Part shown: in pieces, positions 1 through 64,000 of the stretch
Layout: each line of letters begins with the position of its first letter
How positions within the stretch are numbered: position 1 is the first letter of the stretch
Source: Desulfatibacillum sp.
GTDB taxonomy: Bacteria; Desulfobacterota; Desulfobacteria; Desulfobacterales; SpSt-501
DNA: 64,000 nt
NCBI GenBank assembly: GCA_020725555.1
Contig: DYEU01000026.1
Span: forward strand, 115,693 to 179,692
Direction of reading: 5' to 3'
The notes under the pieces: model-generated
Told to the model about the DNA's origin: nothing
The model's input: the letters and a program-made list of their open reading frames with translations, nothing else
The model's database searches: none
Position numbers and translations under genes: made by a program

Positions 1-553
1 GCCGCCGCAGGAGCTCCTGGAGCCCCTGGCGCCGCTCGTAGGCGAGCGGCGCCAGGACCAGGAAGCGCGAGCCCGGCGGGAGCGCCTCCACGCGGTCGAC
101 CATGCGGTCGAGCGTCATGCCGGCGATTTCCCGGCCGCAGGAGGGGCAGTGGACGCTTCCGGCGCGGGCGAAGAGCAGGCGCAGGAAGTCGTGGATCTCG
201 GTGACCGTCCCCACGGTGGCCCGGGGCGGCCAGGCGGCGAGACGGGGCTCGATGGCGATCGCCGGGGCGAGCCCCTCGATCAGGTCCATGTCCGGCTTCT
301 CCAGCCGCTCGAGCATCTGCCGCGCGTGGGCCGAGAGGGATTCCACGTAGCGCCGCTGGCCCTCGGCGTAGAGCGTGTCGAAGGCCAGCGAGGATTTCCC
401 CGAACCCGAAAGCCCCGAAATCACGGTCAGGCTGAGGCAGGGCAGGCTGACGTCGATGTTTTTGAGGTTGTGCTGGCGGGCCCCGCGGACCACGATCCGC
501 CGCTCCCCGCCGGGCGGGAGGGGGGGCGGGGGGGACTGCGGCAAGGGCTTCAT
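1..553 (-). CDS. uvrA: UvrABC excinuclease subunit A, N-terminal ~184 codons (gene runs off the left edge)
   Basis: Not in the ORF track (no stop inside the window). Own reverse translation from ATG at comp(551-553): [95 protein letters not shown]...HCPSCGREI. Walker A (GLSGSGKSS) and the UvrA CxxC zinc module are in canonical order. Confidence 0.88.
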
Positions 554-1213
554 AGCTTCGAATTCGGCCTGAAATTGGCTATTTTTTTGCATGGCGGGTT
601 CCGCCGGCAGGATCCCCGTGCCGGCGGGGCTTCATTCCCTGGATGCTGCGGCCGCTTTCCGCCGCGGAAGCGCACATGATCTTATATTCCATGAATATCA
701 ATAGGTTGATATCTCTTGCCGTCCTCCGGGGCGGCCGTTTCGCGGCGGCGGGAACCGCGGGCCCACCCTGCCCCCCGGGGCCCGGAGGTCATTCCCTACG
801 GCGGGCCGGCGGCCGTTTTGAAAACGAAAAAAAATGAAAACAAAAGAAAAAAGCCGTTTTTCGAAGATGATGAGTTTGCCCGGGCCGCGGCCGGGCGATG
901 GATCCGTTGATATTGTTTGGAAATCTAACAAACGGCCGGAACGATGGCCGAAGCCTGCGCCGCCGGGGTGAAGATCGATTTGGAAATGATAACAGAAGAA
1001 TATATTTTGTTCAAAACCCTTCGCCCCCCTTGCGGGAATCTGGGGATTTGCGATTTGACTCCCGCCGGCGGCTGGCCTAAAAGGCAGCCTCGTCCCGCGG
1101 GGCCGGCCGGCGGGGAGCCCAGGCGCCCCGGAACCCGGCACGGGCCGAACGCGGATTTCCTCGCCGACGAAACAACCTCTCGCGGATGTTCCCCGGAAGC
1201 GGCGATCCTGGAT
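554..1213. other. uvrA-dnaA spacer: candidate replication origin / dnaA promoter region
   Basis: 660 bp without a credible ORF directly upstream of dnaA. Strongest AT island of the window at 816-878 (gttttgaaaacgaaaaaaaatgaaaacaaaagaaaaaagccgtttttcgaagatgatgag). Inverted repeat ATATCAA-N4-TTGATAT at 695-712, which also fits the IHF core WATCAA-N4-TTR (696-708). Third TTGATAT at 907-913. Two copies of TTTGGAAAT (916-924, 979-987). No canonical TTATCCACA box seen by eye. Confidence 0.4.
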
Positions 1214-2572
1214 ATGGAAAAGATCTGGAAAGATCTGCGCGGAGCGTTGAAACGGCGCATCGCGGCCCACAGCTACCGCATGTGGATCGAGCCGCTCGGC
1301 CTGGAGCGCTCCGAGGAGGGCCACTGGGTCATCCTCTGCCCCAACGCCTTTTCGCGCAAGCGCGTCCAGGACCATTTCGGCGAGACGATCCGCGCCGAGC
1401 TCGCCCGCCTGAGCGGCGGGGGGGAGGGGGTGCGGGTCGAGTTCCAGGTTGCCGGCCGGCGCCCGTCCCGCGGCGCGGAAGCCGCGGCGAGCGCCCAGCT
1501 CCCGCTGCCGAGCGAAGCGATCCGCCCGCACAACGGCCGCTTTCTGCGACGCGATTTCACCTTCGAGCATTTCGTCGTGGGCGCGGGAAACGATTTCGCC
1601 TACTCGGCCTCGCTCTCGCTCGCCAGCCGCAAGGGCTGCACGCAGCCGGCCGTCTTTCTCTACTCGGGGACCGGCCTGGGGAAAAGCCATCTCTCCCAGG
1701 CGATCGGCCACCATGTCCTGCGGCACAGCCCGCAGGAGCGGGTCTACTACATAACGGCCGAGGATTTCAGCAACGAGATGGTGCAGGCCTTCCGCCGCGA
1801 CGCCCTCGACCAGTTCAAAGCCAAGTACCGCCGGCAGTGCGACGTGCTGCTCCTCGAGGACGTCCACGGCCTGGGCGGCAAGGAGCGCACCCAGATCGAG
1901 CTGGCCGCCACCCTGGACAGCCTGCTGGAATCCGGCAAGCGGATCCTCTTTTCGAGCGCCTGCCGCCCGGCGGAGATCCCCCGGCTGCACGACTCCCTGC
2001 GCTCGCGGCTTTCCTGCAGCCTGATCACGGCCATCGAGCCGCCCAACCACCGCACCCGGCTGCGCATCCTGCAGCACAAGGCCCGGCTGCACGGCTACGA
2101 GATCCCGGCCGAGGTCTTCGAGTTCCTCGCCACCGAGCTCGTGGGGGACGTCCGCCAGCTCGAAAGCGGCCTGAACGGGGTCGCCGCGCGCTCCTCGCTG
2201 CTCGGCTCGCCGATCGACCTCAAGCTCGCCGAAACCGTCGTCCAGCAGATGATCAGCGGCCGCCGCCGCATCACCGTCGAGCTGATCAAGAAGCTCGTCT
2301 GCGAACACTACCGGGTGTCGGAAGCGGAGCTGGTCTCGCCGTCCCGGCGGCAGCAGCTCGTGCGGCCGCGGCAGATGGCCATCTTTCTCGCCCGCCGCTT
2401 CACCGACACCCCCCTGCAGGCCATCGGCCGAAGCTTCAACCGCTACCACGCGACCGTGCTCCACTCGATCCAGGCGATCGAGCGGGGCGTCAAGACCGAC
2501 CCCGCCCTGCGCGAGCAGGTCGACTTTTTCCAGAAGCGGCTCGAATCCCCCCCTCCCGGCGGGCTCGGCTGA
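1214..2572 (+). CDS. dnaA: Chromosomal replication initiator DnaA
   Basis: Track ORF 944..2572, trimmed to in-frame ATG 1214 (MEKIWKDLRGALKRRIAAHSYRMWIEPL = DnaA domain I). Walker A GTGLGKSHL, Walker B LLLEDVH, C-terminal DNA-binding domain RQMAIFLARRFTDTPLQAIGRSFNRYHATVLHSIQAI. Confidence 0.96.
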   Translation: MEKIWKDLRGALKRRIAAHSYRMWIEPLGLERSEEGHWVILCPNAFSRKRVQDHFGETIRAELARLSGGGEGVRVEFQVAGRRPSRGAEAAASAQLPLPSEAIRPHNGRFLRRDFTFEHFVVGAGNDFAYSASLSLASRKGCTQPAVFLYSGTGLGKSHLSQAIGHHVLRHSPQERVYYITAEDFSNEMVQAFRRDALDQFKAKYRRQCDVLLLEDVHGLGGKERTQIELAATLDSLLESGKRILFSSACRPAEIPRLHDSLRSRLSCSLITAIEPPNHRTRLRILQHKARLHGYEIPAEVFEFLATELVGDVRQLESGLNGVAARSSLLGSPIDLKLAETVVQQMISGRRRITVELIKKLVCEHYRVSEAELVSPSRRQQLVRPRQMAIFLARRFTDTPLQAIGRSFNRYHATVLHSIQAIERGVKTDPALREQVDFFQKRLESPPPGGLG

Positions 2573-2575
2573 CCC

Positions 2576-2617
2576 CCGCGGGGCGAGGCGGCCGCCTCCC
2601 CCAGGGCCGCCCCGCGG
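2576..2617. terminator. GC hairpin between convergent dnaA and suhB (possible bidirectional terminator, no U-tract)
   Basis: Perfect 10-bp arms ccgcggggcg (2576-2585) / cgccccgcgg (2608-2617). 22-nt loop with internal palindrome ggcggccgcc. No flanking T run. Confidence 0.3.
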
Positions 2618-2624
2618 CGGAACC

Positions 2625-3398
2625 CTACGCCAGCAGGCGAAGCAGCTCCTCGTGGATGCGGCCGTTTGAGGCCGCCACCTCGCCCGCCTCGAGGCGGGGG
2701 GGCCCGCCGCGGAAATCGGTCACCCGCCCGCCGGCCTCGGCGACGATCAGCACCCCGGCCGCCGCGTCCCAGGGCTTGAGGCCGCTTTCCCAGTAGCCGG
2801 CGAACCTCCCGCAGGCGACCCAGCACAGGTCGATCGCCGCCGACCCCAGGCGGCGGATGCCCCGTGCCGCGCGCAGGCAGCGGAGCAACCGGCCGCTCAT
2901 CGCCTCCCAGTGCGCCTCGCGGTCGTAGGGGAACCCGGTCGCGAGCAGCCCCTCGGCCACCCGGGCCTCCCCGGAGACGCGGATCGGCTCGCCGTTGCAG
3001 AAGGCCCCCTCCCCGGCGCGGGCGGTGAAGAGCTCGCCGGTCAGCGGCTGCAGCACCGCGCCGACGAGGGGGGTGCCGTGGCGCAGGCAGGCGATCGAGA
3101 CCGCAAAGAGCGGGATGCCGTGGGCGAAGTTGACGGTGCCGTCGAGGGGGTCGACGAGCCAGCGGTAGACGGCGCCCTCCGCGTGGGTCCCGCCTTCCTC
3201 GGCCGTCACCGCGTGGTCCGGGAACTCGCGCCGCAGGATGGCGACGATCGCCTCCTCGGCCGCGAGGTCGGCGTCGGTGACGAGATCGTTGGGCCCCTTG
3301 AGGCCGACGGCGAGCGCCGTGCGGAAGCGCTCCCGCAAAATCCCGGCGGCGCGGTAGGCCGCACGCAGGGCGACGCGCAGCAGGCGCGCGGTGTCCAC
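2625..3398 (-). CDS. suhB: Inositol monophosphatase family protein (SuhB-like)
   Basis: 257 aa. IMPase signatures WLVDPLDGTVNFAHG and KPWDAAAGVLIVAEAGG. GTG start preceded by GGAGGAGG. Confidence 0.9.
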   Translation of the reverse strand: MDTARLLRVALRAAYRAAGILRERFRTALAVGLKGPNDLVTDADLAAEEAIVAILRREFPDHAVTAEEGGTHAEGAVYRWLVDPLDGTVNFAHGIPLFAVSIACLRHGTPLVGAVLQPLTGELFTARAGEGAFCNGEPIRVSGEARVAEGLLATGFPYDREAHWEAMSGRLLRCLRAARGIRRLGSAAIDLCWVACGRFAGYWESGLKPWDAAAGVLIVAEAGGRVTDFRGGPPRLEAGEVAASNGRIHEELLRLLA

Positions 3399-3414
3399 CT
3401 CCGGCCTCCTCCGC

Positions 3415-5073
3415 CTACGGGGCCGGCGGGGGCTCCTCCCCGCCGGGTGGGGGTTGGCCGAGCCGCCGCAGGATCTCCTCGATCAGCGGCCGGAGCGTCT
3501 CCGCCGCGAGCGCGGAGACGCCGATCGCCCCGTGGCGGCGGCAGAGCGCGCGGGCCTCCTGCGGCTCGACGCGGTCCTGCTTGTTGAAGACGCGCACCGC
3601 CGGTTTGCCCTCGAGGCCGAGCTCGGCGAGGAGGCCCTCGACCGCCTCCATCTGCTCCTCGAAGCGCGGGTGGCTCATGTCCACCACGTGGAGCAGGAGA
3701 TCGGCGCTTTCCAGCTCCTCGAGGGTGGCGCGGAAGGCGACCCGGAGCTCCTCGGGGAGGTTGCGGATGAAGCCCACGGTGTCCGTGAGGATGACCTCGA
3801 GATCCTGGGGGAAGCGCACCCGGCGGCTCGTCGGGTCGAGGGTCGCGAAGAGCCGGCTCTCGGCGAGCACCCGGCTGTGGGTGAGCGTGTTGAGCAGCGT
3901 GCTTTTCCCCGCGTTCGTGTAGCCGATGATCGAGACGATCGGCAGCCGGCGGCGGGCGCGGCGCGTGCGCAGCCGGCTGCGGTGGCGGCGGACGTCCTCG
4001 AGCGCCTCCTCGAGCAGCTGGATGCGGCGGCGGACTTTGCGGCGGTCGAGCTCGAGCTGGGTTTCGCCCGGACCCCGGCCGCCGATGCCGCCTGCAAGCC
4101 GCGACATGGCCGTTCCCCGGCCCACCAGCCGCGGCAGAAGGTAGCGCAGCTGGGCGAGCTCGACCTGGAGCTTGCCCTCGCGGCTGCGGGCGCGCTGGGC
4201 GAAGAGGTCGAGGATCAGCTGCGTGCGGTCGATCACCTTGAGCGCGACCCGGTCGGCGATGGAGCGGATTTGCGAGGGGCTGAGCTCCTGGTCGAAGATG
4301 AGGATCGTCGCCCCCTCTTGGAGGGCCTGGATGGCGAGTTCCTGGAGCTTGCCGCTGCCGACGAGGGTGCGGGCGTCCAGCGCCTCGCGCTGCTGGAGGG
4401 TCGCGCCCGCGATCGTAAGGCCCGCGGAGCGGGTGAGGGCCTCGAGCTCGGCCAAGGACTCCTCGCCTTCGCGGCGCGAGGCCGTCGTCACGCTGACCAG
4501 AAGCGCCCGCTCGGGCCCCGCGGCGGCCGAGCGGCCGCGGACGACGCGCTCGAGCTCCCCCTCGAGCGCGGCGATCATCGCCGCGCAGTCGATGGCGAGC
4601 CGCTCCGGGGAAAGCGGCGGGAGCAGCCGGTGCGGCAGGCGCTCGGCGTTGGCGGGCAAGAGATGGGCGGCGAAGACCTCGGCGGGTTCCCCCTCCGGGG
4701 TGACGGTCAGGGCGGCCATGAGGTCGAGGCGCAGAAGCGCCAGGTCGGTCAGGTCCTCGCGGCTGAGCGGCCCGGCGTCGAGGTGGGTGTGGATGCAGCG
4801 CAGCCCGCGCAGGCGGCCGGGCGCGGGGCGGTCGTCCTCGCTCGCCGGCAGGACGACGCGGCGGCTGTCGCCCACGGTGACCGCCTGGACGCGCCCCTGG
4901 CGGTCGACGAGCAGCCCGATCTGGCGCCGGATCTCCCGCGACAGCCGGGCCGTCTCCGCGGCCAGCTCGGCGGAGATCAGCTCCTCGGGGGGGGTGCGCC
5001 GGCGGGTGAGGGCTTCGAGACGTCGGATCTGGGAGGGCTTGAGGCCGGTGAGGTTGCCGTGGAGCCGTTTCAT
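3415..5073 (-). CDS. hflX: GTPase HflX
   Basis: 552 aa. G1 GYTNAGKSTLLNTLT, G3 DTVGF, G4 NKQD, HflX N-terminal domain upstream. ATG overlaps the dnaB stop (ATGA). Confidence 0.93.
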   Translation of the reverse strand: MKRLHGNLTGLKPSQIRRLEALTRRRTPPEELISAELAAETARLSREIRRQIGLLVDRQGRVQAVTVGDSRRVVLPASEDDRPAPGRLRGLRCIHTHLDAGPLSREDLTDLALLRLDLMAALTVTPEGEPAEVFAAHLLPANAERLPHRLLPPLSPERLAIDCAAMIAALEGELERVVRGRSAAAGPERALLVSVTTASRREGEESLAELEALTRSAGLTIAGATLQQREALDARTLVGSGKLQELAIQALQEGATILIFDQELSPSQIRSIADRVALKVIDRTQLILDLFAQRARSREGKLQVELAQLRYLLPRLVGRGTAMSRLAGGIGGRGPGETQLELDRRKVRRRIQLLEEALEDVRRHRSRLRTRRARRRLPIVSIIGYTNAGKSTLLNTLTHSRVLAESRLFATLDPTSRRVRFPQDLEVILTDTVGFIRNLPEELRVAFRATLEELESADLLLHVVDMSHPRFEEQMEAVEGLLAELGLEGKPAVRVFNKQDRVEPQEARALCRRHGAIGVSALAAETLRPLIEEILRRLGQPPPGGEEPPPAP

Positions 5074-6443
5074 GGGCGCAGGGCTTCCGCCGCCAGGTTC
5101 TCAAACCGCGTGTAGGCGGAGAGGAAGGCGAGGCGGACGTCGCCGGTCGGGCCGTTGCGCTGCTTGGCGAGGAGGATTTCGGCCGTCCCCCGGTTCGGGT
5201 TGTTCTCCTCGGGGTTGTAGACCTCGTCGCGGTAGATGAAGGCCACGACGTCCGCGTCCTGCTCGAGGGCCCCGGATTCGCGCAGGTCCGACAGCCGGGG
5301 GCGCTTGTCGGTGCGCTGCTCGAGCATGCGGTTCAACTGGGAGAGCGCGAGCACGGGCAGGTCGAGCTCCTTGGCGAGGGATTTGAGCGCGCGGCTGATT
5401 TCGGAGATCTCCAGCTCGCGGCGTTCGGCGCCGGGGCGCCCCTGCATGAGCTGGAGGTAGTCGATGACGACGAGGCCGATGTTCTTGTCCATCTTCAGCC
5501 GCCGCGCCTTCGCCCGCACCTCGAGGGCCGTGAGCCCCGGGGAGTCGTCGATGAAGATCGGGGCCGAGGAGAGGGTCGAGGCGGCCTCGGTCACGCGCTC
5601 CCAGTCCTCCAGGGTGAAGAAGCCGCTGCGCAGCTTGGAGGAGTCGATCCGGGCCTCGGCGCAGAGCAGCCGCAGCGTGATCTGCTCCTTGGACATCTCG
5701 AGCGAAAAGATCGCCACGGGGACGCCGGCCTCGACGGCGGCGTTGCGCGCGATGTTCAGCGCGAGCGCCGTCTTGCCCATGCTGGGCCGGGCCGCGAGGA
5801 TGATCAGGTCGGCGTTCTGCAGGCCGCTCGTCAGGTGGTCGATCTGCGTGAAGCCGGTCGGCACGCCGGTCACGAGGCTTTTGTTTTTCTGCTTTTCCTC
5901 GAGAAAGTCGATGCTGCGGTCGATCAGCTTGGAGAGCGGGTAGAAGGACTGGCGGGCCTTTTTCTCGGTCACCGCGAACAGGGCGGACTCGGCGAAGTCG
6001 ACGATCTCCTCCGCGGAGCCCTGCTCCGCGTAGCAGCGCTTGGCGATGGCGTTCGCCTGTTCGATCAGCCGCCGCAGGACGGCCTTGTCGTGGACGATGC
6101 GCGCGTAGTGCTGGGCGTTCGCCGCGGGCAGCACGTCGTTCAACAGCCGGGCGACGAAGGCGGCCCCGCCGACCGCCTCGAGGCGGCCCTTCTCCCGGAG
6201 CGCGTTGGTCACCGTGACGAGGTCGATCGGCTCGCCGCGGTTGAAGAGATCGGTCATGGCGGCGAAGATCGTGCCGTGGGCCGTGCGGTAGAAATCCTGC
6301 GGCCCCAGGAGATCGACCACGTCCAGGAGCGCGGTGTTGTCCACCAGGATGGCGCTGAGCAGCGCCTCCTCGGCCTCTTCGTTCCGGGGCGGGGTCCGGA
6401 GCGGGTCGCCCGCCCGGGGGGAGGCTGCGGAAGTCTCGGCCAT
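5070..6443 (-). CDS. dnaB: Replicative DNA helicase DnaB
   Basis: Track ORF 5070..6917 trimmed to ATG at comp(6441-6443) (MAETSAAS...PPRNEEAEEALLSAIL). Walker A ARPSMGKTALALN, IDYLQLM, SQLNR. The upstream 158 codons overlap rplI in another frame. Confidence 0.95.
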   Translation of the reverse strand: MAETSAASPRAGDPLRTPPRNEEAEEALLSAILVDNTALLDVVDLLGPQDFYRTAHGTIFAAMTDLFNRGEPIDLVTVTNALREKGRLEAVGGAAFVARLLNDVLPAANAQHYARIVHDKAVLRRLIEQANAIAKRCYAEQGSAEEIVDFAESALFAVTEKKARQSFYPLSKLIDRSIDFLEEKQKNKSLVTGVPTGFTQIDHLTSGLQNADLIILAARPSMGKTALALNIARNAAVEAGVPVAIFSLEMSKEQITLRLLCAEARIDSSKLRSGFFTLEDWERVTEAASTLSSAPIFIDDSPGLTALEVRAKARRLKMDKNIGLVVIDYLQLMQGRPGAERRELEISEISRALKSLAKELDLPVLALSQLNRMLEQRTDKRPRLSDLRESGALEQDADVVAFIYRDEVYNPEENNPNRGTAEILLAKQRNGPTGDVRLAFLSAYTRFENLAAEALRP

Positions 6444-6463
6444 GGGCGGGCGCTTCCTTGCCC

Positions 6464-6910
6464 CTATCCTTCGGCCACCACCTCGACCGTGATGGTCGGC
6501 TCCACACCCTTGTAGACGCGGATCGGCACGCTGTAGGTGCCCAGCTTCTTGATCGGCTCGGAGAGGAGCAGCATGCGCTTTTCGATCGCGATGTCCTGGG
6601 CCGCAAGCGCCTCGAGGATGTCGCGGCCGGTCACGGATCCGTAGAGCCGGTCCTCTTCGGCGACCTTGGCGGGGATGCGGCAGACCACCCCTTCGAGGCG
6701 CTTGGCCATCTCCTCGGCCAGCTTGCGCTCCTTGGCGATCTGCAGCTCGACCTTCTCCCGCTCCCGCTCCATGCGCTTGCGGTTCTCCGGTGTCGCGAGC
6801 ACGGCCTTTTGTTGCGGCAGCAGGTAGTTGCGGGCGTATCCCGGTTTGACCTCGACCTCGCTGCCGATGATGCCGAGCGATTCGATGGTCTGGGTGAGAA
6901 TCACTTTCAT
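6464..6910 (-). CDS. rplI: 50S ribosomal protein L9
   Basis: 148 aa, MKVILTQTIESLGIIGSEVEVKPGYARNYLLPQQKA... is the typical L9 N-domain. Confidence 0.97.
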   Translation of the reverse strand: MKVILTQTIESLGIIGSEVEVKPGYARNYLLPQQKAVLATPENRKRMEREREKVELQIAKERKLAEEMAKRLEGVVCRIPAKVAEEDRLYGSVTGRDILEALAAQDIAIEKRMLLLSEPIKKLGTYSVPIRVYKGVEPTITVEVVAEG

Positions 6911-6936
6911 GGGTCATCCTCCATGCGGGCGGCCGG

Positions 6937-7884
6937 TCATCCGGCCCCGCCCGGGGGGGCGGTCGATGACGGACTCCGGCCCAGTTTGCGAAAATCGAAC
7001 CACGTGTCGAACAGGCCCAGCAGGGCGACGCCGAGCGCGGCCAGCTGCTGCAGGCCGATCAGGGCGTAGATCAGCGCCCGGAGCGGCCGGGGGACCCCCT
7101 TGCGGCGGAAGGTGTGGGCCACGACGGCGATGCCCTGGAAGAAGTAGACGACGCCGAGCACCAGGACCCCGTTCAGGCCGACCCCCTTCGCCGGCAGCGA
7201 CGGCATGAGCAAGAGACCGCCGCTGGCGATCACCGCCCAGACGAGGACGTCCGGGGCCTTCCAGCGGTCGAGCGGGCCCCAGTCGGGCGCCGGCAGGCCG
7301 CGGGCGGCGAGGATCGCCCGCGCGGCGAGGAGCGAGGCCCACAGCGACACCAGGGTCGCCCCGGCGACCAGGGCCGGGAGCATCCACACCAGCACCCGGG
7401 CGATCAGCGCCGAGGCCTCCTCGAGAAAGCGGAGCTGCTCCTCCGCCATCCCCGCCCCGCGGTAGGCGTCGAGGACGAGCTCGACGTGGCGGTGCACCCC
7501 CTCCACGACGAGGGACAGGGGGCCCTGGCCCTCGAGGAGCGCAAGGGCCCAGATCCCGGAAAAGAGCCCCGCCACGGCCGCGCCGCAGCCGGCGAGCACC
7601 GTGCGCTCGATCGACCGGCCGCGGGCCATCGCCTCGGCCGCGGCCAGCCCCGCCAGGATCGTGGGGCCGAAGAAAAAGAGCTCGAGGCGGCCGCCCGCGA
7701 GCGCCGCGAAGGCGAGGGCGGCCGCGGCCAGGACCCCGGCCGCGGCCGCGCCGGCCTTCATCCGGTAGACCAGCAGGGGGATCGGCAGCAGCGACGACCC
7801 CAGCCAGCCGGCCACCGGGATCCGGGCGCAAAGGAAGATCGCCGCGCACAGAACGGCGCAGCCGATGGCCAGATCGCGGTTCAT
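6937..7884 (-). CDS. DUF2232-type polytopic membrane protein (YybS-like) between rpsR and rplI
   Basis: Track ORF 6937..7914. Start put at ATG comp(7882-7884) (MNRDLAIGCAVL...). Multiple hydrophobic helices. The position rpsR-X-rplI is the usual context of DUF2232 (recollection). Confidence 0.7.
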   Translation of the reverse strand: MNRDLAIGCAVLCAAIFLCARIPVAGWLGSSLLPIPLLVYRMKAGAAAAGVLAAAALAFAALAGGRLELFFFGPTILAGLAAAEAMARGRSIERTVLAGCGAAVAGLFSGIWALALLEGQGPLSLVVEGVHRHVELVLDAYRGAGMAEEQLRFLEEASALIARVLVWMLPALVAGATLVSLWASLLAARAILAARGLPAPDWGPLDRWKAPDVLVWAVIASGGLLLMPSLPAKGVGLNGVLVLGVVYFFQGIAVVAHTFRRKGVPRPLRALIYALIGLQQLAALGVALLGLFDTWFDFRKLGRSPSSTAPPGGAG

Positions 7885-8091
7885 GCCCCTCGCATGGCGG
7901 CAGGCGGTGGACACGCTTGGCCTCGAGGCCGTGATCCCGTCATGCCGCAGCTTGCGGACAGGCCCTTGCGCCGCGGAGCCGGACTCGCCTTCCGGGCCGC
8001 CGCGCAGCCATGCGGGCGAAGCGACCCCCGGTTGCTCACCGGCCGGCAGGCCGCCTCACGGCGGGTGCGGGACCCCGGGACTGCCCCCGTC

Positions 8092-8379
8092 TCAGCCCTG
8101 CTCGAGGCTCCCCACGAACGGCAGCAGCGCGATGGTGCGGGCGCGCTTGATCGCCTGGCTGACGGAGCGCTGATGCTTGGCGCAGCAGCCGGAAATCCGT
8201 TTGGGGATGATCTTGCCGCGCTCGGTGATGAAGTACTTGAGGGTGCGCGGATCCTTGTAGTCGATTTTCAGGGTCTTGTCGGCGCAGAACCGGCACACCT
8301 TGCGGCGGTGGTAGACCCGGCGTTTGCGTTTGGCCGGGCCTCCGGCCGGTTTGGCGCTGCGGGAAGCGGGTGCGCTCAT
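8092..8379 (-). CDS. rpsR: 30S ribosomal protein S18
   Basis: 95 aa with [53 protein letters not shown]. Confidence 0.97.
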
Positions 8380-8382
8380 GGG

Positions 8383-8856
8383 TCATGCCTCCTGGGCCGA
8401 TGGGGCGGGAGCGGCGGTTTCGCCCGCGGCGGCTTCCGCCGCGGGGGCCTCGGCGGGGGGGGTCGCGCCGGCGGGTTCGGGCTGGGCGGCAGCGGCCTGC
8501 GCCGCCGCGGCTTCCGCCGCCGCGGTTTCCGCCCGGGAGACCTCCTCCAGGATGCGCGCCACGTCGGGCCGGCTGTCGAGCAGCACGGTCAGGTAGCGCA
8601 GCACCCGCTCGTCGATGCGGCAGAAGCGCTCGATTTCGGCGACGGCGGCCGCCCCGGCGCAATAGTCGACCCGCGCGTACCAGCCGCGCTCCTTCTTGCG
8701 GATCGCGTAGGCCAGGCGGCGCGTGCCCCATTCCTCGATGCGCACGAGCGTCCCCCCCTCGCGGGCGATCGTCTCGCGGATGCGCTCGAGGATCGGCGCC
8801 CGCTGTTCCCCGGCGAGCTCGGGGTCCAGGATGAGAATGGTTTCGTAGCGTCTCAC
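8383..8856 (-). CDS. rpsF: 30S ribosomal protein S6 with Ala/Pro/Glu-rich C-terminal tail
   Basis: Track ORF 8383..8946 trimmed to GTG comp(8854-8856) behind GAGGAGGAAA. VRRYETILILDPEL...RIEEWGTRRLAYAIRKKERGWY is the S6 core. About 50 aa low-complexity tail. Confidence 0.9.
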   Translation of the reverse strand: MRRYETILILDPELAGEQRAPILERIRETIAREGGTLVRIEEWGTRRLAYAIRKKERGWYARVDYCAGAAAVAEIERFCRIDERVLRYLTVLLDSRPDVARILEEVSRAETAAAEAAAAQAAAAQPEPAGATPPAEAPAAEAAAGETAAPAPSAQEA

Positions 8857-8936
8857 GGTTTCCTCCTCGCGGGTGTCAAGCCCCGGGACCCAAGGCCCGG
8901 AGCAAGGATGGAACCATTTGCGAAAAGGCTCTTCTA

Positions 8937-9944
8937 TCAATTGCACTGCGGCTCGTCAACGATTTTTTCGGAATCTTCCCCCGCCGTTTCGGGCGCTTGC
9001 GGCAGGGCGGCGAGCGCCTCCGCGAGGGTCCCGAGGAAGACCGCCCGGTGCGGCCCGCCGAGCGCGACCGCGCGGCGCGCGGCGGGGAGCGCCGCCCCGG
9101 GCCGGCCGCAGGCGATCCGGACGTGAGCGAGGTTGTTGAAGGCGACCGCCGCCTCGGGGTGCAGCCGCACCGCCTGGAGCAGGGCCCCCTCGGCGAGCGG
9201 GAGGTCGCCCGCGGCGAAGGCGCTGTTGCCCAAGCCGAGAAGCGCGGGCAGGCTCTGCGGAAAGCGCGCGAGCAGCGCGCGATAGCCGGAAAGCGCCGCC
9301 TCCGGCCGTCCCGCCCGCTCCAGGGCGGCGAGGGCCTCGAGCAGCGCGGCCTCCCCGGCCGTCGCCGGCAGGCGCCCCGGGGGCAGGACGACCAGCCCCC
9401 AGTCGCCGGCGCGCCGCCAGCTGCGACGGAACAGCTCTCCCGACACGCGGCGGTCGGCCTCCGTCCCGCTGTGCAGGAACAGCTCGTCCCGCTCGCGGTC
9501 GTAGCCGATGACGACGGCGTAGTGCCAGAGCGGCACCCACTCCAGGCCGAGGTTCTGCAGGACGATCACGGGGTGGCCGGAGGCGATTTCCCGCTCCAAG
9601 GCCTCCCGGCCCGCGAGGGGAACGGCGATCCGGCCCGCGCGGCGGGCGGCGGCCGTGAGCGCCGGCTGCAGCGACCCCCGCAGGCTCTCCGTGTAGACCC
9701 ACGGCCGCAGGGTCTCGGGGTCGGCCGCAAGCCCCCCCCAGGCGAGCACCATGGCCAGCGCGGCCGGCCCGCACTGGTCCTCGCGCTGGGGGAAGAAGGG
9801 CACGCCCTCCACGCGGGCGCGGGCGGGCAGGGCGGGATCTGGCGGGGCGTCGCCGGGCCCGGGCGCAAGGCCGGCACAGCCGAGAGCAAGGAGCGCCGCG
9901 GCCGTCGCGGCGGCGGCCAAGCCGCGCACCCGGCCCCCGCTCAT
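8937..9944 (-). CDS. C39-like (papain-fold) cysteine peptidase lipoprotein with C-terminal TPR-like repeats (PA2778-like family, from memory)
   Basis: Track ORF 8937..10328 trimmed to ATG comp(9942-9944). Lipobox LLALGCAG. VPFFPQREDQCGPAALAMVLAWGG (Cys nucleophile context), WHYAVVIGYD (His). C-terminal helical repeats (LGLGNSAFAAGDLPLAEGALLQAV..., AFNNLAHV...). Start overlaps the stop of the upstream kinase (ATGA). Confidence 0.72.
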   Translation of the reverse strand: MSGGRVRGLAAAATAAALLALGCAGLAPGPGDAPPDPALPARARVEGVPFFPQREDQCGPAALAMVLAWGGLAADPETLRPWVYTESLRGSLQPALTAAARRAGRIAVPLAGREALEREIASGHPVIVLQNLGLEWVPLWHYAVVIGYDRERDELFLHSGTEADRRVSGELFRRSWRRAGDWGLVVLPPGRLPATAGEAALLEALAALERAGRPEAALSGYRALLARFPQSLPALLGLGNSAFAAGDLPLAEGALLQAVRLHPEAAVAFNNLAHVRIACGRPGAALPAARRAVALGGPHRAVFLGTLAEALAALPQAPETAGEDSEKIVDEPQCN

Positions 9945-11296
9945 GCGCCGCCGGCCCCCACGAGGAGGAGGTAGACGTCCATCACGTTCGTGCGCGTGGG
10001 CCCGGTCCGGATCAGGTCCCCGAGCCGGTCGAAGAAGGTGTAGGCGTCGTTGCGTTTGAGAAAATCCCGCGGCTCGAGCCCCAGCCGGCGGCCGCGGCCC
10101 GCCGTTTCGCCGTCGGCGACCGCCCCGGCGGCATCCGTCGGCCCGTCGGTGCCGTCGGTGCCGGCGCACAGGAAGAGCACCCCCGGGACGCCCTCGAGGG
10201 CGATCGCCCCGGCGAGGGCCATCTCCTGGTTGCGTCCCCCGCGGCCCGCACCCTGCAGGGTGACCGTGGTCTCGCCCCCGGCGAGGATGCAGGCCGGCGG
10301 GGCCAGGGGGTGGCCGCTGTCGCGGCACTCCCGGCCGATGGCGGCGAAAGCGCGCGCCACCTCGCGCGCCTCCCCCTCGATCTTCGAGGAGAGGATCAGG
10401 CTGCGGTAGCCCGCGGCCTCGGCCTCCCGGGCCGCGGCCGTCAGGGCCTGGAGGCAGGAGCCCACGATCACCGTCGCGGAGCCGGCGAAGAGCGGGTCGC
10501 CGGGCTTGGGGGTCTCGGGGCGGTCTCCCGCCGCCCCCGCCGCGAGATGCCGGCGCACGGCCTCCGGGATGCGATCCCAGAGGCCGTGGCGTTGCAGGAT
10601 GGCGACCGCGTCGGCATAGCGGCTGGCGTCGGGGACGGTGGGGCCCGAGCCGATCACGTCGAGGTCGTCTCCGACGACGTCGGAGAGAACGAGCGTCAGC
10701 ACCCGCGCCGGGTGGGCCGCGCGGGCGAGCCCGCCCCCCTTGGCGCGGGAGAGGTGCTTGCGGACGGCGTTCATTTCGTGAATCGTCGCCCCGCAGGCGA
10801 GCAGGAGCCGCGTGGTCTCCTGCTTTTCCTCGAGGCCGATGCCCTCGACCGGCGCGGTGAGGAGCGCCGAGGCGCCGCCCGAGATCAGGGCCACCACCAG
10901 GTCCTCGGCCCCGCAGGCCGCCAGGGTGTCCAGGATCTCGCCGGTCCCCTGCACGCCGCGGCCGTCGGGAACGGGGTGGGCGGCTTCGCGCACGGCGATC
11001 CGCCTAAGCGGCAGGCCGTGGCCGTCCTTGACCACGATCGTGCCGCCGTCGAGGCGTTCGCCGAGAATCTCCTCGAGGGCCCGCGCCATGGGGGCGGTCG
11101 CCTTGCCGGCGCCGACGGCGAGGACCCGGCGAAAGCGCCCGAGCTCCCAGATCCGCCCGCCCGCCTCCAGACGGCCCCCCGGCAGAAGGCCCAGATGGCG
11201 TTTGACCGCCTCCTCGGGGTCGGCCGCGGCCAGGGCGGCATGGAGAACGCGCAGGGCGTCGCCGCGCAGCGAGGCGGCCGGGGGGGAGTCCGCCAT
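9941..11296 (-). CDS. Glycerate 2-kinase / hydroxypyruvate reductase family (DUF4147 + MOFRL)
   Basis: Track ORF 9941..11431 trimmed to ATG comp(11294-11296). VLAVGAGKATAPMARALE, LISGGASALL, ILAGGETTVTLQGAGRGGRNQEMALA, CAGTDGTDGPTDAAGA. Confidence 0.85.
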   Translation of the reverse strand: MADSPPAASLRGDALRVLHAALAAADPEEAVKRHLGLLPGGRLEAGGRIWELGRFRRVLAVGAGKATAPMARALEEILGERLDGGTIVVKDGHGLPLRRIAVREAAHPVPDGRGVQGTGEILDTLAACGAEDLVVALISGGASALLTAPVEGIGLEEKQETTRLLLACGATIHEMNAVRKHLSRAKGGGLARAAHPARVLTLVLSDVVGDDLDVIGSGPTVPDASRYADAVAILQRHGLWDRIPEAVRRHLAAGAAGDRPETPKPGDPLFAGSATVIVGSCLQALTAAAREAEAAGYRSLILSSKIEGEAREVARAFAAIGRECRDSGHPLAPPACILAGGETTVTLQGAGRGGRNQEMALAGAIALEGVPGVLFLCAGTDGTDGPTDAAGAVADGETAGRGRRLGLEPRDFLKRNDAYTFFDRLGDLIRTGPTRTNVMDVYLLLVGAGGA

Positions 11297-11369
11297 GAGG
11301 TCTTCTCCTTGCGCCGGGGTCTTGGGTGGCGCCCGGCGTCCATCAATTCTATAACCCGGAACCCCGGCC

Positions 11370-11407
11370 GGCGGCAATCCGCCGACACCCCGGCGGGAAT
11401 TGCCGCC
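11370..11407. repeat. 15-bp-arm GC inverted repeat in the divergent intergenic region
   Basis: ggcggcaatccgccg (11370-11384) and cggcgg-ga-attgccgcc (11391-11407), complementary except for a 2-nt bulge, followed by cggtttgccctttctt. Confidence 0.6.
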
Positions 11408-11508
11408 CGGTTTGCCCTTTCTTGAGGCCATGGGCCGCCGCGGCGGGGAAGGTTCAAGACCTTGAATTCACGTTGTCTTATCGCCTGCAGGGGCGGCCGG
11501 GGCGCTGG

Positions 11509-11524
11509 GGGAACGGATTTTGCT
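11509..11524 (+). promoter_or_regulatory. Sigma54 (-24/-12) type promoter candidate upstream of the SLT gene
   Basis: gGGaACG-gatt-TTGCT versus consensus TGGCACG-N4-TTGCW. Invariant GG and GC present with correct spacing. About 60 nt upstream of ATG 11585, with a small hairpin (11552-11567) in the predicted 5' UTR. Confidence 0.4.
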
Positions 11525-11584
11525 ATCCTTTCTCCCGCAGCCGAAAAAAGGCCGGCCGCGAGGCCGGTGGCGGCAAGGAGAGCC

Positions 11585-12358
11585 ATGAAATCGATCGAGT
11601 CGCCGCGATCCATCCGGGATTATTTTGCCGCCCTCCCTGAGCGGCGCACCGCGCGCCAAGCCGCCGCAGGCCGGGCCGCGGCGCAGGCGGGCCCGCCCCG
11701 GTTCCTGGAGCTCATGCAGGAGGGGACGGCCCGGCCGGAGGCCCCCGCGCCGGGCGGCCTGCGGATCCGCGACTACCTGGGCCGGCCCTGCACCCGCCCC
11801 GCGGCCGGGGGCGGAGCGGGGCCTGCCGCCGCGGGGGTGCCTGCGGCGCGGGACGGGGGGCACCCCCCGGGGGAGGCCGTCTCGGCGAAAACGCCGCCCG
11901 GCGCGGGGGAGAGGCCTTCCCCGGCCTTCCGGAGTGCCGCCGCGGCGGAGCGGGAGACCGCGGGAGGCGGAGAGGCCGATCCGCGGATCGAGCGCGCCAT
12001 CCGCCGCGCGGCCGCCCGTCACGGGGTCGCCCCCGAGCTCCTGCGCGCCGTGGTCCGGGCCGAGTCGAATTTCGACCCCCGCGCGGTTTCGCCGCAAGGG
12101 GCGATGGGGCTCATGCAGCTCATGCCCGAAACGGCCCGCGAGCTCGGCGTGAGCCGGCCCTTCGACATCCAGCAGAACGTGGACGGCGGCGCCCGCTACC
12201 TCAAGCGCATGCTCGAGCGCTACGGCGGCGATCTGCGCCTGGCGCTCGCCGCCTACAACGCCGGGCCGGCCGCGGTCGAGCGCCACGAGGGCGAGGTGCC
12301 CTACGCCGAAACCCGCGCCTACGTGCGCCGCGTGCTGCGCGAGGCCGGCCGGGGATGA
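11585..12358 (+). CDS. Lytic transglycosylase (SLT domain) protein
   Basis: Track ORF 11462..12358, start put at ATG 11585 behind AAGGAG. C-terminal SLT motifs AESNFDPRAVSPQGAMGLMQLMPETA and AAYNAGP. N-terminal ~150 aa is low complexity with a repeated IRDY(F/L) motif. Confidence 0.8.
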   Translation: MKSIESPRSIRDYFAALPERRTARQAAAGRAAAQAGPPRFLELMQEGTARPEAPAPGGLRIRDYLGRPCTRPAAGGGAGPAAAGVPAARDGGHPPGEAVSAKTPPGAGERPSPAFRSAAAAERETAGGGEADPRIERAIRRAAARHGVAPELLRAVVRAESNFDPRAVSPQGAMGLMQLMPETARELGVSRPFDIQQNVDGGARYLKRMLERYGGDLRLALAAYNAGPAAVERHEGEVPYAETRAYVRRVLREAGRG

Positions 12359-12477
12359 GGGGCGGGCGGGGGATTTTCCCTTGACAGGGGATCGTCCCTT
12401 CGGGATATCAGATCGCTGCGCCGCGCCGGCCGCCGCCGGCGCGCAAGCGAGCGAGCCGACCGAAAGGATCATTGCCC

Positions 12478-13656
12478 ATGACCGTCGCCCGGAAGATCGA
12501 GGAATTCATCCAGGCCTCCTCGTGGATCCGCCGCATGTTCGAGGAGGGGGCCGAGCTCAAGAAGGCCCACGGCGCGGCCAACGTCTTCGATTTCAGCCTC
12601 GGCAACCCCAACCTCCCGCCGCCGCCTTCTTTCCGGCGCGTGCTGCGCGAGATTCTGGAGCACGCCCCGGAGAGCGCCCACGCCTACATGGCCAACACGG
12701 GGCTTCCCGAGACCTGCGCCGCCGTGGCCGAGCGGCTCTCGGCCGAGCAGGGCGTGCGCGTCTCGGGCGCCGAGGTGATCATGACCTGCGGCGCGGCGGG
12801 GGCGCTGAACATCGCCTTCAAGGCCTTGCTCGACCCCGGCGACGAGGTGCTGGTCCCGGCGCCCTGCTTCGTCGAGTACGGCTTCTATGCCGACAACCAC
12901 GGCGGGGTGCTCAAGACCGTCCCCAGCCGGCCCGATTTTCAGCTCGATCTGGGGGCGATCGAGGCGGCCCTCGGCCCCCGCAGCAAGATCGTGCTGCTCA
13001 ACTCGCCCAACAACCCGACGGGGGTGGTCTACCCGGAGGAGAGCCTGCGCGCGCTGGGCCGGCTGCTCGAGGAGAAATCCCGCGCCCTCTCCCGCACCCT
13101 CTACCTCGTGGCCGACGAGCCCTACCGCCAGGTCGTCTTCGACGGGGTGCGCGTCCCGCCGCTCTTTTCCTGCTACCGGCAGAGCATCGTCTGCTCCTCC
13201 TACTCGAAGGACCTCTCCATCCCGGGCGAGCGGATCGGCTATGCGGCCGTCCACCCCGAGGCCGAGCACAAGAAGGCGCTGCTCGCCGGCATGGCGCTCG
13301 CCAACCGCATTCTCGGGTTCGTGAACGCGCCGGCGCTCATGCAGCGCGCCGTCGCGCGGCTCCAGGGCGAGCGCTGCGACGTCGCGGCCTACCGCCGCAA
13401 GCGGGATCTCCTCTGCGACGGGCTTGCGGCCGCAGGCTACGAGTTCATCCGGCCGCAGGGGACCTTTTACGTGTTTCCCCGCTCGCCGCTGGCCGACGAC
13501 GTCGCCTTCGTGCAGGCGCTGAAGAAGGAACGCGTCCTCGCCGTCCCCGGGCGGGGCTTTTTCGGGCCCGGCCACTTCCGCATCGCCTTCTGCGTGGAGG
13601 ACGCGGTGATCGAAAACGCTCTCCCCGCCTTCGCGCGGGCGATCCGGCGGCGCTGA
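12478..13656 (+). CDS. Class I/II PLP-dependent aminotransferase (aspartate aminotransferase-like)
   Basis: NSPNNPTGVVY and SYSKDLSIPGERIGY (PLP-lysine context). The track start is TTG 12472; ATG 12478 is preferred. Confidence 0.9.
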   Translation: MTVARKIEEFIQASSWIRRMFEEGAELKKAHGAANVFDFSLGNPNLPPPPSFRRVLREILEHAPESAHAYMANTGLPETCAAVAERLSAEQGVRVSGAEVIMTCGAAGALNIAFKALLDPGDEVLVPAPCFVEYGFYADNHGGVLKTVPSRPDFQLDLGAIEAALGPRSKIVLLNSPNNPTGVVYPEESLRALGRLLEEKSRALSRTLYLVADEPYRQVVFDGVRVPPLFSCYRQSIVCSSYSKDLSIPGERIGYAAVHPEAEHKKALLAGMALANRILGFVNAPALMQRAVARLQGERCDVAAYRRKRDLLCDGLAAAGYEFIRPQGTFYVFPRSPLADDVAFVQALKKERVLAVPGRGFFGPGHFRIAFCVEDAVIENALPAFARAIRRR

Positions 13657-13742
13657 AGGCGCGGGCGCCCCGAGGGCGGACGCCGGGGCCTCCGGGGGGC
13701 GGGGATCGCCCGCCGGCTGGCGCCCGTCCGGGAGAAGGAACC

Positions 13743-14054
13743 GTGGTCGTTTTTCTTGCCCTCACCCTGGCCTATCTCGCCGGGCTTCTTTTGCTGGGCC
13801 GCTCGCGGCGACCGGCCCCGGCCCTGGCGTACGAGGAATACCCCTCCTGCCTCGCCTTCGCCCGGCGCTGCTCCGTCTACGACGTCTTCCGGCACGCGGC
13901 CGCGGACTGGAGGTTCTCCGGCGCCAAGGTCGAGGCCGACTTCCAGCGCTATCTGCGCTCGGGCAGCCTTCCCCATTATGTCTGCCGCTATGCCCGCCGC
14001 GAGGTCCGCACCGAGGAGATCCGCCTCTACCTGCTCATCACCCGGCGCTGGTAG
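13743..14054 (+). CDS. Hypothetical 103-aa protein with N-terminal hydrophobic helix
   Basis: 3' end of the artefactual track ORF 12381..14054. GTG 13743 preceded by GGAGAAGGAA. Codon third positions are strongly G/C as in neighbouring genes. VVVFLALTLAYLAGLLLLG... then a Cys/Arg/Tyr-rich soluble part. No family recognised. Confidence 0.4.
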   Translation: MVVFLALTLAYLAGLLLLGRSRRPAPALAYEEYPSCLAFARRCSVYDVFRHAAADWRFSGAKVEADFQRYLRSGSLPHYVCRYARREVRTEEIRLYLLITRRW

Positions 14055-14151
14055 CTCCCCGCGAACCTGGAACCCCTCCTGATTCCCGACCCCGGGACAC
14101 CCAGCAGCCGGAGCCTTCCCCCGAATTTTTGACCGAATAAATTTTTTTCTC

Positions 14152-14179
14152 TTGACAAATCCAATTAACTGAATGTAAT
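14152..14179 (+). promoter_or_regulatory. Sigma70-type promoter of the tetR-acs operon
   Basis: TTGACA (14152-14157), 16-nt spacer, TGTAAT (14174-14179), inside a ~110-bp AT-rich island (14121-14213). Confidence 0.45.
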
Positions 14180-14199
14180 CAGCTAATCGAATGAATCAG
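14171..14199 (+). promoter_or_regulatory. Candidate operator: tandem GAATG(T)AATCAG repeats overlapping the -10 and start-site region
   Basis: gaatgtaatcag (14171-14182) and gaatgaatcag (14189-14199). The first copy sits in the palindrome CTGA-atgtaa-TCAG. Confidence 0.3.
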
Positions 14200-14213
14200 G
14201 TTTAGATTTTAAT

Positions 14214-14894
14214 ATGCAAATCAACGACCAGCGCGGCCGTGCCCGGGAGCGCAGGCGCCAGCAGATCCTGGCGGCCGCCAAGCGCGTGTGCGCCCTCCAG
14301 GGGATCCACCGCTGCTCCACCCGGGACATCGCGGCCGCGGCCGAGCTCAGCCCGAGCGCCCTCTACCTTTATTTCCGCAACAAGGAAGAAATCATCGCCG
14401 CCCTCTCCATGCGCATCCTCAAGCACCTCGTGGTGCGGCTCACCTACTGCGAGGAAAAGGGGGATGTCCGCCTGGACGACCACCTCGCCGGATTGCGGCA
14501 GGCGCTGCTGGATGTCCGCCGGGTCGATCCGCTGCTCTTCGACTGGGTGCTGGGCCTGCAAAGCCACCGGTTTCTCGCCGCGATCGAGAAACCCCTGCTC
14601 CGGGAGGTCCAGGCGCTGCTCGACCAGGCGCTCGACATCCTCGCCCGCATTCTTGCGCGGTGCCGCGGGGCGGCCGGGGACGAACCCGGCTTCTCCCGCG
14701 CCCTGGCGACCGTGCTCTGGTCCTGTTTCACGGGGGTGGTGCTTCACGGCGAGAGGGGGTTCGTGTTGCGCAACCGGGAAAACGCCCTGGAGGAAACCCT
14801 CGAGGTCGCCTTCGAGGTGACCGCCCGGGGTTTTGAGAGGCTTGCGCCGGCGCGAGGAAACGGGACGTCCCCCGCGCTGCCGGCTGGGGTGTGA
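14214..14894 (+). CDS. TetR/AcrR family transcriptional regulator
   Basis: 226 aa. N-terminal HTH ...ILAAAKRVCALQGIHRCSTRDIAAAAELSPSALYLYFRNKEEI. Confidence 0.9.
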   Translation: MQINDQRGRARERRRQQILAAAKRVCALQGIHRCSTRDIAAAAELSPSALYLYFRNKEEIIAALSMRILKHLVVRLTYCEEKGDVRLDDHLAGLRQALLDVRRVDPLLFDWVLGLQSHRFLAAIEKPLLREVQALLDQALDILARILARCRGAAGDEPGFSRALATVLWSCFTGVVLHGERGFVLRNRENALEETLEVAFEVTARGFERLAPARGNGTSPALPAGV

Positions 14895-14930
14895 ACGCCG
14901 ACCGAGACGAACGCAACCAAGGAGGAGACG

Positions 14931-16961
<2,031 letters not shown>

Positions 16962-17044
16962 AAGCGGCCGGGCCGCCCGCCGCGGAGGGCGTTTGGACGG
17001 CCTCCCGCGGGGCGCGGCGGCGCCGCGGAAGAGGAGGGGGGACC

Positions 17045-18850
17045 ATGAGCGGCACCACCTGGGTCTACATCATGCTCGGCATCTACACGATCTATGCCTT
17101 CTACTGGGGCATCAAGGGCTACGTCACGGAGAAGACGTCGGCCGGTTACGCGATCGGGGGGCGGTCGATCCCGTTCATCGCCTTTCTCATGGCGGCGACG
17201 GCGGCCTCCTTTTCCGGCTGGACCTTCATCGGCCACCCGGGGCTCATCTGGCGCGACGGCCTCGCCTACGCCTTCGCCTCCTTCTACGTGCTCACCATCC
17301 CGATCACGGGGACCTTCTTCGCCAAGCGAAACTGGCTGCTCGGCAAGCGCTACGGGTTCATCACGCCGGGCGACATGTTCGCCTATTACTACAACTCCGA
17401 AACCGCCCGCTGGCTGACCGTGGCGACCTCGTTTCTCTACTCCATGTTCTACACCGCGGTTCAGCTCATGGCCTCGGCCGCCCTCTTTCACTGGGTCGCC
17501 GGGGTCCCCGTCACCTTCGGGGCGATCTTCATGGCCTTCATCTGCTGGTTCTACGTCTGCTCGGGGGGCATGAAGGCGAGCGCCTGGGTGGGCGTCCTGC
17601 AGTTCGTCCTGCTTGTCGGCGGCATCATCCTCATGGGCTACTACACGATCACCGCACCGGAGATCGGCGGCTGGAAAGGCATGTCCGAGGCGCTGCAGAA
17701 GCTCGACCGCAAGCTGCTCGAGGTCCCGGCCGTCCTGTTCTGGACCGAAAACGCCGCGGCCTACGCCAAGTCCCACGGGACGGTGATGTGGACCTCGCTC
17801 ATGTGCCTCACCTACATGTTCGCCCTGATGGGGATCCAGTCCTCGCCCGCCTTCACCATGTGGAACTTCGGCCAGAAGAGCCCCGCCCCGCTCGCCTGGC
17901 AGCAGACCTTCATGTCCACCTTCGTGGTGGGCTTCGCGCTCTTCTACTTCACCGCCTTCCAGGGGATGGGGGCGAAGATCCTCGAGCTCAAGGGGGTGCT
18001 CCAGTTCACCAAGGACAGCGACGTCGTGCCGATTCTCATGAAGACCTACCTGCCGCCGTTCGTCCTGGGACTCGTCTTCCTGGGGGCCATCGCGGCCATG
18101 CACTCGACCGCCGCCCCCTACATCAACACCGGCGGCTCGATCCTCCTGCGCGACGTCTACTGGCGCTACCTCCGCAGGCAGCAGGCCGGCCACAACGAGC
18201 AGATCTGGGTGAACCGGCTGCTCGCCACCGTGGTCACCGCCGCCGCCCTCGTGGTCGGGCTGCACTCGACCGCCGCCCTGGTCATCCTCGGGGCGCTCGC
18301 GACCGCCTTCGGGTTCGTGCAGTACATCTACCTTCTCGGCGTGAACTGGGGCTTCCGCTTCCCGGCGGTCGGCGCGAACCTGGGGGTGCTCGCGGGCATG
18401 GTCGCGGTCTTTCTCACCTATTACGTCTGGCCCAACCCGCTCTCCATGCACTGCGCCTTCTGGGGGCTCTTCACGGGCCTCGTGGTCGCCTACCTCTGCC
18501 GCCGCGTGGGGGTGAAGGACGACCCCGAGACCCTGCGGCGCCAGCAGGAGCTGCGCGCCTTCCTCAACGACATCGACGCCCCCTCGCCCTCGGGCCGCGC
18601 CTGGCGCCAGGCCATGAAGTGGATCGTCCCGATCTGGTATTTCTTCGCCATCGGCCCGGCCTGCATTCTCGGCAATTCCTCCTTCTCGTTCGCCGGCTTC
18701 CCGGCGCTGTGGTCCTGGCAGATCGCCTGGTGGATCCTCGGCATCGTCATGATGTGGGCGCTCACCTTCAAGGCCGAGATGGCGACCTGCACGGACCGCA
18801 TGCTCGAGCGCGCGGAGCGCGAGACGATGATCGTCGTGAAAGAGGCCTGA
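17045..18850 (+). CDS. Sodium:solute symporter (SSS/SLC5) family permease, predicted short-chain carboxylate uptake from context
   Basis: Track ORF 16814..18850 trimmed to ATG 17045 behind GAGGAGGGGGG. 601 aa, at least 13 hydrophobic helices, typical SSS N-terminus (YAIGGRSIPFIAFLMAATAASFSGWTFIG). Confidence 0.9.
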   Translation: MSGTTWVYIMLGIYTIYAFYWGIKGYVTEKTSAGYAIGGRSIPFIAFLMAATAASFSGWTFIGHPGLIWRDGLAYAFASFYVLTIPITGTFFAKRNWLLGKRYGFITPGDMFAYYYNSETARWLTVATSFLYSMFYTAVQLMASAALFHWVAGVPVTFGAIFMAFICWFYVCSGGMKASAWVGVLQFVLLVGGIILMGYYTITAPEIGGWKGMSEALQKLDRKLLEVPAVLFWTENAAAYAKSHGTVMWTSLMCLTYMFALMGIQSSPAFTMWNFGQKSPAPLAWQQTFMSTFVVGFALFYFTAFQGMGAKILELKGVLQFTKDSDVVPILMKTYLPPFVLGLVFLGAIAAMHSTAAPYINTGGSILLRDVYWRYLRRQQAGHNEQIWVNRLLATVVTAAALVVGLHSTAALVILGALATAFGFVQYIYLLGVNWGFRFPAVGANLGVLAGMVAVFLTYYVWPNPLSMHCAFWGLFTGLVVAYLCRRVGVKDDPETLRRQQELRAFLNDIDAPSPSGRAWRQAMKWIVPIWYFFAIGPACILGNSSFSFAGFPALWSWQIAWWILGIVMMWALTFKAEMATCTDRMLERAERETMIVVKEA

Positions 18851-18872
18851 TCCCGGGAAAGGAGACCTGCCC

Positions 18873-18959
18873 ATGAAATCCGAAGATCTCTGGATGATCG
18901 GCATCGTCCTGTTCTGCATCCTGTTCACGGCAAGCTTCGGCTGGGGGCTTTGGGGTTGA
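18873..18959 (+). CDS. 28-aa single-helix membrane peptide downstream of the SSS permease (below the track cutoff)
   Basis: Own translation: MKSEDLWMIGIVLFCILFTASFGWGLWG*. GGAGA 8 nt upstream of ATG 18873, 22 nt after the permease stop. Confidence 0.4.
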   Translation: MKSEDLWMIGIVLFCILFTASFGWGLWG

Positions 18960-19035
18960 CCCGGCCGGGCGATGCGCCGCCGGCGGGGGGCACCCCCCGC
19001 CGGCCCCACCCTTGCGTCGCGAGGAAAAGCGCCCG

Positions 19036-20943
19036 ATGACGAACCGCTACGAAGAAGACTACCGCCTGTCGATCCGGGACCCGGAGCGGTTCTGGGGGAC
19101 ACAGGCCGAGGCGATCGACTGGCACCGGCCCTGTGACCGCGTGCTCGACGACTCCCGCAAGCCCTTCACCCGCTGGTTTCCGGGAGGGGAGCTCAACACC
19201 TGCCACAACGCCCTCGACCGGCACGTCGCCCGGGGCCGCGGCCGGCAGGCGGCCCTGATCTACGACAGCCCGGTCACGGGAACGGTGCGCGCCTATACCT
19301 ACGAGGCGCTGCGCGACGAGACCGCCCGCTTCGCGGGCGTGCTCGCCGCCCTGGGTGTGCGCCGCGGCGACCGCGTCGTGATCTACATGCCGATGATCCC
19401 CGAGGCGGTGATCGCCATGCTGGGCTGCGCCCGGCTGGGTGCGGTGCACTCGGTCGTCTTCGGGGGCTTCGCCCCCCCGGAGCTCGCCGTGCGCATCGAC
19501 GATGCCGCGCCGAAGGTCGTCGTCTCCGCCTCCTGCGGCATCGAAGTGAACCGCCTGATCCCCTACAAGCCGCTCCTGGAGGCCGCGCTCGCCCGGGCCT
19601 CGGCCAAGCCCGAGCGCTGCCTCATCGTGCAGCGGCCGATGCACCGGGCCGAGCTCACCCCCGGCCGCGACCTCGACTGGGAGGAGGCCATGGCCCGGGC
19701 CGCGCCGCACGAGTGCGTCCCGGTGCGCGCGACCGACCCCCTCTACATCCTCTACACCTCCGGGACGACGGGGCTGCCCAAGGGGGTGGTGCGGGACAAC
19801 GGCGGCCATGCCGTGGCCCTGCACTACACGATGGGGGCGATCTACGGCATGCAGCCGGGCGAGGTGTACTGGGCGGCCTCGGACGTGGGCTGGGTGGTGG
19901 GCCATTCCTACATCGTCTACGGCCCTCTGCTGAAAGGATGCACGAGCATCCTCTACGAGGGAAAGCCCGTGGGGACGCCCGATGCCGGCGCCTTCTGGCG
20001 GGTGATCGCCCAGCACGGGGTGCGCTGCCTCTTCACCGCGCCGACCGCCTTCCGCGCCATCAAGCGGGAAGACCCCCGCGGGGAGATGCTGCGGCGCTAC
20101 GACCTCTCCGGCTTCCGGGCGCTCTTTCTCGCCGGCGAGCGGCTGGACCCCGACACGCTTCGCTGGGCCCAACGGCTGCTCGGGGTGCCCGTGATCGACC
20201 ACTGGTGGCAGACCGAGACCGGATGGGCAATCGCCGGCAACTGCCTCGGCCTGCATGCCTTTCCCGTCAAGGAGGGCTCGGCGACCAAGCCCGCCCCGGG
20301 CTGGGACCTGCAGGTCCTCGGCCCCGATGGGCAGCCCCTGCCCCCCGGCCAGATCGGCGCCCTCGTCGCCCGGCTGCCCCTTCCCCCGGGCACCCTGACG
20401 ACGCTGTGGAACAACGACGCCGGCTTCCTCAAGTCCTACATGGAGGAATTCCCCGGCTGCTACAAGACGGCCGATGCGGGCTTCATCGACGAGGAAGGCT
20501 ATGTCTACGTGATGTCGCGCACCGACGACATCATCAACGTCGCCGGCCATCGGCTTTCCACCGGCGCCATGGAGGAGGTGCTCGCCGACCACCCGGACGT
20601 GGCCGAGTGCGCCGTGCTCGGGGTCGAGGACCCCCTCAAGGGGCAGGTCCCGATCGGGTTTCTCGTGCTCAAGGCCGGCGTCGACCGCCCCCCCGAGCAG
20701 ATCGTCCGCGAGGTGATCCAGATGGTCCGCGACCGGATCGGCGCGGTCGCCTCCTTCAAGACGGCGACCGTGGTGAAGCGGCTGCCCAAGACCCGCTCCG
20801 GGAAGATCCTCCGCGGCACGATCCAGAAGATCGCCGACAACCGCCCCTGGAAAATGCCGGCCACGATCGACGACCCGGCCATCCTGGAGGAGATCCGCGA
20901 GGCGCTGCAGTCCCTCGGGTACGCCAAACCGCAGGGCGCGTAA
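19036..20943 (+). CDS. prpE: Propionate-CoA ligase / acyl-CoA synthetase (PrpE-like)
   Basis: Start at ATG 19036 (MTNRYEEDYRLSIRDPERFW). YTSGTTGLPKGV, HWWQTETGW, DDIINVAGHRLST, LPKTRSGKILRG. Confidence 0.88.
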   Translation: MTNRYEEDYRLSIRDPERFWGTQAEAIDWHRPCDRVLDDSRKPFTRWFPGGELNTCHNALDRHVARGRGRQAALIYDSPVTGTVRAYTYEALRDETARFAGVLAALGVRRGDRVVIYMPMIPEAVIAMLGCARLGAVHSVVFGGFAPPELAVRIDDAAPKVVVSASCGIEVNRLIPYKPLLEAALARASAKPERCLIVQRPMHRAELTPGRDLDWEEAMARAAPHECVPVRATDPLYILYTSGTTGLPKGVVRDNGGHAVALHYTMGAIYGMQPGEVYWAASDVGWVVGHSYIVYGPLLKGCTSILYEGKPVGTPDAGAFWRVIAQHGVRCLFTAPTAFRAIKREDPRGEMLRRYDLSGFRALFLAGERLDPDTLRWAQRLLGVPVIDHWWQTETGWAIAGNCLGLHAFPVKEGSATKPAPGWDLQVLGPDGQPLPPGQIGALVARLPLPPGTLTTLWNNDAGFLKSYMEEFPGCYKTADAGFIDEEGYVYVMSRTDDIINVAGHRLSTGAMEEVLADHPDVAECAVLGVEDPLKGQVPIGFLVLKAGVDRPPEQIVREVIQMVRDRIGAVASFKTATVVKRLPKTRSGKILRGTIQKIADNRPWKMPATIDDPAILEEIREALQSLGYAKPQGA

Positions 20944-20955
20944 GGGGGGGAGCCT

Positions 20956-20978
20956 CCGGGCCGCCGCCGGCGGCCCGG
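20956..20978 (+). other. Intercistronic GC hairpin between prpE and the receiver gene (no U-tract)
   Basis: ccgggccgcc-gcc-ggcggcccgg: perfect 10-bp stem with a 3-nt loop. Confidence 0.5.
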
Positions 20979-20989
20979 AACGGGGGCCC

Positions 20990-21361
20990 ATGGGCAAGAC
21001 CGTGTTGATCGTGGACGACGAGCCCAGCCTCATCGTCGCGCTGCAGTTTCTCCTTGAGGAAAACGGGTTCGAAACCCGGGTCGCCTTCAGCGGCGAGGAG
21101 GCGCTCGAGTCGATCGCCGCGCACCGGCCCGATCTCGTCCTCCTCGACATCATGCTGCCCGCGGTCGACGGCTTCGAGGTCTGCCGCCGCATCCGGGAAA
21201 ACCCGGAGACCCGCGACATCCGCATCGTCCTTCTCTCGGCGCTCGGGGGCCAGGCGCACATCACCCGCGGGATGGACCTCGGCGCCGACGCCTACATCAC
21301 CAAGCCCTTCTCCAACGCCGAGCTGCTCTCCCGCATCCGGGAACTGCTGGGATGCGCCTGA
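20990..21361 (+). CDS. Stand-alone response-regulator receiver (CheY-like)
   Basis: 123 aa. VLIVDDEPS, LVLLDIMLP (phospho-Asp), LLSALG, ITKPF are all present. No output domain. Confidence 0.92.
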   Translation: MGKTVLIVDDEPSLIVALQFLLEENGFETRVAFSGEEALESIAAHRPDLVLLDIMLPAVDGFEVCRRIRENPETRDIRIVLLSALGGQAHITRGMDLGADAYITKPFSNAELLSRIRELLGCA

Positions 21362-23487
21362 ACCTCTCCCCCGGCTCCTATGGGTTCGCCGTGCTGCTCG
21401 CCGCGGCCGCGGCGCTGGGGGGGGCCGCCCTCTTCGGGCTTCTGGCCTGGCGGGATCTCGACCCTGCCGAGCGGGCCGCAGCCGGCGAGCTCCTGCGGCG
21501 CAGCGGGCCCACCCTCGCCCTGGGGGGGTGCCTCGTGCTTCTCGTCGGCGGGATGCTCGTCGAATGGATCGACCGCCAGTACCGCAGGCCGCTCGGCCGC
21601 CTGCGGGAGCAGGTCTCGATCCTGCGCGGCCTTTCCCCCTCGCGGCGCATCCGCCCCGAGGGGGCCGCCGAGGTGCAGGGGCTGGCGGCGGAGATCAACG
21701 CCTTGTCCGATCTTCTCGAGGCGCGCCGCGAGAGCGTCGAAGAGCGCATCCGGGCCGCCCGCGGCGAGCTCGAGGAGGAAAAGCGCCTGCTCTCCGGCAT
21801 CCTGGCCGAGCTGCCCGAAGGGGTCCTCGTCTGCGACCCGGAGGGGCGGATCATCCTCTACAACGAGCGGGCCCGGCAATGGCTCGGGGACCCCCCGATC
21901 GGGCTGGGGCGTTCGCTGCTTTCGGTTTTCGACCCGGGGCTCTTCCGGCAGGCCCTGGAGGATGTCGCCTCGCGGCTCAAGCGGGCGGGCCGCGAGCCGG
22001 CCGTTTCCTTTGCCGCCCGGCTGCCGGGCGGCCGGCTGCTCCACACCACGATGGCGCCGCTGCTTGCGCCGACGCGCGAAATCCGCGGCGTGATCCTGAT
22101 CTTCGCCGACGCGACCGAAGCCGACGAGGCCGTGTGCCGGGGCGAAGAGGCCCTGGAGACCCACTTCTTCACCCTGCGGCGCTCCGTCGGCATCCTGCGC
22201 ACGACCGTCGAGATCCTGCGCGACGCCAAGGGGCTTCCCCCCGGGAAGCGGCGCGAATTCGAAGAGATCCTGGACCGCGAATCCCGCACCGCGGCCCAGG
22301 CGACCGAGGAGGCGGCGGCCGCCTGGGCCGCCCACCGCCCGCCCACCGGTGCGGTGTCGGCCATGCCGGCCGGCGATTTCCTGGAGCTGCTCGCCCGGAG
22401 GGTGCGGGGGCTCGGGGAGATCGACGTCCGCCGCGAGGTTCCGCACCCGACGCTCTGGGTCCGGGCCGACGGGCAGGCGATGGCCGCGGCGATCGTCTTT
22501 CTCCTGTCGCGGCTCGCCCCCCCGCCCGGCGGCCTGCGGCGGATTCATTGCCGCTGCACGCGCCGCGAGCACCGCGTGCTCGTCGACCTCGTCGGCACCG
22601 GCGCCCCCCCGGAGGCCGCCGCACAGGCCGCCTGGGAGCGGGAGCCGCTCGCGGTCGGCGGGGTCACCCTGAACACGACGCTGGCCGAGGTGTTCCGGCG
22701 GCACCGCGCCTCGTGGTGGGTGCTGCCGCCGGGGGAGTCGGCGGAGGGGACGCTCCGCGTGATGCTCGAGGCGGCCGGGCCTCCGGCCATCCCCCCGCCC
22801 CGCCGCACGACGCTTCTTGCCGGCTCCCGCCCGGTCTATTACGATTTCGACCTCTTCGCCGGACGCCGGGCCGGGGCGGCTCTGCTCGATCAGCCGCTCG
22901 GCCTGCTGGTCTGCACCGCCTTCGATACCGAAACCACGGGGTTGGACCCGGAGGGCGGCGACGAGATCATCGCCCTCGGCGCGGTGCGGATCGTGAACGG
23001 GAGGCTTCTCGAGTCGGAGGTCTTCGAGCGGCTCGTGCGGCCGGGGATCGACCCCCGGCCCGAGTCGGTGCGGATTCACGGCCTGGGGCCCGACATCCTG
23101 CGCGATCAGCCGGAGGCCGGGGCCGTGCTCGCCGAGTTTGCGCGCTTCGCCGAGGGGACGGTCCTGGTCGCCCACCACGCCGCCTTCGACATGCGCCTGC
23201 TCACGCTCCAGGGCGGCCGCGCCGGCGTGCGCTTCGACCAGCCGGTGCTCGACACCCTGTTGCTCTCGCTCGCCGTGCACCCGGGCCATGCGGACCACCG
23301 GCTCGAGGCGATCGCCGAGCGGCTGGGGGTGACGATCCGGGGGCGCCACACGGCCCTGGGCGACGCGCGGGCGGCGGCGGAGATTTTCCTGCGCCTCACC
23401 CCGCTCCTGGAGAAGGCGGGGATCGCGACCCTCGCCCAGGCGCTCGAGGCCTCGCGCGGCGCCCTCGAACGGCGCCTCAGGGGGTGA
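21352..23487 (+). CDS. Membrane sensor: 2TM-HAMP-PAS-degenerate histidine-kinase-like module fused to a DEDDh (DnaQ-like) 3'-5' exonuclease
   Basis: 711 aa. Start overlaps the receiver stop by 10 nt. TM segments FAVLLAAAAALGGAALFGLLAW and LALGGCLVLLVGGMLVEWI. HAMP-like YRRPLGRLREQV...EVQGLAAEINALSDLL. PAS-like LLSGILAELPEGVLVCDPEGRIILYNERARQWLG. Kinase-like region lacks a canonical H-box (ETHFFTLRRSVGILRTTVEIL), N-box Asn (FLLSRL) and G-boxes (DLVGTGA, GGVTLNTTL). Exo I FDTETTGL, Exo II LVAHHAAFDMRLL, Exo III HTALGDARAAAEIF are intact. Confidence 0.85.
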   Translation: MRLNLSPGSYGFAVLLAAAAALGGAALFGLLAWRDLDPAERAAAGELLRRSGPTLALGGCLVLLVGGMLVEWIDRQYRRPLGRLREQVSILRGLSPSRRIRPEGAAEVQGLAAEINALSDLLEARRESVEERIRAARGELEEEKRLLSGILAELPEGVLVCDPEGRIILYNERARQWLGDPPIGLGRSLLSVFDPGLFRQALEDVASRLKRAGREPAVSFAARLPGGRLLHTTMAPLLAPTREIRGVILIFADATEADEAVCRGEEALETHFFTLRRSVGILRTTVEILRDAKGLPPGKRREFEEILDRESRTAAQATEEAAAAWAAHRPPTGAVSAMPAGDFLELLARRVRGLGEIDVRREVPHPTLWVRADGQAMAAAIVFLLSRLAPPPGGLRRIHCRCTRREHRVLVDLVGTGAPPEAAAQAAWEREPLAVGGVTLNTTLAEVFRRHRASWWVLPPGESAEGTLRVMLEAAGPPAIPPPRRTTLLAGSRPVYYDFDLFAGRRAGAALLDQPLGLLVCTAFDTETTGLDPEGGDEIIALGAVRIVNGRLLESEVFERLVRPGIDPRPESVRIHGLGPDILRDQPEAGAVLAEFARFAEGTVLVAHHAAFDMRLLTLQGGRAGVRFDQPVLDTLLLSLAVHPGHADHRLEAIAERLGVTIRGRHTALGDARAAAEIFLRLTPLLEKAGIATLAQALEASRGALERRLRG

Positions 23488-26215
23488 GCGCCGGCGGCGG
23501 GGGGGGAGGGGGCCTGAGCGGCAGGCCGAAATGAAACGCGGCGCCGCCCTCGGGGCCCGATGCGGCGCGGATCCAGCCCCCGTGGTGCTCGAGGATCCGG
23601 CGCACGATGGCCAGCCCGAGGCCCGTGCCGGCCAGACGGCCCCGCGGGCCGCGGCGGCGCACCTGGTAGAAGGCCTCGAAGACGGCCTCGCGGTCCTCGG
23701 CCGGGATGCCGGGGCCGTTGTCGCTCACGACCCCGGTGATCTCGTCCCCGCGGCGCTCGAGGCGGACGTCGATCCGGCCGCCGGTGTCGGGGCAGAACTT
23801 CAGGGCGTTCGACAGCAGGTTGAGGGCGACCTGCAGCAGGCGGTCGCGATCCCCGAAGACCGGCGGGAGCGTTTCCGGTTCCTCGAGCGCGAGGCGGATT
23901 CCCCGCTCCTCGAGCATCGGCCGCATCGCGGCGGCCGCCTCGCGCCAGACCTCCCGCAGGTCCAGGGGGAGCGGCTGCCCGAGGGACTTGCCGCTTTCGA
24001 GCCGCTGGAAATCGAGCACCTGGTTCACCAGCCGCCCCAGGCGCTCGCTTTCCTTCACCACGACCGCGGTCAGGCTCCGGCGGCGCTCCTCGGGCATCCG
24101 CGGGTGCGCCTGCAGCGATTCGGCGATGGAGCGCACCGCGGCGAGCGGGGTTCGCAGCTCATGGGTGACGGTGGCAATGAACTCGTCCTTCAAGCGGTCG
24201 AGTTCTTCGAGGCGCCGGTTGGCGGCGCGCAGCTCCTCGGCGAGCTTTTCGAGCTCGCGGCTGTAGCTGATGGCGGCCCGGTTTTCCTCGAGGATCTCGA
24301 GGAGCTCCTCGGCGCGAAGCGGTTTCTCCTGCACGACCGAGGCGACCATCACGCGGGCCGAGGCCGAGCCGACGGCACCCGCGAGCAGCCCCTCGGCGAA
24401 GGTGACGAGCGCCGGGTCGGCCGGCCGCCCCGGCCTCGGCCGCAACCCGTGATGGCGCGCGAACTCGCCCAGGGCCTCCTCGGTCCGCTCCCGGCCGAGG
24501 AAACGCTCGAGCAGAAGCCGGAGATCCCGAACGCGGGCCGTTCCCCGCCACAGCGGCACCGCCTCCGGCCGGGCGGGGAAGGCGAAGGCGTCGACGAAAA
24601 GCTCCGCCTGCGCCCGCTCCGCGGCCGGCGGCGTGCCGAGGAGCGAGAGCCCGGTGAAGAGGCCGAGGTTGACGAGCAGGCTCCAGAAGAAGGCATGGGC
24701 GATCGGGTTCAGGCCCTCGAGGCCCATCAGGTGGCCGGGCCGGAGCCAGCCCCAGCCTGCCGGGCCGTGGGCGACGATCGCCTCCCCGAGGAGGCCGGCG
24801 TCCACCAGCGAGGGCACGATCAGGGTGTAGAACCAGACGGCGAAGCCGCCGATCAGCCCGGCCAGGGCGCCGCGGCGGGTGGCGTGCTTCCAGAAGAGGC
24901 CGCCGAGGAGGGCCGGGGCGAACTGCGCGACCGCCACGAAGGAGATTTGGCCGAGCGCGACCAGGGAGTGCATCTGCCCGATCGCGCGGTAGTAGGCGTA
25001 GCCCGAGGCGAGAACGAGGACGATGCAGGCGCGACGCAGGACGAGGATCCCGCGGCGGGGGTCCCGCTCCAGGGAAAGCGGCCGGCCGGGCAGCCGCAGC
25101 CAGAGCGGCAGCAGGAGGTCGTTGGCGATCATGGTCGCGAGAGCCACCGACTCGACGATCACCATCGCGGTCGCCGCCGACATGCCGCCCACGAAGGCGA
25201 CGAGCGCCAGCCCCTCCCGCTGCAGGGCGAGCGGCAGCGTGAGGCCGAAGGTGTCCGCGTCCACCCCGCCGGGAAACTGGAGGCTGCCGGCCACGGCGAT
25301 CGGCAGGACGAAGAGGTTGATCGCCCAGAGGTAGAGCGGAAAGAGCCACAGTGCCTTTCCCAGGTGCTCTTCGCTCACGTTTTCGACCACGGCCACGTGG
25401 AACTGGCGCGGGAGGCAGAGAAAGGCGAGAAACGAGAGCAGCATCTCGAGCGACCACCCCAGGGGCTCGGCGCGCGGGTGGGCGGCGGCGAGAATCTCCT
25501 GCAGCCGCGGCTCGGCCGCGGCGCGGCCGAAGAGGGCGGCGGGGCCGCCGAAGGCGGCCAGAGTGAAGAGCCCGACGGCGACAAAGGCGGCGAGCTTCAC
25601 GATCGACTCGAAGGCCACGGCGGCCACGATCCCCTCGTGGCGCTCGGTGGCCTCGAGCTTGCGCGTGCCGAACAGCATGGCGAAGAGGGCGAGGAGCCAG
25701 GCCACGTGGAAGGAGGTGTCCTCCAGTACGGGCTTGGCTTCCAGGTGCCGCGGCATGATGATCAGGGGCGCGTGGCTCAGGATGTCGAAGCCGTCGGCGA
25801 CGGCCTTGAGCTGGAGGGCGATGTAGGGGATCAGCCCCAGCAGGGCGAAGCAGGTCACCGCGGCGGCGAGGGCCGCGCTCTTGCCGTAGCGGGAGGAGAG
25901 AAAATCGGCGATCGAGGTGGTGCGGTGGGCTTTCCCGATGCGGATCATCTTGCGCATCACCGTAAAGCCCAGCGCGCAGGCGAGCGTCGGCCCCAGGTAG
26001 GTGGGCAGGAAGGCCGGCCCCTCCGCGGCGGCGCGGCCGACGCTGCCGTAGAAGGTCCAGGCCGTGCAGTACACGGCGAGCGAGAGCGCGTAGACGTAAG
26101 GGTTGGCGATCGCGCTGCGGCCGCGCTCCGCCCGCCGGTCGGCCCAAAAGGCGACGGCAAAAAGCAGGCCCACGTACCCGAGGGCCACGGCGAGGATGAG
26201 CGGCGCGCCCAGCAC
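23477..26215 (-). CDS. SLC5/SSS-domain-fused sensor histidine kinase (CbrA/CrbS-like, no receiver domain)
   Basis: 912 aa, GTG start. N-terminal ~500 aa polytopic SSS-like domain, linker (LGEFARHHGL...LLAGAVGSASARVMVASVV), H-box ATVTHELRTPLAAV, N-box LLSNALKF, G1 DNGPGI, G2 GTGLGLAIV. The 3' end overlaps the convergent sensor-exonuclease gene by 11 nt. Confidence 0.9.
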   Translation of the reverse strand: MLGAPLILAVALGYVGLLFAVAFWADRRAERGRSAIANPYVYALSLAVYCTAWTFYGSVGRAAAEGPAFLPTYLGPTLACALGFTVMRKMIRIGKAHRTTSIADFLSSRYGKSAALAAAVTCFALLGLIPYIALQLKAVADGFDILSHAPLIIMPRHLEAKPVLEDTSFHVAWLLALFAMLFGTRKLEATERHEGIVAAVAFESIVKLAAFVAVGLFTLAAFGGPAALFGRAAAEPRLQEILAAAHPRAEPLGWSLEMLLSFLAFLCLPRQFHVAVVENVSEEHLGKALWLFPLYLWAINLFVLPIAVAGSLQFPGGVDADTFGLTLPLALQREGLALVAFVGGMSAATAMVIVESVALATMIANDLLLPLWLRLPGRPLSLERDPRRGILVLRRACIVLVLASGYAYYRAIGQMHSLVALGQISFVAVAQFAPALLGGLFWKHATRRGALAGLIGGFAVWFYTLIVPSLVDAGLLGEAIVAHGPAGWGWLRPGHLMGLEGLNPIAHAFFWSLLVNLGLFTGLSLLGTPPAAERAQAELFVDAFAFPARPEAVPLWRGTARVRDLRLLLERFLGRERTEEALGEFARHHGLRPRPGRPADPALVTFAEGLLAGAVGSASARVMVASVVQEKPLRAEELLEILEENRAAISYSRELEKLAEELRAANRRLEELDRLKDEFIATVTHELRTPLAAVRSIAESLQAHPRMPEERRRSLTAVVVKESERLGRLVNQVLDFQRLESGKSLGQPLPLDLREVWREAAAAMRPMLEERGIRLALEEPETLPPVFGDRDRLLQVALNLLSNALKFCPDTGGRIDVRLERRGDEITGVVSDNGPGIPAEDREAVFEAFYQVRRRGPRGRLAGTGLGLAIVRRILEHHGGWIRAASGPEGGAAFHFGLPLRPPPPPPPALTP

Positions 26216-26221
26216 GGCGCC

Positions 26222-26440
26222 TCAGGGGCCGCCCCCGCGGTCGGGGGGGCTCTCGCGGGAGACGAGGGCGATCAGCGCGGTCAGACCCGCCCAGGCGAGG
26301 TAGAGGTAGACGTAGAGGAGGGGGAGCTCCAGGATTCCGGCCGGTTGGGCGAACAGCGAAAGCATCGGGGGGTTGAGGAGCAGGCACCCCAGCAGGAAGA
26401 CGACCCATCTGCGGTCGTTGCGGCCGGCATTCGGCTCCAT
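26222..26440 (-). CDS. 72-aa two-helix membrane protein (DUF3311-like / CbrX-like leader ORF) upstream of the SLC5-kinase
   Basis: MEPNAGRNDRRWVVFLLGCLLLNPPMLSLFAQPAGILELPLLYVYLYLAWAGLTALIALV... Stop is 6 nt before the kinase GTG. This pattern resembles small ORFs that precede SSS transporters (recollection). Confidence 0.55.
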   Translation of the reverse strand: MEPNAGRNDRRWVVFLLGCLLLNPPMLSLFAQPAGILELPLLYVYLYLAWAGLTALIALVSRESPPDRGGGP

Positions 26441-26499
26441 CGCCTGGACCCCGTTCGGCGGCGCGGCGCCCCCCCCGTCGCGGGCGGGGCCGTGATGCC

Positions 26500-26529
26500 G
26501 CTATAGAGAAATGGTGCCGCCCTTGTCAA
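26500..26529 (-). promoter_or_regulatory. Sigma70-type promoter candidate for the small ORF / SLC5-kinase operon
   Basis: On the minus strand: TTGACA (comp 26524-26529), 18 nt, TATAGC (comp 26500-26505), about 55 nt upstream of ATG 26440. Confidence 0.3.
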
Positions 26530-26553
26530 ACGGAAGCTCGGAGGGGAGGCAGG

Positions 26554-28884
26554 ATGAAGGAGTCCCGGATCGAGGTTCTCGCCCGGATCAAGCCTTTCGG
26601 TGAGCTCCCCGGCCGGGAGCTCGGCGAGATCGCCGCTGCGCTCGCGCCGATGCGCTTTGCGGCCGGCACGCTCCTTGCGGTCCAGGGGCGCAGCACGCTC
26701 GACTACGTCTACATCGTCCGCTCGGGCCGCCTGGAGCTTTTTTTCGAAGAGCCCGGCAAGAAAACCCTCCGTGCGGAGCTCGCCCCCGGGGACATCTTCG
26801 GGGCGGTCTCCATCCTGTTCAACGGCGGGCTCGCCATCCGCAGCCTGCGCGCGCTCGAGGAGGCCGAGCTCTGGCTGATCCCCCGCCAGCGGTTTCTCGA
26901 CCTCTGCCGGCGCCACGCCCGGCTCACCGCCCATTTCGAGGGCGTGTTCAGCGAGCGGATGCAGAACGAGGAGTACGCGCGCAGCCTCGCCGGCTCTCTG
27001 CTCACGCAGTTTCTCGCGCGCATCCCCCCGTTTTCCTTTCTGCCGGAGGAGGAGCTCCGCCGTCTCGCCCCGCACCTCCGGCGGCTTTTCATCCCCCGGG
27101 GGACCCGGCTCTTCGTCCAGGGCGAATCGCGCGTCGACGGGCTCTACATCCTGCAGAGCGGCGCGGCCGAGCGCTTCTACGAGGAGCACGGCGAGCGCCG
27201 GCTGGTCAGCGTCATGGGGGAGGGGGAGATCTTCGGGGGGATCTCCCTGCTGGTGAACGACATGCTCGCCGTGCGCTCGCTGCGGACGATCGAGGATTGC
27301 CTTTTCTGCAAGCTCGATTGCGACGCCTTCTTCGACCTCTGCCGCCGCTACCCCCTCTTTAGCGAGTTCTTCACCGACGCCTTCGGCAAGCGCATGCTCG
27401 ACCGCACCTACGCGGCGATCATCGCCAAGGGCGAGGCGGTCGACACCGGGCCGGTCGCCTTCTTCGACCAGCCCGTCGCCGGGGTGTGCTCCCGGGAGCT
27501 CCTCGCCTGCGAGGCCGGCCTGTCGATCCGCGAGGCGGCCGAGCGCATGAGCGCCCGCCGCTGCAGCAGCATCTTCGTCCGTGACGAGGGGGGGCGGCCG
27601 TCCGGGATCGTCACCGACAGCGACATCCGCAGCCGGGCCGTGGCCGCCGGCCGCGACCCCGAGGAGCCGGTGGCGGCGATCATGAGCACGCCCCTCCGGA
27701 CGGTCCCCGAGAAGGCCTCCGTCTTCGAGGCCCTCATGGCGATGATGCAGCACGGGATCAAGCACCTCGCCGTGACCGGCGAGGAGGGGGGGGTCGTCGG
27801 CGTGGTCACCCAGCAGGACATTCTCGGCCGCCAGGGGATCTCCCCCTGGCGGCTGCTCCGGGACGTGGCCGGCGAGTCGCGGCCGGAGGTCTTCAAGACC
27901 CTCGGCCTCCGGCTGCCGCGGATCCTCCAGGGGTTCATCCGCTCGGGCACGACGGCCGACCAGATCAACCGCTTCATCACCGCCTTCACGGACGCCGTGC
28001 TCGAGCGGCTCTGCCGCGCGGCGCTGGCCGACCTGGGGCCCCCGCCCGGGCCCTTCGCCTTTTTGCTCCTCGGCAGCGAGGGCCGCCGGGAACAGACCCT
28101 CTGCACGGACCAGGACAACGCGATCCTCTACGAGGACCCGCCGCCGGGGCGGGAGGAGGCGGTGCAGGCGTGGTATCTGCGCTTCGGCGAACGCGTGTGC
28201 GCGGATCTCGACCGGGCGGGGTTCCGGCGCTGCCGGGCCGAGGTCATGGCGAGCAACCCGAAGCTGTGCCGGCCGTTTTCGGTGTGGCTGCGCCGGTTTC
28301 AGGACTGGATCCACGCCGCCGAGGCCGAGGACCTGCTCTACGCCAGCATCTTCTTCGATTTCCGGCTCGGCTTCGGCGACCCGGGGCTCGTCGAGCGGCT
28401 GCGGGCCTCCCTCAGCCGGGAGATCGCCGGCTGGACGGGGTTTTTGCGCCACCTCGCGCTGAACGCGCTCCACACCCGGCCGCCGATCGGGATCTTCCGC
28501 AACTTCATTCTCGAGTCGAAGGGCGAGCACCGCCGCAAGCTCGACATCAAGCGCGCCATGCTGCCGATCGTGGACGCCGCCCGGATCTACGCCCTGAAGC
28601 ACGCCGTCGCCGAAACCAACACGCTCGCCCGGCTGCGGCAATGGCAGGCGTTGCCGGGAGCGGCGGCGCGGGAGATCCAGGAGATCGAGCAGGGCTACCG
28701 CTTTCTCATGCAGCTGCGGCTCGCCCACCAGGCCGAGCAGATGACGCACCCCGGCCAGGCGGCGGACAACCACATCGACCCGCGGACCCTCTCCGGGATG
28801 GAACAGCGCCTGCTGAAGGAGGTCTTCCTGCGGATCGCCGGTCTGCAGACCCGCCTGAGCCTCGAATGGACGGGGGAGCCCTGA
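26554..28884 (+). CDS. 2x cNMP-binding + CBS pair + DUF294 nucleotidyltransferase + DUF294_C protein
   Basis: 776 aa. Two cyclic-nucleotide-binding-like beta-barrels (GDIFGAVSILFNGGLAIRSLRA; GEIFGGISLLVNDMLAVRSLRT). CBS pair (SSIFVRDEGGRPSGIVTDSDI; KHLAVTGEEGGVVGVVTQQDIL). NTase core FAFLLLGSEGRREQTLCTDQDNAILYED. C-terminal helical domain with IKRAMLPIVDAARIYAL. Confidence 0.9.
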   Translation: MKESRIEVLARIKPFGELPGRELGEIAAALAPMRFAAGTLLAVQGRSTLDYVYIVRSGRLELFFEEPGKKTLRAELAPGDIFGAVSILFNGGLAIRSLRALEEAELWLIPRQRFLDLCRRHARLTAHFEGVFSERMQNEEYARSLAGSLLTQFLARIPPFSFLPEEELRRLAPHLRRLFIPRGTRLFVQGESRVDGLYILQSGAAERFYEEHGERRLVSVMGEGEIFGGISLLVNDMLAVRSLRTIEDCLFCKLDCDAFFDLCRRYPLFSEFFTDAFGKRMLDRTYAAIIAKGEAVDTGPVAFFDQPVAGVCSRELLACEAGLSIREAAERMSARRCSSIFVRDEGGRPSGIVTDSDIRSRAVAAGRDPEEPVAAIMSTPLRTVPEKASVFEALMAMMQHGIKHLAVTGEEGGVVGVVTQQDILGRQGISPWRLLRDVAGESRPEVFKTLGLRLPRILQGFIRSGTTADQINRFITAFTDAVLERLCRAALADLGPPPGPFAFLLLGSEGRREQTLCTDQDNAILYEDPPPGREEAVQAWYLRFGERVCADLDRAGFRRCRAEVMASNPKLCRPFSVWLRRFQDWIHAAEAEDLLYASIFFDFRLGFGDPGLVERLRASLSREIAGWTGFLRHLALNALHTRPPIGIFRNFILESKGEHRRKLDIKRAMLPIVDAARIYALKHAVAETNTLARLRQWQALPGAAAREIQEIEQGYRFLMQLRLAHQAEQMTHPGQAADNHIDPRTLSGMEQRLLKEVFLRIAGLQTRLSLEWTGEP

Positions 28885-28901
28885 GGGGCTTGCGGCGCGC
28901 C

Positions 28902-29060
28902 TCAGACGGGCTCGGCCTCCCCGCGGGAGGAGGCTCCACCCGCCTCGCTCTCCGGCCGCGGGGATCCCTCGCGATAGATGACGCAGGCCAGCATCACGGC
29001 CAGGGCGAGGCCGAAGACGCCGAAGAGGATGGCCACGCCGATGCTCAAGGTCGTCTCCAT
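28902..29060 (-). CDS. 52-aa single-helix membrane protein (hypothetical)
   Basis: Track ORF 28902..29177 trimmed to ATG comp(29058-29060) behind GGAGGAA. METTLSIGVAILFGVFGLALAVMLACVIYREGSPRPESEAGGASSRGEAEPV. Confidence 0.45.
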   Translation of the reverse strand: METTLSIGVAILFGVFGLALAVMLACVIYREGSPRPESEAGGASSRGEAEPV

Positions 29061-29189
29061 GGGGTTCCTCCGGTGGGGGGGTCGCCTGGCAGAATCCGGC
29101 CCGGGGCGGCGCGGCGAAGGCGCAAAGGGGTTTTCCCATCGGGGCGGCGGGCGGCCCGGGCAACGCCCGCATCTCATGGGAGTTAACGA

Positions 29190-29255
29190 TAACTAACAAA
29201 AGGCGGGGCCGAAGTCAAGCGCGGGGGGGGGGGCGAACGTCCCGGCCTTGCCGCC
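29190..29255 (-). terminator. Terminator-like interrupted stem with large loop (contains a G11/C11 homopolymer) downstream of tetR
   Basis: Minus strand: GGCGGCAAGGCCG ... CGGCCCCGCC followed by TTTTGTTAGTT. Plus-strand arms are at 29202-29211 and 29243-29255. G11 run at 29223-29233 lies in the loop. Confidence 0.3.
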
Positions 29256-29266
29256 GGGGGAGGGGC

Positions 29267-29884
29267 TCAGGGGAGGTCTTCGGGGGGGGCGGGGGCGATC
29301 GCGCGGCGGCAGATCTCCCAGAGGGGGCGGTAGCCCGCGGAGAGGTTGAAGCGGTAGTCGTCGAGGGCCCAGAGGGTCACCAGGCCCTGGATCATGCTGA
29401 AGAGCAGGAGCGCCACCGCCTGCGGGTCGGTCCCTTCGCGGATCTCGCCGCGGGCTGCGCCGTCGGCGACCAGGCGGCCCAGGCGCTCGAGGTAGACCGC
29501 GAGTTTGTCGTGGACCTCGCGGTTGAGGCGGCGGTCCCCGAAGCTCAGGATCTCGGCGATCACGAGAAAGGCCATGCCGCGGCGCTGCTCGATCTCGGAG
29601 AGGTGATCCTCCTGGATCCGGCCGATCCGCTCGAGGGTGCCCCCCGGCCCGGAGGAGACACGCTCGACCTCGGCGACCAGGGTGTCGAGGATATCGTCGA
29701 CGAGGAAGAGCAGCACCTCGCGTTTGCTGCGGAAGTGGCGGTAGATGGCGGCCTCGGTCAGCCCCACCTCGCGTGCCATGGCCCGCACCGTGAGGTGCTC
29801 GCTTCCCTTGCGGATGATCAGCTTGCGGGCGGCGTCGAGAATCTCCCGCTTGCGGACGGCGCTGCTGCGGCGGTGCTGGCTCAT
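29267..29884 (-). CDS. TetR/AcrR family transcriptional regulator
   Basis: Only the last 205 codons of the artefactual 998-aa track ORF 29267..32263. ATG comp(29882-29884). HTH LTVRAMAREVGLTEAAIYRHFRSKREVL. Confidence 0.9.
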   Translation of the reverse strand: MSQHRRSSAVRKREILDAARKLIIRKGSEHLTVRAMAREVGLTEAAIYRHFRSKREVLLFLVDDILDTLVAEVERVSSGPGGTLERIGRIQEDHLSEIEQRRGMAFLVIAEILSFGDRRLNREVHDKLAVYLERLGRLVADGAARGEIREGTDPQAVALLLFSMIQGLVTLWALDDYRFNLSAGYRPLWEICRRAIAPAPPEDLP

Positions 29885-30115
29885 GGCGGCGGCTCCCGGG
29901 GAGTGGGCCCCGCGAGGCTGCGGGGGGCTTGCGGGGTACGGCCCCGGCTTGTAGACCGGGCGGGGCGAAAAGTCCACCCCGCGGGCCGGAGCGGGTTTCC
30001 GTCCTTGACTCGGCCGTTCGAGATGGCATAGAGCAGCACGGCAGGGAGCGGCGCCTGGGCAGCCGACCGGCCCCGTGGAGGGGCGATGCGAGCGCCGCCC
30101 GTTGGAGGAGGGGTC

Positions 30116-31492
30116 ATGGAACGACGCAAGGTCCTGTTGCGCGAAGAGGAGATGCCGCGGCGGTGGTACAACATCCTGGCCGACATCCGGCTCAACCCGC
30201 CGCTCGGACCCGACGGCAAGCCGGTCCGTCCCGAGATGCTCGCCCCGGTCTTCCCGATGAACCTGATCGAGCAGGAAATGAGCCCGGAGCGCTGGGTCGA
30301 CATCCCCGACGAGGTCCTCTCCATCTACGCCCTCTGGCGGCCGACCCCCCTCGTGCGCGCCGTGGGGCTCGAGCGGGCCCTGGGCACCCCCGCCCGGATC
30401 TACTACAAGTTCGAGGGCGCAAGCCCTCCCGGCAGCCACAAGCCGAACACGGCGGTGCCGCAGGCCTACTACAACAAGGTCTTCGGCATCCGTCGCCTGA
30501 CCACCGAGACCGGCGCCGGCCAGTGGGGCAGCGCCCTCGCCTTCGCCTGTGCCCAGTTCGGCCTCGAGTGCAAGGTCTTCATGGTGCGCGTGAGCTACGA
30601 CCAGAAGCCCTACCGCAAGACGATGATGCAGACCTGGGGCGCCCAGTGCGTCCCGAGCCCCAGCCCGGAGACGCGCGCGGGCCGGGAGATCCTCGCCCGC
30701 GACCCGCACTCGCCGGGCAGCCTGGGGATCGCGATCAGCGAAGCCGTCGAGGCCGCCGTGAGCGACGCCTCCGGGAAAACCCGCTACTCGCTGGGGAGCG
30801 TGCTCAACCACGTCATGCTGCACCAGACGGTGATCGGCCTGGAGGCGAAGGCGCAGCTCGCCAAGATCGGCGAGTTTCCCGACGTGGTCGTCGGCTGCGC
30901 CGGCGGGGGAAGCAACTTCGCCGGCCTGGCCTTCCCCTTCGTCTACGACAAGATCCACGGCCGCGCGATCGACATCCACCCCGTCGAGCCCGCCGCCTGC
31001 CCCACGCTCACGCGCGGGCCCTTCGCCTACGACCACGGCGACACGGCGGGCTACACCCCGCTTCTGCCCATGCACAGCCTGGGGCACACCTTCATGCCGC
31101 CGCCCATGCACGCGGGCGGCCTGCGCTACCACGGCATGGCGCCCACGGTGAGCCAGCTCGCGGTAGAGGGCCTGATCGAGCCCAAGGCCTACGGCCAGGT
31201 GGAGACCTTCGAGGCGGGCATGCTCGCCGCCCGAAACGAGGGCGTCATCCCCGCCCCGGAGACGAACCACGCCCTCGCCTGCGTCGTGGACCTCGCGCGG
31301 CGGGCGAAGGAGGAAGGCAAGGAAAAGGTCATTCTGTTCAACTGGAGCGGCCACGGGCTGATCGATCTGGCCTCCTACGAGAAATACCTGACGGGGGAGC
31401 TCCATGACATCGCCTACCCGGCGGAGGACATCGAGGAGGCGGAGAAGATCCTGGAGCGCTACCCCAAGCCGCAGATCCTGAAGAGCCGCTGA
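30116..31492 (+). CDS. TrpB-like PLP enzyme (tryptophan synthase beta-2 / TrpB2 family)
   Basis: ATG 30116 behind GGAGGAGGGG. PLP-lysine context [57 protein letters not shown]. About 458 aa with the N-terminal extension typical of TrpB2. Confidence 0.9.
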
Positions 31493-31530
31493 GCGGCAGG
31501 CCGGGGAAAGGACGCCGGGGGGAGCCGCCG

Positions 31531-31818
31531 ATGGGCACGGCCGCAAAACCGCTGGTCCGCACCTGCCCGCGGCTGGGGCACATCGTGCGCTTCCGCTACT
31601 GCCTCGAGGGCGACCCCGGCCGGCCCTGCTTCCGGATCCGGGACTGCTGGTGGGAGACCTTCGATATCGACGCCTACCTGCGGGATCACTTGCCGCCCGA
31701 GCAATGGGCCGGGCTGCTGCAGGCGAAGCCGCCGGGCCGGCTCGCCGCCCTGATCGCCGCGGCGGACGCCGCCCGGAAGCCCCCGGGGGCCGAGGGCGGC
31801 GGGAACGCCGGCCCCTGA
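31531..31818 (+). CDS. 95-aa Cys/His/Trp-rich small protein, unknown function
   Basis: MGTAAKPLVRTCPRLGHIVRFRYCLEGDPGRPCFRIRDCWWETFDIDAYLRDHLPPEQW... GC3-rich codons. GGGGGGAG 6 nt upstream. 38 nt after trpB2. Confidence 0.5.
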   Translation: MGTAAKPLVRTCPRLGHIVRFRYCLEGDPGRPCFRIRDCWWETFDIDAYLRDHLPPEQWAGLLQAKPPGRLAALIAAADAARKPPGAEGGGNAGP

Positions 31819-31892
31819 GCGCGCCGGCGGGAATCGGGATGCCAGGGCCGGCCGGGGCGACCCGGCCGGGCCTTTTGGAGGAGGAATTCACG

Positions 31893-33470
31893 ATGAAGGT
31901 GCTGGTCAGCGACAAACTGGAAGAGGTGGGGCTTGCGATCCTGCGTCGCGAGCCCGGGATCGAGCTCGACGTGCGGCCCGGGCTCAAGCCCGAGGAGCTC
32001 AAGGCGGCCATCGCGGATTGCGATGCGCTCGTCATCCGCAGCGCGACCAAGGTCACCGAGGAGCTGCTCCAGGCCGCCGGCCGCCTCAAGGTGGTCGGCC
32101 GCGCGGGGATCGGCCTGGACAACGTCGACATCGCGGCCGCCACCAAGCGCGGCATCGTGGTCATGAACACGCCGGCGGGGAACGTGACCACCACCGCCGA
32201 GCACGCGATCGCCATGATGATGGCGCTCGCGCGCAACATCCCGCGCGCCGACGCCTCGCTCAAGGCCGGCCGCTGGGAGAAAAACGCCTTTCAGGGCCGC
32301 GAGCTCTTCAACAAGGTGCTGGGCGTCATCGGCTTCGGCAAGATCGGCTCCATCGTGGCCGACCGCGGCCGCGGCCTGAAGATGCAGGTCCTCGTCCACG
32401 ACCCCTACGTCACGGCCGAGGCGATCGAGAAGGCGGGCTTCGAGCCGGTCGCCCTGGAGGAGCTCTACCGGCGGGCCGACTTCATCACCGTGCACGTGCC
32501 CAAGCTCAAGGACACCGTGGGCATGATCAACCGCGAGTCCTTCGCCCGGATGAAGGACGGCGTGATGGTGGTGAACTGCGCCCGCGGCGGGATCATTCAC
32601 GAGGCCGACCTCCTTGAGGCGCTGCGCTCGGGCAAGGTGGCCGGCGCGGCGCTCGACGTCTTCGAAAAAGAGCCCCCGGGGGACAACCCGCTGCTCGCCC
32701 TGCCCCAGGTGGTCTGCACGCCCCACCTCGGCGCCGCGACGGTCGAGGCCCAGACCAACGTGGCCGTCCAGGTCTGCGAGCAGATCCTCGCCTTCCTCAA
32801 GACCGGCACGATCATCAACGCCGTGAACGTGCCCGCGGTGAGCGGCGAGCTGCTCAGCCGCATCGGGCCCTACCTCAGCCTGGGCGAGCATCTCGGATGC
32901 CTCCTCGCCCAGCTCTGCCGCGGGCCCGCGCGCGAGATCGCCATCGACTACGCGGGCGAGTTTCCCGAGGCCGACCTCTCGCCGGTGACCACGGCCGTCC
33001 TCAAGGGGTTCCTCACCCCCATGGTCCAGGACACGGTGAACTTCGTGAACGCCAAGGTCATGGCCGGCGAGCGGGGGATCAAGGTGACCGAGGCGCGCTC
33101 CTCCTCCGAGGAATACATCAACCTGATCACCGTCAGGGCCCACGTGGGCCCCGAGGTGCACAGCGTTGCGGGCACGATCTTCGGCCGCAAGTACCCCCGG
33201 GTGGTGAAGATCGAGAACTTCCGCCTGGAGCTCCCACCCGCCGGCCGCTTCGTCCTCATCCACAACCACGACAAGCCCGGCGCGATCGGGAGCATCGGGA
33301 CGCTGCTCGGCAGCCACCGCATCAACATCAGCCAGATGCGCGTCGGCCAGCAGGAGGACGGCGACAAGACGATGATCTACTTCCGCACCGACCAGCCGAT
33401 CCCCGAGCCGGTGATGGAAGAACTGCGGCGCCTGCCGCTCATCATCGACGTCCGCTCCTTCGAGCTGTAG
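31893..33470 (+). CDS. serA: D-3-phosphoglycerate dehydrogenase (long form with ACT domain)
   Basis: ATG 31893 behind GGAGGAGG. MKVLVSDKL..., NAD fold GVIGFGKIGSIVA, catalytic region CTPHLGA, C-terminal ACT LIHNHDKPGAIGSIGTLLGSHRINISQMRVG. Confidence 0.95.
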   Translation: MKVLVSDKLEEVGLAILRREPGIELDVRPGLKPEELKAAIADCDALVIRSATKVTEELLQAAGRLKVVGRAGIGLDNVDIAAATKRGIVVMNTPAGNVTTTAEHAIAMMMALARNIPRADASLKAGRWEKNAFQGRELFNKVLGVIGFGKIGSIVADRGRGLKMQVLVHDPYVTAEAIEKAGFEPVALEELYRRADFITVHVPKLKDTVGMINRESFARMKDGVMVVNCARGGIIHEADLLEALRSGKVAGAALDVFEKEPPGDNPLLALPQVVCTPHLGAATVEAQTNVAVQVCEQILAFLKTGTIINAVNVPAVSGELLSRIGPYLSLGEHLGCLLAQLCRGPAREIAIDYAGEFPEADLSPVTTAVLKGFLTPMVQDTVNFVNAKVMAGERGIKVTEARSSSEEYINLITVRAHVGPEVHSVAGTIFGRKYPRVVKIENFRLELPPAGRFVLIHNHDKPGAIGSIGTLLGSHRINISQMRVGQQEDGDKTMIYFRTDQPIPEPVMEELRRLPLIIDVRSFEL

Positions 33471-33506
33471 CGCCGCGGCAGGAGGCCAAGGCCGGAGGCG
33501 CACGCC

Positions 33507-34229
33507 GTGACCGGGATGACCGAGGAGCTCGCCCCCTATCTCAGGCCGACCGCGATCCTTGACGCCGACCACCCGCGCGTTCTCGCCTTTGCGCGGGAGA
33601 AGGCGGCCGGCGCGCCCGATGCGGTGTCGGCCGCCGTGCGCCTCTACTACGCCGTGCGCGACGGGATCTGGTACGACCCCTATCTCCCCTTCTACCGGCC
33701 CGAGCACTACCGGGCCAGCGGTGTGCTCGCCGCGGGGCGCGCCTTCTGCATCGGCAAGGCGGGGTTGCTCTGCGCCCTGGCGCGGGCGGTCGGGATCCCC
33801 TCGCGGGTCGGCTTCGCCGACGTGCGCAACCACCTCGCCACCCGGCAGCTGATCGCCTTTCTGGGCTCCGATGTCTTCGTCTACCACGGCTTCACCGAGT
33901 TTTTCCTCGAGGGCCGCTGGGTGAAGGCGACTCCCGCCTTCAACGCCGAGCTCTGCCGCCGCCACGGGGTCGCGCCGCTTGAGTTCAACGGCCGGGAAGA
34001 CTCGCTCTTCCAGCCCTTCAACGAGGAAAAGCGCCGCTTCATGGAATATCTACGCGAACACGGAAGCTTCGCCGACATCCCCGTCGCGGCGATCGTCGCG
34101 GCCATGCGGCGGGTTTACGGCGAAGAGCGGGTCGAAGGCTGGATCCGCGCCTACGAGGCCGCGGGCGGCCGCTCGATCCGGCGCTTCGAGTCCGAGGAGG
34201 TCATCCGGGGGGAGGAGGGGGCCGGGTGA
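33507..34229 (+). CDS. Transglutaminase-like superfamily protein
   Basis: 240 aa. FCIGKAGLLCALARAVGIPSRVGF (Cys core) and VYHGFTEFFLEGRWV (His). Confidence 0.78.
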   Translation: MTGMTEELAPYLRPTAILDADHPRVLAFAREKAAGAPDAVSAAVRLYYAVRDGIWYDPYLPFYRPEHYRASGVLAAGRAFCIGKAGLLCALARAVGIPSRVGFADVRNHLATRQLIAFLGSDVFVYHGFTEFFLEGRWVKATPAFNAELCRRHGVAPLEFNGREDSLFQPFNEEKRRFMEYLREHGSFADIPVAAIVAAMRRVYGEERVEGWIRAYEAAGGRSIRRFESEEVIRGEEGAG

Positions 34230-34238
34230 GGCGGCCGC

Positions 34239-34676
34239 TCAGGAGAGGACCTTGCGCAGGTTGATGAAGTTGCTGCGGTCGAAGCCGAGCGTCTTGAAGA
34301 AGGAAAGCAGGTCCGTCGAGTCCCAGCGCACCGAGGTGTAGACGGTGTCGATCCCCCGGCCGCGGTAGTGGTCGAAGACCGCCGCGGCGAGCGCGGCCCC
34401 GATGCCGCCGCCCATCTGGTCCGGGCTCACGCCGAGCATCGAGATCCAGGCGCTCTTGGTCAGCCCGAAGCCGGCGGTGAGGATCGTGCTGATCATGAAG
34501 CCCACGACCCGGCCCTCCCGCTCGGCCACGAAGCAGGCGCCGTCGCGGCGCCGGGCATGGTCCTCGATCACCTCGCGCAGCTCCTCGCCCGCGGGCTTGC
34601 GGATGATGGCGGCGTAGATGCGCACGATCTCGGGGGCGTCGGCCACCTCGAGGGGACGAATCCGCACGTTTTCCAT
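34239..34676 (-). CDS. GNAT family N-acetyltransferase
   Basis: 145 aa. Acetyl-CoA loop SPDQMGGGIGAALAAAVFDHY. Typical GNAT length. Confidence 0.85.
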   Translation of the reverse strand: MENVRIRPLEVADAPEIVRIYAAIIRKPAGEELREVIEDHARRRDGACFVAEREGRVVGFMISTILTAGFGLTKSAWISMLGVSPDQMGGGIGAALAAAVFDHYRGRGIDTVYTSVRWDSTDLLSFFKTLGFDRSNFINLRKVLS

Positions 34677-34707
34677 CGTTTGTTTGTGCCTGCCGGAGAT
34701 CCGCGAC

Positions 34708-34926
34708 TCAGTCGATGCGGATGATTTTCACCCGGTGGCCGACCCAGTCGGGCGGGAGATAGACGCGGCCGCTGTTGCCGCTCGCCTTGACCCGCTTTTC
34801 GATCATCTCTTCGCCGAAAATCTCGAACTTGACCCGGCTTGAAGAGCCGCCCGCAGTCGGCTCAGGCGCCTCCGGCGGATCAGTGGGCGATTCCCGTTCC
34901 AGCTTTTTTTCCTCGGTTGCGGCCAT
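34708..34926 (-). CDS. AbrB/SpoVT-like small protein (DUF2080, transposon-associated family, from memory)
   Basis: 72 aa. C-terminal FEIFGEEMIEKRVKASGNSGRVYLPPDWVGHRVKIIRID matches the GNS.RV.LPK.W.GK.V swapped-hairpin pattern. Acidic/Pro-rich N-tail. 31 nt upstream of the GNAT gene. Confidence 0.6.
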   Translation of the reverse strand: MAATEEKKLERESPTDPPEAPEPTAGGSSSRVKFEIFGEEMIEKRVKASGNSGRVYLPPDWVGHRVKIIRID

Positions 34927-34978
34927 CGGGCTTTCCCCGAAGGGTGGGGTCCTCCCGGGTGAAACACCCGGAAGCTAC

Positions 34979-35006
34979 ACTACAGCTATTCCGAAGCTAT
35001 CGTCAA
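34979..35006 (-). promoter_or_regulatory. Sigma70-type promoter candidate for the DUF2080-GNAT pair
   Basis: Minus strand: TTGACG (comp 35001-35006), 16 nt, TGTAGT (comp 34979-34984). 5' UTR hairpin ccgggtg-ttt-cacccgg follows. Confidence 0.3.
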
Positions 35007-35256
35007 GCCGAATCCTTCGCGATGCCGACGGCCCTCCCTCGCCCCCGGGGGGACGCCCCGCCCCCCGTGATGCCCGGGAATGAAGCGCCTCCCCCTAACC
35101 CGGCCGGCGAGATGAAGAAGCCGTCGCGCCAATCAATCCCGCGCAACCGGGCAACGTCGATGTCGTCTTCGTCGAGGATGGAAATCGCGGCGGCCGAACG
35201 GGTGATCCCCGCTGCCGATGCCGTGGACACCGCCGGTGGCGACGAGGATCCCAAGG

Positions 35257-35316
35257 GGGAGGGAAGGCGCGGCAGGGGTCAAGCGGCGCATGCGCCTTCC
35301 CCCCGGCCTTTTGCTT
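35257..35316 (+). terminator. Terminator-like GC hairpin plus T-tract in the non-coding gap (plus-strand orientation)
   Basis: ggg(a)gggaaggcgc (35257-35270) pairs with gcgccttcccccc (35292-35304). Loop carries the 12-nt palindrome ggcgcatgcgcc. Followed by ggccTTTTgcTT. Confidence 0.3.
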
Positions 35317-35557
35317 GCGAGACCGCGGAACACCGGCCGATGTCGCGCGATCGTGAAGCCTCGGGCGACGGATGCCTTCCACCTCACAGGGCCCCAACGA
35401 GAGATCCCGCCTTGAGATCCCGATGCCGGCGAGTCATTGCCGGAGACCTTTTTGGGACGGACACGGCCTATTCCCTGAGGATCCCTTCTCAACGAGGTGC
35501 CCGAAGGGTGCCGCTCCCTCCATGCGCCGCGTGGACCCGACCGTCGATCCGGGGCCT

Positions 35558-35598
35558 GAAAAGCGAAGGGGCCGGAAGGGTATTCCCCTCGCGGCCCC
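35558..35598 (-). terminator. Intrinsic terminator downstream of tRNA-Lys
   Basis: Minus strand: GGGGCCG-CGAGGGGAATACCCTTC-CGGCCCC followed by TTCGCTTTTC, 37 nt after the tRNA 3' end. Confidence 0.4.
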
Positions 35599-35634
35599 GT
35601 TTTCAAAGGATAAAAGGATAATGGGATGTCCAGG

Positions 35635-35711
35635 TGGTGGGCTGCGCTGGAATCGAACCAGCAACCTAATGATTAAGAGTCATTTGCTCTGCCTAGTTGA
35701 GCTAGCAGCCC
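35635..35711 (-). tRNA. tRNA-Lys (anticodon CTT), CCA encoded
   Basis: Reverse complement GGGCTGCTAGCTCAACTAGGCAGAGCAAATGACTCTTAATCATTAGGTTGCTGGTTCGATTCCAGCGCAGCCCACCA. 7-bp acceptor GGGCTGC/GCAGCCC, D stem GCTC/GAGC, anticodon stem AATGA/TCATT with loop CT-CTT-AA, T arm GCTGG-TTCGATT-CCAGC. Confidence 0.93.
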
Positions 35712-35741
35712 AAGACCGCCCTCGCTTGCGGGCGGGTTCCC

Positions 35742-35770
35742 CTTCTACCAGAGCAGGGGGCGGCTGTCAA
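35742..35770 (-). promoter_or_regulatory. Sigma70-type promoter of tRNA-Lys
   Basis: Minus strand: A-rich upstream (aaaagaat), TTGACA (comp 35765-35770), 17 nt, TAGAAG (comp 35742-35747). About 25-nt leader to the tRNA 5' end. Confidence 0.45.
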
Positions 35771-35781
35771 ATTCTTTTCGG

Positions 35782-36537
35782 CTACTCCTTCCAGGGCGGC
35801 TTCTCGCGTTTCCAGCGGCCATGCGGGGGCCGTTTGCCGCGGCGGCGCTCGTTTGCCGCCCCGGGGTATGCTGCCGGGAACACCCGCGCCGGGTCGGGGA
35901 GGTAGCCTCCGGGCAGGATGCGCGAGGGCTTGCGGCCGGGCGCCTTGCGCTCGGCCGCCTCCTGCGCCTCGGCCGGAAGGGGCGGTCCGCTCAGGCAGGA
36001 GGGGGGGACCGCGGAGGCCTGGAAGAGCCCGCCGCCCCGGGGAAGGATGCGCACGCCGCAGCCCTCGGCCTTGCGCACGTCCACGGTCAAGACCACGGGC
36101 TCCGGGTCGACCCGGCGGCCCAGGCGCAGGGCGAACTCCCGCTCGGTGCAGAGCAGCGCCGGCGCCTGCCCGGCGGGGGCCAGGCCGTGCTCGTGCACGA
36201 AAGGCCAGGCGCGGCGGCGGATCGCGGCATAGAGCAGCCGGGGCGGGGCGGCGGGGCCTTCCCCGTCTTGCGCGGCCGCGGCCCGGCCGCCGCGGAGGCG
36301 GATACGGTTTTCCTCGATTTCGATCGCGGCCCCGGGGTGGCACAGGGGGAGGGCCCGGAGGTCGGCCTCGCGCACGTGGCGGAAGCCCTCCTCCTCGTGC
36401 AGGGCCTTGAGCAGCTCGCGGATGGGGACGAAGCCCGCCGCGTCGGGGACCAGCCCGAACTCGGCCGAGTTGCGGCCGAGCATGTAGGCGAGCATGCGGG
36501 AGAGTCGCTCCAGGGCGCGCTGCGGACCCACACCCAC
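35782..36537 (-). CDS. Tpt1/KptA (RNA 2'-phosphotransferase) fold protein with degenerate catalytic motifs and a basic Pro/Arg tail
   Basis: 251 aa. LSRMLAYMLGRNSAEFGLVPDAAGFVPIRELL aligns with KptA [31 protein letters not shown]. Also RIRLRGGRA vs CIRAVQGHS, LLYAAI vs LYHGT, GLAPAGQAPALLC vs GLIAGERHYVHLS, PVVLTVDV vs PVILTVKA (alignment from memory). Confidence 0.7.
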   Translation of the reverse strand: MGVGPQRALERLSRMLAYMLGRNSAEFGLVPDAAGFVPIRELLKALHEEEGFRHVREADLRALPLCHPGAAIEIEENRIRLRGGRAAAAQDGEGPAAPPRLLYAAIRRRAWPFVHEHGLAPAGQAPALLCTEREFALRLGRRVDPEPVVLTVDVRKAEGCGVRILPRGGGLFQASAVPPSCLSGPPLPAEAQEAAERKAPGRKPSRILPGGYLPDPARVFPAAYPGAANERRRGKRPPHGRWKREKPPWKE

Positions 36538-36557
36538 GGTCGGCCTCGGGCTTGCGG

Positions 36558-37256
36558 TTATCCCTCGGGGGACGGGGGCGAGGGCGGGGCCTCCCCCTCC
36601 GGCGGGCGGGGTTCAGGCGGCTCCGCGGGCTCCTCCCCCTCCGCCGGCCCGGCCGCGGGCTCCTGCTCCTGCGGCGGCGAAGCCGCCTCCTCTTCTTCCG
36701 GCTCGATCACGATGTGGCCGCGCTCCTCGAGGGAGGGCCGGCCGAGCTCCTCGATTTCGCGGGGGGTGGGGAGGTCGTTTAAGTCCTTTAAGTCGAAGAC
36801 CTCGAGGAAGCGCTTCGTTGTGGCGTAGATGAGCGGCCGGCCGGGGATCTCCCGGCGGCCGAGGACGCGGATGAGCTTGCGCTCGAGGAGCTGGCGCAGC
36901 ACCCCGCCGCAGTCGACCCCGCGCAGGTGCTCGATTTCGGCGCGGATGATCGGCTGCTTGTAGGCGATGATCGCGAGCGTCTCGAGCGCGGCCTTGCTCA
37001 GCCGGACGGGCCGCGGGTCGAGCAGCCGCTTCACCCAGGGGCCGTACTCCGGCCGCGTGCGGAACTGGTAGCCCCCGGCCACCTCGACGAGCACGAAGCC
37101 GCCCCGGCGCTCCTCGGTCTCGGCCTGGAGCGCCGCGAGCGCGGCATGGATCTCGGCCCCCTCCACGGGGCCGAGCACCTGCCGCAGCCGCTCGGCCGAG
37201 AGGGGCTCGTCGGCGACGAAGAGCAGGGCCTCGATGATGTTCTTCAGGTCGTCCAT
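36558..37256 (-). CDS. scpB: Segregation and condensation protein B
   Basis: 232 aa. IIEALLFVADEPLSAERL..., GGYQFRTRPEY, LSKAALETLAIIAYKQPIIRAEIEHLRGV. Acidic/Pro-rich C-tail. Confidence 0.93.
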   Translation of the reverse strand: MDDLKNIIEALLFVADEPLSAERLRQVLGPVEGAEIHAALAALQAETEERRGGFVLVEVAGGYQFRTRPEYGPWVKRLLDPRPVRLSKAALETLAIIAYKQPIIRAEIEHLRGVDCGGVLRQLLERKLIRVLGRREIPGRPLIYATTKRFLEVFDLKDLNDLPTPREIEELGRPSLEERGHIVIEPEEEEAASPPQEQEPAAGPAEGEEPAEPPEPRPPEGEAPPSPPSPEG

Positions 37257-38014
37257 CAGAGGTAGAAGATCCGGATGATCCCCGAAGGGAGGTGCTGGGC
37301 GAGCCGGATCAGGCCGAGCTTCACCATCTCGAGGAGCGCAAGAAAGGTGACCACGATGTCGGCCCGCGTCGGTTCCGCCGGGAAGAGCTCCTCGAAGGTG
37401 AGCGAGCCGCGCTCCTCGAGCGCGTCGGCGATCTGCGTCATGCGGTCCTTGACCGAAAGCGTGTCGGCGGTGAACTCCAGGCGGCGGTCCTCGGGCAGCC
37501 CGGCGAGGATCCGCTGGAAGGCGTCGATCAGCTCGAAGAGGCCGATCTTGACGATCTCCGCCTCCGCCGCCAGGTCCGCCGCGGCGCCGGTCTTGGCGGG
37601 CCGCGTGAAGGTGTCCTCGCCGAGGAGCGGCCGCTCGGCGAGCTGCTCGGCCGCGGACTTGAGGCGCAGGTACTCGACCAGCGGCCGGACGATCTCCTGC
37701 CGCGGGTCCTCTTCTTCGCCGCCCTCCTCGGCGTGGACCGGGAGCAGCATGCGCGATTTGATCTGCAGCAGCGTCGAGGCCATCACCACGAACTCGCCGG
37801 CGTAGTCCACGTTCATCGCATCCAGGAATTCCAGGTACGCGAGGTACTGCTCGGTGATCAGCGCGATCGGGATGTCCGTGACGGCGATCTCGTTTTTCTT
37901 GATCAGGTGGACGAGGAGGTCCATCGGCCCCTCGAAGACGTCGGTCAGGCGCACGCGGTAGGGGGCCTTCGGACCCCCGGCGGTCTCGCCGCCCGCGGTG
38001 GGCTCGAGGCTCAT
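37256..38014 (-). CDS. scpA: Segregation and condensation protein A
   Basis: Track ORF 37256..38221 trimmed to ATG comp(38012-38014). RLTDVFEGPMDLLVHLIKKNEIAVTDIPIALITEQYL. Start overlaps the trpS stop. Confidence 0.92.
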   Translation of the reverse strand: MSLEPTAGGETAGGPKAPYRVRLTDVFEGPMDLLVHLIKKNEIAVTDIPIALITEQYLAYLEFLDAMNVDYAGEFVVMASTLLQIKSRMLLPVHAEEGGEEEDPRQEIVRPLVEYLRLKSAAEQLAERPLLGEDTFTRPAKTGAAADLAAEAEIVKIGLFELIDAFQRILAGLPEDRRLEFTADTLSVKDRMTQIADALEERGSLTFEELFPAEPTRADIVVTFLALLEMVKLGLIRLAQHLPSGIIRIFYL

Positions 38015-39000
38015 CGCAGGCCGACCGCGCGGCGGACCTCCTCGAGGGTCGCCTGCGCCACCCGCCGGGCCTTCTCGTTGCCGGCGGCGATGATCCGCTC
38101 CAGGCGCTGCGGCTCGCTTTCGTAGCCCCGGCGCCGCGCGCGCATCGGCTCGAGGAAGGCGTTGAGATGCCCCGCCATCAGCTTCTTGCACTCGACACAG
38201 CCGATGCCCGCGGTGCGGCACTTGCGGTCGACCTCGGCCACGACCTCCGGGGGCGAGTAGAGCTTGTGGAAGTCGAAGACGTTGCAGACCTCGGGGTTCC
38301 CGGGGTCGCTGCGGCGCATGCGCTGGGGGTCGGTGATCATGGTCGCGACCTTGGCCGCCACGGCCTCCGGCGGGTCGTTCAGAAAGATCGCGTTCCCGTA
38401 GCTCTTGCTCATCTTGCGCCGGTCGGTGCCGAGGAGCTTGGGGGTTTGGGTGAGGATCACCTGGGGCTCGGGGAAGACCGGGCCGTAGAGGAAGTTGAAG
38501 CGCCGGGCGATCTCGCGGGTGATCTCGACGTGCGGCGCCTGGTCGACCCCCACGGGCACGCCGAAGGGTTTATAGAGGATGATGTCGGCCGCCTGCAGCA
38601 CGGGGTAGCCGAGGAAGCCGTAGGTCGAGAGGTCCCGGTTCTGCAGCTGCTCGATCTGTTCCTTGTAGGTGGGGTTCCTCTCGAGCCAGGGCACCGGGGT
38701 GATCATGCCGAGCAGGAGATAGAGCTCGGCGTGCTCGGGGAGGTGCGACTGGATGAAGAGGGTCGAGGCCTCCGGGTCGATCCCGGCGGCGAGCCAATCG
38801 AGCAGGATCTCGCGCGTGTAGCCCCTGATCGGGGCGGGGTTTTCGTAGTCGCTGGTGAGCGCATGCCAGTCGGCGACGAAGAAAAAGCACTCGTACTCCG
38901 CCTGCAGGCGGACCCAGTTGGCGAGCGCGCCGTGGTAGTTGCCCAGGTGAAGCGGCCCCGTGGGCCGCATGCCGCTCAAGATCCGTCGTTTGCTCTCCAA
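38011..39000 (-). CDS. trpS: Tryptophan-tRNA ligase
   Basis: 3' part of the artefactual 1100-aa track ORF. TTG start comp(38998-39000) behind AAGGAG gives LESKRRILSGMRPTGPLHLGNYHGA (HIGH). KMSKS present (RRKMSKSYGN). Confidence 0.92.
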   Translation of the reverse strand: MESKRRILSGMRPTGPLHLGNYHGALANWVRLQAEYECFFFVADWHALTSDYENPAPIRGYTREILLDWLAAGIDPEASTLFIQSHLPEHAELYLLLGMITPVPWLERNPTYKEQIEQLQNRDLSTYGFLGYPVLQAADIILYKPFGVPVGVDQAPHVEITREIARRFNFLYGPVFPEPQVILTQTPKLLGTDRRKMSKSYGNAIFLNDPPEAVAAKVATMITDPQRMRRSDPGNPEVCNVFDFHKLYSPPEVVAEVDRKCRTAGIGCVECKKLMAGHLNAFLEPMRARRRGYESEPQRLERIIAAGNEKARRVAQATLEEVRRAVGLR

Positions 39001-39059
39001 ATTCCGCTCCTTCCGCGTGGGGCGCCCGCCCCCGTCCCTCTCGCCCACCCGGAGCGCCT

Positions 39060-41777
39060 TCAGGCGGGCTCCGGCCGCGGGCCGTGGTCGGGGGCGTGGG
39101 GCCGCAGCAGCTCCCGGACCAGGGCGAGCTCCTCCTCGCGGGTTTCCACCCGGCCGTTCAGGCGCGCGTCCAGGACCGCGTCGAGAATCCGCCGGTAGAG
39201 CGGCCCGGGCGGCAGGCCCAGCCGCTTGAGGTCCTCGCCGTTCACGGAGATCGCGGTCCGCCGCAGGTGGGTGAAGTAGTGCGAGATCGCCTTTTTCACC
39301 CGCTCGGGGCCGGCGGCCGCCATCATGAAGAGGACGAGCTCGGTGCGGAAGCCGCAGAGCCGGCGGTAGACCGCGCTGGGCTCGAGCGGCTCGCGGCGGC
39401 CGAGCTCCTGCAGGCAGCGCCGGCCGGCCTCGCGGCCCGCGGTGAAGAGCCCCTCGAGCCGCGGCGGCAGCTCGAAGCGCCGGCAGAGCTCCGCCGCCTG
39501 CGCGGCGTCGAGACGGTCGATCAGGGCCAGAAAATAAACGGCCCACTTCATATAGAACTCGCCCAGAAAAAGCAAATCGTACCAGCCCACCACCCGGCGG
39601 ACCGCCTGCAGGAGGTGCTCGAGCCCCCGGTCGAACACGATCTGGGGGTGGAGCACGGGCAGGAGCTGAAAGTCGCCCAGGCGCTTCACGGCCGCGATGG
39701 GGTTGTCCTCCTCGAGCAGCAGCTTGAGCTCCTGGAAGAGGCGCCGCCCCGAGAGGTTGCGGAAAAAATCCATCTTGACCGCGTTCTGGATCAGCCCCGC
39801 CGTGAGCCGCCCGATCGAGAAGCCGAAGCGCTGCTCGAAACGGATGGCGCGGAAAGCGCGCGTGGGGTCCTCGACGAGGCTTAGGTTGTGCAGGACGCGG
39901 ATCGTCTTTTCCTTGATGTCCTTCTGGGCGTTGAAGAAGTCGATCAGCGTGCCGAAGCGCCCGGGGTTCAGCTGGAGGGCGAGGGTGTTGATCGTGAAGT
40001 CCCGCCGGTAGAGGTCGAGCTTGATCGAGCTCATCTCCACCGTCGGCAGCGCGGCCGGGAAGCGGTAGTATTCGAGCCGCGCGGAGGCGACGTCGATCTT
40101 GCGGCCGTCGGGGAAGGCGAGCACGGCGGTGCCGAAGCGCTCGTGGGTGTGGAGGCGCGCCCCGGCCTGGCGGGCGAAGCGCCGCGCAAAGGCGATGCCG
40201 TCGCCCTCGATCACGATGTCGATGTCCTCGACCTCGCGCTGCAGCAGCAGGTCGCGGACGAAGCCGCCCACGACGTAGGCGGCGAGCCCGAGCTCGGAGG
40301 CGACGGCCCCGATCTCCTGCAAGAGCCCGAGGAGGCGGACGGGGAGCCGCTCGGCGAGCAGCGAGGCGAGGTTGCGCGTCCGCGGCAGCGCCCCCTCGCG
40401 CAGGGGGTCCCGCCCCGCCCCGCCTTCCATGCGCTCGCGGCCGACGAGGACGTTCAGGAGATCGGTGCGCGTGATCACCCCGAGGATCTTTCCGCCTTCG
40501 ACGACCGGCAGGATGCGCTGCTTGTGGTCGATGATCTTCTTCTGGATCTCCTGCAGGTCGGCCTCGGGCCCGACGGCGGCGACCTCGGAGGTCATGTACT
40601 CGCCGACCGGCACCCGGCCCAGCCCGTGGTGGAGCGCCTTCTCGACCACCTGGCGGGTGATGTAGCCCCGCAGGGCGGGCTCCCCGCCGGGGGGCGTCTC
40701 GGTGACGAGCAGGGCGTTCACGTTGTAGCGCGTGAGGGTGTCGTTCGCCTCCTCGCAGGAGACGGCGGCGTCGACGCAGATCGGGGGCGAGGACATGAGC
40801 GTCCCGGCGAGGCGGCGGTTCTGGAGGGTCTGGTGCAGCCGCTCGAGGAGCCGGGCTTCCGCCTGCTGCAGGGTCATCCCCTTCAGGGTGGCGGCCGCGG
40901 CGTAGGCGTGCCCGCCGCCTCCGAGCCCGGAGAGGATCGCCCCGACGTCGACGTCCTCCCGGCGGCTGCGGCCCACGACGTGGATCTTGGACTCCATCAG
41001 GGCGAGCGCAAAGAAGACCTCGAGGTTCTCCATGCGCGCCATCTTCTGGACCAGGAAGGCGAAGTCGGGGATGTAGGCCTCGCGCTGGATGCCGGTGACG
41101 ACCACCTCGATGCCGTTGATGTGGAGCCGGCGGGCGGCCTGGAGCATGTCGTTGAGGATCGCGACCTGCTCGGGGTTGAGCTCGCGGGCGATCAGGTCGG
41201 AGACGACGTTGAGCGAGGCCCCGCAGGCGAGCAGCCAGGAGGCGGCGGCGAGGTCCCTGGGCGTCGTCGAGGGGTAGGTGAAGGAGCCGGTGTCCTCGTA
41301 GAGCCCCAGGCACAGGATCGTCGCCTCCTCGGCGGTGAGGCGCACGTTGCTCTCGCGCAGGATCTCGACGAGCAGCGTGACCGTCGCCCCCACGGGCGCG
41401 CAGACCTCCACGGCGCCGCGGAGGTCGCCCTCGGCCTCCGGGTGGTGGTCGTAGAGGTGGATCTCCACGTCGGGGCGGGAGGCGAGGGCGGCGAGCTTGC
41501 CGATCCGCGCCGGCTGCCGCGTGTCGACCAGCACCAGGCGCCGGACGCGCCGGAGGTCGACCTCGGAGAGCTCCACGATGTGGAACAGGTAGAGCAGCGA
41601 GCTCACGAAGAAGGTGCGCAGGTTTTTTTCCTGCGAGCCGGGGAACACGACGACCCCCTCGGGGTAGAGCTTGCGGGCCGCCAGCAGCGAGGCGAGGGCG
41701 TCGAAATCGGCGTTGATGTGGGTCGCGATGAGGGTGAGGCCGCCCTCGTCGGCGGCCGGCGCGATCGGCTCGGGCAT
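39060..41777 (-). CDS. cca: Multidomain tRNA nucleotidyltransferase (CCA-adding/poly(A) polymerase family) fused to N-terminal DHH-DHHA1 phosphoesterase and a CBS pair
   Basis: ATG comp(41775-41777). DHH: HINADFDALASLLAARKLY, HLYDHHPEAEG. DHHA1: LGGGGHAYAAAATL. CBS pair: NALLVTE...GYITRQVV, QRILPVVEGGKILGVITRTDLL. NTase head: YVVGGFVRDLLLQREVEDIDIVIEGD, YRRDFTINTLALQL. Confidence 0.88.
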   Translation of the reverse strand: MPEPIAPAADEGGLTLIATHINADFDALASLLAARKLYPEGVVVFPGSQEKNLRTFFVSSLLYLFHIVELSEVDLRRVRRLVLVDTRQPARIGKLAALASRPDVEIHLYDHHPEAEGDLRGAVEVCAPVGATVTLLVEILRESNVRLTAEEATILCLGLYEDTGSFTYPSTTPRDLAAASWLLACGASLNVVSDLIARELNPEQVAILNDMLQAARRLHINGIEVVVTGIQREAYIPDFAFLVQKMARMENLEVFFALALMESKIHVVGRSRREDVDVGAILSGLGGGGHAYAAAATLKGMTLQQAEARLLERLHQTLQNRRLAGTLMSSPPICVDAAVSCEEANDTLTRYNVNALLVTETPPGGEPALRGYITRQVVEKALHHGLGRVPVGEYMTSEVAAVGPEADLQEIQKKIIDHKQRILPVVEGGKILGVITRTDLLNVLVGRERMEGGAGRDPLREGALPRTRNLASLLAERLPVRLLGLLQEIGAVASELGLAAYVVGGFVRDLLLQREVEDIDIVIEGDGIAFARRFARQAGARLHTHERFGTAVLAFPDGRKIDVASARLEYYRFPAALPTVEMSSIKLDLYRRDFTINTLALQLNPGRFGTLIDFFNAQKDIKEKTIRVLHNLSLVEDPTRAFRAIRFEQRFGFSIGRLTAGLIQNAVKMDFFRNLSGRRLFQELKLLLEEDNPIAAVKRLGDFQLLPVLHPQIVFDRGLEHLLQAVRRVVGWYDLLFLGEFYMKWAVYFLALIDRLDAAQAAELCRRFELPPRLEGLFTAGREAGRRCLQELGRREPLEPSAVYRRLCGFRTELVLFMMAAAGPERVKKAISHYFTHLRRTAISVNGEDLKRLGLPPGPLYRRILDAVLDARLNGRVETREEELALVRELLRPHAPDHGPRPEPA

Positions 41778-42028
41778 GGGTCTTCGCGGGCTGGAGGCGT
41801 GGGGGCTCCCCGGCCGGGGCCGCGCGGGAGGCCCCCCGGGAACGCCGCGGTTTCGGTTTCCGCCAACCCTACCACAAGCCCGCCGCGAAACAAACCGCAA
41901 GGGGGGCTCAAGTTTCCGGCCGGGGGGCCGATAGTCAATCCGAACCCGGCGTTTGCCCGGCCGGCCGCGGCGGTTTCCGGCGGCCGGGCGCGGCCCGGCG
42001 GGACGGCAATCGCGGGGAGGGAGGGCTC

Positions 42029-43237
42029 ATGCCAGTCTACCTGTGGGTCGGCAAGAACCGGCTGAACAAGATCCAGAAGGGCGAGATGGAGGCGCCGAAC
42101 GAGCAGGCCGTGCGGGCGAGTCTGGCGCGGCAGAAGATCCAGCCCACGCGGGTCAAGCAGAAACCCAAGGATCTCTTCGAGAACATCCGCTTCCTGCAGC
42201 CCAAGGTGCGGGAAAACGACGTCATCCTCTTCGCCCGGCAGTTCTCCACGATGATCGACGCGGGGCTGCCGATCATCCAGTGCCTCGACATCCTCCACAA
42301 CCAGCAGAACAACGCGACCTTCAAGAGAATCCTCCGCCAGATCAAGGAGTCGGTGGAGGGCGGCTCGACCCTCGCCGAGGCGCTCAAGAAGTTCCCGCGG
42401 CAGTTCGACGACCTCTTCGTCAACATGGTGGCGGCCGGGGAGGCGGGCGGGATCCTCGACGCGATCCTCAGGCGGCTCGCCTCCTACATGGAAAAAGCGG
42501 CCCGCCTGAAGTCCAAGGTGAAGGGGGCGATGACCTATCCCCTCGTCACCCTGGGGATCGCAATCATCGTCCTCGCCGTCATCCTCATTTTCGTCATCCC
42601 CGTCTTCGAGGAGATGTTCGCCGACTTCGGCAGCGAGCTGCCCGCCCCGACGCAGTTCGTGGTCTCCATGAGCGACCTCGTGAAGAGCAAGATCCTCTAC
42701 ATCGTCGGGGCCCTCCTGCTCGGCGGGATCGCCTTCCGCAAGTACTACAAGACCGAGAAGGGGCGCGACACGATCGATGCCCTGCTGCTGAGGCTGCCGG
42801 TCTTCGGGATCCTGCTGCGCAAGGTGGCCGTCGCCAAGTTCACCCGCACGATGGGGACGATGCTCGCAAGCGGGGTGGCGATCCTCGAGGCGCTCGACAT
42901 CGTCGCCAAGACCGCCGGCAACCGCACCGTCGAGAAGGCGATTTACAACGTGCGCTCCGGCATCGCCGAGGGCCGCACGATGGCCGACCCGCTGGCCGAG
43001 TCCGGGGTCTTCCCGCCGATGGTCTGCCAGATGATCGCCGTCGGCGAGTCGACCGGCGCCCTCGACGCCATGCTCGAGAAGATCGCCGACTTCTACGACG
43101 AGGAGGTCGACCAGGCGGTCGAGAACCTCACGCAGCTGATCGAGCCCGTCATGCTCGTCTTCCTCGGGGTGACGATCGGCGGGCTGGTCGTGGCCATGTA
43201 CCTGCCGATTTTCAAGATGGCCGGGGCCATCGCCTAA
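42029..43237 (+). CDS. pilC: Type IV pilus platform protein PilC (GspF family)
   Basis: 402 aa. Two T2SS-F repeats (FARQFSTMIDAGLPIIQCLDIL; FTRTMGTMLASGVAILEALDIV), three TM helices. Confidence 0.93.
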   Translation: MPVYLWVGKNRLNKIQKGEMEAPNEQAVRASLARQKIQPTRVKQKPKDLFENIRFLQPKVRENDVILFARQFSTMIDAGLPIIQCLDILHNQQNNATFKRILRQIKESVEGGSTLAEALKKFPRQFDDLFVNMVAAGEAGGILDAILRRLASYMEKAARLKSKVKGAMTYPLVTLGIAIIVLAVILIFVIPVFEEMFADFGSELPAPTQFVVSMSDLVKSKILYIVGALLLGGIAFRKYYKTEKGRDTIDALLLRLPVFGILLRKVAVAKFTRTMGTMLASGVAILEALDIVAKTAGNRTVEKAIYNVRSGIAEGRTMADPLAESGVFPPMVCQMIAVGESTGALDAMLEKIADFYDEEVDQAVENLTQLIEPVMLVFLGVTIGGLVVAMYLPIFKMAGAIA

Positions 43238-43247
43238 CGGGGTCCCC

Positions 43248-44705
43248 GTGCGGGGAGAGGAACGCCATCCCGGAGGCCGCCCCGGCGGGGCGGCCTTGGG
43301 CGTTTTGCCGGGGCCAAAGGCGGAGGCCCCCCCCGGCCCGCGCGGAAGCGCCCCGGGGGCCGGCCCCCGGGGGGCCGCCCGGAAGGCGGCGCCGGCCGCC
43401 CCCCGGGCGGGGACGCCCCCGGCGGCCGAGCGGGCCGATGGGGCCCGGCGGCGGCTTGGCCGCCTCACGGCGGCGCGGGCGCTCTTCGGGCTTCTGCTTC
43501 TCGGCTCGACGCTCTATGTCCTGCGCGCGCGGGGCCTTTCGGCCGCCGAGCCCCCGGTCGCGGTGCTGCTCCTCGCCGCCGGCACGGTGCTCGCGCTCTC
43601 TGCGGCCTACGGCGCGGCCCTCGCCGCCGGGCGCCCGGGGCGGCTTCTTGCCCCGCTGCAGCTTGTGCTCGACACCCCGCTCGTCACGGCGGTCGTCGCC
43701 GTGACGGGGGGGCTGGAGAGCCCCTTCGTCTTTCTCTACCTCGTCGTGATCCTGACCTCGAGCCTGCTCCTCGACCGGCGCGGCACCTTCCTCGTGGCCG
43801 GCCTGTGCTGCCTGCAGGCGGCCGCCGTCGGCGCGGGCTGGGTCGCGGAGGCCGCCTTCGGCGGGGGCGAAGCCGCGAACCCCGCGCCGGCGCCGTTTCC
43901 GCTCATGCGGCTTTCGATCCTCTGGGGCGCCTGCCTCGTCGTCGCCGCGCTGGGCGGCGTGCTCGCCGCCCAGAGCGAGAAGACGCGCGGCGAGCTCCGC
44001 CGCATGCAGGAGCACCTGCAGCGGGTCGAGCGGCTGGCGGCCGTGGGGGAACTCGCCGCGGGGCTCGCCCACGAGCTCAAAAACCCGCTGGCCGGCCTGA
44101 CCGGGGCGATCGAGCTTTTGCGCGACGAGCTGCGCTACGACCCGGAGCGGGCGCCGCTGCTTTCGATCGTGCTGCGCGAGGCCGACCGGCTGGGCACGCT
44201 CGTCGGCCATTTCCTGCTCTACGCGCGGCCCCCCGCCGGCCGCCCCGAGCCCGTGGAGGCGGCCGCCGCCCTGCGGGAGACGCTCGAGCTCTTCACCCGC
44301 CAGGACCGCCTGAAGGGGCGGATCCGCGTCCGGCTGACCGCGCCGGAGGGGCTGTGGATTGCGATCGACCCCGGCCACCTGCAGCAGGTGCTCTGGAACC
44401 TGCTCACCAACGCGGCCGAGGCGATCGAGGGCGAGGGGGAGATCGCGATCGTGCTTTCCGCGCCGCGCGAGCGCCGCGTCTGCCTGGAGATCCGCGACAC
44501 CGGCTCCGGCATCGCCCCGGAGCACCTGCCCGCGATCTTCGACCCCTTCTTCTCCACCAAGCCCTCCGGGACGGGGCTCGGGCTCTCCATCGTGCAGCGC
44601 ATTCTCGAGCCCTACGGCTGCCGCCTGGACGTGGAGAGCACCCCCGGCCGGGGGTCCACCTTCCGCCTCGTCTTCCGGCGCATCGCGCCGCCAACTACGC
44701 CTTGA
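43248..44705 (+). CDS. pilS: PilS-like 6TM sensor histidine kinase
   Basis: GTG start 10 nt after pilC. The start is uncertain because the first ~70 aa are low complexity. Six hydrophobic helices. H-box LAHELKNPLAGL, N-box NLLTNAAEA, G1 DTGSGI, G2 GTGLGLSIV. Confidence 0.8.
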   Translation: MRGEERHPGGRPGGAALGVLPGPKAEAPPGPRGSAPGAGPRGAARKAAPAAPRAGTPPAAERADGARRRLGRLTAARALFGLLLLGSTLYVLRARGLSAAEPPVAVLLLAAGTVLALSAAYGAALAAGRPGRLLAPLQLVLDTPLVTAVVAVTGGLESPFVFLYLVVILTSSLLLDRRGTFLVAGLCCLQAAAVGAGWVAEAAFGGGEAANPAPAPFPLMRLSILWGACLVVAALGGVLAAQSEKTRGELRRMQEHLQRVERLAAVGELAAGLAHELKNPLAGLTGAIELLRDELRYDPERAPLLSIVLREADRLGTLVGHFLLYARPPAGRPEPVEAAAALRETLELFTRQDRLKGRIRVRLTAPEGLWIAIDPGHLQQVLWNLLTNAAEAIEGEGEIAIVLSAPRERRVCLEIRDTGSGIAPEHLPAIFDPFFSTKPSGTGLGLSIVQRILEPYGCRLDVESTPGRGSTFRLVFRRIAPPTTP

Positions 44706-44915
44706 CAGGTTTCGCGGTTCTACGCTATCGAGGTGCGTTCGCGCGGCGCGCCCGGGCGGCGTTGGGCTCCCCGTGACCCCCGGGGGGAGGAAGCCGGCCG
44801 CGCGGCGGCGAGACGGTCCAGGATCCGGATGGCGCGGCCGGCCGAGCCCCCGCCGCAGGGGATCGCTTCGGCCGGGTCCGCGTCATTTCCTTTTTCGTGT
44901 TGCCAGCGAGGCCGC
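44706..44915 (+). promoter_or_regulatory. Structured ~210-nt lysS leader with mutually exclusive hairpins and a T-tract (possible attenuator or riboswitch, class not identified)
   Basis: TTGACA at 44702-44707. Perfect 11-bp arms gccggccgcgc (44793-44803) / gcgcggccggc (44832-44842). The second arm can alternatively pair with gccgggtccgcg (44871-44882), which is followed by tcaTTTccTTTTTcg (44883-44897). Confidence 0.3.
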
Positions 44916-46394
<1,479 letters not shown>

Positions 46395-46426
46395 CCCCGG
46401 GGCGCGGCGGCCCCCAGGAAACCGGC

Positions 46427-47663
46427 ATGGCCTTTCCGACGACGGGATTCGAAAGCTTGATCGGCGGCCGCTACCTGCGGGCGCGGTCCAAGCACGCCTT
46501 CATCTCGCTCATCACCTACCTGTCCGTCGCCGGCGTGGCCGTCGGGGTGATGGCGCTGATCGTGGTGATCGCGGTCATGACCGGCTTCGAGGCCGACCTC
46601 AAGCAGCGCATCCTGGGCGGCCAGGCGAACATCGTGCTCCAGCGCTACGGGCAGGCGATGGAGGACTGGCCCGAGGTGCTGCTCACGGTGGCGTCCGTCC
46701 CCGGGGTCGCGGCGGCCACCCCCTTCGTCTACAGCCAGGTCATGCTGCGGTCCGCGGCCGCGACCAGCGGGGCCGTGCTGCGCGGGGTGGACCCGCGCAC
46801 GGCGGGCGGGGTGCTGCGGACGCTCGCCGAGATCGAGTTGCCGGACCCCGGGCCCGAGACCGAGGCGGCCGGCCGCGCGCCGGGGATCGTCCTCGGCCGC
46901 GAGCTCGCCCGCAACCTGGGCGTCGCCCCCGGCGACCTCGTGCACGTGATCTCCCCGCGGGGGATGCTCGCCCCCACGGGGCACGTCCCGGCGCTGCGCG
47001 CCTTCCGCGTGACCGGCGGCTTCGAGTCCGGCATGTACGACTACGACCAGACCTTCGCCTACATCCACCTGCGCGACGCCCAGCGCCTGATGCGGCTCGG
47101 CGAGGCCGTCTCCGGCCTCGAGATCCGCGTCCACGACATCTACCGGGCGCGGGAGGTGGCCGACCGGATCCTCGCGCGGCTGGGCCCCGGCTACAGCGCC
47201 CGCGACTGGATGCAGATGAACCGCAACCTCTTCAAGGCCCTCAAGCTGGAGCGCCGGGTGATGTTCCTCATCCTGACGCTCATCGTGCTGGTGGCGGCCT
47301 TCAACATCGCCAGCTCGCTCATCATGCTCGTCATGGGGAAGACGCGGGACATCGCCATCCTCAAGGCGATGGGGGCGACCGACCGCAGCATCCGGCGCAT
47401 CTTCGTCTTCAGCGGCATGGTCATCGGGACGGCGGGGACCGCGCTGGGGGTGATCCTGGGCGTGGGGCTCTGCGAGGCGCTCAAGCGCTACGACATCCAC
47501 GAGCTGACCGGGGACGTCTACTACTTCACCACACGGCTGCCGGTGAAGATGGAGTTCCTGGACATCGCCGCGATCGTGCTGGCGGCGCTGGGGATCTGCT
47601 ACCTCGCCACGCTCTACCCCGCGCGCCAGGCGGCGCGGTTGAACCCGGTCGAGGCGATCCGCT

Positions 47664-47671
<8 letters not shown>
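46427..47671 (+). CDS. Lipoprotein-releasing system permease (LolC/LolE family)
   Basis: ATG 46427. MacB-like periplasmic domain between TM1 and TM2. FtsX-type C-terminus with [20 protein letters not shown]. Confidence 0.9.
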
Positions 47672-48371
<700 letters not shown>

Positions 48372-48383
48372 AGGGCGAGCGCC

Positions 48384-51041
48384 ATGGATCCACGAGCCCG
48401 ATTCCGGCCGCGTCGCGCCGCGGGCGGGGTGCTTTTGGCCCTGCTCCTCGGGATCGCCGTCGCCGCGCCGGCCCAGAGCCCCCCCGCCGTGATCCTGCTC
48501 CCGGCCGCCGTCCACGGCCCGGCCGAGTTCGCCTACCTGCGCGGCGAGACCTCCGAGGCGCTGCGCCGCGAGCTGGCCGAGGAGGGGCTCTCCGCGCGGG
48601 TGCTCGACCCGGAAACGGCCGCGAGCTGGGCGGCGGCCGGCGGCGGGGACGAGGAGGTCGCCCGCCTTGCGCTCCCGACCGGGGCGGACTTCGTCGCCGC
48701 GGCGAGCCTCACCTGGATCGGGGAGTCCTTCAGCCTCGACGTGCGCCTGGTTGCGGTCGCGGCCGCCGAGCGCCGAACGCGGACCTTCGCCGGGGAGGGC
48801 CGCGGCGTGGAGCAGCTCCCCGGCGTCGTCAAGCGCCTCGCCCGGGAGATCGCCAACGCCGCCCTGCGCCGGGAACGGATCGTGGAGGTGCGCATCGAGG
48901 GCCAGCAGCGGATCGAGCCCGACGCCGTCCGCCGCGTGCTCAAGAGCCGGCCGGGCGAGGTCTTCCAGGCCCGCCAGGTCGCCGAGGACCTCAAGGCCGT
49001 CTACGGCCTGGGCTACTTCGACGACGTCCAGATCCTCCGGGAGCCCGAGGGCGAGGGCGTGCGGCTCATCGTGCGCGTGACCGAAAAGCCGACGGTGCGT
49101 TCCATCCGCACCTCGGGGAACGTGATCTTCGACCAGGAGGAAATCCGCAAGAACCTGACCCTGAAGCAGGGCGCGGTCCTCAACGCCTTCACCCTGCGGA
49201 GCGACCTGCGGCGCATCGAGGACCTCTACCGCGGCAAGAACTATCACAATGTCCGCGTGAACTACCGGCTCACCCCCCAGCCGAACAACCAGGTGGATGT
49301 CGAGTACGCGATCGAGGAAGGCAACAAGCTGCTCATCCGCAAGATCGCCTTCACCGGGAACACCGCCTTCTCCGAGCGCCGGCTGAAAAAGGAAATCCAG
49401 ACCTCGGAGAAGAACATCCTCTCCTGGTTCACCTCGGCGGGCGACCTGAACCCGGAGCAGCTCAACCAGGACGCCGCCCGGCTCACGGCCTTCTACCAGA
49501 ACAACGGCTACGTGCGCGCGCGGGTGGGCGAGCCCCAGGTCGAGTACGAGGAGGAGGGGATCGTCGTCACCTTCAAGATCGACGAGGGGCCGCGCTTCCG
49601 CATGGGGCGGGTCGATTTCAGCGGCGATCTCCTGCTGCCGCGGGAGGAGCTGGTGAAAAAGCTCAAGATCACCCGCGAGGAATATTACAACCGCGAGGTG
49701 CTCCGGGGCGACGTGATCGCCCTGACCGACCTTTACGCCGACGAGGGCTACGCCTACGTCGAGGTCTCGCCCAAGGTCGACCAGGACGCCGAGAAGCTCC
49801 TCGCCCACGTGACCTTCCAGATCCTCAAGGGCAAGCCCGTCGTCTTCGAGGAGATCACGATCACCGGCAACACCAAGACGCGCGACAAGGTGATCCGGCG
49901 CGAGCTCCGCGTCTTCGAGCAGGAGCTCTACAGCGCCAGCCGCCTCAAGCGCGGCATCCGCAACCTGAACCGGCTCGACTACTTCGAGAACGTGAAGGTC
50001 GACACGACCCGCGGCAGCGCCGACGACCGCATGCGGATGAGCGTCGAGGTCAAGGAAAAGAACACCGGCGCCTTCACCTTCGGCGCGGGCTACAGCACGC
50101 TCGAGCAGGCCTTCGTGACGGCCTCGATCTCCGAGCGCAACCTCTTCGGCCGGGGCCAGACCCTGGGGGTACGCGGCCAGGTCGGCGGCAAGACCCAGAA
50201 ATACGTCCTGAGCTTTACCGAGCCCTGGCTCTTTGATATACCGCTCTCCGCCGGCGCCGAGCTCTACAAGTGGGAGTTCGAGTTCGACGACTACGACAAG
50301 GATTCGGTCGGCGGCAAGCTCCGCCTGGGCTACCCGCTCTACGACTACGTCCGGGGGAGCGTCGCCTACACGCTCGAGGAGACCCGCATCAGCAACGTCG
50401 ACGAGGACGCCGCGCGCGCGATCCAGAGGGACGCCGGGCGCTACCTCAAGAGCAGCGTCACCCCCGTGATCCGCTACGATTCGCGGGACAGCCTCTTCAA
50501 CGCCAAGGAGGGCTCGCTCCACAGCCTGGAGTACGAGTTCGCGGGGCTGGGCGGCGACGTCGGCTTCCACAAGGTGATCGCCGACACCGGATGGTACATC
50601 CCCCTCTTCTGGAAACTGACCGGCGTCGTCCACGGCCGGGGGGGCTACATCCACGGGCTGCCCGGCTGGGATCTCCCGGACTACGAGAAATTCTACCTCG
50701 GGGGCATGAACACGGTGCGCGGGGCCAAGCGCGCCGATCTCGCCCCCAAGGAGGAGGGCTCCCCGGTCGGCGGGGAGAAATTCGTCCAGGGCAATTTCGA
50801 GATCAAGTTCCCGCTGGTCGAGGAGGCCGGCGTCTTCGGGATCCTCTTCCTGGACACGGGGGCCGTGTTCGGCAAAGACGAGTCCTGGGATTTCAACAAG
50901 ATGCGCGAAACCGCCGGCCCGGAGATCCGCTGGCTGTCGCCGATCGGGCCGATCCGGCTGGCCTACGGCTGGTACCTCGACTCGAAGAAAGACGACCGGT
51001 CCAGCGGCGGCTTCGAGTTTTCGATGGCCTCCGCATTTTAA
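48384..51041 (+). CDS. bamA: Outer membrane protein assembly factor BamA with an extra N-terminal domain
   Basis: 885 aa. Signal peptide, about 130-aa extension, POTRA repeats starting at [21 protein letters not shown], Omp85 barrel ([10 protein letters not shown]..., C-terminal FEFSMASAF). Confidence 0.95.
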
Positions 51042-51092
51042 GGAACCCGCCGCCGCGGCAGGCGGCGGGGGGCAACGGGAAAGGAAGACCTC

Positions 51093-51629
51093 ATGAATCT
51101 CCGACGAATGGGCATTGCGGCCGCGCTGCTCGCCGGCCTCTGCGGCGTCTGCCAGACGGGGGCCCTCGCCGCCGAGGCCGCCCGGATCGCGGTCGTCAAC
51201 CTGCAGACGGTGCTCGAAACCTCCCAAATCGGCAAGGCGGCGCAGGAAAAACTCAAGGGCCAGCGCGACAAGCTCGAGGCCGACCTCAAGCAGAAAGGCA
51301 CGGAGCTCCAGGAGCTCGAGAAGCGCATGCAGCGCGAGGCCATGGTGATGAGCAAGGAGGCGCGCGAGGAGAAGGAGCGCGAGCTGCGCATCAAGGCGAG
51401 CGATTTTCAGGCCCTGCAGAAGAAGTACCGCAGCGACCTCCAGGACCTCGAGCGCGAGCTCATGGGCGAGCTGCAGAAGGAAATCAGCGCACTGGTCAAC
51501 GAGATCGGCAAAAAGGAGGGCTACACCCTGATCGTGAGCAGCATCGGGGTCCTCTACCACCAGCCCGCGGTCGACATCACCCAGCGCCTGGTGCAGGAGC
51601 TGAACGCCCGCGGCGGCAAGAAACCCTAA
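51093..51629 (+). CDS. skp: OmpH/Skp periplasmic chaperone
   Basis: 178 aa. Signal peptide, then [24 protein letters not shown] and a long charged coiled coil. Confidence 0.9.
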
Positions 51630-51676
51630 GGAAGACCCGGGCGCGGCCCGCGGGCCCGCGAGACGCGGAGGGAGCG

Positions 51677-52141
51677 ATGCAGACCGTGTTCGACATCCAG
51701 GCGATCCTCAAGAGGCTGCCCCACCGCTACCCCTTTCTCCTGGTCGACCGGGTGCTCGAGCTCGTGCCGGGGGAGAGGATCCTCGCCCTGAAGAACGTGA
51801 CGATGAACGAGCCCTTTTTCCAGGGGCATTTCCCCGGCCAGCCGGTCATGCCGGGGGTGCTCATCGTCGAGGCCCTGGCCCAGGCCGGCGGCATCCTCGC
51901 CTGCGAGATGCGCGGCCCCGAACACCAGGGCGACATCGTCTACTTCATGGGCATGGACCAGGTCCGTTTCCGCCGCCCCGTCGTGCCGGGGGACCAGCTG
52001 CTGCTCGAGGCGCGGGTGACCCGGATGCGCTCCCGGGCGGCGAAGATGGCCGGGCGGGCCCTGGTCGGCGAGCAGCTCGCGGCCGAGGCCGAGCTGATGG
52101 CCTCCTTCGGCCCGGCCGGCGCCGACGCCGCGGGCGCCTAG
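51677..52141 (+). CDS. fabZ: 3-hydroxyacyl-ACP dehydratase FabZ
   Basis: ATG 51677 (3' part of an artefactual track ORF). [36 protein letters not shown]. Confidence 0.95.
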
Positions 52142-52181
52142 ACGGCAAGCGCCCGCCGCATGGCTTCGGGGGGAGGAGCCG

Positions 52182-52358
52182 ATGACGATCGATCCCGAGT
52201 TGCTCGAGATTCTCGCCTGTCCGCAGTGCAAGGGGGAACTCCGCCTCACCGCCGCGGGCGACGGCCTGGTGTGCGCCGCCTGCCGCCTCCTCTTCGAAAT
52301 CCGCGACGAGATTCCGATCCTGCTCCTCGAGGAGGCGAAACCGCTCGCCGACGCCTGA
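52182..52358 (+). CDS. Trm112/YcaR (UPF0434) family zinc-ribbon protein (58 aa, below the track cutoff)
   Basis: Own translation: MTIDPELLEILACPQCKGELRLTAAGDGLVCAACRLLFEIRDEIPILLLEEAKPLADA*. RBS GGGAGGAG. Confidence 0.75.
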   Translation: MTIDPELLEILACPQCKGELRLTAAGDGLVCAACRLLFEIRDEIPILLLEEAKPLADA

Positions 52359-52368
52359 GGGCCGTGCC

Positions 52369-52914
52369 ATGAGTTCCCCCCGGCCGGCCCCGCCGGCGAC
52401 GCTGGTGATCGGGATGCTGCTTGCGCGGCGCGGGGACTTCCCCGAGGTGGCCGCCCTGCTGGCCGAGCGCTTCGGGGCCTTCGACCTCGTGAGCCCGTGG
52501 TGGGCCTTCGCGTTCACCGCCTACTACGCCGCCGAAATGGGGGCGCCGCTCAGCCGCCGCGTGATCGCCTTCCGCCGGAGGGTGCCCCAGGAGGCGCTCG
52601 CGGAGATCAAGCTCGTGACGGGCGAACTCGAGGGGCGGCGCGCGCGCGAGGGGCGGCGCACGGTCAACCTCGACCCCGGCATCCTCGTGCCCGAGCGCGT
52701 CGTGCTGGCGACGGGCAAGCCGGCCGCGCACCGCATCTACCTGGGGTCGGGGATCTACGCCGACCTCGCCCTGGTCTACCGGGAGGGCGCCTTCCGGCCC
52801 CTGCCCTGGACCTATCCCGACTACGCCGGCGCGCCGCTTAGGGGGTTTCTCGAGGCGGTGCGCGCGCGCCACCTCTTCGACCGGAGGGAGACCGCTTCAT
52901 GGTCCGCAGCATGA
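52369..52914 (+). CDS. DUF4416 family protein
   Basis: 181 aa. [35 protein letters not shown] and WTYPDY resemble the DUF4416 consensus as I remember it. Confidence 0.65.
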
Positions 52915-53780
52915 CCGGCTTCGCCGCCGCGGCGGCCGAGGCCCCCCCGCTCGCCGTGGGGGTCGAAATCCGCTCCACGAACAGCCGCTTTCTCGATCTC
53001 GCCGTCCGTCTGCCGGCGGCCTACCCCGATCTCGAGGAGCGTGTGCGCCGCGCCGTCTCCGAGCGGATCCTGCGCGGCCGCGTCGAGGTCCGCATCCAGG
53101 TCGAGGAGGCCGCGGGGGCGAAGCCGGTCGTGGAGGCCGATCTCCCCCGGGCGCGGGCGGTCCACCAGGCGCTTGCGCTCCTTGGCGAGGCGCTCGGCCT
53201 CCCGGAGCGGCCCACGCTGGCGATGCTGCTTGCGGCGGGGGGGATCCTGAAAACGACCGCCGCGGCCGCCGACCCCGAGGCGGTGTGGGCCGTGCTCGAG
53301 GGGTGCCTCGCCCGCGCCCTGGACGGCCTGGAGGCCATGCGCGCCGCCGAGGGCGAGCGGCTGGCCGCCGACCTGACCGCCCGTCTGGAGACGATCGCGG
53401 CCGCCCTCCGGGAGATCCGCGGGACCGCTTCCGAGCTCGTCCCGCTCTACCGCCAGCGGCTGGAGGCGCGCATCGCCGCCCTCACCCAGGGGCTCGTCGA
53501 GCTCGACCCCGGCCGCGTCGCCCAGGAGGCGGCCTTCCTCGCCGACCGCGCGGACATCTCCGAGGAGCTCGTGCGCGCCGAGAGCCACCTGGCCGAGTTC
53601 CGCCGGCTGCTCTCCGGGCCCCAGGCCGCCGGGCGCCCCCTGGGCTTTCTGCTCCAGGAGCTCCACCGCGAGTTCAACACCATGGGCGCCAAGGTCGGCA
53701 GCGCCTCCGCCTCCCAGAGCATCGTCGCCGTGAAATCCGAACTGGAAAAGATCCGCGAGCAGGTGCAGAACCTGGAATAG
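52899..53780 (+). CDS. yicC: YicC family (stress-induced endoribonuclease) protein
   Basis: MVRSMTGFA... N-terminus. C-terminal [16 protein letters not shown] and [16 protein letters not shown]. Confidence 0.9.
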
Positions 53781-53821
53781 CCGGCCCGGAGCCCCCCGCC
53801 CGCGGAGAGGACGCCGCCCCC

Positions 53822-54130
53822 ATGCCCAAACCCACGGACCCGGTCCTGCTCAACATCGGCTTCGGCAGCACGGTGGTCGCCGATCGGGTGATCGCCATCG
53901 TGGCCCCCAACTCGGCGCCCATGAAACGCCTCAAGGACGAGGCGCGCGAGCAGCACCGCCTGATCGACGCCACCTACGGCCGCCGGACGCGCTCGATCAT
54001 CGTGCTCGACAGCAACCACATCGTCCTCTCCGCCGTGCAGGCCGAGACGATTTCGCAGCGCTACGCCCAGCTCCGCGAAAGCGGCGGGGACGGGGCGGCG
54101 CTGCCGGAAGCGGAGGCGAGGGATGCCTGA
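53822..54130 (+). CDS. remA: DUF370 / RemA family protein
   Basis: ATG 53822. [69 protein letters not shown]. Confidence 0.85.
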
Positions 54131-54695
54131 GGCCCCGCGCCGCGGCCGGCTCTTCATTCTCTCGGCGCCCTCGGGGACGGGGAAGACGACCCTGCGGAAG
54201 GCGCTCCTCCAGCGGGTCCCGAACCTGGCCTACTCGGTCTCCTACACCACCCGGCCGCCGCGGCCGGAGGAGGTGGAGGGGCGCGATTACCGCTTCATCT
54301 CGAAGGCGGACTTCGAGGAGGGCATCCGCGGCGGGCGCTGGGCGGAGTGGGCCCGGGTCCACGGCCATTACTACGGCACCTCGGCCGAGGACCTGGAGCG
54401 GCTCCTCGCCGCGGGCGGCGACGTCCTGCTCGATCTCGACGTGCAGGGGGCGGAAGCCCTGGCGGGACGGTTTCCGCAAAGCGTCACGATCTTTCTTCTG
54501 CCGCCTTCCCTCGAGGAGCTCGAGCGCCGGCTGCGGGCGCGGGGGACGGACTCCCCGGAGGCGATCGCCGTGCGCCTGCGGAACGCGGCCGCGGAAATGG
54601 CCTGCCGCGACCGCTACCGCCACGTCGTCGTCAACGACCGCCTGCCCGCGGCCCTGGAGGAGCTCGCGGCGATCGTCGGCTCCTACCGGCCATGA
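54123..54695 (+). CDS. gmk: Guanylate kinase
   Basis: P-loop [34 protein letters not shown]. Confidence 0.95.
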
Positions 54696-55462
54696 AGACC
54701 GAGTGGCTCTACGGCCCGCACGCGGTCGGCGAGGCCCTGGCCGCCGGCCGGCGCCGCGTTCACGAGCTGCTCCTGGAGGATCGGCCCGGGGCGCTCAGGC
54801 GCCTGGAGGCCTTGGCCGCGGCGGCGGCGCGGCGCGGCGTCCCCGTGCGGCGGGTGCCCGCGGGCGAGCTCGCCGCGGCGGCGGGGGGCGGCCGGCACCA
54901 GGGGGCGGCCGCCCGGGTCGACGCCTACCCCGTCGCGGGCCTGGAGGAGATCCCCGCGGCGGCGGCCGCCGCCGCGGAGGGCCCGCTCCTCGCCCTGGAC
55001 GGCATTCTCGACCCGCACAACTTCGGGGCGATCCTGCGCTCGGCCCTCTGCGCCGGGACGACGGCGGTCGTGGTGCCCCGCGACCGCTCGGCGCCGCCCA
55101 CCCCGGCGGTTTCGCGGGCCTCGGCCGGCGCCCTGGAGCACGTGCGCCTGGTGCGGGTGACCAACCTGGGCCGCGCGCTCGACGAGCTCAAACGCCGCGG
55201 GTACTGGGTCGCCGGGCTCGACCGCGCAGCCCCCCAGAGCCTCTTTGCGGCGGATCTGCCGCAGCCGCTCGTCCTGGTCGTGGGCGGGGAGGGGGGCGGC
55301 ATGCGCCGCGGGATTCTGCGGCGCTGCGACCTGCTCCTGGCCATCCCCCAGGCGGGGCCCCTCGATTCGCTCAACGTGTCGGTGGCCGCCGCGGTCGCGC
55401 TCTTCGAAATCCGGCGCCGGCGCCTGGGGGGGGGGCCCGGCAGCGCGGGAGGGGGCCGGTGA
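54692..55462 (+). CDS. rlmB: 23S rRNA (guanosine-2'-O)-methyltransferase RlmB (SpoU/TrmH family)
   Basis: ATG 54692 overlapping the gmk stop. DGILDPHNFGAILRSA, LVVGGEGGGMRRG, LDSLNVSVAAAVALFE. Confidence 0.88.
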   Translation: MKTEWLYGPHAVGEALAAGRRRVHELLLEDRPGALRRLEALAAAAARRGVPVRRVPAGELAAAAGGGRHQGAAARVDAYPVAGLEEIPAAAAAAAEGPLLALDGILDPHNFGAILRSALCAGTTAVVVPRDRSAPPTPAVSRASAGALEHVRLVRVTNLGRALDELKRRGYWVAGLDRAAPQSLFAADLPQPLVLVVGGEGGGMRRGILRRCDLLLAIPQAGPLDSLNVSVAAAVALFEIRRRRLGGGPGSAGGGR

Positions 55463-56247
55463 GCGGCCCGGGGCTGATCCGCGCCGGGGTCCTCGCCGCG
55501 GCCCGGGCCTGCCTGCAGGCCCTCTTCCCGCCGCGCTGCGGGGCCTGCGGGGCGTTTTTCCACCCCCGCCCCCACGCCCGGCCCGCCGCGGCCCAGGGGG
55601 ATCTCCGCGCGATCTTGGCGCCGCTTCTCTGCGGGGCCTGCCTGAGGCGGGTCGTCCCCCTCGAGCCCCCGCTCTGCCCGCGCTGCGGGGTGAGCTTCCG
55701 CGGCCGAAGCGGCCCGGATCGCCTCTGCGGCGACTGCCGGCGGGAGCCGCCGCCCTTTGCCGCGGCGCGCGCCGCCTTCGCCTACGAGGGGCCGCTCCGG
55801 GAGCTGGTGCACGCCTTCAAGTACCGCGGCCGCCTGCGCGTGGGGCGGGTTCTCGGGCGCTGCCTGGAGGAGACCTGGCGGCGCTACCCGGAGGCCGCGG
55901 GGGTCGAGCTGGTTTGCCCCGTTCCGCTCCACCCGCGGCGCCTGCGGGAGCGGGGGTTCCATCCCGTCGAGCAGCTCTTGCGCCGCTGGCCCGGGCCGCC
56001 CGTGCGGCGCGGGGTGCTGATCCGCATCCGGCCCGGGCCTTCCCAGACGGGGCTCGACCGGGCGGCGCGCCGGGCGCGGGTCGCCGGGGCGTTCCGGGTG
56101 GCGCAGGCCGAGGCGGTGCGCGGCCGCCGCGTGCTCCTGGTCGACGATGTCCTGACGACCGGCGCGACCGCGGCCGCCTGCACGGAGGCGCTGCTCGCCG
56201 CGGGTGCGGACGGCGTGGCGGTGCTCGCGGCCGCACGGGCGCTTTAG
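55459..56247 (+). CDS. comF: ComF family protein (phosphoribosyltransferase domain with N-terminal Cys clusters)
   Basis: GTG 55459 overlapping the rlmB stop. CGAC...CGAC...CPRCG...CGDC zinc motifs. PRT loop VLLVDDVLTTGATA. Confidence 0.8.
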   Translation: MSGPGLIRAGVLAAARACLQALFPPRCGACGAFFHPRPHARPAAAQGDLRAILAPLLCGACLRRVVPLEPPLCPRCGVSFRGRSGPDRLCGDCRREPPPFAAARAAFAYEGPLRELVHAFKYRGRLRVGRVLGRCLEETWRRYPEAAGVELVCPVPLHPRRLRERGFHPVEQLLRRWPGPPVRRGVLIRIRPGPSQTGLDRAARRARVAGAFRVAQAEAVRGRRVLLVDDVLTTGATAAACTEALLAAGADGVAVLAAARAL

Positions 56248-56289
56248 GCGACCGCGCCGCCGCAAGGGGGGCGAGAGGGGCTTTCGGCC

Positions 56290-57081
56290 GTGATGCGGGT
56301 CGAGGAGAACGGGACGAGGCGCTGGATCTTCGAGATCCTCGCGGGTCTCGAGGGCGTCCGCCACGGGGTCTTCGAGCGCCGCCCGGGGGCGAGCGCCCCC
56401 CCTTGGGATGGGCTCAACGTGAGCTTCGCCGTGGGGGACCCGCCGGCCGCCGTGCAGCGCAACCGGCAGGCCGTCGCGGCCGGCCTCGGCGCGCGGCGGC
56501 TGCTCTTCGCGCGCCAGGTGCACGGGGAGGGCATCGCGGTCATCGACGCCGCAACCGACCTCGAAGGCTGGGAGAGAAACGGCGGGCCGCCGGCCGCCGA
56601 CGCGCTCGTCACCGACCGTCCGGGGGTCTTCGTGGCCGTGGCCGTGGCCGACTGCCAGCCGATCCTGATCGCCGATCCGGTCCGCCGCGTCGTGGCCGCC
56701 GTGCATGCCGGCTGGCGGGGCAGCGCCCTCGATCTGCCCGGCAAGACCGTGGAGCGGATGGTCGCGGCCTTCGGCTGCCGGCCGGCCGATCTCCGCGTGG
56801 GGATCGGCCCCTCGCTGGGGCCCTGCTGCGGCGAGATGCGACATTATGCCGAGGAGCTCCCGCCCGCCCTCTGGCGCTACCGCCGGCCGGGGACGGCGCA
56901 CTTCGATTTCTGGGCGGCAAGCCGCGACCAGCTGCTCGCCCGCGGCGTGCTCCCGGAGCGGATCGAGGTGAGCGGCCTGTGCACCCGCTGCTCCCCGGAG
57001 CGTTTTTTCTCCTACCGCGCCGAGAAGACCACCGGCCGCTTTCCGGCGGCGATCGGCCTTGTCCGAGGAGGACCCCCATGA
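56290..57081 (+). CDS. pgeF: PgeF/YfiH (laccase-domain, peptidoglycan editing factor) family protein
   Basis: ADALVTD, ADCQPIL, VHAGWRGS, CTRC...FFSYR. Confidence 0.88.
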   Translation: MMRVEENGTRRWIFEILAGLEGVRHGVFERRPGASAPPWDGLNVSFAVGDPPAAVQRNRQAVAAGLGARRLLFARQVHGEGIAVIDAATDLEGWERNGGPPAADALVTDRPGVFVAVAVADCQPILIADPVRRVVAAVHAGWRGSALDLPGKTVERMVAAFGCRPADLRVGIGPSLGPCCGEMRHYAEELPPALWRYRRPGTAHFDFWAASRDQLLARGVLPERIEVSGLCTRCSPERFFSYRAEKTTGRFPAAIGLVRGGPP

Positions 57082-57905
57082 CCCCCCAGCCCCCCGCCGC
57101 CACACCGGTCTTCGCCGCGGCGCACGTGAGCCGCAACGAACGGCTCTCCTCGTTCTTCGGCCGCATCGCCCTCGCCTGCGGGGAGCCCTTCGCCGCGGCC
57201 GAGCCGGGCCAGTTCGTGATGCTCCGCCGGCCCGAAACCCTCGACCCCTTCCTCTCCCGGCCCTACTCGATCCACGCCACGTGGTTCCGCGAAGGCCGCT
57301 TCGGGGGGATCGAGATCCTCTACAAGGTCGTCGGGCCGGCGACGCGGCGGCTTTCCCTCCTGCGGCCGGGCGACGAGGTGCGCCTCCTGGGCCCCCTGGG
57401 CCGCGGGTTCCGCCTCCCGCCCGGTGTGCGCCGCCTGTTTCTCGCCGCGGGCGGGGTGGGCATCGCCCCGTTTCGGTTTCTCGTCGAGCGGCTCGCCCCG
57501 CAGGGGGGGCCGCCGGCGATGGACTGCCGGCTCTTCTTCGGCGTGCGCACCGCCGAGGAGCTCGTCTGCGCCGCGGGCATCGCGGCGCGGGGGGTCCCGG
57601 TCGTGCCCACGACCGACGACGGGAGCGCCGGGGCGCATTGCCCCGTCACCGACCCCCTCGCCGCGGCGGTCGAGGCCGACCCCCCGGATCTCCTGCTCGC
57701 CTGCGGCCCGCGGGCCATGCTCGCCTGCGTGGCCGACCTCGCGCGCCGCCGCGGGATCCCCTGCCAGGTCTCGCTCGAGGAACGCATGGCCTGCGGCCTG
57801 GGGGCCTGTCTGGGCTGCGCCGTCCCCGGCCGCGGGGGGCCGTCGCGTTACCGCCACGCCTGCCTGGAGGGGCCGGTCTTTGCCCTCGAGGACATCGAGC
57901 TGTGA
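57078..57905 (+). CDS. PyrK-like FAD/NAD-binding oxidoreductase with C-terminal [2Fe-2S] motif (dihydroorotate dehydrogenase electron-transfer subunit family)
   Basis: ATG 57078 overlapping the pgeF stop. LSRPYSI (FAD), AAGGVGIAPF (NAD), MACGLGACLGCAV...HACLEGPVF (cluster). No pyrD follows. Confidence 0.8.
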   Translation: MTPQPPAATPVFAAAHVSRNERLSSFFGRIALACGEPFAAAEPGQFVMLRRPETLDPFLSRPYSIHATWFREGRFGGIEILYKVVGPATRRLSLLRPGDEVRLLGPLGRGFRLPPGVRRLFLAAGGVGIAPFRFLVERLAPQGGPPAMDCRLFFGVRTAEELVCAAGIAARGVPVVPTTDDGSAGAHCPVTDPLAAAVEADPPDLLLACGPRAMLACVADLARRRGIPCQVSLEERMACGLGACLGCAVPGRGGPSRYRHACLEGPVFALEDIEL

Positions 57906-58050
57906 CCCCCGCGGCCCGGGGGCGGCCGCCTTGGCCCGCGGCCAGGCGGCCCCGTTATTGACTTCGGGAGGTCGGCGTGGTAGGTGCTGCCGACTTCCGC
58001 CGCATCCCGGAGCGGACCACGGGAGGTTTTTTTAGGACCGGGGAAAGGCC

Positions 58051-58269
58051 ATGAAACGCGAAACCCGCCGGGCCTGGCGGGAACTCGCCTATTACAGCAG
58101 CCTCGGCTTTTCCGTCGCGCTCTCGATCTTCATCGGTCTGGGAGCGGGCCTCCTCGTGGACCGGGCCTGGGAGACCTCCCCGTGGGGGATGCTCGTCTTT
58201 CTCGCCTTGGGGATCGCGGCGGCCTTCCGCAACCTGTGGCTGGCGGTCCGCAAGAGCCGGAGGCTTTGA
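58051..58269 (+). CDS. atpZ: AtpZ/AtpR-type small F0F1 ATP synthase-associated membrane protein
   Basis: 72 aa, two helices, YYSSLGFSVALSIFIGLGAGLLVDR. Position directly upstream of atpI. Confidence 0.7.
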   Translation: MKRETRRAWRELAYYSSLGFSVALSIFIGLGAGLLVDRAWETSPWGMLVFLALGIAAAFRNLWLAVRKSRRL

Positions 58270-58300
58270 GCGCGGCGATCGCCGGAAGAACCCGAACCAC

Positions 58301-58687
58301 GTGACCATCCAGCAGCGGATCCTCGAGTTCGTCCGCCGGGCCAACTGGGTGCTGCTCGTCGCGGCGACGGCGGCGGGCCTGGCGCTCGCCGGCCGCGAGG
58401 TGGCCCTGGGGATCTTCTGCGGGGGGCTGATCGTGACGGTCAATTTCCACCTGCTCGCACGCACGCTCCGGGGGGCGCTCACGCCTCCCCATCTCGCGTC
58501 CTTTCCCTCCGTGATCGCCAAGTATTACCTGCGTTTCCTGGCGAGCGCGGCCATCCTCTTCCTGCTTATCCTCTCCGGGCAGGTCCACCCGCTGGGCCTG
58601 GTCCTGGGGGTTTCGACGGTGGTGGCGAGCATCTTTCTGGCGACCCTGCGCGAGATCAAGAAGATCCTATGCAAGGAGGCGGGCTGA
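58301..58687 (+). CDS. atpI: ATP synthase protein I
   Basis: 128 aa, four hydrophobic segments, immediately (2 nt) upstream of atpB. Confidence 0.7.
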   Translation: MTIQQRILEFVRRANWVLLVAATAAGLALAGREVALGIFCGGLIVTVNFHLLARTLRGALTPPHLASFPSVIAKYYLRFLASAAILFLLILSGQVHPLGLVLGVSTVVASIFLATLREIKKILCKEAG

Positions 58688-58688
58688 C

Positions 58689-59378
58689 ATGGAACATCCT
58701 TTCCTGATTCTCCCCACGCTGCTCGATTTCATCGGCCTGGGCCATTTCGCGGCCGCGTACCCGCACGTCGTCTACTCGTGGTTCGTGATCTTGCTGCTCA
58801 TCCTGCTCGCCTACGCCTGCACGCGCACGATCCGCCTCATCCCGGGGCGGGCGCAGAACTTCTTCGAGGTCGTCGTCTCCGGCATGGAAGAGTTCATGGT
58901 CGACGTGACGGGCGAGGAGGGGCGCTGGTTTTTCCCGCTCGTGGGGACGATCTTCCTCTACATCGCCACCTGCAACCTGATCGGCCTGATCCCCGGCTTC
59001 TTTCCGCCGACGGCGAGCATCAACACGACCCTCTCCTGCGCGCTGGTCTCCTTCCTCTTCACCCACTTCGTCGGCGTGAAGTACCACGGCATCAAGTACA
59101 TCAAGCACTTCCTGGGGCCGATCTGGTGGATGACCCCGATCATCTTCCCGATCGAGGTGATCGGCCACCTCGCGCGCATCATGTCCCTTTCCTTCCGGCT
59201 CTTCGGCAACATGATGGGCCATGAGCTCGTGCTCATGATCCTCTTCATGCTGGCCGGGGCGTTTTTCGCCCCCCTGCCGATCATGGCCATGGGCATCTTC
59301 GTCTCCTTCGTGCAGGCCTTCGTCTTTTTCCTGTTGTCGATCATGTATTTCAGCGGCGCCATGGAGCATGCCCATTGA
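58689..59378 (+). CDS. atpB: F0F1 ATP synthase subunit a
   Basis: 229 aa with SLSFRLFGNMMGHE (essential Arg) and a typical 5-helix profile. Confidence 0.95.
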   Translation: MEHPFLILPTLLDFIGLGHFAAAYPHVVYSWFVILLLILLAYACTRTIRLIPGRAQNFFEVVVSGMEEFMVDVTGEEGRWFFPLVGTIFLYIATCNLIGLIPGFFPPTASINTTLSCALVSFLFTHFVGVKYHGIKYIKHFLGPIWWMTPIIFPIEVIGHLARIMSLSFRLFGNMMGHELVLMILFMLAGAFFAPLPIMAMGIFVSFVQAFVFFLLSIMYFSGAMEHAH

Positions 59379-59458
59379 GGGCGCCGCCCGGGATCCGCGT
59401 GTAAGGGGAGCTCGCAGGGAGCCCCGCAATCCATAAAATCCTTCAAAGGAGGAGCGGT

Positions 59459-59740
59459 ATGGAAGCCAAAGCGTTGGAGTTCTTCATCGCCTGCGTCACG
59501 GCGGCCGGTTTCGGGATCGCGATCGCGGCCTTCGGCTGCGGCATCGCCCAGGGCCTGGGCCTGCGCTCGGCCGTCGAGGGCATCGCCCGCAACCCGGAGT
59601 CTTCCGGCAAGGTCACGGTGACGATGCTGATCGGGCTCGCCCTGATCGAGTCCCTCTGCATCTACGCCCTGGTCGTCGCCTTGATCCTGATCTTCGCCCA
59701 TCCGCAGGCGGCCGCGATCGCGAAACTCTTCATGAAGTAA
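59459..59740 (+). CDS. atpE: F0F1 ATP synthase subunit c
   Basis: 93 aa hairpin. GIARNPE loop and ion-binding Glu in [11 protein letters not shown]. Confidence 0.93.
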
Positions 59741-59760
59741 GCCGCCCCCGTCCCTGAACG

Positions 59761-59797
59761 AAAAAAGCCCGCGGGGTTTCCCCGCGGGCTTTTTTTT
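59761..59797. terminator. Bidirectional intrinsic terminator between convergent atpE and aminotransferase
   Basis: AAAAAA-gcccgcgggg-ttt-ccccgcgggc-TTTTTTTT. Perfect 10-bp stem flanked by A6 and T8. Confidence 0.85.
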
Positions 59798-59812
59798 CCG
59801 GGTCGGCCGGGC

Positions 59813-61087
59813 TCAGGCGGTCGCCTCCCGCTCCGCGAGGGCGATGCAGACCGCGACCACCTCCATCGCCGCGCGGATGTCCGCCGCGGCCGGGAAGGAG
59901 GGGGCGATGCGGATGTTGCGGTCGAGGGGGTCGCGGCCGTAGGGGAACGTCGACCCCGCCGGGGTCAGCCGCACGCCGGCCTTCGCGGCGAGCGCGACGA
60001 CCCGTTTCGCGCGCCCCGGGCGCGTGTCGAGGCTCACGAAGTAGCCGCCCTGCGGCCGGGTCCAGGAGGCGAGGTCCCCGCCGCCCAGCTCGCGCTCGAG
60101 CACCTCCTGCACGGCGTCGAACTTGGGCTTCAGGATGGCCGCGTGGCGCTGCATGTGCGCCTCGATCCCCGCCAGATCGCGGAAAAAGCGCACGTGCCGG
60201 AGCTGGTTCAGCTTGTCCGGCCCGATCGTCTGAAACCCCAGGTGGCGGCGCGCCCAGTCGAGCGTCCTTTCGCTTCCGGCAAGGAAGGCGATCCCGCCGC
60301 CGGCGAGGGAGATCTTGGAGGTGGAGCCGAAGATCAGGGCGCGCTCGGGGTTCCCGGCCCGGCGGCAGGCCGAGAGGAGGTCGGCGAGCGGCGCGGGCCC
60401 GCCGCCCAGGTGGTGCACGGCGTAGGCGTTGTCCCAGAAGATGCGGAAATCCGGGGCGCGCGCCGGGAGCCGCGCCAGCCCCTCGACCGTCTCCGGCGCG
60501 TAGACCTCGCCCGTGGGGTTGCTGTACTTGGGGACGCACCAGATGCCCTTCACGGACTCGTCCTCGGCGGCCAGGCGCGCCACGGCCTCCATGTCCGGGC
60601 CGTTGCCGCGGAGCTCGACCGGGATCATCTCGATGCCCAGGTGCTCGCAGATGGCGAAGTGGCGGTCGTAGCCCGGCACCGGGCAGAGGAAGCGGACCTT
60701 CGGCCGCCGGTGCCAGGGGCCGTCCCCGCCGGGCACGCCGTAGAGCCAGGCCCAGGTCATGACGTCGTGCATCAGGTTCAGGCTGGAGTTGCCCCCGATC
60801 AGGATTTCGCCGGGCGAAACCCCGGCCAGCGCGGCGAAGAGGGCCTTGGCTTCCGGGAGGCCGTCCAGCCCCCCGTAATTGCGGCAGTCGGTGCCGTCGC
60901 TGGCGCGGAAATCGGTCCGCGAGAGCGCCTCGATCAGGCCGATCGACAGATCGAGCTGCTCCGCGCAAGGCTTGCCGCGGGTCATGTCCAGGTTGAGGCC
61001 GCGGCGGACGAAGCCCTCGTAGCGCTCCTTCAAGGCGGCCCGATCGGCCGCCCGGGCGGGCGTGGCGGGGGGGGAGGAAATGGGCAT
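59813..61087 (-). CDS. Class I/II PLP-dependent aminotransferase
   Basis: Track ORF 59813..61162 trimmed to ATG comp(61085-61087) behind GAGGTGA. CVPKYSNPTGEVY, IFGSTSKISLAGGGIAFL (PLP-lysine context). Confidence 0.85.
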   Translation of the reverse strand: MPISSPPATPARAADRAALKERYEGFVRRGLNLDMTRGKPCAEQLDLSIGLIEALSRTDFRASDGTDCRNYGGLDGLPEAKALFAALAGVSPGEILIGGNSSLNLMHDVMTWAWLYGVPGGDGPWHRRPKVRFLCPVPGYDRHFAICEHLGIEMIPVELRGNGPDMEAVARLAAEDESVKGIWCVPKYSNPTGEVYAPETVEGLARLPARAPDFRIFWDNAYAVHHLGGGPAPLADLLSACRRAGNPERALIFGSTSKISLAGGGIAFLAGSERTLDWARRHLGFQTIGPDKLNQLRHVRFFRDLAGIEAHMQRHAAILKPKFDAVQEVLERELGGGDLASWTRPQGGYFVSLDTRPGRAKRVVALAAKAGVRLTPAGSTFPYGRDPLDRNIRIAPSFPAAADIRAAMEVVAVCIALAEREATA

Positions 61088-61198
61088 GGCGGTCACCTCG
61101 TGCGCAAGGGTCGATGCCCGCAGCCGGGGGGTCCCCCGCTCGGGCCACTCCTTCCCTATCACCCCTTCCGCCCGGTGGCAACCGCGGCCGGGCGGGGC

Positions 61199-61936
61199 TT
61201 AGTAGATCACCCGCACGAGAAAGAGACCGCGGGCGGGGGCGCAGGCCGCGGCGCATTGGCGGTCCCGGGCCGCGAGGATGCGGGGGATGTCGCCGGGGGA
61301 AAGCCGGCCCTGGCCCACGGCCGCGAGCGTTCCGACCACGTTGCGCACCATGCCGCGGAGGAAGCCGTCGGCCTCGATCTCGAAGCAGAGGATCCCGTCC
61401 TCGCCGGTGTGCCACTCGGCGGCGGTGACGGTGCGCACGGTGTGCGCCCGCGGGCTGCCGCTGCTCTCGAAGGACTTGAAGTCCCGGCGGCCCACGAGGT
61501 GCGCCGCCGCACGCCGCATGGCCTCCAGGTCGAGCGGCCGGTCGAGGAACCAGCAGCGGTGCCGCTCGAGCGCGCTGCGCGCCTCGCGGTTGAGGATCCG
61601 GTAGCGGTAGCGCTTCGCCCGGGCGTCGTAGCGCGCATGAAAGGTTTCCGGAACGGGGAGGCACTCCCGGACGGCGATGTCCTCGGGGAGCAGGGCGTTC
61701 AACCCCCGGCGGAGGGCCTCGGGGCCCAGGCGGGTCGGGCTGTGAAAGTGGGCCGTCTGGCCCAGGGCGTGGACGCCGGCGTCGGTGCGCCCGGCCCCGA
61801 TCACCGTGACCGGCGCGCCGGTCAGCCGGCCGAGGGCCCGCTCGACCTCCGCCTGGATGGTGGGGCCCTCGGCCTGGCGCTGCCAGCCGCGGTAGGCGGT
61901 TCCGTCGTACTCGAGGGTGAGCTTGAAATTTTGCAT
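61199..61936 (-). CDS. truA: tRNA pseudouridine(38-40) synthase
   Basis: ATG comp(61934-61936). MQNFKLTLEYDGTAYRGWQRQ, GAGRTDAGVHA (catalytic Asp), FLRGMVRNVVG. Confidence 0.93.
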   Translation of the reverse strand: MQNFKLTLEYDGTAYRGWQRQAEGPTIQAEVERALGRLTGAPVTVIGAGRTDAGVHALGQTAHFHSPTRLGPEALRRGLNALLPEDIAVRECLPVPETFHARYDARAKRYRYRILNREARSALERHRCWFLDRPLDLEAMRRAAAHLVGRRDFKSFESSGSPRAHTVRTVTAAEWHTGEDGILCFEIEADGFLRGMVRNVVGTLAAVGQGRLSPGDIPRILAARDRQCAAACAPARGLFLVRVIY

Positions 61937-61995
61937 GCCGCGCCCTCTCGCCGTGCGCCCCGGCCGACGGGCCGAGCCGCAGGGGGCCCCGGCCG

Positions 61996-62916
61996 CTACG
62001 CCAGCAACAGGGCCGCCGCCATCGGCCCGAAGGACAGCAGCGTCGAAAGCGCGATCGCCGTGGAGGCGAGTTCCGTGTCGCTGTTGAGCTGGGCGGAGAG
62101 AATGTAGAGCGCCGTCGACGTGGGCAGGGCAAAGTACAGCATCCCGACGGTGAAGGGAAGCCCCGCCACCCCCAGCCCCTTCAGCCAGAGAGCGCCCACG
62201 GCGGGCAGCACGGCCAGCTTGAAGAACGAGGCGAGAAGCGACAGGCGCCAGTGGTCCCGCAACCCCTTGAGCGAGAGCATCCCGCCGATGGAAAGGAGCG
62301 CCAGGGGCAGCGTGACCGAGGAGGCCAGCCGGAGCGTGTTCTCGAGGAACGGCGGGAAGCGGCCTACCGCCCGGCCGTAGAGGATCCCCGCCAGGCAGCC
62401 GAGGATCAGCGGGTTCAGCAGCAGGGCCCGGAGGGTCTGGGCGATCCGCCGCGAGACGGGCGCCCGCTCGCCCCCGAACCAGATCAGCGTGGCCACGGAG
62501 AGCACGTTGAGGGTGGGGATGGTGAGCCCGATCAGCACGGCGAAATGGCGCCCCCCCTCCTCGCCGAAGGCGCTGATGGAGACCGCCATCCCGACGTAGG
62601 TGTTGATCCGGAAGCAGCTCTGGGAGAAGGAGCCGGCCTGAAAGGCCCCGATCTTCCCCCAGACGATGCAGGCCGTGCTCAAGGCGTAGACGCACAGGAC
62701 GGCCGCGGTCGCGGCGCCGACCAGGGGCAGGTCGTCGCCCAGGTTCTTCGGGGCGCCGCCGAGCTTCCAGAAGAGCATGGCCGGGAAAAAGATGAAGTAG
62801 ACCAGGCGGTCGGAGACCGCGAGATAGGCCTCGGTCGTGATGCGGGCGCGCCGCAGCATGCAGCCGAGCGCAAGCAGCGCGAACACGGGGAAGAGATGGT
62901 CGAGGAGGAGGCTCAT
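61996..62916 (-). CDS. AEC (auxin efflux carrier) family permease
   Basis: Track ORF 61996..63171 trimmed to ATG comp(62914-62916). 306 aa, about 10 helices, two homologous halves typical of AEC. Confidence 0.85.
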   Translation of the reverse strand: MSLLLDHLFPVFALLALGCMLRRARITTEAYLAVSDRLVYFIFFPAMLFWKLGGAPKNLGDDLPLVGAATAAVLCVYALSTACIVWGKIGAFQAGSFSQSCFRINTYVGMAVSISAFGEEGGRHFAVLIGLTIPTLNVLSVATLIWFGGERAPVSRRIAQTLRALLLNPLILGCLAGILYGRAVGRFPPFLENTLRLASSVTLPLALLSIGGMLSLKGLRDHWRLSLLASFFKLAVLPAVGALWLKGLGVAGLPFTVGMLYFALPTSTALYILSAQLNSDTELASTAIALSTLLSFGPMAAALLLA

Positions 62917-63098
62917 GGCAGCCGGTCGCAGGGGATGTCGGCCAGCGCCTCCTCGAGCGCCTCGTCGATCTGCCCCCGGAAGTCGGACAGGGGGAATCGG
63001 GCGCCGCATGCCCTGCAGCGCAGCACAACGGCGGTTCAGGTGCGCCGGAGCTCGAGGGGCGCGCGGCAGCGCCGGCAGCGCAGGTCGATGGGGGGCAT
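62913..63098 (-). CDS. 61-codon dual-CxxC zinc-ribbon-like mini-ORF interrupted by an in-frame TGA (candidate selenoprotein, recoding event or pseudogene)
   Basis: Own translation from ATG comp(63096-63098) behind GAAGGAGAA: MPPIDLRCRRCRAPLELRRT-TGA-TAVVLRCRACGARFPLSDFRGQIDEALEEALADIPCDRLP*. In-frame TGA at comp(63036-63038). Terminal TGA overlaps the AEC ATG (ATGA). GC3-rich on both sides of the TGA. Confidence 0.35.
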
Positions 63099-63395
63099 GG
63101 CCCTTCTCCTTCGGGCCGGGGGCGGCCGGCCGGTGGTGAGCCCGCTTAGCGCAAGGCCGGGCCGCTGTCAAACCCCGGGTGCAGCCTGCCGGCCGGACGG
63201 GCCCCGATTGACAAGCGATCGGGATTCTGTCACATCGGCACTTCGTGCGGAGGGCCTTGGGGGGAAGCGGCCGCGGGCCCGGGGTGCGGCGGAGGATCCG
63301 CGCGACGCCAGGAGGGCGCGCCGGGGGGAAGCGGCCCGGCGCACGGCCGCGGCCCCCGGGGAGGGGAACCCCCCAGGGCGAAAGGAAGGCGGGCG

Positions 63396-64000
63396 ATGCA
63401 GCTTCTCTCCTGTCCCGGGTTTGCCGCGGCCGGTCTCGCCGCGGGGATCAAGAAGAACGGCCGCAAGGACCTCGGCCTGATCTTCTGCGAGCGGCCGGCC
63501 GCGGTGGCCGGCCTGTTCACGCGCAACCGCGTCCAGGCGGCGCCCGTCCGCCTCGATCGCGAACGGATCCCACGCGGGCGCTGCCGGGCCGTGATCGTGA
63601 ACAGCGGCAACGCCAACTGCTGCACCGGCGAGGAAGGCGACCGCCGCGCGCGGCGCATGGCCCGGGCCGCCGCCCAGGCCCTCGGGGTCGCCGAGGAAGA
63701 GGTCCTCGTCGCCTCGACGGGGGTGATCGGCGAGCCGCTGCCGATCGACTGCATCGAGCAGGCGGCCCCGGCGCTCGCCGCGGCGCTCAGGCCGGAGGGG
63801 ATCGCCGATTTCGCCGAGGCGATCCTGACCACCGACCGGGTGCCCAAGGGGGTCTCCGTGGAGCGGGAAACGGCGTCGGGCCGCTTCCGGCTGACCGGCG
63901 TCGTGAAGGGGGCGGGGATGATCCGCCCGGATCTCGCCACCCTGCTCTGCTTTCTCCTGACCGATCTCGCGGCCGAGGCGGAGGCCCTGCGGCCCCTGCT
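63396..64000 (+). CDS. argJ: Bifunctional ornithine acetyltransferase/N-acetylglutamate synthase ArgJ, N-terminal ~201 codons (runs off the right edge)
   Basis: Not in the track (no stop). ATG 63396 behind AAAGGAAGG. Own translation MQLLSCPGFAAAGLAAGIKKNGRKDLGLIF...VNSGNANCCTG...STGVIGEPLP...KGAGMIRPDLATLLCFLLTD (autoproteolytic A-T-L-L site). Confidence 0.9.
   Translation, partial: MQLLSCPGFAAAGLAAGIKKNGRKDLGLIFCERPAAVAGLFTRNRVQAAPVRLDRERIPRGRCRAVIVNSGNANCCTGEEGDRRARRMARAAAQALGVAEEEVLVASTGVIGEPLPIDCIEQAAPALAAALRPEGIADFAEAILTTDRVPKGVSVERETASGRFRLTGVVKGAGMIRPDLATLLCFLLTDLAAEAEALRPL

Follow-up and report, generated by a model that had tools for sequence, protein, structure and literature searches.

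Genes for DUF294 proteins and DnaQ-like exonucleases are associated with acs and actP, as the original prediction had stated, and the tie of this pair to acetate and propionate through the CrbS/R regulon has been published, without a mechanism (PMC5715377, PMC9927547, PMC9765439, bioRxiv 10.64898/2026.09.07.749794). CrbS/R controls the pair at the transcriptional level in Pseudomonas (PMC5715377, PMC9927547). Pflu5625 belongs to the CrbS/R regulon (PMC5715377), PP_0354/PP_0353 form an operon under ErdR control (PMC9927547), and PA3232-PA3235 are up 16-fold on propionate (PMC9765439). Deletions of the canonical pair gave poorer growth on propionate or pyruvate, for which the authors offer no mechanism (bioRxiv 10.64898/2026.09.07.749794). 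The locus studied here lies within a 64-kb stretch of DNA, referred to as the window, and is a single instance of a signalling module, both widespread and undescribed, situated beside genes for acetate/propionate uptake and activation; our literature search found no description of a kinase-like exonuclease module.

The window has about 71% GC, and a GC3 of at least 0.88 singles out exactly the genes originally listed. All the genes and domains on that list, the 28-aa peptide among them, are present, and Pfam and NCBIfam profile searches of the ORFs confirmed the domains, with caveats for the HAMP and DUF3311 labels that are given below. The block opens with an AT-rich island (14152..14213, plus strand), a candidate promoter/operator read from the sequence, in which TTGACA (14152-14157) and TGTAAT (14174-14179) are separated by 16 nt and accompanied by repeated AATCAG-type half-sites; this putative promoter was absent from the calls of a consensus promoter scan. 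The first plus-strand gene encodes a TetR-family regulator (14214-14894; Pfam TetR_N 5.6e-15, GC3 0.88), which occupies the equivalent position in the related loci L001, L002, L008, L009, L011, L012, L014 and L018. It is followed on the same strand by the acetate-CoA ligase Acs (14931-16961), which exceeds the curated cut-offs of both NF001208 (775 vs. 657 bits) and TIGR02188 (757 vs. 725 bits) and is 76-94% identical across syntenic loci. The next plus-strand gene (17042-18850) encodes a permease of the sodium:solute symporter family (Pfam SSF 1.5e-33); we placed its start at the Met yielding a 602-aa protein, near the 601 aa of the L001/L002 counterparts. Its assignment as an ActP orthologue was rejected, the ActP models scoring 24-37 bits against cut-offs of 750-1099.

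Just 3′ of the permease, on the plus strand, lies an ORF for a 28-aa single-TM micro-protein (18873-18959), preceded at 8 nt by an AGGAG ribosome-binding site. The peptide (MK.ED.WMIGIV.FCILFTASFGWGLWG) had no match in the Pfam search and was kept behind the permease in all 11 loci examined; it is a probable accessory peptide. The second AMP-forming acyl-CoA ligase of the block (19036-20943, plus strand; ATG 19036 gives 635 aa, matching L001/L002) is PrpE-like. The propionate-CoA ligase models are its best NCBIfam matches, at 755 and 726 bits vs. cut-offs of 955 and 827, and the Acs models likewise stay under cut-off; judged by model scores, its substrate is not assignable.

The signalling genes begin with a receiver-only protein (20990-21361, plus strand; Pfam Response_reg 6.8e-30), whose gene overlaps by 10 nt that of a 711-aa membrane-anchored pseudo-histidine-kinase/DEDDh exonuclease protein with PAS and RNase_T domains (21352-23487, plus strand), here named HKexo and identified by Pfam, a family profile and Foldseek. 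Convergent with the HKexo gene, with an 11-nt overlap, is the gene of a 912-aa SSF-HisKA-HATPase_c kinase (23477-26215, minus strand); 7 nt separate its start from the end of a 72-aa ORF (26222-26440, minus strand). These measurements agree with the short or overlapping junctions noted earlier. The last of these genes (26554-28884, plus strand) encodes a protein with two cNMP-binding domains, two CBS domains, DUF294 and DUF294_C. Thus the five signalling parts are a CbrX-like membrane peptide, an SLC5-fused kinase, a lone receiver, HKexo and a CBS(/cNMP)-gated DUF294 protein, with a solute symporter and the acyl-CoA ligases as neighbours.

The SLC5-fused kinase matches, over residues 7-469, the CbrA SLC5-STAC structure 10ED (PMC13022988) at 2.3e-71. 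Its HisKA (2.3e-16) and HATPase_c (2.2e-28) domains carry THELRTPL, NLLSNA, DNGPG and GTGLGL, and the phospho-acceptor His is kept in 74/74 orthologues. It is of the CbrA/CrbS class as predicted with respect to the SLC5 fusion, yet unlike CbrA it is devoid of a PAS domain, and unlike CrbS it does not end in a receiver. In 47 loci, a homologue of the 72-aa ORF immediately precedes the SLC5 kinase; the consensus of these peptides is RLVALFLLGCxLFNYPxLSLF...GIPLLYxYLFxAW. The label “DUF3311-like” proved weak: the family gives only weak DUF3311/DUF4212 matches (DUF3311 in 4/18 members, best E 0.013), the copy in the window has no DUF3311 match, and no sequence match was found among PDB chains. The peptide, a two-TM hairpin, is a positional analogue of CbrX (PMC13022988), and by position the name “CbrX-like” fits it better. 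The peptide-kinase operon is preceded by a putative sigma-70-like promoter (26500..26529, minus strand) composed of TTGACA (26529-26524), an 18-nt spacer and TATAGC (26505-26500). It was missed by the consensus scan. Six loci with HKexo homologues only about 43-76% identical to that of the window all keep TGTCAAA and TATA unchanged, and the sequence thus reads as a conserved promoter.

HKexo is built as a WalK/VicK-like scaffold (TM hairpin, HAMP-like helices, PAS, DHp, CA) joined to a DEDDh exonuclease. In the family profile, residues 57-477 matched VicK 4i5s (3e-21), a further match being 2p1j, the PolC-type exonuclease of T. maritima (8e-42), and the best Foldseek matches were the WalK, VicK and YF1 kinases, with PolC for the C-terminus. 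Residues 7-153 (21370..21810, plus strand) comprise a TM hairpin, a HAMP-like helix-connector-helix and a signalling helix according to the AlphaFold2 model (helices 7-34, 38-93 and 106-153, with a very short outer loop in the hairpin) and the profile. A HAMP domain had been predicted for this protein; the Pfam search gave no HAMP match, and the VicK 4i5s profile match from residue 57 together with the predicted helices suggests a HAMP-like element. The NCBIfam WalK model covers residues 56-258, within which residues 154-258 (21811..22125, plus strand) form a PAS domain (Pfam PAS_4 6.9e-11) with L169-Y-N and G184-L-G-R-S invariant among the aligned homologues.

Profile and residue comparison identified residues 259-475 (22126..22776, plus strand) as DHp-like and CA-like parts from which the kinase residues are missing. 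The phospho-acceptor position, F273 in the window, is occupied by His in 0/86 relatives (41 have E and 9 have D), whereas R276 is invariant and corresponds to the Arg of HELRTPL; the CA-like domain lacks the G2 box and the Asn of the N-box, and its ATP site is degenerate. Judging from these residues, this part is a dead kinase. The DHp/CA sub-family profile matches WalK-type kinases and DivL 4q20 (3.5e-8), DivL being the best structural-sequence relative. Further on, residues 493-502 (22828..22857, plus strand) contain the motif R-P-x-Y-Y-D-F-D-L-F, which all 21 aligned homologues share unchanged; it lies in a linker, predicted to be flexible (pLDDT <50 at 479-499), that precedes the exonuclease. 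It is a candidate regulatory or modification site; a role in nucleotidylation is speculation.

Residues 509-711 (22876..23484, plus strand) are a DnaQ/PolC-type DEDDh exonuclease (Pfam RNase_T 3.1e-32) with all five catalytic residues, D525, E527, D613, H666 and D671, invariant. The results support the view that an exonuclease has been wired into a kinase-like sensory scaffold beside a receiver and an SLC5 kinase, as profiles and Foldseek agree. The arrangement is not special to this locus: HKexo relatives occur in at least 585 species-level genomes and form, at E<=1e-30, 853 clusters at 50% identity, mostly of Betaproteobacteria and Desulfobacterales, and the best 150 of the cluster matches are nearly all full length. 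The exonuclease half of the DUF294/DnaQ-like pair had been expected here, but the fused exonuclease is not a partner of the PP_0353 type: it scores 96 bits on NF006601 vs. a cut-off of 189 and 285 for a true partner. Its closest relative is the exonuclease domain of CBS-DUF294 fusions (37-44% identity vs. 34% to the canonical standalone partner). In Burkholderiales, hundreds of proteins unite an exonuclease of this type and CBS-DUF294 in a single polypeptide; the single-chain fusions gave 718 matches, and 120/120 among the matches listed carry all four domains. The nearest solved structures are PolC and DnaQ, DNA proofreading domains, so this kinship does not inform on an RNA vs. DNA substrate. 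Given this kinship, names in the source annotation (e.g., “DNA polymerase III subunit epsilon”) and a match of a generic Cas-associated DEDDh model, HKexo could be a Pol III epsilon-like proofreading/repair or anti-phage nuclease placed beside metabolic genes by chance. We regard this as extremely improbable, because HKexo passes the cut-off of no epsilon or PolC model, carries a membrane anchor and a sensor scaffold within its own chain, and has as neighbours a kinase, a receiver, DUF294 (itself without a PADLOC match) and acs instead of replication or defence genes.

Synteny was surveyed in 80 genomes, with denominators varying by gene. In 76/79 loci, the gene immediately upstream of HKexo is that of the receiver; an SLC5-fused kinase was found in 66/77 loci, a DUF294 gene in 60/78 and acs in 35/57, with symporters flanking the module. 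The predicted co-conservation of these genes is clearly borne out. Their order is shuffled among Desulfobacterales, Betaproteobacteria and other loci, and DUF294 is missing nearby in about a quarter of the loci, being replaced by a symporter in Azoarcus and Thauera. The same gene set recurs in dozens of genomes at 34-90% protein identity, which is beyond chance.

In the DUF294 protein, Pfam identified DUF294 (8.9e-44), DUF294_C (1.9e-40), cNMP_binding (1.9e-33) and CBS (4.7e-24), with weak GlnE and GlnD_UR_UTase matches; GSEGR...TDQDN and a third Asp in an FDF motif are invariant. The structural model (pLDDT 90.6) significantly matched in the PDB only 3k7d (E 6.6e-7, TM 0.64) and 1v4a (E 5e-6), the two protein-adenylyltransferase domains of E. 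coli GlnE, thus pointing to a sensor-gated nucleotidyltransferase with a GlnE-like fold. Inspected by eye, both cNMP-binding domains are without the canonical phosphate-binding-cassette Glu, so cAMP sensing is uncertain. The original prediction, which is partly supported overall, envisaged a writer/eraser system in which DUF294 either lengthens an RNA at its 3′ end or produces a nucleotide signal, and the two-component-gated exonuclease removes or degrades the product. A nucleotidyltransferase paired or fused with a hydrolase is a classic arrangement for opposing activities, 3′ ends and short oligonucleotides are substrates of DEDDh enzymes, and here the fusions and synteny are strong and the catalytic residues of both enzymes all conserved. 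However, the next structural matches after GlnE were aminoglycoside nucleotidyltransferases (E>0.1), the search returned no CCA-adding enzyme, poly(A) polymerase, terminal transferase or cGAS/CD-NTase, and no candidate RNA was found, Rfam reporting a distant tRNA only. A shared substrate is thus unlikely, and writing on an RNA 3′ end is disfavoured.

In our leading proposal, which is tentative and held with clearly less than even confidence, the kinase would act through the receiver to gate the HKexo exonuclease, with DUF294 as a second control via protein nucleotidylation. The SLC5-fused kinase would sense carboxylate binding or flux and phosphorylate the neighbouring receiver, which keeps D9, D10, D53, S83 and K105; tblastn at E<=1e-3 found no second receiver domain in the window. 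The phosphorylated receiver may then dock on the DHp-like helices of HKexo, as DivK~P docks on the pseudokinase DivL, and this docking, together with the PAS and TM/HAMP inputs, would switch the exonuclease on or off. The exonuclease would trim a nucleic-acid 3′ end, as its family does, most likely of an RNA limiting short-chain fatty-acid uptake or activation, and the membrane anchor may place it near transporter mRNAs translated at the membrane. DUF294, like the proteins nearest to it in structure, would nucleotidylate a protein, doing so in response to adenine-nucleotide or cNMP status. Its most probable target would be the HKexo exonuclease, for which the invariant Tyr-Tyr linker offers a candidate site; such a scheme would parallel the MNT nucleotidyltransferases that AMPylate HEPN RNases. 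Exonuclease-DUF294 fusions, P0027 among them, do not carry the Tyr-Tyr motif, which hence cannot be a universal acceptor site.

The same GlnE-like fold and the constant association with acyl-CoA ligases and symporters would also suit a reversible cycle, in which DUF294 AMPylates or UMPylates a metabolic protein (e.g., Acs, the PrpE-like ligase or the symporter) and the DEDDh domain, recruited as a hydrolase and controlled by the two-component input, removes the NMP. Cleavage of Tyr-O-P-5′-nucleoside to 5′-NMP formally has the bond geometry of 3′-exonucleolysis, as we infer. Nevertheless, the target protein is conjectural and we know of no DEDDh enzyme that de-nucleotidylates proteins, the known erasers being the second NTase domain of GlnE, the HD domain of GlnD, SidD and Fic enzymes; such a cycle appears very unlikely, even though control by protein modification is also suggested by the preprint authors (bioRxiv 10.64898/2026.09.07.749794).

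The docking step of the preferred receiver-HKexo route bears on another explanation, namely that the dead kinase chiefly modulates the SLC5-kinase pathway, serving the receiver as a sink, a scaffold or a connector. The output would then lie elsewhere, e.g., in a distant DNA-binding regulator, and the exonuclease and DUF294 would act separately as regulon members, as in Pseudomonas. The real and dead DHp domains differ at the usual regulator-contact positions (e.g., F vs. A at +12, I/M vs. N/T at +15), and phylogeny confounds the same-genome similarity signal (z 4.6); docking of one receiver on both the SLC5-fused kinase and HKexo is therefore conjectural. Single-domain receivers often serve as phosphate sinks, and the Pseudomonas pair is merely a CrbS/R target (PMC5715377, PMC9927547). 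On the other hand, the exonuclease-scaffold fusion is kept across the 853 diverged clusters with invariant catalytic residues, the receiver gene is translationally coupled to the HKexo gene, and the loci share no further conserved regulator, which makes this explanation quite unlikely.

Given its exonuclease and DUF294 steps, the proposed route would have a post-transcriptional output, with transcription left to TetR repressors. The regulators of the locus are two TetR proteins, with no DNA-binding response regulator. The second TetR gene (about 29297-29884, minus strand), found by tblastn beyond the block first described, encodes a protein 84% identical to the TetR behind DUF294 in L002 and 59% identical to that in L001; the conserved block extends to this gene, which closes it.

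The GC content of about 71% across the window gives rise to long spurious ORFs on both strands, and genes were picked by a third-codon-position GC (GC3) of at least 0.88, which left one ORF per locus. The ORFs obtained in this way matched exactly the gene list of the original prediction, and their domains were confirmed with Pfam and NCBIfam. On the plus strand, a TetR gene (14214-14894; GC3 and Pfam) is followed by the genes for an acetate-CoA ligase (14931-16961; NCBIfam 775 bits vs. a cut-off of 657), an SSF permease distinct from ActP (17042-18850; Pfam/NCBIfam), a PrpE-like ligase (best start at 19036) that falls under every curated NCBIfam cut-off, a receiver-only protein of 123 aa (20990-21361; Pfam) and a 711-aa protein with PAS and RNase_T domains in Pfam (21352-23487), hereafter HKexo. 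The minus strand bears the gene for a 912-aa SSF-HisKA-HATPase_c kinase (23477-26215; Pfam), preceded by a two-TM ORF of 72 aa (26222-26440; GC3), while a 776-aa protein comprising two cNMP domains, two CBS domains, DUF294 and DUF294_C (Pfam) is encoded divergently on the plus strand (26554-28884). The junctions are as tight as had been reported: the receiver and HKexo genes overlap by 10 nt, HKexo and the kinase gene converge with an 11-nt overlap, and the minus-strand kinase and peptide genes keep HKexo apart from the DUF294 gene. The 28-aa ORF listed after the permease (18873-18959, plus strand) also proved real. It has an AGGAG ribosome-binding site. It encodes a hydrophobic micro-protein (MK.ED.WMIGIV.FCILFTASFGWGLWG) that is strongly kept after the SSF permease, in all 11 related loci with this permease type; Pfam has no family for it, and its probable identity is that of an unannotated accessory subunit of the transporter.

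The only DNA-binding proteins of the locus are two TetRs. The second TetR-family gene (about 29297-29884, minus strand) lies after the DUF294 gene, concealed within a long spurious ORF, and is 84% identical to its counterpart in the related locus L002. Next comes, as in L001 and L002, the gene for a PALP-family enzyme (30086-31492), and synteny with these two loci placed a phosphoglycerate-dehydrogenase-like gene after it.

HKexo had been described as a pseudo-histidine-kinase fused to a DEDDh exonuclease, and this description was borne out; the label is correct because the kinase part is devoid of phospho-acceptor His, N-box Asn and G2 box, while the DEDDh residues are invariant. In an alignment of 21 full-length homologues (34-90% identity), D525, E527, D613, H666 and D671, corresponding to the Exo I DxE, Exo II D and Exo III H-x4-D motifs, are the same in every sequence, and so is an R-P-x-Y-Y-D-F-D-L-F motif that directly precedes the exonuclease domain. 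Pfam RNase_T matched HKexo at 3.1e-32, and the family profile matched a PolC-type exonuclease structure at the C-terminus at 8e-42. Upstream of this domain, the profile matched the VicK/CovS kinase 4i5s over residues 57-477 (3e-21), and a profile of the middle region (DHp/CA) placed DivL first among PDB matches, followed by WalK-type kinases. The relationship of the DHp/CA region is detectable with family profiles only: as a single-sequence query it gave no PDB match, and its BLASTP comparison with the neighbouring kinase was insignificant. The AlphaFold2 model (pLDDT 74.8) runs from a TM hairpin and HAMP-like helices through PAS, a DHp of two helices and a CA-like alpha/beta domain to the exonuclease, which follows a disordered linker, and Foldseek returned WalK, VicK and YF1 (1e-19 to 1e-11) along with PolC, so that the 4i5s profile match and the structural search both point to a HAMP-PAS-DHp-CA fold.

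Profile alignments to WalK and DivL put the H-box His at F273 (nt 22168-22170), and the invariant R276 aligns with the Arg of "SHELRTPL". None of 86 HKexo relatives has the phospho-acceptor His; the F273-equivalent position, which is Phe in the window copy, is Glu in 41 and Asp in 9 of them (L001-L087), and in these 50 the acidic residue might mimic a phosphorylated His. Of the ATP site, a G1-like D412...G417 alone remains: another residue takes the place of the N-box Asn (R387 region), and there is no G2 box. In a minority of relatives (P0328, P0350, P0361, P0386, P0404, P0407), the protein is no longer than about 500-535 aa and the exonuclease aligns from around residue 280; such proteins are probably soluble forms without the TM/HAMP part.

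HKexo is by no means confined to the window. A word-indexed search found about 25 full-length relatives, an exhaustive HMMER scan 853 clusters at 50% identity (E<=1e-30), with nearly all of the 150 best-scoring matches being full length, and a scan with one genome per species at least 585. They belong mostly to Rhodocyclaceae and Burkholderiales, with the addition of Desulfobacterales MAGs, and cultured genera bearing the family include Thauera, Azoarcus, Denitromonas, Methylibium and Noviherbaspirillum. When the window proteins were mapped by tblastn onto the 80 best loci, a receiver gene was found immediately upstream of HKexo in 76/79 loci and an SLC5 kinase in 66/77 (directly upstream of HKexo on the same strand in 53/69); a DUF294 gene was present in 60/78, immediately downstream of HKexo in 51/74, and acs in 35/57. 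In Betaproteobacteria, the genes usually follow one another as acs, small peptide, SLC5 kinase, receiver, HKexo and CBS-DUF294; the window and its closest relatives have an inverted kinase and a cNMP-bearing DUF294, further orders are seen in other loci, and in Azoarcus and Thauera a symporter takes the place of DUF294 after the exonuclease gene. The order is thus shuffled and the content constant, which argues for functional linkage.

The SLC5 domain of the kinase (residues 7-469) matched CbrA in the cryo-EM structure of CbrXA (10ED) at 2.3e-71, with a partial match to Pfam SSF. The catalytic core of the kinase (HisKA 2.3e-16, HATPase_c 2.2e-28) is intact, with visible N, G1 and G2 boxes, and retains the His in 74/74 orthologues. 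A linker of about 130 residues occupies the expected STAC position; it is 40-86% identical among the kinases of such loci, with no Pfam match and no significant counterpart among the PDB chains, that of CbrA being no exception. The protein ends after HATPase_c and has no C-terminal receiver. The 123-aa receiver protein has all phospho-acceptor residues and is the sole receiver domain found in the 64 kb. The 72-aa ORF, which was originally taken as DUF3311-like, did not keep this name: its window copy gave no PF11755 match, only 4 of 18 family members did so (best E 0.013), and the similarity to DUF3311/DUF4212 is weak. It is a member of a well-conserved family of two-TM peptides whose genes always directly precede that of the kinase. 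The family has no PDB match, and sequence comparison showed no homology to CbrX; by position and topology, the peptide parallels CbrX, whose packing partner is the SLC5 domain of CbrA (PMC13022988).

The DUF294 protein gave matches above threshold to four Pfam families (cNMP, CBS, DUF294 and DUF294_C), and the nucleotidyltransferase (NTase) motif residues G79, S80, D91, D93 and D174 (numbering of alignment A3) are invariant in 30 sequences. Its model is of high quality (pLDDT 90.6, pTM 0.88) and had three significant PDB matches only, all of them to the two NTase domains of E. coli GlnE (3k7d, E 6.6e-7, TM 0.64; 1v4a, E 5e-6, TM 0.57); aminoglycoside nucleotidyltransferases came next, at E>0.1, and no RNA-specific or cGAS-like transferase was among the structural matches. 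The Pfam families GlnE and GlnD_UR_UTase also match, weakly. Judged by its model, DUF294 looks like a protein adenylyltransferase, which narrows the activities to assay. This bears on the original prediction, according to which the NTase as a writer and the exonuclease as an eraser act on the same RNA 3' end or nucleotide signal, thereby tuning acetate/propionate assimilation. Such a scheme fits the logic of the NTase/exonuclease pairing, the GlnE-like fold goes against it, and we regard it as rather improbable. Like GlnE/GlnD, DUF294 combines a two-domain NTase and helical substrate-binding architecture with regulatory domains that sense metabolites; unlike them, it has a single NTase unit, CBS and cNMP-like gating, and a DEDDh hydrolase as a partner instead of a second NTase or an HD domain.

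The cNMP domains occur in only 11 of the 60 DUF294 genes of related loci. By eye, both cNMP domains of the window protein (26554-27420, plus strand) read FGA/FGG and RSL in place of the canonical cassette FGE and R[ST]A, and they may not bind cAMP or cGMP. Many Rhodocyclaceae loci have two tandem DUF294 genes after HKexo (L027, L033, L039, L041, L049, L050, L052, L061, L079, L080, L087); tblastn detected no CBS match in the first gene of the pairs.

The association of DUF294, exonuclease and acetate genes is already known, and the link to acs/actP, which the original prediction named, is in print for Pseudomonas (PMC5715377, PMC9927547). There, the DUF294/exonuclease pair ranks with the genes whose dependence on CrbS/R (MxtR/ErdR) is strongest: Pflu5625 is a member of the CrbS/R regulon (PMC5715377), the PP_0354-PP_0353 operon is bound by ErdR and the exonuclease deletion impairs growth on pyruvate (PMC9927547), PA3232-PA3235 are up 16-fold on propionate (PMC9765439), and both deletions of the pair lower growth on propionate, with the authors calling the function unclear (bioRxiv 10.64898/2026.09.07.749794).

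The window exonuclease had been regarded as one half of this pair, and the claim holds in part: the exonuclease is indeed paired with DUF294, but it is not the partner typical of Pseudomonas. Against NF006601, the family of the standalone partner, it scored 95.6 bits vs. a cut-off of 189, and the canonical partner encoded in the related locus L004 scored 285; it is moreover the C-terminus of HKexo and not a stand-alone protein of about 210 aa encoded in one operon with DUF294. On these scores, we assign the window exonuclease to a different DnaQ subfamily. Its closest relatives are domains fused N-terminally to CBS-DUF294 in single proteins of about 700 aa, to which it is 37-44% identical vs. 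34% for the canonical type. The search for such fusions gave 718 matches, and RNase_T, CBS, DUF294 and DUF294_C are present in each of the 120 listed; one fusion adjoins acs-DUF4212-SSF. Since both activities reside in a single chain, they are predicted to act together, and nothing else speaks as strongly for a joint role of exonuclease and DUF294 as this fusion pattern. L004 (2485-4963 and 6675-13497) has on one contig a canonical set of acs-DUF485-ActP, cNMP/CBS/DUF294 and the standalone exonuclease and, separately, the kinase/receiver/HKexo/CBS-DUF294 genes, thus indicating that the canonical pair and the module coexist and are not redundant. No curated NCBIfam model covers the HKexo family above its cut-off.

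Two other identities of the exonuclease were considered. The DNA polymerase III epsilon/PolC reading was rejected on curated cut-offs and gene context, as the scores were 98.6 bits for TIGR01406 (cut-off 222.7), 96.3 for NF004316 (196) and 103.7 for PolC (873). The defence-system reading was rejected as well: defence models gave generic DEDDh matches only and none for DUF294.

Direct observations of this analysis are the parts of the module with their conserved active sites, the dead kinase, the synteny and the fusions; the flow of the signal is proposed. The SLC5 kinase likely phosphorylates the receiver, as suggested by gene adjacency and knowledge of the families and because it is the sole partner present. 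By analogy with DivL-DivK, the phosphorylated receiver could plausibly dock on the His-less DHp and gate the exonuclease together with the PAS and TM/HAMP inputs. Within the same genome, the real and the dead DHp are more similar in residues than shuffles (z 4.6), a value confounded by clade structure, and the residues at regulator-contact positions differ between the two. Another possibility is that the dead kinase serves the receiver solely as a sink or scaffold. As for the output, we prefer a scheme in which each enzyme acts as its relatives do. The exonuclease would trim a nucleic-acid 3' end, giving a post-transcriptional output, and the GlnE-like DUF294 would nucleotidylate a protein, most simply the exonuclease itself, with the invariant Tyr-Tyr of the linker as a candidate site. 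The MNT-HEPN type VII toxin-antitoxin system provides a precedent: its Pol-beta-superfamily NTase is encoded beside a nuclease and controls it by AMPylating Tyr. The NTase and nuclease families are unrelated to those of the module, whose context is metabolic and not of toxin-antitoxin type; no sequence or structure match to MNT-HEPN was obtained with the module proteins, and a HEPN survey contains no whole-word mention of DUF294.

A further scheme assumes two-component-controlled, reversible protein nucleotidylation for short-chain fatty-acid assimilation: DUF294 would AMPylate or UMPylate Acs, the PrpE-like ligase, the symporter or the sensor's Tyr-Tyr linker, and the DEDDh domain, gated by the phosphorylated receiver docking on the dead histidine kinase, would be the de-nucleotidylase. 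To our knowledge, such chemistry has no precedent in the DEDDh fold, which speaks against this scheme, and we consider it quite unlikely, more so than a shared RNA or nucleotide signal.

The module resembles CrbS/CrbR (MxtR/ErdR; PP_0354-PP_0353, Pflu5625, PA3233-PA3232) in an SLC5-fused kinase linked to acs and carboxylate symporters, in a cNMP/CBS/DUF294 protein paired with a DEDDh exonuclease and in the physiological link to acetate, propionate and pyruvate. It differs in that the kinase has no receiver at its C-terminus and no LuxR-type CrbR is encoded in the locus, the exonuclease of another DnaQ subfamily is fused to a dead kinase, and the two-component link is made by gene fusion and tight adjacency, not by transcription; the CrbR-binding (ACTU) motif was defined for Gammaproteobacteria (PMC5715377). 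With CbrXA of Pseudomonas (10ED), the module shares a homologous SLC5 domain and a small membrane peptide of two helices whose gene directly precedes that of the kinase, but its kinase lacks PAS, the partner is a receiver-only protein and not the NtrC-type CbrB, and its linker and peptide have no detectable sequence similarity to CbrA or CbrX. DivL-DivK of Caulobacter likewise combines a His-less histidine-kinase fold with PAS and a single-domain receiver; DivL relays to CckA with no enzymatic output, whereas the HKexo scaffold is fused to an exonuclease. In the literature covered by our search, which excludes much subscription literature, we found no description of HKexo, its obligate receiver or the SLC5 kinase/DUF294 linkage, and a preprint on a Cupriavidus PHB two-component system turned out to be unrelated. 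As read from its genes, we class the module as a two-component system with an SLC5 kinase and a putative output of nuclease type that has no precedent.

With this module, the function of the DUF294/exonuclease pair can be addressed by specific assays of binding, phosphotransfer, nucleotidylation and nuclease activity in bacteria that can be cultured. An exonuclease built into a sensor scaffold beside a receiver predicts testable protein-protein contacts. If the proposed signal flow is true, it would represent a widespread two-component pathway with a nuclease and not a transcription factor as output, and the second dead kinase, after DivL, reading a phosphorylated receiver. Accumulibacter, Zoogloea and Dechloromonas, whose acetate uptake is of importance in wastewater treatment, also have members of the family.

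As to regulatory elements, a consensus promoter scan of the block found nothing, terminator-like matches were near shuffle expectation, and Rfam detected no RNA family in the block; its sole match in the 64-kb window is a tRNA gene (35638-35711, minus strand). The stretch that separates the 28-aa ORF from the PrpE-like gene contains a perfect 11-bp GC stem, CCGGCGGGGGG-CACC-CCCCCCGCCGG (18979-19004, plus strand), which folds no better than shuffled sequence (z -0.62). Upstream of tetR, a sharply AT-rich island (14120-14213) in this 71% GC genome carries TTGACA-16-TGTAAT together with repeated AATCAG/CTGAAT half-sites, and has the appearance of a candidate promoter with TetR operators. In the divergent 113-bp intergenic region, an element made up of an invariant TTGACA, 18 nt and TATA(G/T)(C/A) (26500-26529, minus strand) is kept in six loci whose HKexo homologues are only about 43-76% identical to that of the window; it is likely the promoter of the peptide-kinase operon, overlapping whatever drives DUF294.

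Follow-up and report, generated by a model that had tools for sequence, protein, structure and literature searches.

The region under study lies in a window of 64,000 nucleotides from Desulfatibacillum sp. (GCA_020725555.1 DYEU01000026.1:115693-179692) and comprises, at positions 20,990 to 23,487, two overlapping genes on the plus strand. The first (20990..21361) encodes a stand-alone receiver (REC) protein of 123 amino acids without output domain (Pfam PF00072, Response_reg; E 6.8e-30), and the second (21352..23487) a protein of 711 amino acids in which, according to Pfam and a family alignment, a membrane sensor and pseudo-histidine kinase is fused to a DEDDh exonuclease. The fusion gene begins with the ATG at 21352 and the REC gene ends with the TGA at 21359-21361, leading to a 10-nt overlap; this overlap, the reading frames and their coordinates agreed exactly with the original prediction. 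The receiver had also been predicted to carry all phospho-acceptor residues, and its acidic pocket (D9/D10), acceptor Asp (D53), T/S position (S83) and Lys (K105) were all found in the translation. Among the RECs adjoining 83 homologous loci these residues are retained almost without exception (D10 83/83, D53 82/83, T/S83 82/83, K105 83/83). Beyond this 123-aa protein, the 64-kb window encodes no further REC domain.

Convergent with the fusion gene, and overlapping it by 11 nt, is the gene for a CbrA-like 'transceptor' histidine kinase of the SLC5 type (912 aa, 23477..26215, minus strand; HisKA 2.3e-16, HATPase_c 2.2e-28). This kinase is non-hybrid and lacks a REC domain; its H, N, G1 and G2 boxes are all intact, and its residues 8-470 match structure 10ED (E 2.3e-71), identified as the SLC5-STAC part of CbrA (PMC13022988). 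Directly upstream of the kinase gene, an ORF for a 72-aa membrane peptide with two hydrophobic segments (26222..26440, minus strand) was detected, which resembles the two-helix peptide CbrX (PMC13022988, PMC6591292). It is followed by a plus-strand gene (26554..28884) for a GlnD/GlnE-like nucleotidyltransferase of 776 aa with two cNMP-binding, two CBS, a DUF294 and a DUF294_C domain by Pfam, the translation of which contains the GS...DxD motif GSEGRREQTLCTDQD. On the other side, upstream of REC and likewise on the plus strand, Pfam and NCBIfam assigned an acetate-CoA ligase (14931..16961), an SSF symporter (~17045-18850) and a PrpE/Acs-like ligase (19012-20943).

Conservation of the gene cassette

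In correction of the original framing, the fusion is no isolated case but belongs to a very widespread, if unstudied, family. Confirmed matches number 573 in species-representative genomes, with cultured hosts including Aromatoleum, Azoarcus and Denitromonas. All of the best 150 representatives (50%-identity clusters) gave E<1e-190 and nearly all aligned near full length, most being ~690-770 aa long and a few shorter, probably partial, indicating that the fusion architecture is far beyond chance.

The fusion gene is directly preceded by a REC gene in 83/83 loci, often with an overlap, and an SLC5-type kinase is encoded in 77/86, with a colinear kinase-REC-fusion order in 64. The homologous small-peptide ORF was detected in 48/86 loci and the DUF294 gene in 57/86; DUF294 is missing within 8 kb at about a third of the loci, and Aromatoleum has an SSF symporter instead. 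One relative (P0027) is a natural RNase_T-CBS-DUF294 fusion with the same type of exonuclease. The functional linkage of the fusion to REC, SLC5 kinase and DUF294 enzyme, as originally proposed, is thus strongly supported by comparative genomics. The upstream order of acetate-CoA ligase, SSF symporter and PrpE/Acs-like ligase recurs in loci L001 and L005-L011, and acs, SSF and TetR genes are syntenic neighbours from Desulfobacterales to Chloroflexi. The conserved cassette consists of the CbrX-like peptide, the SLC5 kinase, REC and the fusion, often DUF294, and usually acs and an SSF symporter. An OmpR-type regulator is found close to it in just 8/84 loci.

The pairing of a nucleotidyltransferase with a nuclease is superficially CBASS-like, and the generic DEDDh model of PADLOC matches the exonuclease domain, as might be expected for an anti-phage or abortive-infection module in which a sensor controls a DEDDh effector and a nucleotidyltransferase generates the signal. 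However, PADLOC gave only generic domain matches, to REC and DEDDh, while kinase and DUF294 protein were left without a match, the neighbours are stable, syntenic metabolic genes rather than defence islands, and acetate and propionate induce the canonical DUF294/exonuclease pair via MxtR/ErdR (PMC9765439, PMC9927547), which makes a defence function very improbable.

Membrane, PAS and pseudokinase modules

Only two hydrophobic 19-mer peaks were observed in the fusion protein, at residues ~12-32 (21385..21447, plus strand; Kyte-Doolittle >1.6, helical in the AF2 model) and ~52-73 (21505..21570, plus strand; Kyte-Doolittle and AF2 model). As the stretch between both TM segments is just ~20 residues long, a real periplasmic sensor domain is lacking. 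The second segment is followed by a HAMP-like helix-loop-helix (residues ~74-128; 21571..21735, plus strand) leading into a signalling coiled coil up to residue ~153, with helices 38-93 and 106-153 and a loop at 94-105 in the AF2 model, and with a nearly invariant N116 in the family alignment. The family profile aligns here with the HAMP-PAS part of VicK (4i5s). A cytoplasmic PAS domain was assigned to residues 147-258 (21790..22125, plus strand) by PAS_4 (E 6.9e-11; 42.8 bits, cut-off 23.1) and PAS_9 (3.3e-6), and a profile search matched it to the PAS structures of WalK (4mn5/7duc). Of the Pfam signatures proposed for this protein, PAS_4 and RNase_T were found, while the HAMP, HisKA and HATPase_c models gave no match to it, even at E<=10.

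In place of HisKA and HATPase_c matches, other comparisons identified the kinase-like module. Alignments with VicK, DivL and the cognate kinase placed a DHp-like two-helix hairpin at residues 259-327 (22126..22332, plus strand), and hhalign, Foldseek and conservation a degenerate CA (Bergerat-fold) domain at residues 336-476 (22357..22779, plus strand). Using hhalign against the DHp-CA part of the neighbouring SLC5 kinase, a probability of 99.6% was obtained (E 1.3e-23, 216 columns); a PDB profile search with the family matched VicK (E 8.8e-18), ThkA, DivL and HK853, and Foldseek with the DHp/CA module matched WalK (1e-20) and VicK (1e-15). In the H-box, R276 and E287 are retained, and the His position (273) is Phe in the window protein. 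Across 170 family members this column reads E/A/D/I/Q/R and never shows a conserved His, with any His within +/-3 of it in just 18/170. The same alignment shows neither the Asn of the N-box, a region reading F-L-L-x-R-L, nor a G2 box (GxGLG), and the G1 box is cut down to D412..W/G..G417. The CA-like domain has conserved residues of its own (W369, D373, R387, D412, G417, W428, R450, H451 and W456). At its junction to the exonuclease lies a family-specific linker motif, R-P-x-[YF]-Y-D-F-D-L-F (residues 493-502; 22828..22857, plus strand), which is invariant in 23/23 sequences and at least 85% conserved over the 170 members. Judged from these alignments, the module is homologous to real histidine kinases and has lost the kinase motifs family-wide.

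The domain order and fold of residues ~1-478 resemble those of WalK/VicK (TM-HAMP-PAS-DHp-CA; best matches 9a5d and 4i5s), but in the fusion neither acceptor His nor N-box Asn nor G2 box is present, there is hardly any periplasmic loop and an exonuclease is added at the C terminus. A functional parallel may be DivL, a pseudokinase that senses the phosphorylated single-domain receiver DivK in Caulobacter crescentus and serves as the model for a REC~P docking on a DHp that acts as receptor and not as phosphodonor. Like the fusion, it is a membrane-anchored, PAS-containing HisKA-type homologue without acceptor His that is paired with a stand-alone REC, and both profile and Foldseek searches matched its structure (4q20). 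In DivL, however, the CA domain still matters for nucleotide binding and the output is allosteric control of CckA, whereas in the fusion the CA motifs are eroded and a DEDDh enzyme is fused as output, and REC docking is proposed here by analogy.

Exonuclease domain

The DnaQ-like DEDDh 3'-5' exonuclease domain spans residues ~520-690 (22909..23421, plus strand; RNase_T, PF00929, E 3.1e-32, 112.8 bits, cut-off 24). Its catalytic residues in Exo I (D525/E527), Exo II (D613) and Exo III (H666/D671) are invariant in 170/170 relatives, confirming the predicted intact motifs. Two outcomes named beforehand as speaking against the prediction, a functional kinase core and a catalytically dead exonuclease, were examined by profiles and alignment, respectively, with the results that the kinase motifs are absent and that all five DEDDh residues are present. 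All peptide strings quoted in the original prediction were found in the translation, and the predicted anatomy, from the N-terminal membrane, HAMP-like, PAS and pseudo-DHp-CA modules to the C-terminal DEDDh domain, is fully supported. The loss of the kinase motifs throughout the family, together with the invariance of the DEDDh residues, indicates that selection maintains nuclease chemistry and the DHp/CA scaffold, but not kinase chemistry.

In the PDB profile search, the exonuclease domain, for which the AF2 model is of low confidence, matched the PolC exonuclease (2p1j, 6e-42) and epsilon (2e-22). Its closest sequence relatives are thus DNA proofreading domains, which do not point to RNA, an oligonucleotide or protein-NMP as the substrate. 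With PolC and DnaQ exonucleases as the best PDB and NCBIfam matches, and with relatives usually named 'DNA polymerase III subunit epsilon' in the databases, one might regard the protein as a plain epsilon or DNA-repair proofreading paralogue with an irrelevant N-terminal part. This is extremely improbable, as the scores for the dnaQ equivalogs are far below their cut-offs (TIGR01406 98.6, cut-off 222.7; PRK05711 96.3, cut-off 196), the domain is preceded by a membrane anchor and 500 residues of conserved signalling modules, and the neighbouring genes are those for REC, SLC5 kinase and Acs rather than replication genes. Moreover, the dnaQ models match the catalytic domain alone, and the protein stops ~20 residues past it, lacking the C-terminal alpha-binding segment specific to epsilon. 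Hundreds of database entries carry the name 'DNA polymerase III subunit epsilon' wrongly. The three Exo motifs and the DEDDh His are shared with Pol III epsilon, the PolC exonuclease domain, RNase T and oligoribonuclease, but these known enzymes are soluble and outside two-component control, whereas the fusion is tethered to the membrane on a dimeric signalling scaffold, with the RPxYYDFDLF motif ahead of the nuclease.

Membership in PRK09145, the family of the PP_0353/PA3232-type exonucleases, was also considered. The fusion scored 91.8 bits (cut-off 189), compared with 285 for a true member from L002, which is 34% identical to the window protein. From these scores the latter is a paralogue related to the PRK09145 proteins and not one of them.

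Relation to the Pseudomonas DUF294/exonuclease pair

A DUF294 protein and an exonuclease encoded with acetate genes have already been published as PP_0354/PP_0353, PA3233/PA3232 and Pflu5625 (PMC9927547, PMC9765439, PMC5715377), the first of which depend on MxtR/ErdR more than any other genes of P. putida (bioRxiv 10.64898/2026.09.07.749794; PMC9927547). The pseudokinase-fused form is mentioned in none of PMC9927547, PMC9765439 and PMC5715377. Our cassette shares with the CrbS/CrbR (MxtR/ErdR) and CbrXA/CbrB systems the SLC5-domain kinase, the upstream small membrane peptide like CbrX, the linkage to acs, actP-like and prpE-like genes and the pairing of a DUF294 nucleotidyltransferase with a DEDDh exonuclease. 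In contrast to CrbS/CrbR, its kinase is not hybrid, without a C-terminal REC, and its partner is a bare REC; neither a LuxR-type (CrbR) nor a sigma-54-type (CbrB) regulator is encoded near the cassette. The cassette exonuclease differs from the PP_0353 type as a PRK09145 paralogue that carries a 500-residue sensor/pseudokinase, and the pair that is a transcriptional target in Pseudomonas appears to be wired at the protein level here. In the cassette, a paralogue of the PP_0354/PP_0353 pair is thus equipped with a sensor, and in one genome the cassette co-occurs with the canonical pair of DUF294 and PRK09145 exonuclease.

Proposed function

From gene order, domain content and the conserved and lost motifs, we consider it somewhat better than an even bet (probability about 0.55) that the region forms the core of a conserved two-component cassette that acts non-transcriptionally and is tied to the use of short-chain carboxylates, with a nuclease gated by REC~P. 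The SLC5 'transceptor' kinase with the CbrX-like peptide would sense carboxylate transport or availability and phosphorylate the stand-alone REC. REC~P would then dock, like DivK~P on DivL, on the His-less DHp of a pseudokinase that is dimeric and anchored in the membrane, and docking and the fusion's own HAMP/PAS input may together alter the DHp/CA-like geometry and thereby gate the C-terminal DEDDh pair. The signal would in this way run from kinase via REC~P and pseudo-DHp to the nuclease, as originally proposed, which is consistent with the genomic data. The exonuclease and the DUF294 enzyme would share one nucleotide-containing substrate, the exonuclease either trimming or removing what DUF294 adds or degrading an RNA or oligonucleotide. 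The pseudo-DHp is very similar to the DHp of the cognate kinase along both helices, which fits recognition of the same REC; as a point against, the window proteins differ at the positions corresponding to known specificity residues, with I/T/I in the pseudo-DHp vs A/S/S in the kinase DHp. An underpowered MI/APC covariation analysis of REC and pseudo-DHp (n=83) gave no clear interface signal, and its REC/real-kinase positive control failed as well.

As the fusion has a HAMP/PAS input of its own, REC is not necessarily its main switch. The protein might be an autonomous nuclease controlled by its complete HAMP-like and PAS modules, with the DHp-like hairpin sequestering or scaffolding REC (as sink, connector or for localisation) or modulating the SLC5 kinase. 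The signal would then run in reverse or in parallel, and REC would have no part in gating the nuclease. Such an arrangement, which we regard as rather doubtful, would suit the REC-fusion pairs without adjoining kinase (L085 and the second pair of L081; in L014 the kinase is 5 kb away) and the role of phosphate sink that is common for stand-alone REC proteins. Against it, the coupling of REC and fusion (83/83, with frequent overlap) is tighter than a generic sink requires, and the kinase is usually without another output protein in the cassette. For phosphatase activity of HisKA proteins, furthermore, Thr or Asn is expected at H+4, but the corresponding position 277 is R/A/S in the family, so that active dephosphorylation by the pseudokinase is unlikely.

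A different proposal concerns the substrate and can be combined with a REC~P-gated nuclease: the exonuclease might be an 'eraser' of NMP written by the DUF294 enzyme on a protein (e.g. Acs) or small molecule, and not a nucleic-acid exonuclease. DUF294/DUF294_C is grouped with the protein nucleotidylyltransferases GlnD/GlnE (PMC3710099, PMC5715377). The genes for writer and exonuclease adjoin or are fused, acs, prpE-like and symporter genes are neighbours, and the chemistry would be analogous, namely hydrolysis of an O-P phosphodiester to free 5'-NMP. We know of no DEDDh enzyme, however, that de-nucleotidylylates proteins, the domain is closest in sequence to DNA proofreading exonucleases, and P. 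putida deletion mutants are only mildly affected, on pyruvate and propionate (PMC9927547; bioRxiv 10.64898/2026.09.07.749794), and we therefore think an eraser unlikely. If there is one, carboxylate activation would be adjusted by the cassette post-translationally. The notion of a complete post-transcriptional or post-translational two-component pathway, in which the transporter-like kinase reports carboxylate flux, REC~P docks on the dead kinase and the latter switches a DEDDh phosphodiesterase which reverses or competes with DUF294-dependent nucleotidylylation (e.g. of an acyl-CoA synthetase) or RNA 3'-tailing, is something of a long shot.

The output of two-component systems is nearly always a transcription factor, a cyclic-di-GMP enzyme or a motor. 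An exonuclease output via a pseudokinase has to our knowledge not been described, nor was a description found in the searched literature, and the cassette suggests a two-component pathway with a nuclease, not a transcription factor, at its end. If REC~P indeed acts through the dead kinase on a DEDDh enzyme that reverses or competes with the DUF294 reaction, this would be the first two-component system with a nuclease output, and a function would be assigned to the DUF294/exonuclease pair of Pseudomonas and Vibrio. As the family is large and has members in well-studied degraders and wastewater bacteria that are amenable to genetics (Aromatoleum, Azoarcus, Zoogloea, Denitromonas), the hypothesis is directly testable. 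The existence of a version hard-wired to a sensor kinase and a receiver argues that the DUF294/exonuclease pair serves carboxylate metabolism as a regulated module for signalling or modification, and the cassette provides a handle on the Pseudomonas DUF294/exonuclease operon, the strongest MxtR/ErdR-dependent unit with almost no deletion phenotype.

Domain organisation of the receiver and the putative pseudokinase::exonuclease fusion

The receiver gene (REC; 20990-21361, + strand, 123 codons) is followed on the same strand by the gene of the fusion protein (21352-23487, 711 codons), the ATG of which lies 10 nt before the REC TGA; the overlap is as originally predicted, and all peptide strings quoted in that prediction are present in the two translations. 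REC consists of a receiver domain alone (Pfam Response_reg, E 6.8e-30), with D9/D10, D53, S83 and K105, and is the sole REC domain of the 64-kb window. Its acceptor residues are kept in 82-83 of the 83 REC neighbours of fusion homologues.

The fusion protein has two hydrophobic segments only (residues ~12-32 and ~52-73, separated by ~20 residues), and residues 152-258 match PAS_4 (E 6.9e-11), in agreement with the PAS-like block proposed before. Neither the whole protein nor isolated fragments of it matched Pfam HAMP, HisKA or HATPase_c at E ≤ 10, and homology of these types was visible only via family profiles, hhalign and structure comparison. The profile of an alignment of 23 full-length relatives (34-90% identity) matched WalK/VicK-type kinase structures across HAMP-PAS-DHp-CA (4i5s, E 6.6e-20), together with ThkA (3a0r), DivL (4q20), 4u7n and 5c93. 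An AF2 model from a 23-sequence alignment was usable for residues 1-478 (pLDDT 70-88) and of low confidence in the exonuclease part; the best structural neighbours of the usable part were WalK (9a5d, 1e-20), VicK, LOV-kinases, ThkA, HK853 and DivL. When residues 255-482 (170 family members) were compared by hhalign with DHp-CA of the adjacent SLC5 kinase (74 orthologues), both aligned over 216 columns (probability 99.6%, E 1.3e-23). The residue mapping onto kinases agreed between these alignments.

In this mapping the kinase motif 'sHELRTPL' is aligned to 'xxxxRxxLA' of the family, with R276 and the later E287 retained. The column of the phospho-acceptor His (residue 273; 22168-22170) holds Phe in the window fusion and E, A, D, I, Q or R over the 170 members. 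The N-box Asn is absent from a region reading F-L-L-x-R-L, the G1 box is reduced to D..W.G, the GxGLG of G2 is lost, and the H+4 position, where T/N is needed for HisKA phosphatase activity, is R/A/S. With His, N-box Asn and G2 missing throughout the family alignment, the original assignment as a pseudokinase is borne out at the sequence level, and the predicted dead-kinase state is ancient and common to the entire family. Glu is the commonest residue at 273 (78/170 relatives); it may imitate phospho-His, or the alignment may simply be off by one position against the HE dipeptide. The CA-like domain retains conserved residues of its own (W369, D373, R387, D412, G417, W428, R450, H451 and W456). 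About 22 residues before Exo I, a linker motif R-P-x-[YF]-Y-D-F-D-L-F (residues 493-502; 22828-22857) is nearly invariant and may serve in autoinhibition or docking. In a stand-alone PRK09145 exonuclease from a related locus (L002), Exo I is preceded by 'PDFAFMFDP', which resembles the motif only vaguely.

The C-terminal RNase_T/DnaQ-type domain spans residues 523-679 (Pfam, E 3.1e-32). Its Exo motifs, described before as intact, are complete in 170/170 members, with D525/E527 in Exo I, D613 in Exo II and H666/D671 in Exo III. Among solved structures, the domain is closest to the PolC exonuclease (2p1j, 6e-42) and Pol III epsilon (2e-22). An identity as dnaQ, the epsilon subunit of DNA Pol III, was rejected, with NCBIfam equivalog scores far under the cut-offs and the genomic context against it. 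A role in defence was rejected as well, PADLOC giving generic DEDDh and REC matches only, and both the epsilon-subunit and the anti-phage reading are poorly supported. As no NCBIfam model reaches its cut-off on the protein, the fusion is without a curated NCBIfam family. When only the exonuclease domain was used as the query, most matches were truncated pieces of this family on short contigs, and new domain partners were not found.

Distribution of the family

An exhaustive HMM search covered 1.84 billion cluster representatives, and the best 150 matches listed all had E < 1e-190; most of these were ~690-770 aa long, and the few shorter ones are probably partial. In genomes taken one per species, at least 573 relatives were confirmed, annotated in databases as 'exonuclease domain-containing protein' or 'DNA polymerase III subunit epsilon'. 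Desulfobacterales contain the members closest to the window fusion (76-90% identity). Further members occur in Rhodocyclales (Aromatoleum evansii, A. diolicum, A. toluclasticum, Azoarcus, Zoogloea, Sulfuritalea, Propionivibrio and Denitromonas), Burkholderiales, Chloroflexi, Planctomycetota and Thermoleophilia. The fusion represents a large overlooked family and no singular oddity.

Gene neighbourhood

In the window, REC and the fusion are preceded by an acetate-CoA ligase, an SSF symporter and a PrpE-like ligase. The first acyl-CoA synthetase (14931-16961, +) passes the acetate-CoA ligase cut-offs, and the second (19012-20943, +) is nearest to PrpE, the propionate-CoA ligase, with 754.6 bits against a cut-off of 955. 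This arrangement around the symporter is syntenic in related Desulfobacterales (L001 and L005-L011). Convergent with the fusion lies a 912-aa SLC5 kinase (23477-26215, -) with intact H, N, G1 and G2 boxes, and directly upstream of the kinase gene is an ORF for a 72-aa peptide with two hydrophobic helices (26222-26440, -). This peptide sits where CbrX does relative to its kinase and looks like a counterpart of CbrX, the peptide bound to the CbrA SLC5 domain in the cryo-EM structure 10ED (PMC13022988; PMC6591292). The gene of a cNMPx2-CBSx2-DUF294-DUF294_C protein (26554-28884, +) is divergent from the kinase gene and is followed by a TetR-family regulator (TetR_N and TetR_C_4; ~29267-29860, -) in the same relative position as in L001; its mechanical ORF call (998 aa) is greatly overextended because of the high G+C content (~71% in the window). 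Promoter/terminator and Rfam scans of the cassette region gave nothing informative. A tRNA-Lys (CTT; 35635-35711, -) is the sole Rfam or ARAGORN match of the 64-kb window.

The window proteins were compared by tblastn with 84 related loci containing 86 fusion genes. As flanks extended no further than 8-10 kb and contigs often stop within them, the resulting counts, which are consistent with the called genes, are lower bounds. REC lies immediately upstream of the fusion on the same strand in 83/83 cases where upstream DNA exists. The SLC5 kinase is present for at least 77 of the 86 fusions, with kinase, REC and fusion colinear in at least 64 loci; DUF294 was found in at least 57 (directly downstream in 43), an acyl-CoA synthetase in at least 45, and the small peptide was detectable in at least 48/86. 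The typical betaproteobacterial operon reads acs, peptide, kinase, REC, fusion, DUF294, and in Aromatoleum the place of DUF294 after the fusion is taken by an SSF symporter. An OmpR-type REC and winged-helix regulator adjoins the cassette in only 8/84 loci (L024, 3696-4367, +; L031, ~11545-12204, -; L019, L037, L040, L051, L057 and L071), and in these lineages the output of the kinase may be branched, transcriptional as well as nucleolytic.

Some loci deviate from this layout. L085 (7134-12014) shows an apparent split into a REC of 124 aa, a 483-aa sensor/pseudokinase ORF and, 45 nt downstream, a 226-aa exonuclease ORF, followed by DUF294; an SLC5 kinase was not found within 9 kb. Perhaps the gene has truly been split here, or the long-read assembly contains an indel error; L086, which stems from that study as well, clearly has many frameshifts. 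Tandem fusion genes occur on some Burkholderiales contigs (L081, 7483-9995 and 14995-17370; L023, 3-2090 and 7400-10034). Each fusion of L081 has its own REC, with one SLC5 kinase for the two, and in L023 the contig end removes the DNA upstream of the first fusion.

Relation to the DUF294/exonuclease pair of Pseudomonas

DUF294/DUF294_C is a GlnD/GlnE-like nucleotidyltransferase of the polymerase-beta superfamily (PMC3710099). In Pseudomonas, a cNMP-CBS-DUF294 gene with a downstream RNase_T-family exonuclease is known as PP_0354/PP_0353, PA3233/PA3232 and Pflu5625 (PMC9927547; PMC9765439; PMC5715377). These pairs are direct and the most strongly dependent targets of the SLC5-kinase system MxtR/ErdR (CrbS/CrbR), are induced by propionate and acetate, adjoin actP in P. 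aeruginosa, and give only mild defects upon deletion (PMC9927547; bioRxiv 10.64898/2026.09.07.749794; PMC9765439; PMC5715377).

Both types of module occur ~2 kb apart in one genome (L002; 2485-4963, -, and 6870-13497, +): a cNMP-CBS-DUF294 gene with a stand-alone PRK09145 exonuclease (285 bits, a true member) beside acs-DUF485-SSF, and a kinase-REC-pseudokinase::exonuclease-DUF294 cassette followed by DUF4212 and SSF. These coexisting modules are paralogues of each other. The window exonuclease domain is 34% identical to this PRK09145 exonuclease and scores under the PRK09145 cut-off, and is therefore a paralogue of that type. A 687-aa protein (P0027) is a natural RNase_T-CBS-DUF294-DUF294_C fusion, the N-terminal exonuclease of which is 42% identical to that of the window over the aligned stretch; as Rosetta-stone evidence, this argues that nuclease and nucleotidyltransferase act together. 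The SLC5-type kinase systems characterised so far are three only, CrbS/R, CbrA/B and RpuS/R (PMC9100948), and unlike the window cassette none is partnered by a bare REC and a pseudokinase-nuclease. A full-text literature search found no description of a pseudokinase::exonuclease fusion.

Proposed mechanism

Near-certain are the architecture, the loss of kinase function and the retention of nuclease function (both judged by motifs), and the conserved association with REC, kinase and DUF294. For the mechanism, we infer that the SLC5 transceptor kinase would report carboxylate transport or availability and phosphorylate REC. REC~P would then dock on the histidine-less DHp of a membrane-tethered pseudokinase dimer, as does DivK~P on the pseudokinase DivL. 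Together with HAMP/PAS input, this would move the CA-like domains and the pair of DEDDh domains at the C termini, and so switch nuclease activity; control via dimer geometry is plausible because several DEDDh enzymes, such as RNase T and oligoribonuclease, act as dimers. The fusion nuclease and DUF294 probably share a substrate, for which the candidates are a protein or small molecule carrying a nucleotidyl mark, a nucleotide tail and an oligonucleotide. To this overall picture, from kinase to nuclease switching with a substrate probably common with DUF294, we assign a probability of roughly 0.55. MI with APC covariation between REC and pseudo-DHp (83 pairs) showed no enrichment of the expected alpha1/DHp interface, but the analysis was underpowered, as the positive control of REC against the DHp of the real kinase (74 pairs) did no better.

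The original observation is real and accurate, and its interpretation is a reasonable one, the proposed wiring having gained strong comparative support from the association of REC, kinase and DUF294. The cassette combines known kinds of components, namely a pseudokinase receptor, a DEDDh nuclease and an SLC5 kinase system. The large size of the family makes it less of a rarity but more testable and more relevant, since it touches on an unexplained part of the acetate regulon, the operon of DUF294 and exonuclease.

What the first reader, a model, noticed from the sequence alone, without database searches (positions are those of the whole stretch)
26554..28884. DUF294 nucleotidyltransferase with a duplicated cNMP-binding module, divergent from the kinase operon
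Seen: 776 aa with two consecutive cyclic-nucleotide-binding-like domains (PBC-like FGAVSIL...AIRSLRA and FGGISLL...AVRSLRT), a CBS pair, an NTase core (LLGSEGRREQTLCTDQDNAILYED) and the helical DUF294_C domain.

Established: the usual family architecture has one cNMP domain. The catalytic fold is Pol-beta-like, as in GlnD/GlnE uridylyl-/adenylyl-transferases. The target and reaction of DUF294 are unknown to me.

Inference: it integrates several signals (two cNMP-type ligands plus an adenylate via CBS) to control nucleotidylylation of an unknown protein or RNA in the acetate/propionate pathway. The neighbouring DEDDh exonuclease is a plausible antagonist.
Basis: partly seen in the sequence, partly recalled or inferred. 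Interest (0 to 1): 0.6.

Follow-up and report, generated by a model that had tools for sequence, protein, structure and literature searches.

The report
Sensor-gated GlnE-like nucleotidyltransferase, two-CNB form
This gene encodes a signalling enzyme whose catalytic half looks like the enzymes that switch other proteins on or off by attaching AMP or UMP; it sits in an acetate/propionate uptake cluster and travels through genomes with a nuclease that may remove the mark, but its target is still unknown.

Summary
Window 26554-28884(+) encodes a 776-aa protein with two cNMP-binding-fold (CNB) domains, a CBS pair, DUF294 and DUF294_C. The two CNB modules are 41% identical, so this is a true internal duplication.

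The form is not a one-off: 110 of 120 listed homologue clusters are 768-802 aa with the same domain set.

A confident model of the C-terminal 347 residues (pLDDT 91) matches both GlnE domains and DrrA over about 300 residues (Z 24-26). The next fold scores Z about 10. This favours protein nucleotidylylation.

The partner gene (21352-23487) is a membrane-anchored, histidine-kinase-like protein without the phospho-accepting His, fused to an intact DEDDh exonuclease.

In 201 related genomes, 96 of 97 with this exonuclease also carry the transferase. Other family members carry a fused PHP phosphoesterase.

Published Pseudomonas and Shewanella genetics tie the pair to monocarboxylate symporters. 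No biochemistry was found.

Best reading: a ligand-gated writer of a nucleotide mark, with the nuclease as eraser. The ligands are unproven, because both phosphate-binding cassettes are non-canonical. It is a new variant of a known, uncharacterised family.

The parts
26554..28884 (+). Target gene: 776-aa CNB-CNB-CBS-CBS-DUF294-DUF294_C protein (P0001)
   Evidence: It is the only DUF294 copy in the 3.59-Mb genome.
26554..26988 (+). CNB-A, residues 1-145: the extra cNMP-binding-fold module with its trailing helix
   Evidence: The single CNB of 21 of 22 one-CNB relatives is closer to CNB-B, so this is the added copy.
26989..27438 (+). CNB-B, residues 146-295: the family's ancestral-type CNB module, better conserved (GAAERY, FGGIS, VR[ST]L[RK]T)
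27469..27831 (+). CBS pair, residues about 306-426
   Evidence: Pfam CBS with 2 stretches. PDB CBS-pair proteins align to 306-425.
27841..28881 (+). Catalytic module, residues 430-776: lead-in helices, Pol-beta NTase core (GS...DxD...D602) and helical DUF294_C domain
   Evidence: Model pLDDT 91.3, pTM 0.89. GlnE N-domain Z 26.0, GlnE AT-C Z 25.1, DrrA Z 24.0. Foldseek E 1e-7 to 4e-6.
26442..26553 (.). 112-nt divergent intergenic region between the small ORF/kinase operon and the target gene
   Evidence: Read directly. No sigma-70-like site was found.
26222..26441 (-). 73-aa hydrophobic small ORF directly upstream of the kinase gene
   Evidence: My reading. No Pfam family. Its status as a gene was not tested.
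23477..26215 (-). 912-aa membrane histidine kinase: HisKA and HATPase_c, a weak SSF/SLC5-like match, no receiver domain
   Evidence: SSF scores 21.5 bits, under the 22.8 cut-off. Homologues of 49-61% identity occur in 15 of 80 loci.
21352..23487 (+). 711-aa partner protein (P0121): 2 TM, HAMP-like helix, PAS, His-less DHp/CA-like region, DEDDh exonuclease
   Evidence: RNase_T at 523-679, E 3e-32. D525, E527, D613, H666 and D671 are invariant in 37 of 37. The N-terminal ~480 aa aligns to sensor kinases and the C-terminus to Pol III epsilon. There is no conserved H-box His.
20990..21361 (+). 123-aa stand-alone receiver (CheY-like) whose gene overlaps the exonuclease gene start by 10 nt
   Evidence: A homologue (at least 100 bits) lies in 25 of 80 loci, directly upstream of the exonuclease gene in the loci read and directly after DUF294 in L028 and L063.
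19012..20943 (+). Acyl-CoA ligase; best NCBIfam match is propionate-CoA ligase, below its cut-off
   Evidence: 754.6 bits against a cut-off of 955.
16814..18850 (+). Sodium:solute symporter family transporter; the true start is probably near 17045
   Evidence: Pfam SSF E 1.5e-33. Relatives align from residue 78-83 onward. Found in 34 of 80 loci.
14931..16961 (+). Acetate-CoA ligase
   Evidence: NF001208 at 775 bits (cut-off 657) and TIGR02188 at 757 bits (cut-off 725).
14214..14894 (+). TetR-family regulator at the head of the cluster
   Evidence: It is conserved at the same place in L082-L084.
29267..29884 (-). TetR-family regulator convergent with the target gene
   Evidence: Conserved only in the closest relatives L002 and L037.

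Best explanation
The gene encodes a cytoplasmic signalling enzyme of the COG2905/DUF294 family. Two CNB-fold domains and a CBS pair sense small molecules. The ligands are unknown; an adenine nucleotide at the CBS pair is likely, and cAMP/cGMP at the CNB domains is doubtful. These sensors gate a C-terminal module built like GlnE and DrrA. That module most likely transfers a nucleotide monophosphate (AMP or UMP) from an NTP onto a hydroxyl group of a target protein. The target probably belongs to the monocarboxylate (acetate/propionate/pyruvate) uptake and activation cluster. Candidates are the SSF symporter, the acyl-CoA ligases and the stand-alone receiver protein. The DEDDh exonuclease in the same cluster is proposed to remove the mark by releasing 5'-NMP, which is the same chemistry as 3'-5' exonucleolysis. 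In this lineage the exonuclease is carried on a membrane-anchored, His-less kinase-like scaffold. That scaffold could dock the receiver that the neighbouring kinase phosphorylates.

What is shown: the domain architecture, intact catalytic residues in both enzymes, the fold relationship, the gene linkage and the genome co-occurrence. What is inferred: a protein as acceptor, which nucleotide, which target, the eraser role, and receiver docking.
For: Architecture and catalytic motifs.

Fold: a model with pLDDT 91 matches GlnE N-domain (Z 26.0, 305 residues aligned), GlnE adenylylation domain (Z 25.1, 303 aligned) and DrrA bound to Rab8a (Z 24.0, 293 aligned). The next unrelated folds score about Z 10. 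All four Foldseek matches with E <= 0.001 are chains of GlnE (three, its adenylylation and N-terminal domains) or DrrA.

Linkage: the exonuclease lies within the locus in 42 of 80 relatives, and 21 of those are directly upstream on the same strand. With adequate flanks the count is 30 of 52.

Genome level, 201 genomes: both genes in 96, exonuclease only in 1, transferase only in 29, neither in 75 (cross-tabulated by hand). In 4 of 5 genomes with an unlinked transferase, a full-length exonuclease homologue is present elsewhere; in the 3 of them whose surroundings were fetched it sits in the TetR-ligase-SSF-receiver cluster.

The exonuclease is catalytically intact: the DEDDh residues are invariant in 37 of 37 and 41 of 41.

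Independent fusion evidence: 11 of the 12 longest proteins among the 150 best family representatives carry an N-terminal PHP phosphoesterase on the same chain as the NTase.

Published genetics (passages and sections read). [quoted passage not shown] A COG2905/RNase T protein is cofit with a DUF4212+SSF symporter in Shewanella and P. stutzeri (bioRxiv 10.1101/072470, section 42).
Against: No target has been identified and no biochemistry exists for any family member.

The best fold match, GlnE N-domain, is the de-adenylylating domain (recalled). The fold therefore does not fix the direction of the reaction.

On propionate, both the PP_0353 and the PP_0354 mutants grow worse, while actP-I is dispensable (bioRxiv 10.64898/2026.09.07.749794, section 3.5). 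That is not simple antagonism on the symporter.

29 of 125 transferase-bearing genomes have no exonuclease match at E <= 1e-30. A clade of 15 two-CNB paralogues includes 14 without an adjacent exonuclease and has no conserved context.

The fused PHP domains resemble TrpH/RNase AM-type enzymes such as 7ug9 '5'-3' exoribonuclease'. From recall, these act on nucleotides and short RNAs, not proteins.

Both phosphate-binding cassettes lack the canonical Glu.
Confidence: 0.5

Rival explanations
1. Messenger synthase and degrader. The NTase makes a free nucleotide-derived signal, such as a linear or cyclic oligonucleotide. The DEDDh, PHP or DHH-type partner degrades it, as GGDEF/EAL pairs do for c-di-GMP. 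The signal controls symporter or ligase activity.
For: The partner hydrolases are nuclease or nucleotide-phosphoesterase types. These are Pol III epsilon-like DEDDh, fused PHP related to PDB entries titled '5'-3' exoribonuclease' and 'metal-dependent phosphoesterase', and one CBS-DHH-DHHA1 neighbour in L015. From recall, all three types include enzymes that degrade very short RNAs. The CNB domains could receive such a signal.
Against: The whole 300-residue module, including the helical substrate-binding domain, matches protein AMPylases at Z 24-26. Among polymerising NTases only Hailong HalB appears, at Z 6.9 with 180 residues aligned. The DHH neighbour is 1 of 80 loci. No receptor or effector for such a signal is evident in the cluster.
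Confidence: 0.2
2. RNA 3'-end writer and trimmer. The NTase tails, and the exonuclease trims, a specific mRNA, sRNA or tRNA. This sets expression of the symporter and SCFA genes.
For: [quoted passage not shown] The P. putida authors speculated on mRNA degradation (PMC9927547, section 8). DEDDh enzymes such as RNase T match the exonuclease domain. From recall, Pol-beta NTase plus RNase T is the classical tRNA end-turnover pair.
Against: The only RNA-tailing enzyme among the fold matches is a TUTase at Foldseek rank 38 (E 0.48, TM 0.17); none is in the VIA-align top 50. The catalytic module has a GlnE-type helical domain rather than an RNA-binding body. No RNA-binding domain was found in either protein.
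Confidence: 0.15
3. Small-molecule nucleotidylylation, or a non-catalytic sensor. The module adenylylates a metabolite, as aminoglycoside NTases do, or acts only as a ligand-binding scaffold.
For: Aminoglycoside NTases are the next full-length fold class, at Z 7-8 and Foldseek E about 0.07-0.3. Mutant phenotypes are mild (PMC9927547; PMC5715377 discussion).
Against: The catalytic GS...DxD...D residues are invariant in 65 of 65, which argues for catalysis. The fold match to aminoglycoside NTases is far weaker than to GlnE and DrrA. A co-conserved nuclease is hard to explain.
Confidence: 0.08

Closest known systems
COG2905 / Pfam DUF294 + DUF294_C 'signal-transduction protein with cNMP-binding, CBS and nucleotidyltransferase domains' (P. 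putida PP_0354, P. fluorescens Pflu5625)
   Same: It has the same catalytic module and CBS pair, the same pairing with an RNase_T-type exonuclease gene, and the same link to acetate/propionate/pyruvate genes and an SLC5-type kinase system (PMC9927547; PMC5715377; 10.64898/2026.09.07.749794).
   Different: It has two CNB modules instead of one. The exonuclease partner is a 711-aa membrane, kinase-like fusion, whereas PP_0353 showed only an RNase_T family hit in its authors' Pfam search (PMC9927547). The kinase has no receiver, and the local response regulator has no DNA-binding domain. The link here therefore looks post-translational rather than transcriptional, as in the CrbR/ErdR regulon.
GlnE (glutamine synthetase adenylyltransferase), both NTase domains (PDB 1v4a, 3k7d)
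   Same: The fold matches over about 300 residues, including the helical substrate-binding domain (Z 26.0 and 25.1). The G-S...D-x-D motif is shared.
   Different: Sequence identity is only 13-14%. No NCBIfam GlnE or GlnD model hit at E <= 0.1. There is a single NTase module rather than a tandem pair. The sensor domains are CNB and CBS. There is no glutamine synthetase or PII context.
DrrA/SidM AMPylation domain of Legionella (PDB 6yx5, 3nku)
   Same: The fold matches at Z 24.0 over 293 residues to the AMPylase bound to its Rab substrate.
   Different: DrrA is a secreted effector with GEF and lipid-binding domains. From recall, its mark is removed by a PPM-fold enzyme (SidD), not a nuclease.
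GlnD (PII uridylyltransferase / uridylyl-removing enzyme)
   Same: The logic is the same: a sensor-regulated NTase writes a nucleotide mark and a phosphohydrolase removes it. The PHP-NTase fusions in this family mirror GlnD's NTase+HD layout (GlnD layout recalled).
   Different: GlnD was not compared directly here. Its eraser is an HD domain in cis and its sensors are ACT domains (recalled).
MntA-HepT (minimal NTase-HEPN) systems (PDB 7ae2, 5yep, 8xdj)
   Same: The C-terminal helical domain matches HEPN-type domains at Z 8-10. From recall, MntA adds one to three AMPs to a tyrosine of HepT. That is a precedent for short nucleotide chains on a protein that an exonuclease could trim.
   Different: Only the helical domain matches. 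There is no toxin-antitoxin context.

Membership tests
Pfam DUF294 / DUF294_C (COG2905-type signalling NTase) | PF03445 NTase domain above the gathering score | tested here: met
   149.2 bits against a cut-off of 21, residues 453-590.
Pfam DUF294 / DUF294_C (COG2905-type signalling NTase) | PF10335 helical substrate-binding domain after the NTase core | tested here: met
   138.5 bits against a cut-off of 22.5, residues 629-770.
Pfam DUF294 / DUF294_C (COG2905-type signalling NTase) | N-terminal CNB domain plus CBS pair | tested here: met
   CBS with 2 stretches and CNB with 2 stretches, one more than the usual form.
Pol-beta-fold nucleotidyltransferases | hG[GS] ... D-x-D plus a third carboxylate | tested here: met
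   G507, S508, D519, D521 and D602 are invariant in 31 of 31 and 65 of 65 relatives.
GlnE/DrrA-type protein AMPylases | Shared fold of the NTase core plus helical domain | tested here: met
   Z 26.0, 25.1 and 24.0 with 293-305 residues aligned.
GlnE/DrrA-type protein AMPylases | Sequence-level membership in the GlnE or GlnD orthologous groups | tested here: not met
   No GlnE or GlnD model is among the NCBIfam hits at E <= 0.1. PDB sequence search finds no NTase relative.
GlnE/DrrA-type protein AMPylases | Transfer of AMP or UMP to a tyrosine or other hydroxyl of a protein | not testable with these tools
   Needs enzyme assays and mass spectrometry.
Canonical cyclic-nucleotide-binding domains (CRP/PKA/PKG type) | PF00027 beta-barrel domain | tested here: met
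   Two domains, 64.9 and 59 bits. A tandem alignment to PKG CNB-A/B was obtained.
Canonical cyclic-nucleotide-binding domains (CRP/PKA/PKG type) | Phosphate-binding cassette G-E-x-A...R-[ST]-A (signature recalled) | tested here: not met
   The Glu is Ala in CNB-A and an invariant Gly in CNB-B. The conserved Arg aligns 2-3 positions after the PKG Arg. The alignment of the Arg is open to a gap shift.
DEDDh 3'-5' exonucleases (partner protein) | Exo I D-x-E, Exo II D, Exo III H-x4-D | tested here: met
   D525, E527, D613, H666 and D671 are invariant in 37 of 37 and 41 of 41. The fold matches Pol III epsilon with TM 0.84-0.87 on the target.
Sensor histidine kinases (N-terminal part of the partner protein) | Phospho-accepting His in the DHp H-box | tested here: not met
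   The fold aligns to WalK, VicK, YF1 and ThkA. The H-box position is A, G or S and no His column is conserved in helix 1.
CrbS/CrbR (MxtR/ErdR) two-component system | SLC5 domain, hybrid kinase with receiver, and DNA-binding regulator CrbR | tested here: not met
   The kinase has HisKA and HATPase but no receiver. Its SSF match is 21.5 bits, under the cut-off. The local regulator is a receiver only. The hybrid nature of CrbS is taken from the PMC5715377 abstract.

The most novel reading that the evidence does not exclude
A new reversible protein modification cycle. DUF294-type enzymes write a nucleotide mark, or a short oligonucleotide tail, on a signalling or transport protein. The stand-alone receiver is an attractive hub. 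Proofreading-type nucleases (DEDDh epsilon-like in trans, PHP in cis) erase the mark. In Desulfobacterales the eraser sits on a His-less histidine-kinase scaffold that docks the receiver. The receiver would then integrate phosphorylation by the SLC5-type kinase with nucleotidylylation, and so control monocarboxylate uptake and activation.
Probability: 0.22. Interest if true: 0.8.

Novelty: new variant of a known kind. Interest (0 to 1): 0.5.

Why it matters
The DUF294/COG2905 module is widespread: 2326 representative clusters at E <= 1e-30. In pseudomonads it is among the genes most strongly dependent on the MxtR/ErdR (CrbS/CrbR) acetate-switch system (10.64898/2026.09.07.749794). No paper in the searched library reports its reaction or target.

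This work gives three things. It assigns the catalytic module to the GlnE/DrrA AMPylase fold. It shows genome-level coupling to a catalytically intact nuclease. It finds PHP-NTase fusions. Together these turn 'unknown function' into a testable writer/eraser hypothesis.

If a proofreading-type exonuclease removes nucleotides from a protein, that would be a new role for the DEDDh fold. It would also be a new layer of control on short-chain fatty acid uptake in sulfate reducers and pseudomonads.

Tried and rejected
1. Complex prediction of full-length DUF294 (alignment A1) with the exonuclease domain (A4) gave no verdict: ipSAE 0.05 in both runs, and the controls were not run. It counts neither for nor against binding.

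3. PDB sequence search with the whole protein found only CNB and CBS relatives and nothing for the NTase half. Fold search was needed.

4. The literature search for 'DUF294' was mostly false hits to DUF2946 and similar names. The HEPN paper was the only 'DUF294' hit read that truly concerns DUF294_C.

5. The 'PA3233' search listed no title about the protein, and those papers were not opened.

6. The promoter and terminator scan of 26100-29400 found 0 promoter-like sites. It found 3 terminator-like sites against 1.4 expected, none at a gene end.

7. My first guess at the small ORF upstream of the kinase (26281-26442) was in the wrong frame. It was replaced by 26222-26441, which has no Pfam family.

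8. I tested whether a DHH-type phosphoesterase is a recurrent neighbour. Only L015 of 80 loci has one; the other hits are CBS-only. A calcineurin-like phosphoesterase lies near DUF294 in 5 loci of one orphan sub-clade. This is probably inherited synteny, so it was not used.

9. I considered a sigma-54-like reading of TGGTGC-N5-TTGT upstream of the start. It rests on my eye only and was not pursued.

10. No CD-NTase, cGAS or CCA-adding enzyme was listed among the fold matches; the only tailing or polymerising NTases were a TUTase at Foldseek rank 38 (E 0.48, TM 0.17) and Hailong HalB (Z 6.9). Absence from a list does not exclude a relationship.
Full report
**1. Observation.**
Window 26554-28884(+) is an open frame of 776 codons. 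It starts at an ATG that follows GGAGGGGAGG. Its codon-position GC of 0.70/0.46/0.94 matches the other real genes of this 71% GC window.

Pfam finds four families, all far above their cut-offs:
- cNMP_binding, 2 stretches
- CBS, 2 stretches
- DUF294, residues 453-590, E 8.9e-44
- DUF294_C, residues 629-770, E 1.9e-40

Each CNB domain also passes the cut-off alone, at 64.9 and 59 bits. The two CNB modules, including the helix that follows each barrel, are 41% identical over 136 ungapped residues, E 8e-33. The single CNB of 21 of 22 one-CNB relatives is closer to CNB-B, so CNB-A is the added copy. The NTase motif and a third Asp (G507, S508, D519, D521, D602) are invariant in 31 of 31 full-length relatives and 65 of 65 C-terminal modules.

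**2. How unusual is the architecture?**
It is not unusual in this lineage. Of the 120 best homologue clusters listed (399 at E <= 1e-10 among 8000 candidates scored), 110 are 768-802 aa with the same four Pfam families. Many are exactly 776 aa, and named ones are labelled Desulfobacterales MAGs.

In a sample of 201 genomes of the same class, 125 carry the catalytic module. Among the 150 matches listed, I counted by eye roughly 56 in open frames of 745-835 aa and roughly 48 in frames of 620-690 aa. These lengths fit the two-CNB and one-CNB forms. They are stop-to-stop lengths, so the counts are approximate.

Family-wide, the module has 5625, 4043 and 2326 representative clusters at E <= 1e-3, 1e-10 and 1e-30. 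I scanned 27 representatives, chosen by length and not at random. They show alternative sensor fronts:
- one CNB
- two CNB
- PAS
- sCache-PAS-(PAS)-CBS
- PHP-sCache-PAS-CBS
- CBS only

The two-CNB form is thus one of several conserved sensor variants.

**3. Context in the window.**
Gene order is as follows:
- TetR, 14214-14894(+)
- acetate-CoA ligase, above its NCBIfam cut-offs, 14931-16961(+)
- SSF symporter, up to 18850(+)
- PrpE-like ligase, 19012-20943(+)
- stand-alone receiver, 20990-21361(+)
- 711-aa PAS/RNase_T protein, 21352-23487(+)
- convergent 912-aa histidine kinase, 23477-26215(-)
- 73-aa hydrophobic ORF, 26222-26441(-)
- 112 nt of intergenic DNA
- the target gene, 26554-28884(+)
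- TetR, 29267-29884(-)

The genome (3.59 Mb, 35 contigs) has a single DUF294 gene.

**4. The catalytic module.**
An AlphaFold2 model of residues 430-776, built on 65 sequences, has pLDDT 91.3 and pTM 0.89. Foldseek against the PDB gives four matches at E <= 0.001. All are GlnE (3k7d, two chains; 1v4a) or DrrA bound to Rab8a (6yx5). Aminoglycoside NTases follow at E about 0.07 and TM about 0.3.

The Foldseek-independent search gives Z 26.0 (1v4a, 305 residues aligned, rmsd 3.0), Z 25.1 (3k7d, 303 aligned) and Z 24.0 (6yx5_B, 293 aligned). Next come partial DrrA entries and HEPN-type helical domains at Z 8-12. The helical half belongs to the KNTase_C/HEPN clan, as Anantharaman et al. state (PMC3710099, passages read).

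The whole module is therefore a structural homologue of enzymes that nucleotidylylate, or in the GlnE N-domain de-adenylylate (recalled), tyrosines of proteins. At sequence level it is not a GlnE or GlnD orthologue.

**5. The sensor half.**
The tandem CNB pair aligns to the CNB-A/B tandem of PKG and PKA regulatory subunits. In both cassettes, however, the Glu after F-G is Ala or Gly, and Gly229 is invariant. The conserved Arg (R96, R241) aligns 2-3 residues after the canonical Arg.

The genome has one weak class III cyclase match, at 28.7 bits. Binding of cAMP or cGMP is therefore unproven. The retained R-[ST] could still bind a phosphate.

**6. The partner nuclease.**
P0121 has two N-terminal hydrophobic helices, a HAMP-like helix, PAS (147-258), a helical hairpin plus alpha/beta domain (255-475) and RNase_T (523-679). 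Its model (pLDDT 79) aligns over 350-476 columns to sensor histidine kinases. The matches are a WalK model (E 9.5e-19), VicK 4i5s, YF1 4gcz and ThkA 3a0r. Its C-terminus aligns to Pol III epsilon, PolC and DinG exonuclease domains.

In 37 homologues the H-box position carries A, G or S, and no His column is conserved in the first DHp helix. The five DEDDh residues are invariant in 37 of 37 and 41 of 41. The protein is thus a His-less kinase-like sensor carrying an active-looking exonuclease.

The receiver gene overlaps the exonuclease gene start by 10 nt. The receiver has the canonical D9, D10, D53, S83 and K105.

**7. Co-conservation.**
Among 80 related loci from species-representative genomes (543 confirmed matches, best 80 kept):
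- 42 contain a homologue of the exonuclease domain (at least 100 bits)
- 3 more contain a weaker DEDDh hit
- 34 contain the SSF symporter
- 25 contain the receiver
- 15 contain the kinase

With at least 5 kb upstream and 3 kb downstream, the exonuclease count is 30 of 52.

Of the 42 exonuclease-containing loci:
- 21 have the exonuclease directly upstream on the same strand
- 10 have a 0.5-1.5 kb gap
- 7 have a gap of more than 1.5 kb (in the window clade the kinase gene lies in this gap)
- 3 are convergent
- 1 has it downstream

In the 0.5-1.5 kb gap group, a LemA-family ORF fills the gap in 5 of 9 scanned.

A tree of 65 proteins shows the label is clustered, with 12 changes against 21 expected by shuffling. 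One well-supported clade of 15 two-CNB proteins includes 14 without an adjacent exonuclease. Their neighbours are unrelated housekeeping genes.

In 4 of 5 such genomes a full-length exonuclease homologue exists elsewhere; the fifth, a 2.3-Mb MAG, has only a short DEDDh match. In the three fetched, it sits in an otherwise intact TetR-ligase-SSF-(ligase)-receiver-exonuclease cluster, with the kinase gene beside it in two of them.

Across 201 genomes (at least 90% complete), the module is found in 125 and the exonuclease protein in 97, both at E <= 1e-30. My hand cross-tabulation of the two listings gives both in 96, exonuclease only in 1 (a fragmentary hit), module only in 29, and neither in 75. 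Related genomes are not independent, and divergent short exonucleases would be missed at this threshold.

**8. Fusion evidence.**
Among the 150 best representatives, 12 are at least 1064 aa long. Of these, 11 carry an N-terminal PHP domain ahead of sCache-PAS-CBS-NTase. The PHP part of P0230 is closest to PDB entries titled 'putative metal-dependent phosphoesterase' (3e0f), 'amidohydrolase' (2yb1) and '5'-3' exoribonuclease' (7ug9).

So the NTase is repeatedly joined, in cis or in trans, to a nuclease-type phosphoesterase. The logic recalls GlnD, which combines an NTase with a removing hydrolase (recalled).

**9. Literature.**
- In P. fluorescens, Pflu5625 belongs to the CrbS/R regulon and its mutant has no phenotype (PMC5715377, discussion passage).
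- In P. putida, ErdR binds the PP_0354 promoter, and PP_0354-PP_0353 form an operon. Deletion of the exonuclease, but not of the transferase, impairs growth on pyruvate, as does deletion of actP-I (PMC9927547, abstract and sections 7-8).
- A 2026 preprint reports that both deletions reduce growth on propionate, where actP-I and yjcH are dispensable. It calls the proteins' roles unclear (10.64898/2026.09.07.749794, passages).
- The RB-TnSeq preprint notes cofitness of a 'COG2905 (RNAse T domain protein)' with a DUF4212+SSF symporter for lactate and D-alanine (10.1101/072470, section 42).

No paper found by the searches reports an enzymatic activity or a target. Supplements were not read.

**10. 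Mechanism.**
The best-supported reading is a ligand-gated, GlnE/DrrA-type nucleotidyltransferase that marks a protein of the monocarboxylate uptake and activation system. The nuclease acts as the remover.

The pyruvate phenotypes fit an inhibitory mark on, or upstream of, the ActP-type symporter: the eraser mutant is sick, the writer mutant is not, and the transporter mutant is sick. The propionate phenotypes do not fit simple antagonism and point to additional targets, such as the ligases.

In this lineage the local receiver lacks an output domain and the eraser is fused to a kinase-like docking scaffold. Both suggest that the receiver is the hub, or even the substrate. This is inference only.

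Rivals are a free nucleotide messenger with its degrader, and RNA 3'-end tailing with trimming. Both remain open because the partner hydrolases are nuclease-type enzymes.

**11. Verdict.**
The gene is a conserved sensor-domain variant of a known but biochemically uncharacterised family. The value lies in the system-level picture and in the testable writer/eraser hypothesis.

Noticed in passing
window 21352-23487 (+): The 'exonuclease' is a 711-aa fusion of 2 TM, HAMP-like helix, PAS, a His-less DHp/CA-like pseudo-kinase and a DEDDh exonuclease. Its gene start overlaps the end of a stand-alone receiver gene. I found no description of a kinase-like exonuclease in the papers read.
   Followed up: yes
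proteins P0177, P0195, P0199, P0200, P0204, P0226, P0229, P0230, P0252, P0257, P0264: These family members of 1064-1247 aa fuse an N-terminal PHP phosphoesterase, sCache, PAS and CBS to the same NTase module. The PHP part resembles PDB 3e0f, 2yb1 and 7ug9.
   Followed up: partly
loci L013, L018, L020, L022, L024, L033, L036, L039, L043, L046-L048, L080, L081: This is a paralogous clade of two-CNB DUF294 genes with no adjacent exonuclease and no conserved neighbours. Of the five such genomes searched (those of L081, L039, L036, L033, L043), four keep a full-length exonuclease homologue elsewhere, inside the ligase-symporter cluster in the three whose surroundings were fetched.
   Followed up: yes
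L028 12424-12783 (+); L063 12426-12785 (+): A stand-alone receiver 58% identical to the window's follows DUF294 directly in two loci that lack the exonuclease. This hints at a direct receiver-transferase link.
   Followed up: partly
L056 5299-5910, L058 8813-9427, L073 9312-9956, L076 9337-9957, L079 441-1055: A LemA-family ORF of about 205 aa lies between the exonuclease and DUF294 genes in one clade. It is a Pfam hit in 5 of 9 gap ORFs scanned. The four Desulfotignum-type gap ORFs have no family.
   Followed up: partly
L060, L061, L064, L066: These are short DUF294 forms of 484-492 aa that match only residues about 296-774 of the query. They have no CNB domain at all, yet sit next to the exonuclease and symporter.
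   Followed up: no
window 39060-41900 (-): This is a 946-aa DHH-DHHA1-CBS-PolyA_pol head-domain fusion. It is another phosphoesterase-CBS-Pol-beta NTase combination in the same window, 10 kb from the target.
   Followed up: no
window 26222-26441 (-): This is a 73-aa hydrophobic ORF directly upstream of the kinase gene, with no Pfam family. It recalls the small ORF cbrX upstream of cbrA, which is mentioned in the PMC6591292 abstract listed.
   Followed up: partly
window 16814-17045 (+): The listed SSF ORF overlaps the acetate-CoA ligase gene end by 148 nt. Relatives align only from residue 78-83 onward, so the real start is probably near 17045.
   Followed up: partly
L015 8454-9752 (+): A CBS-DHH-DHHA1 phosphoesterase gene lies directly upstream of an exonuclease-less two-CNB DUF294 gene. 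It occurs in only 1 of 80 loci.
   Followed up: yes
L081 12309-13733 (+): In Desulfosarcina alkanivorans a PAS-LuxR(GerE) regulator gene overlaps the end of the orphan two-CNB DUF294 gene.
   Followed up: no
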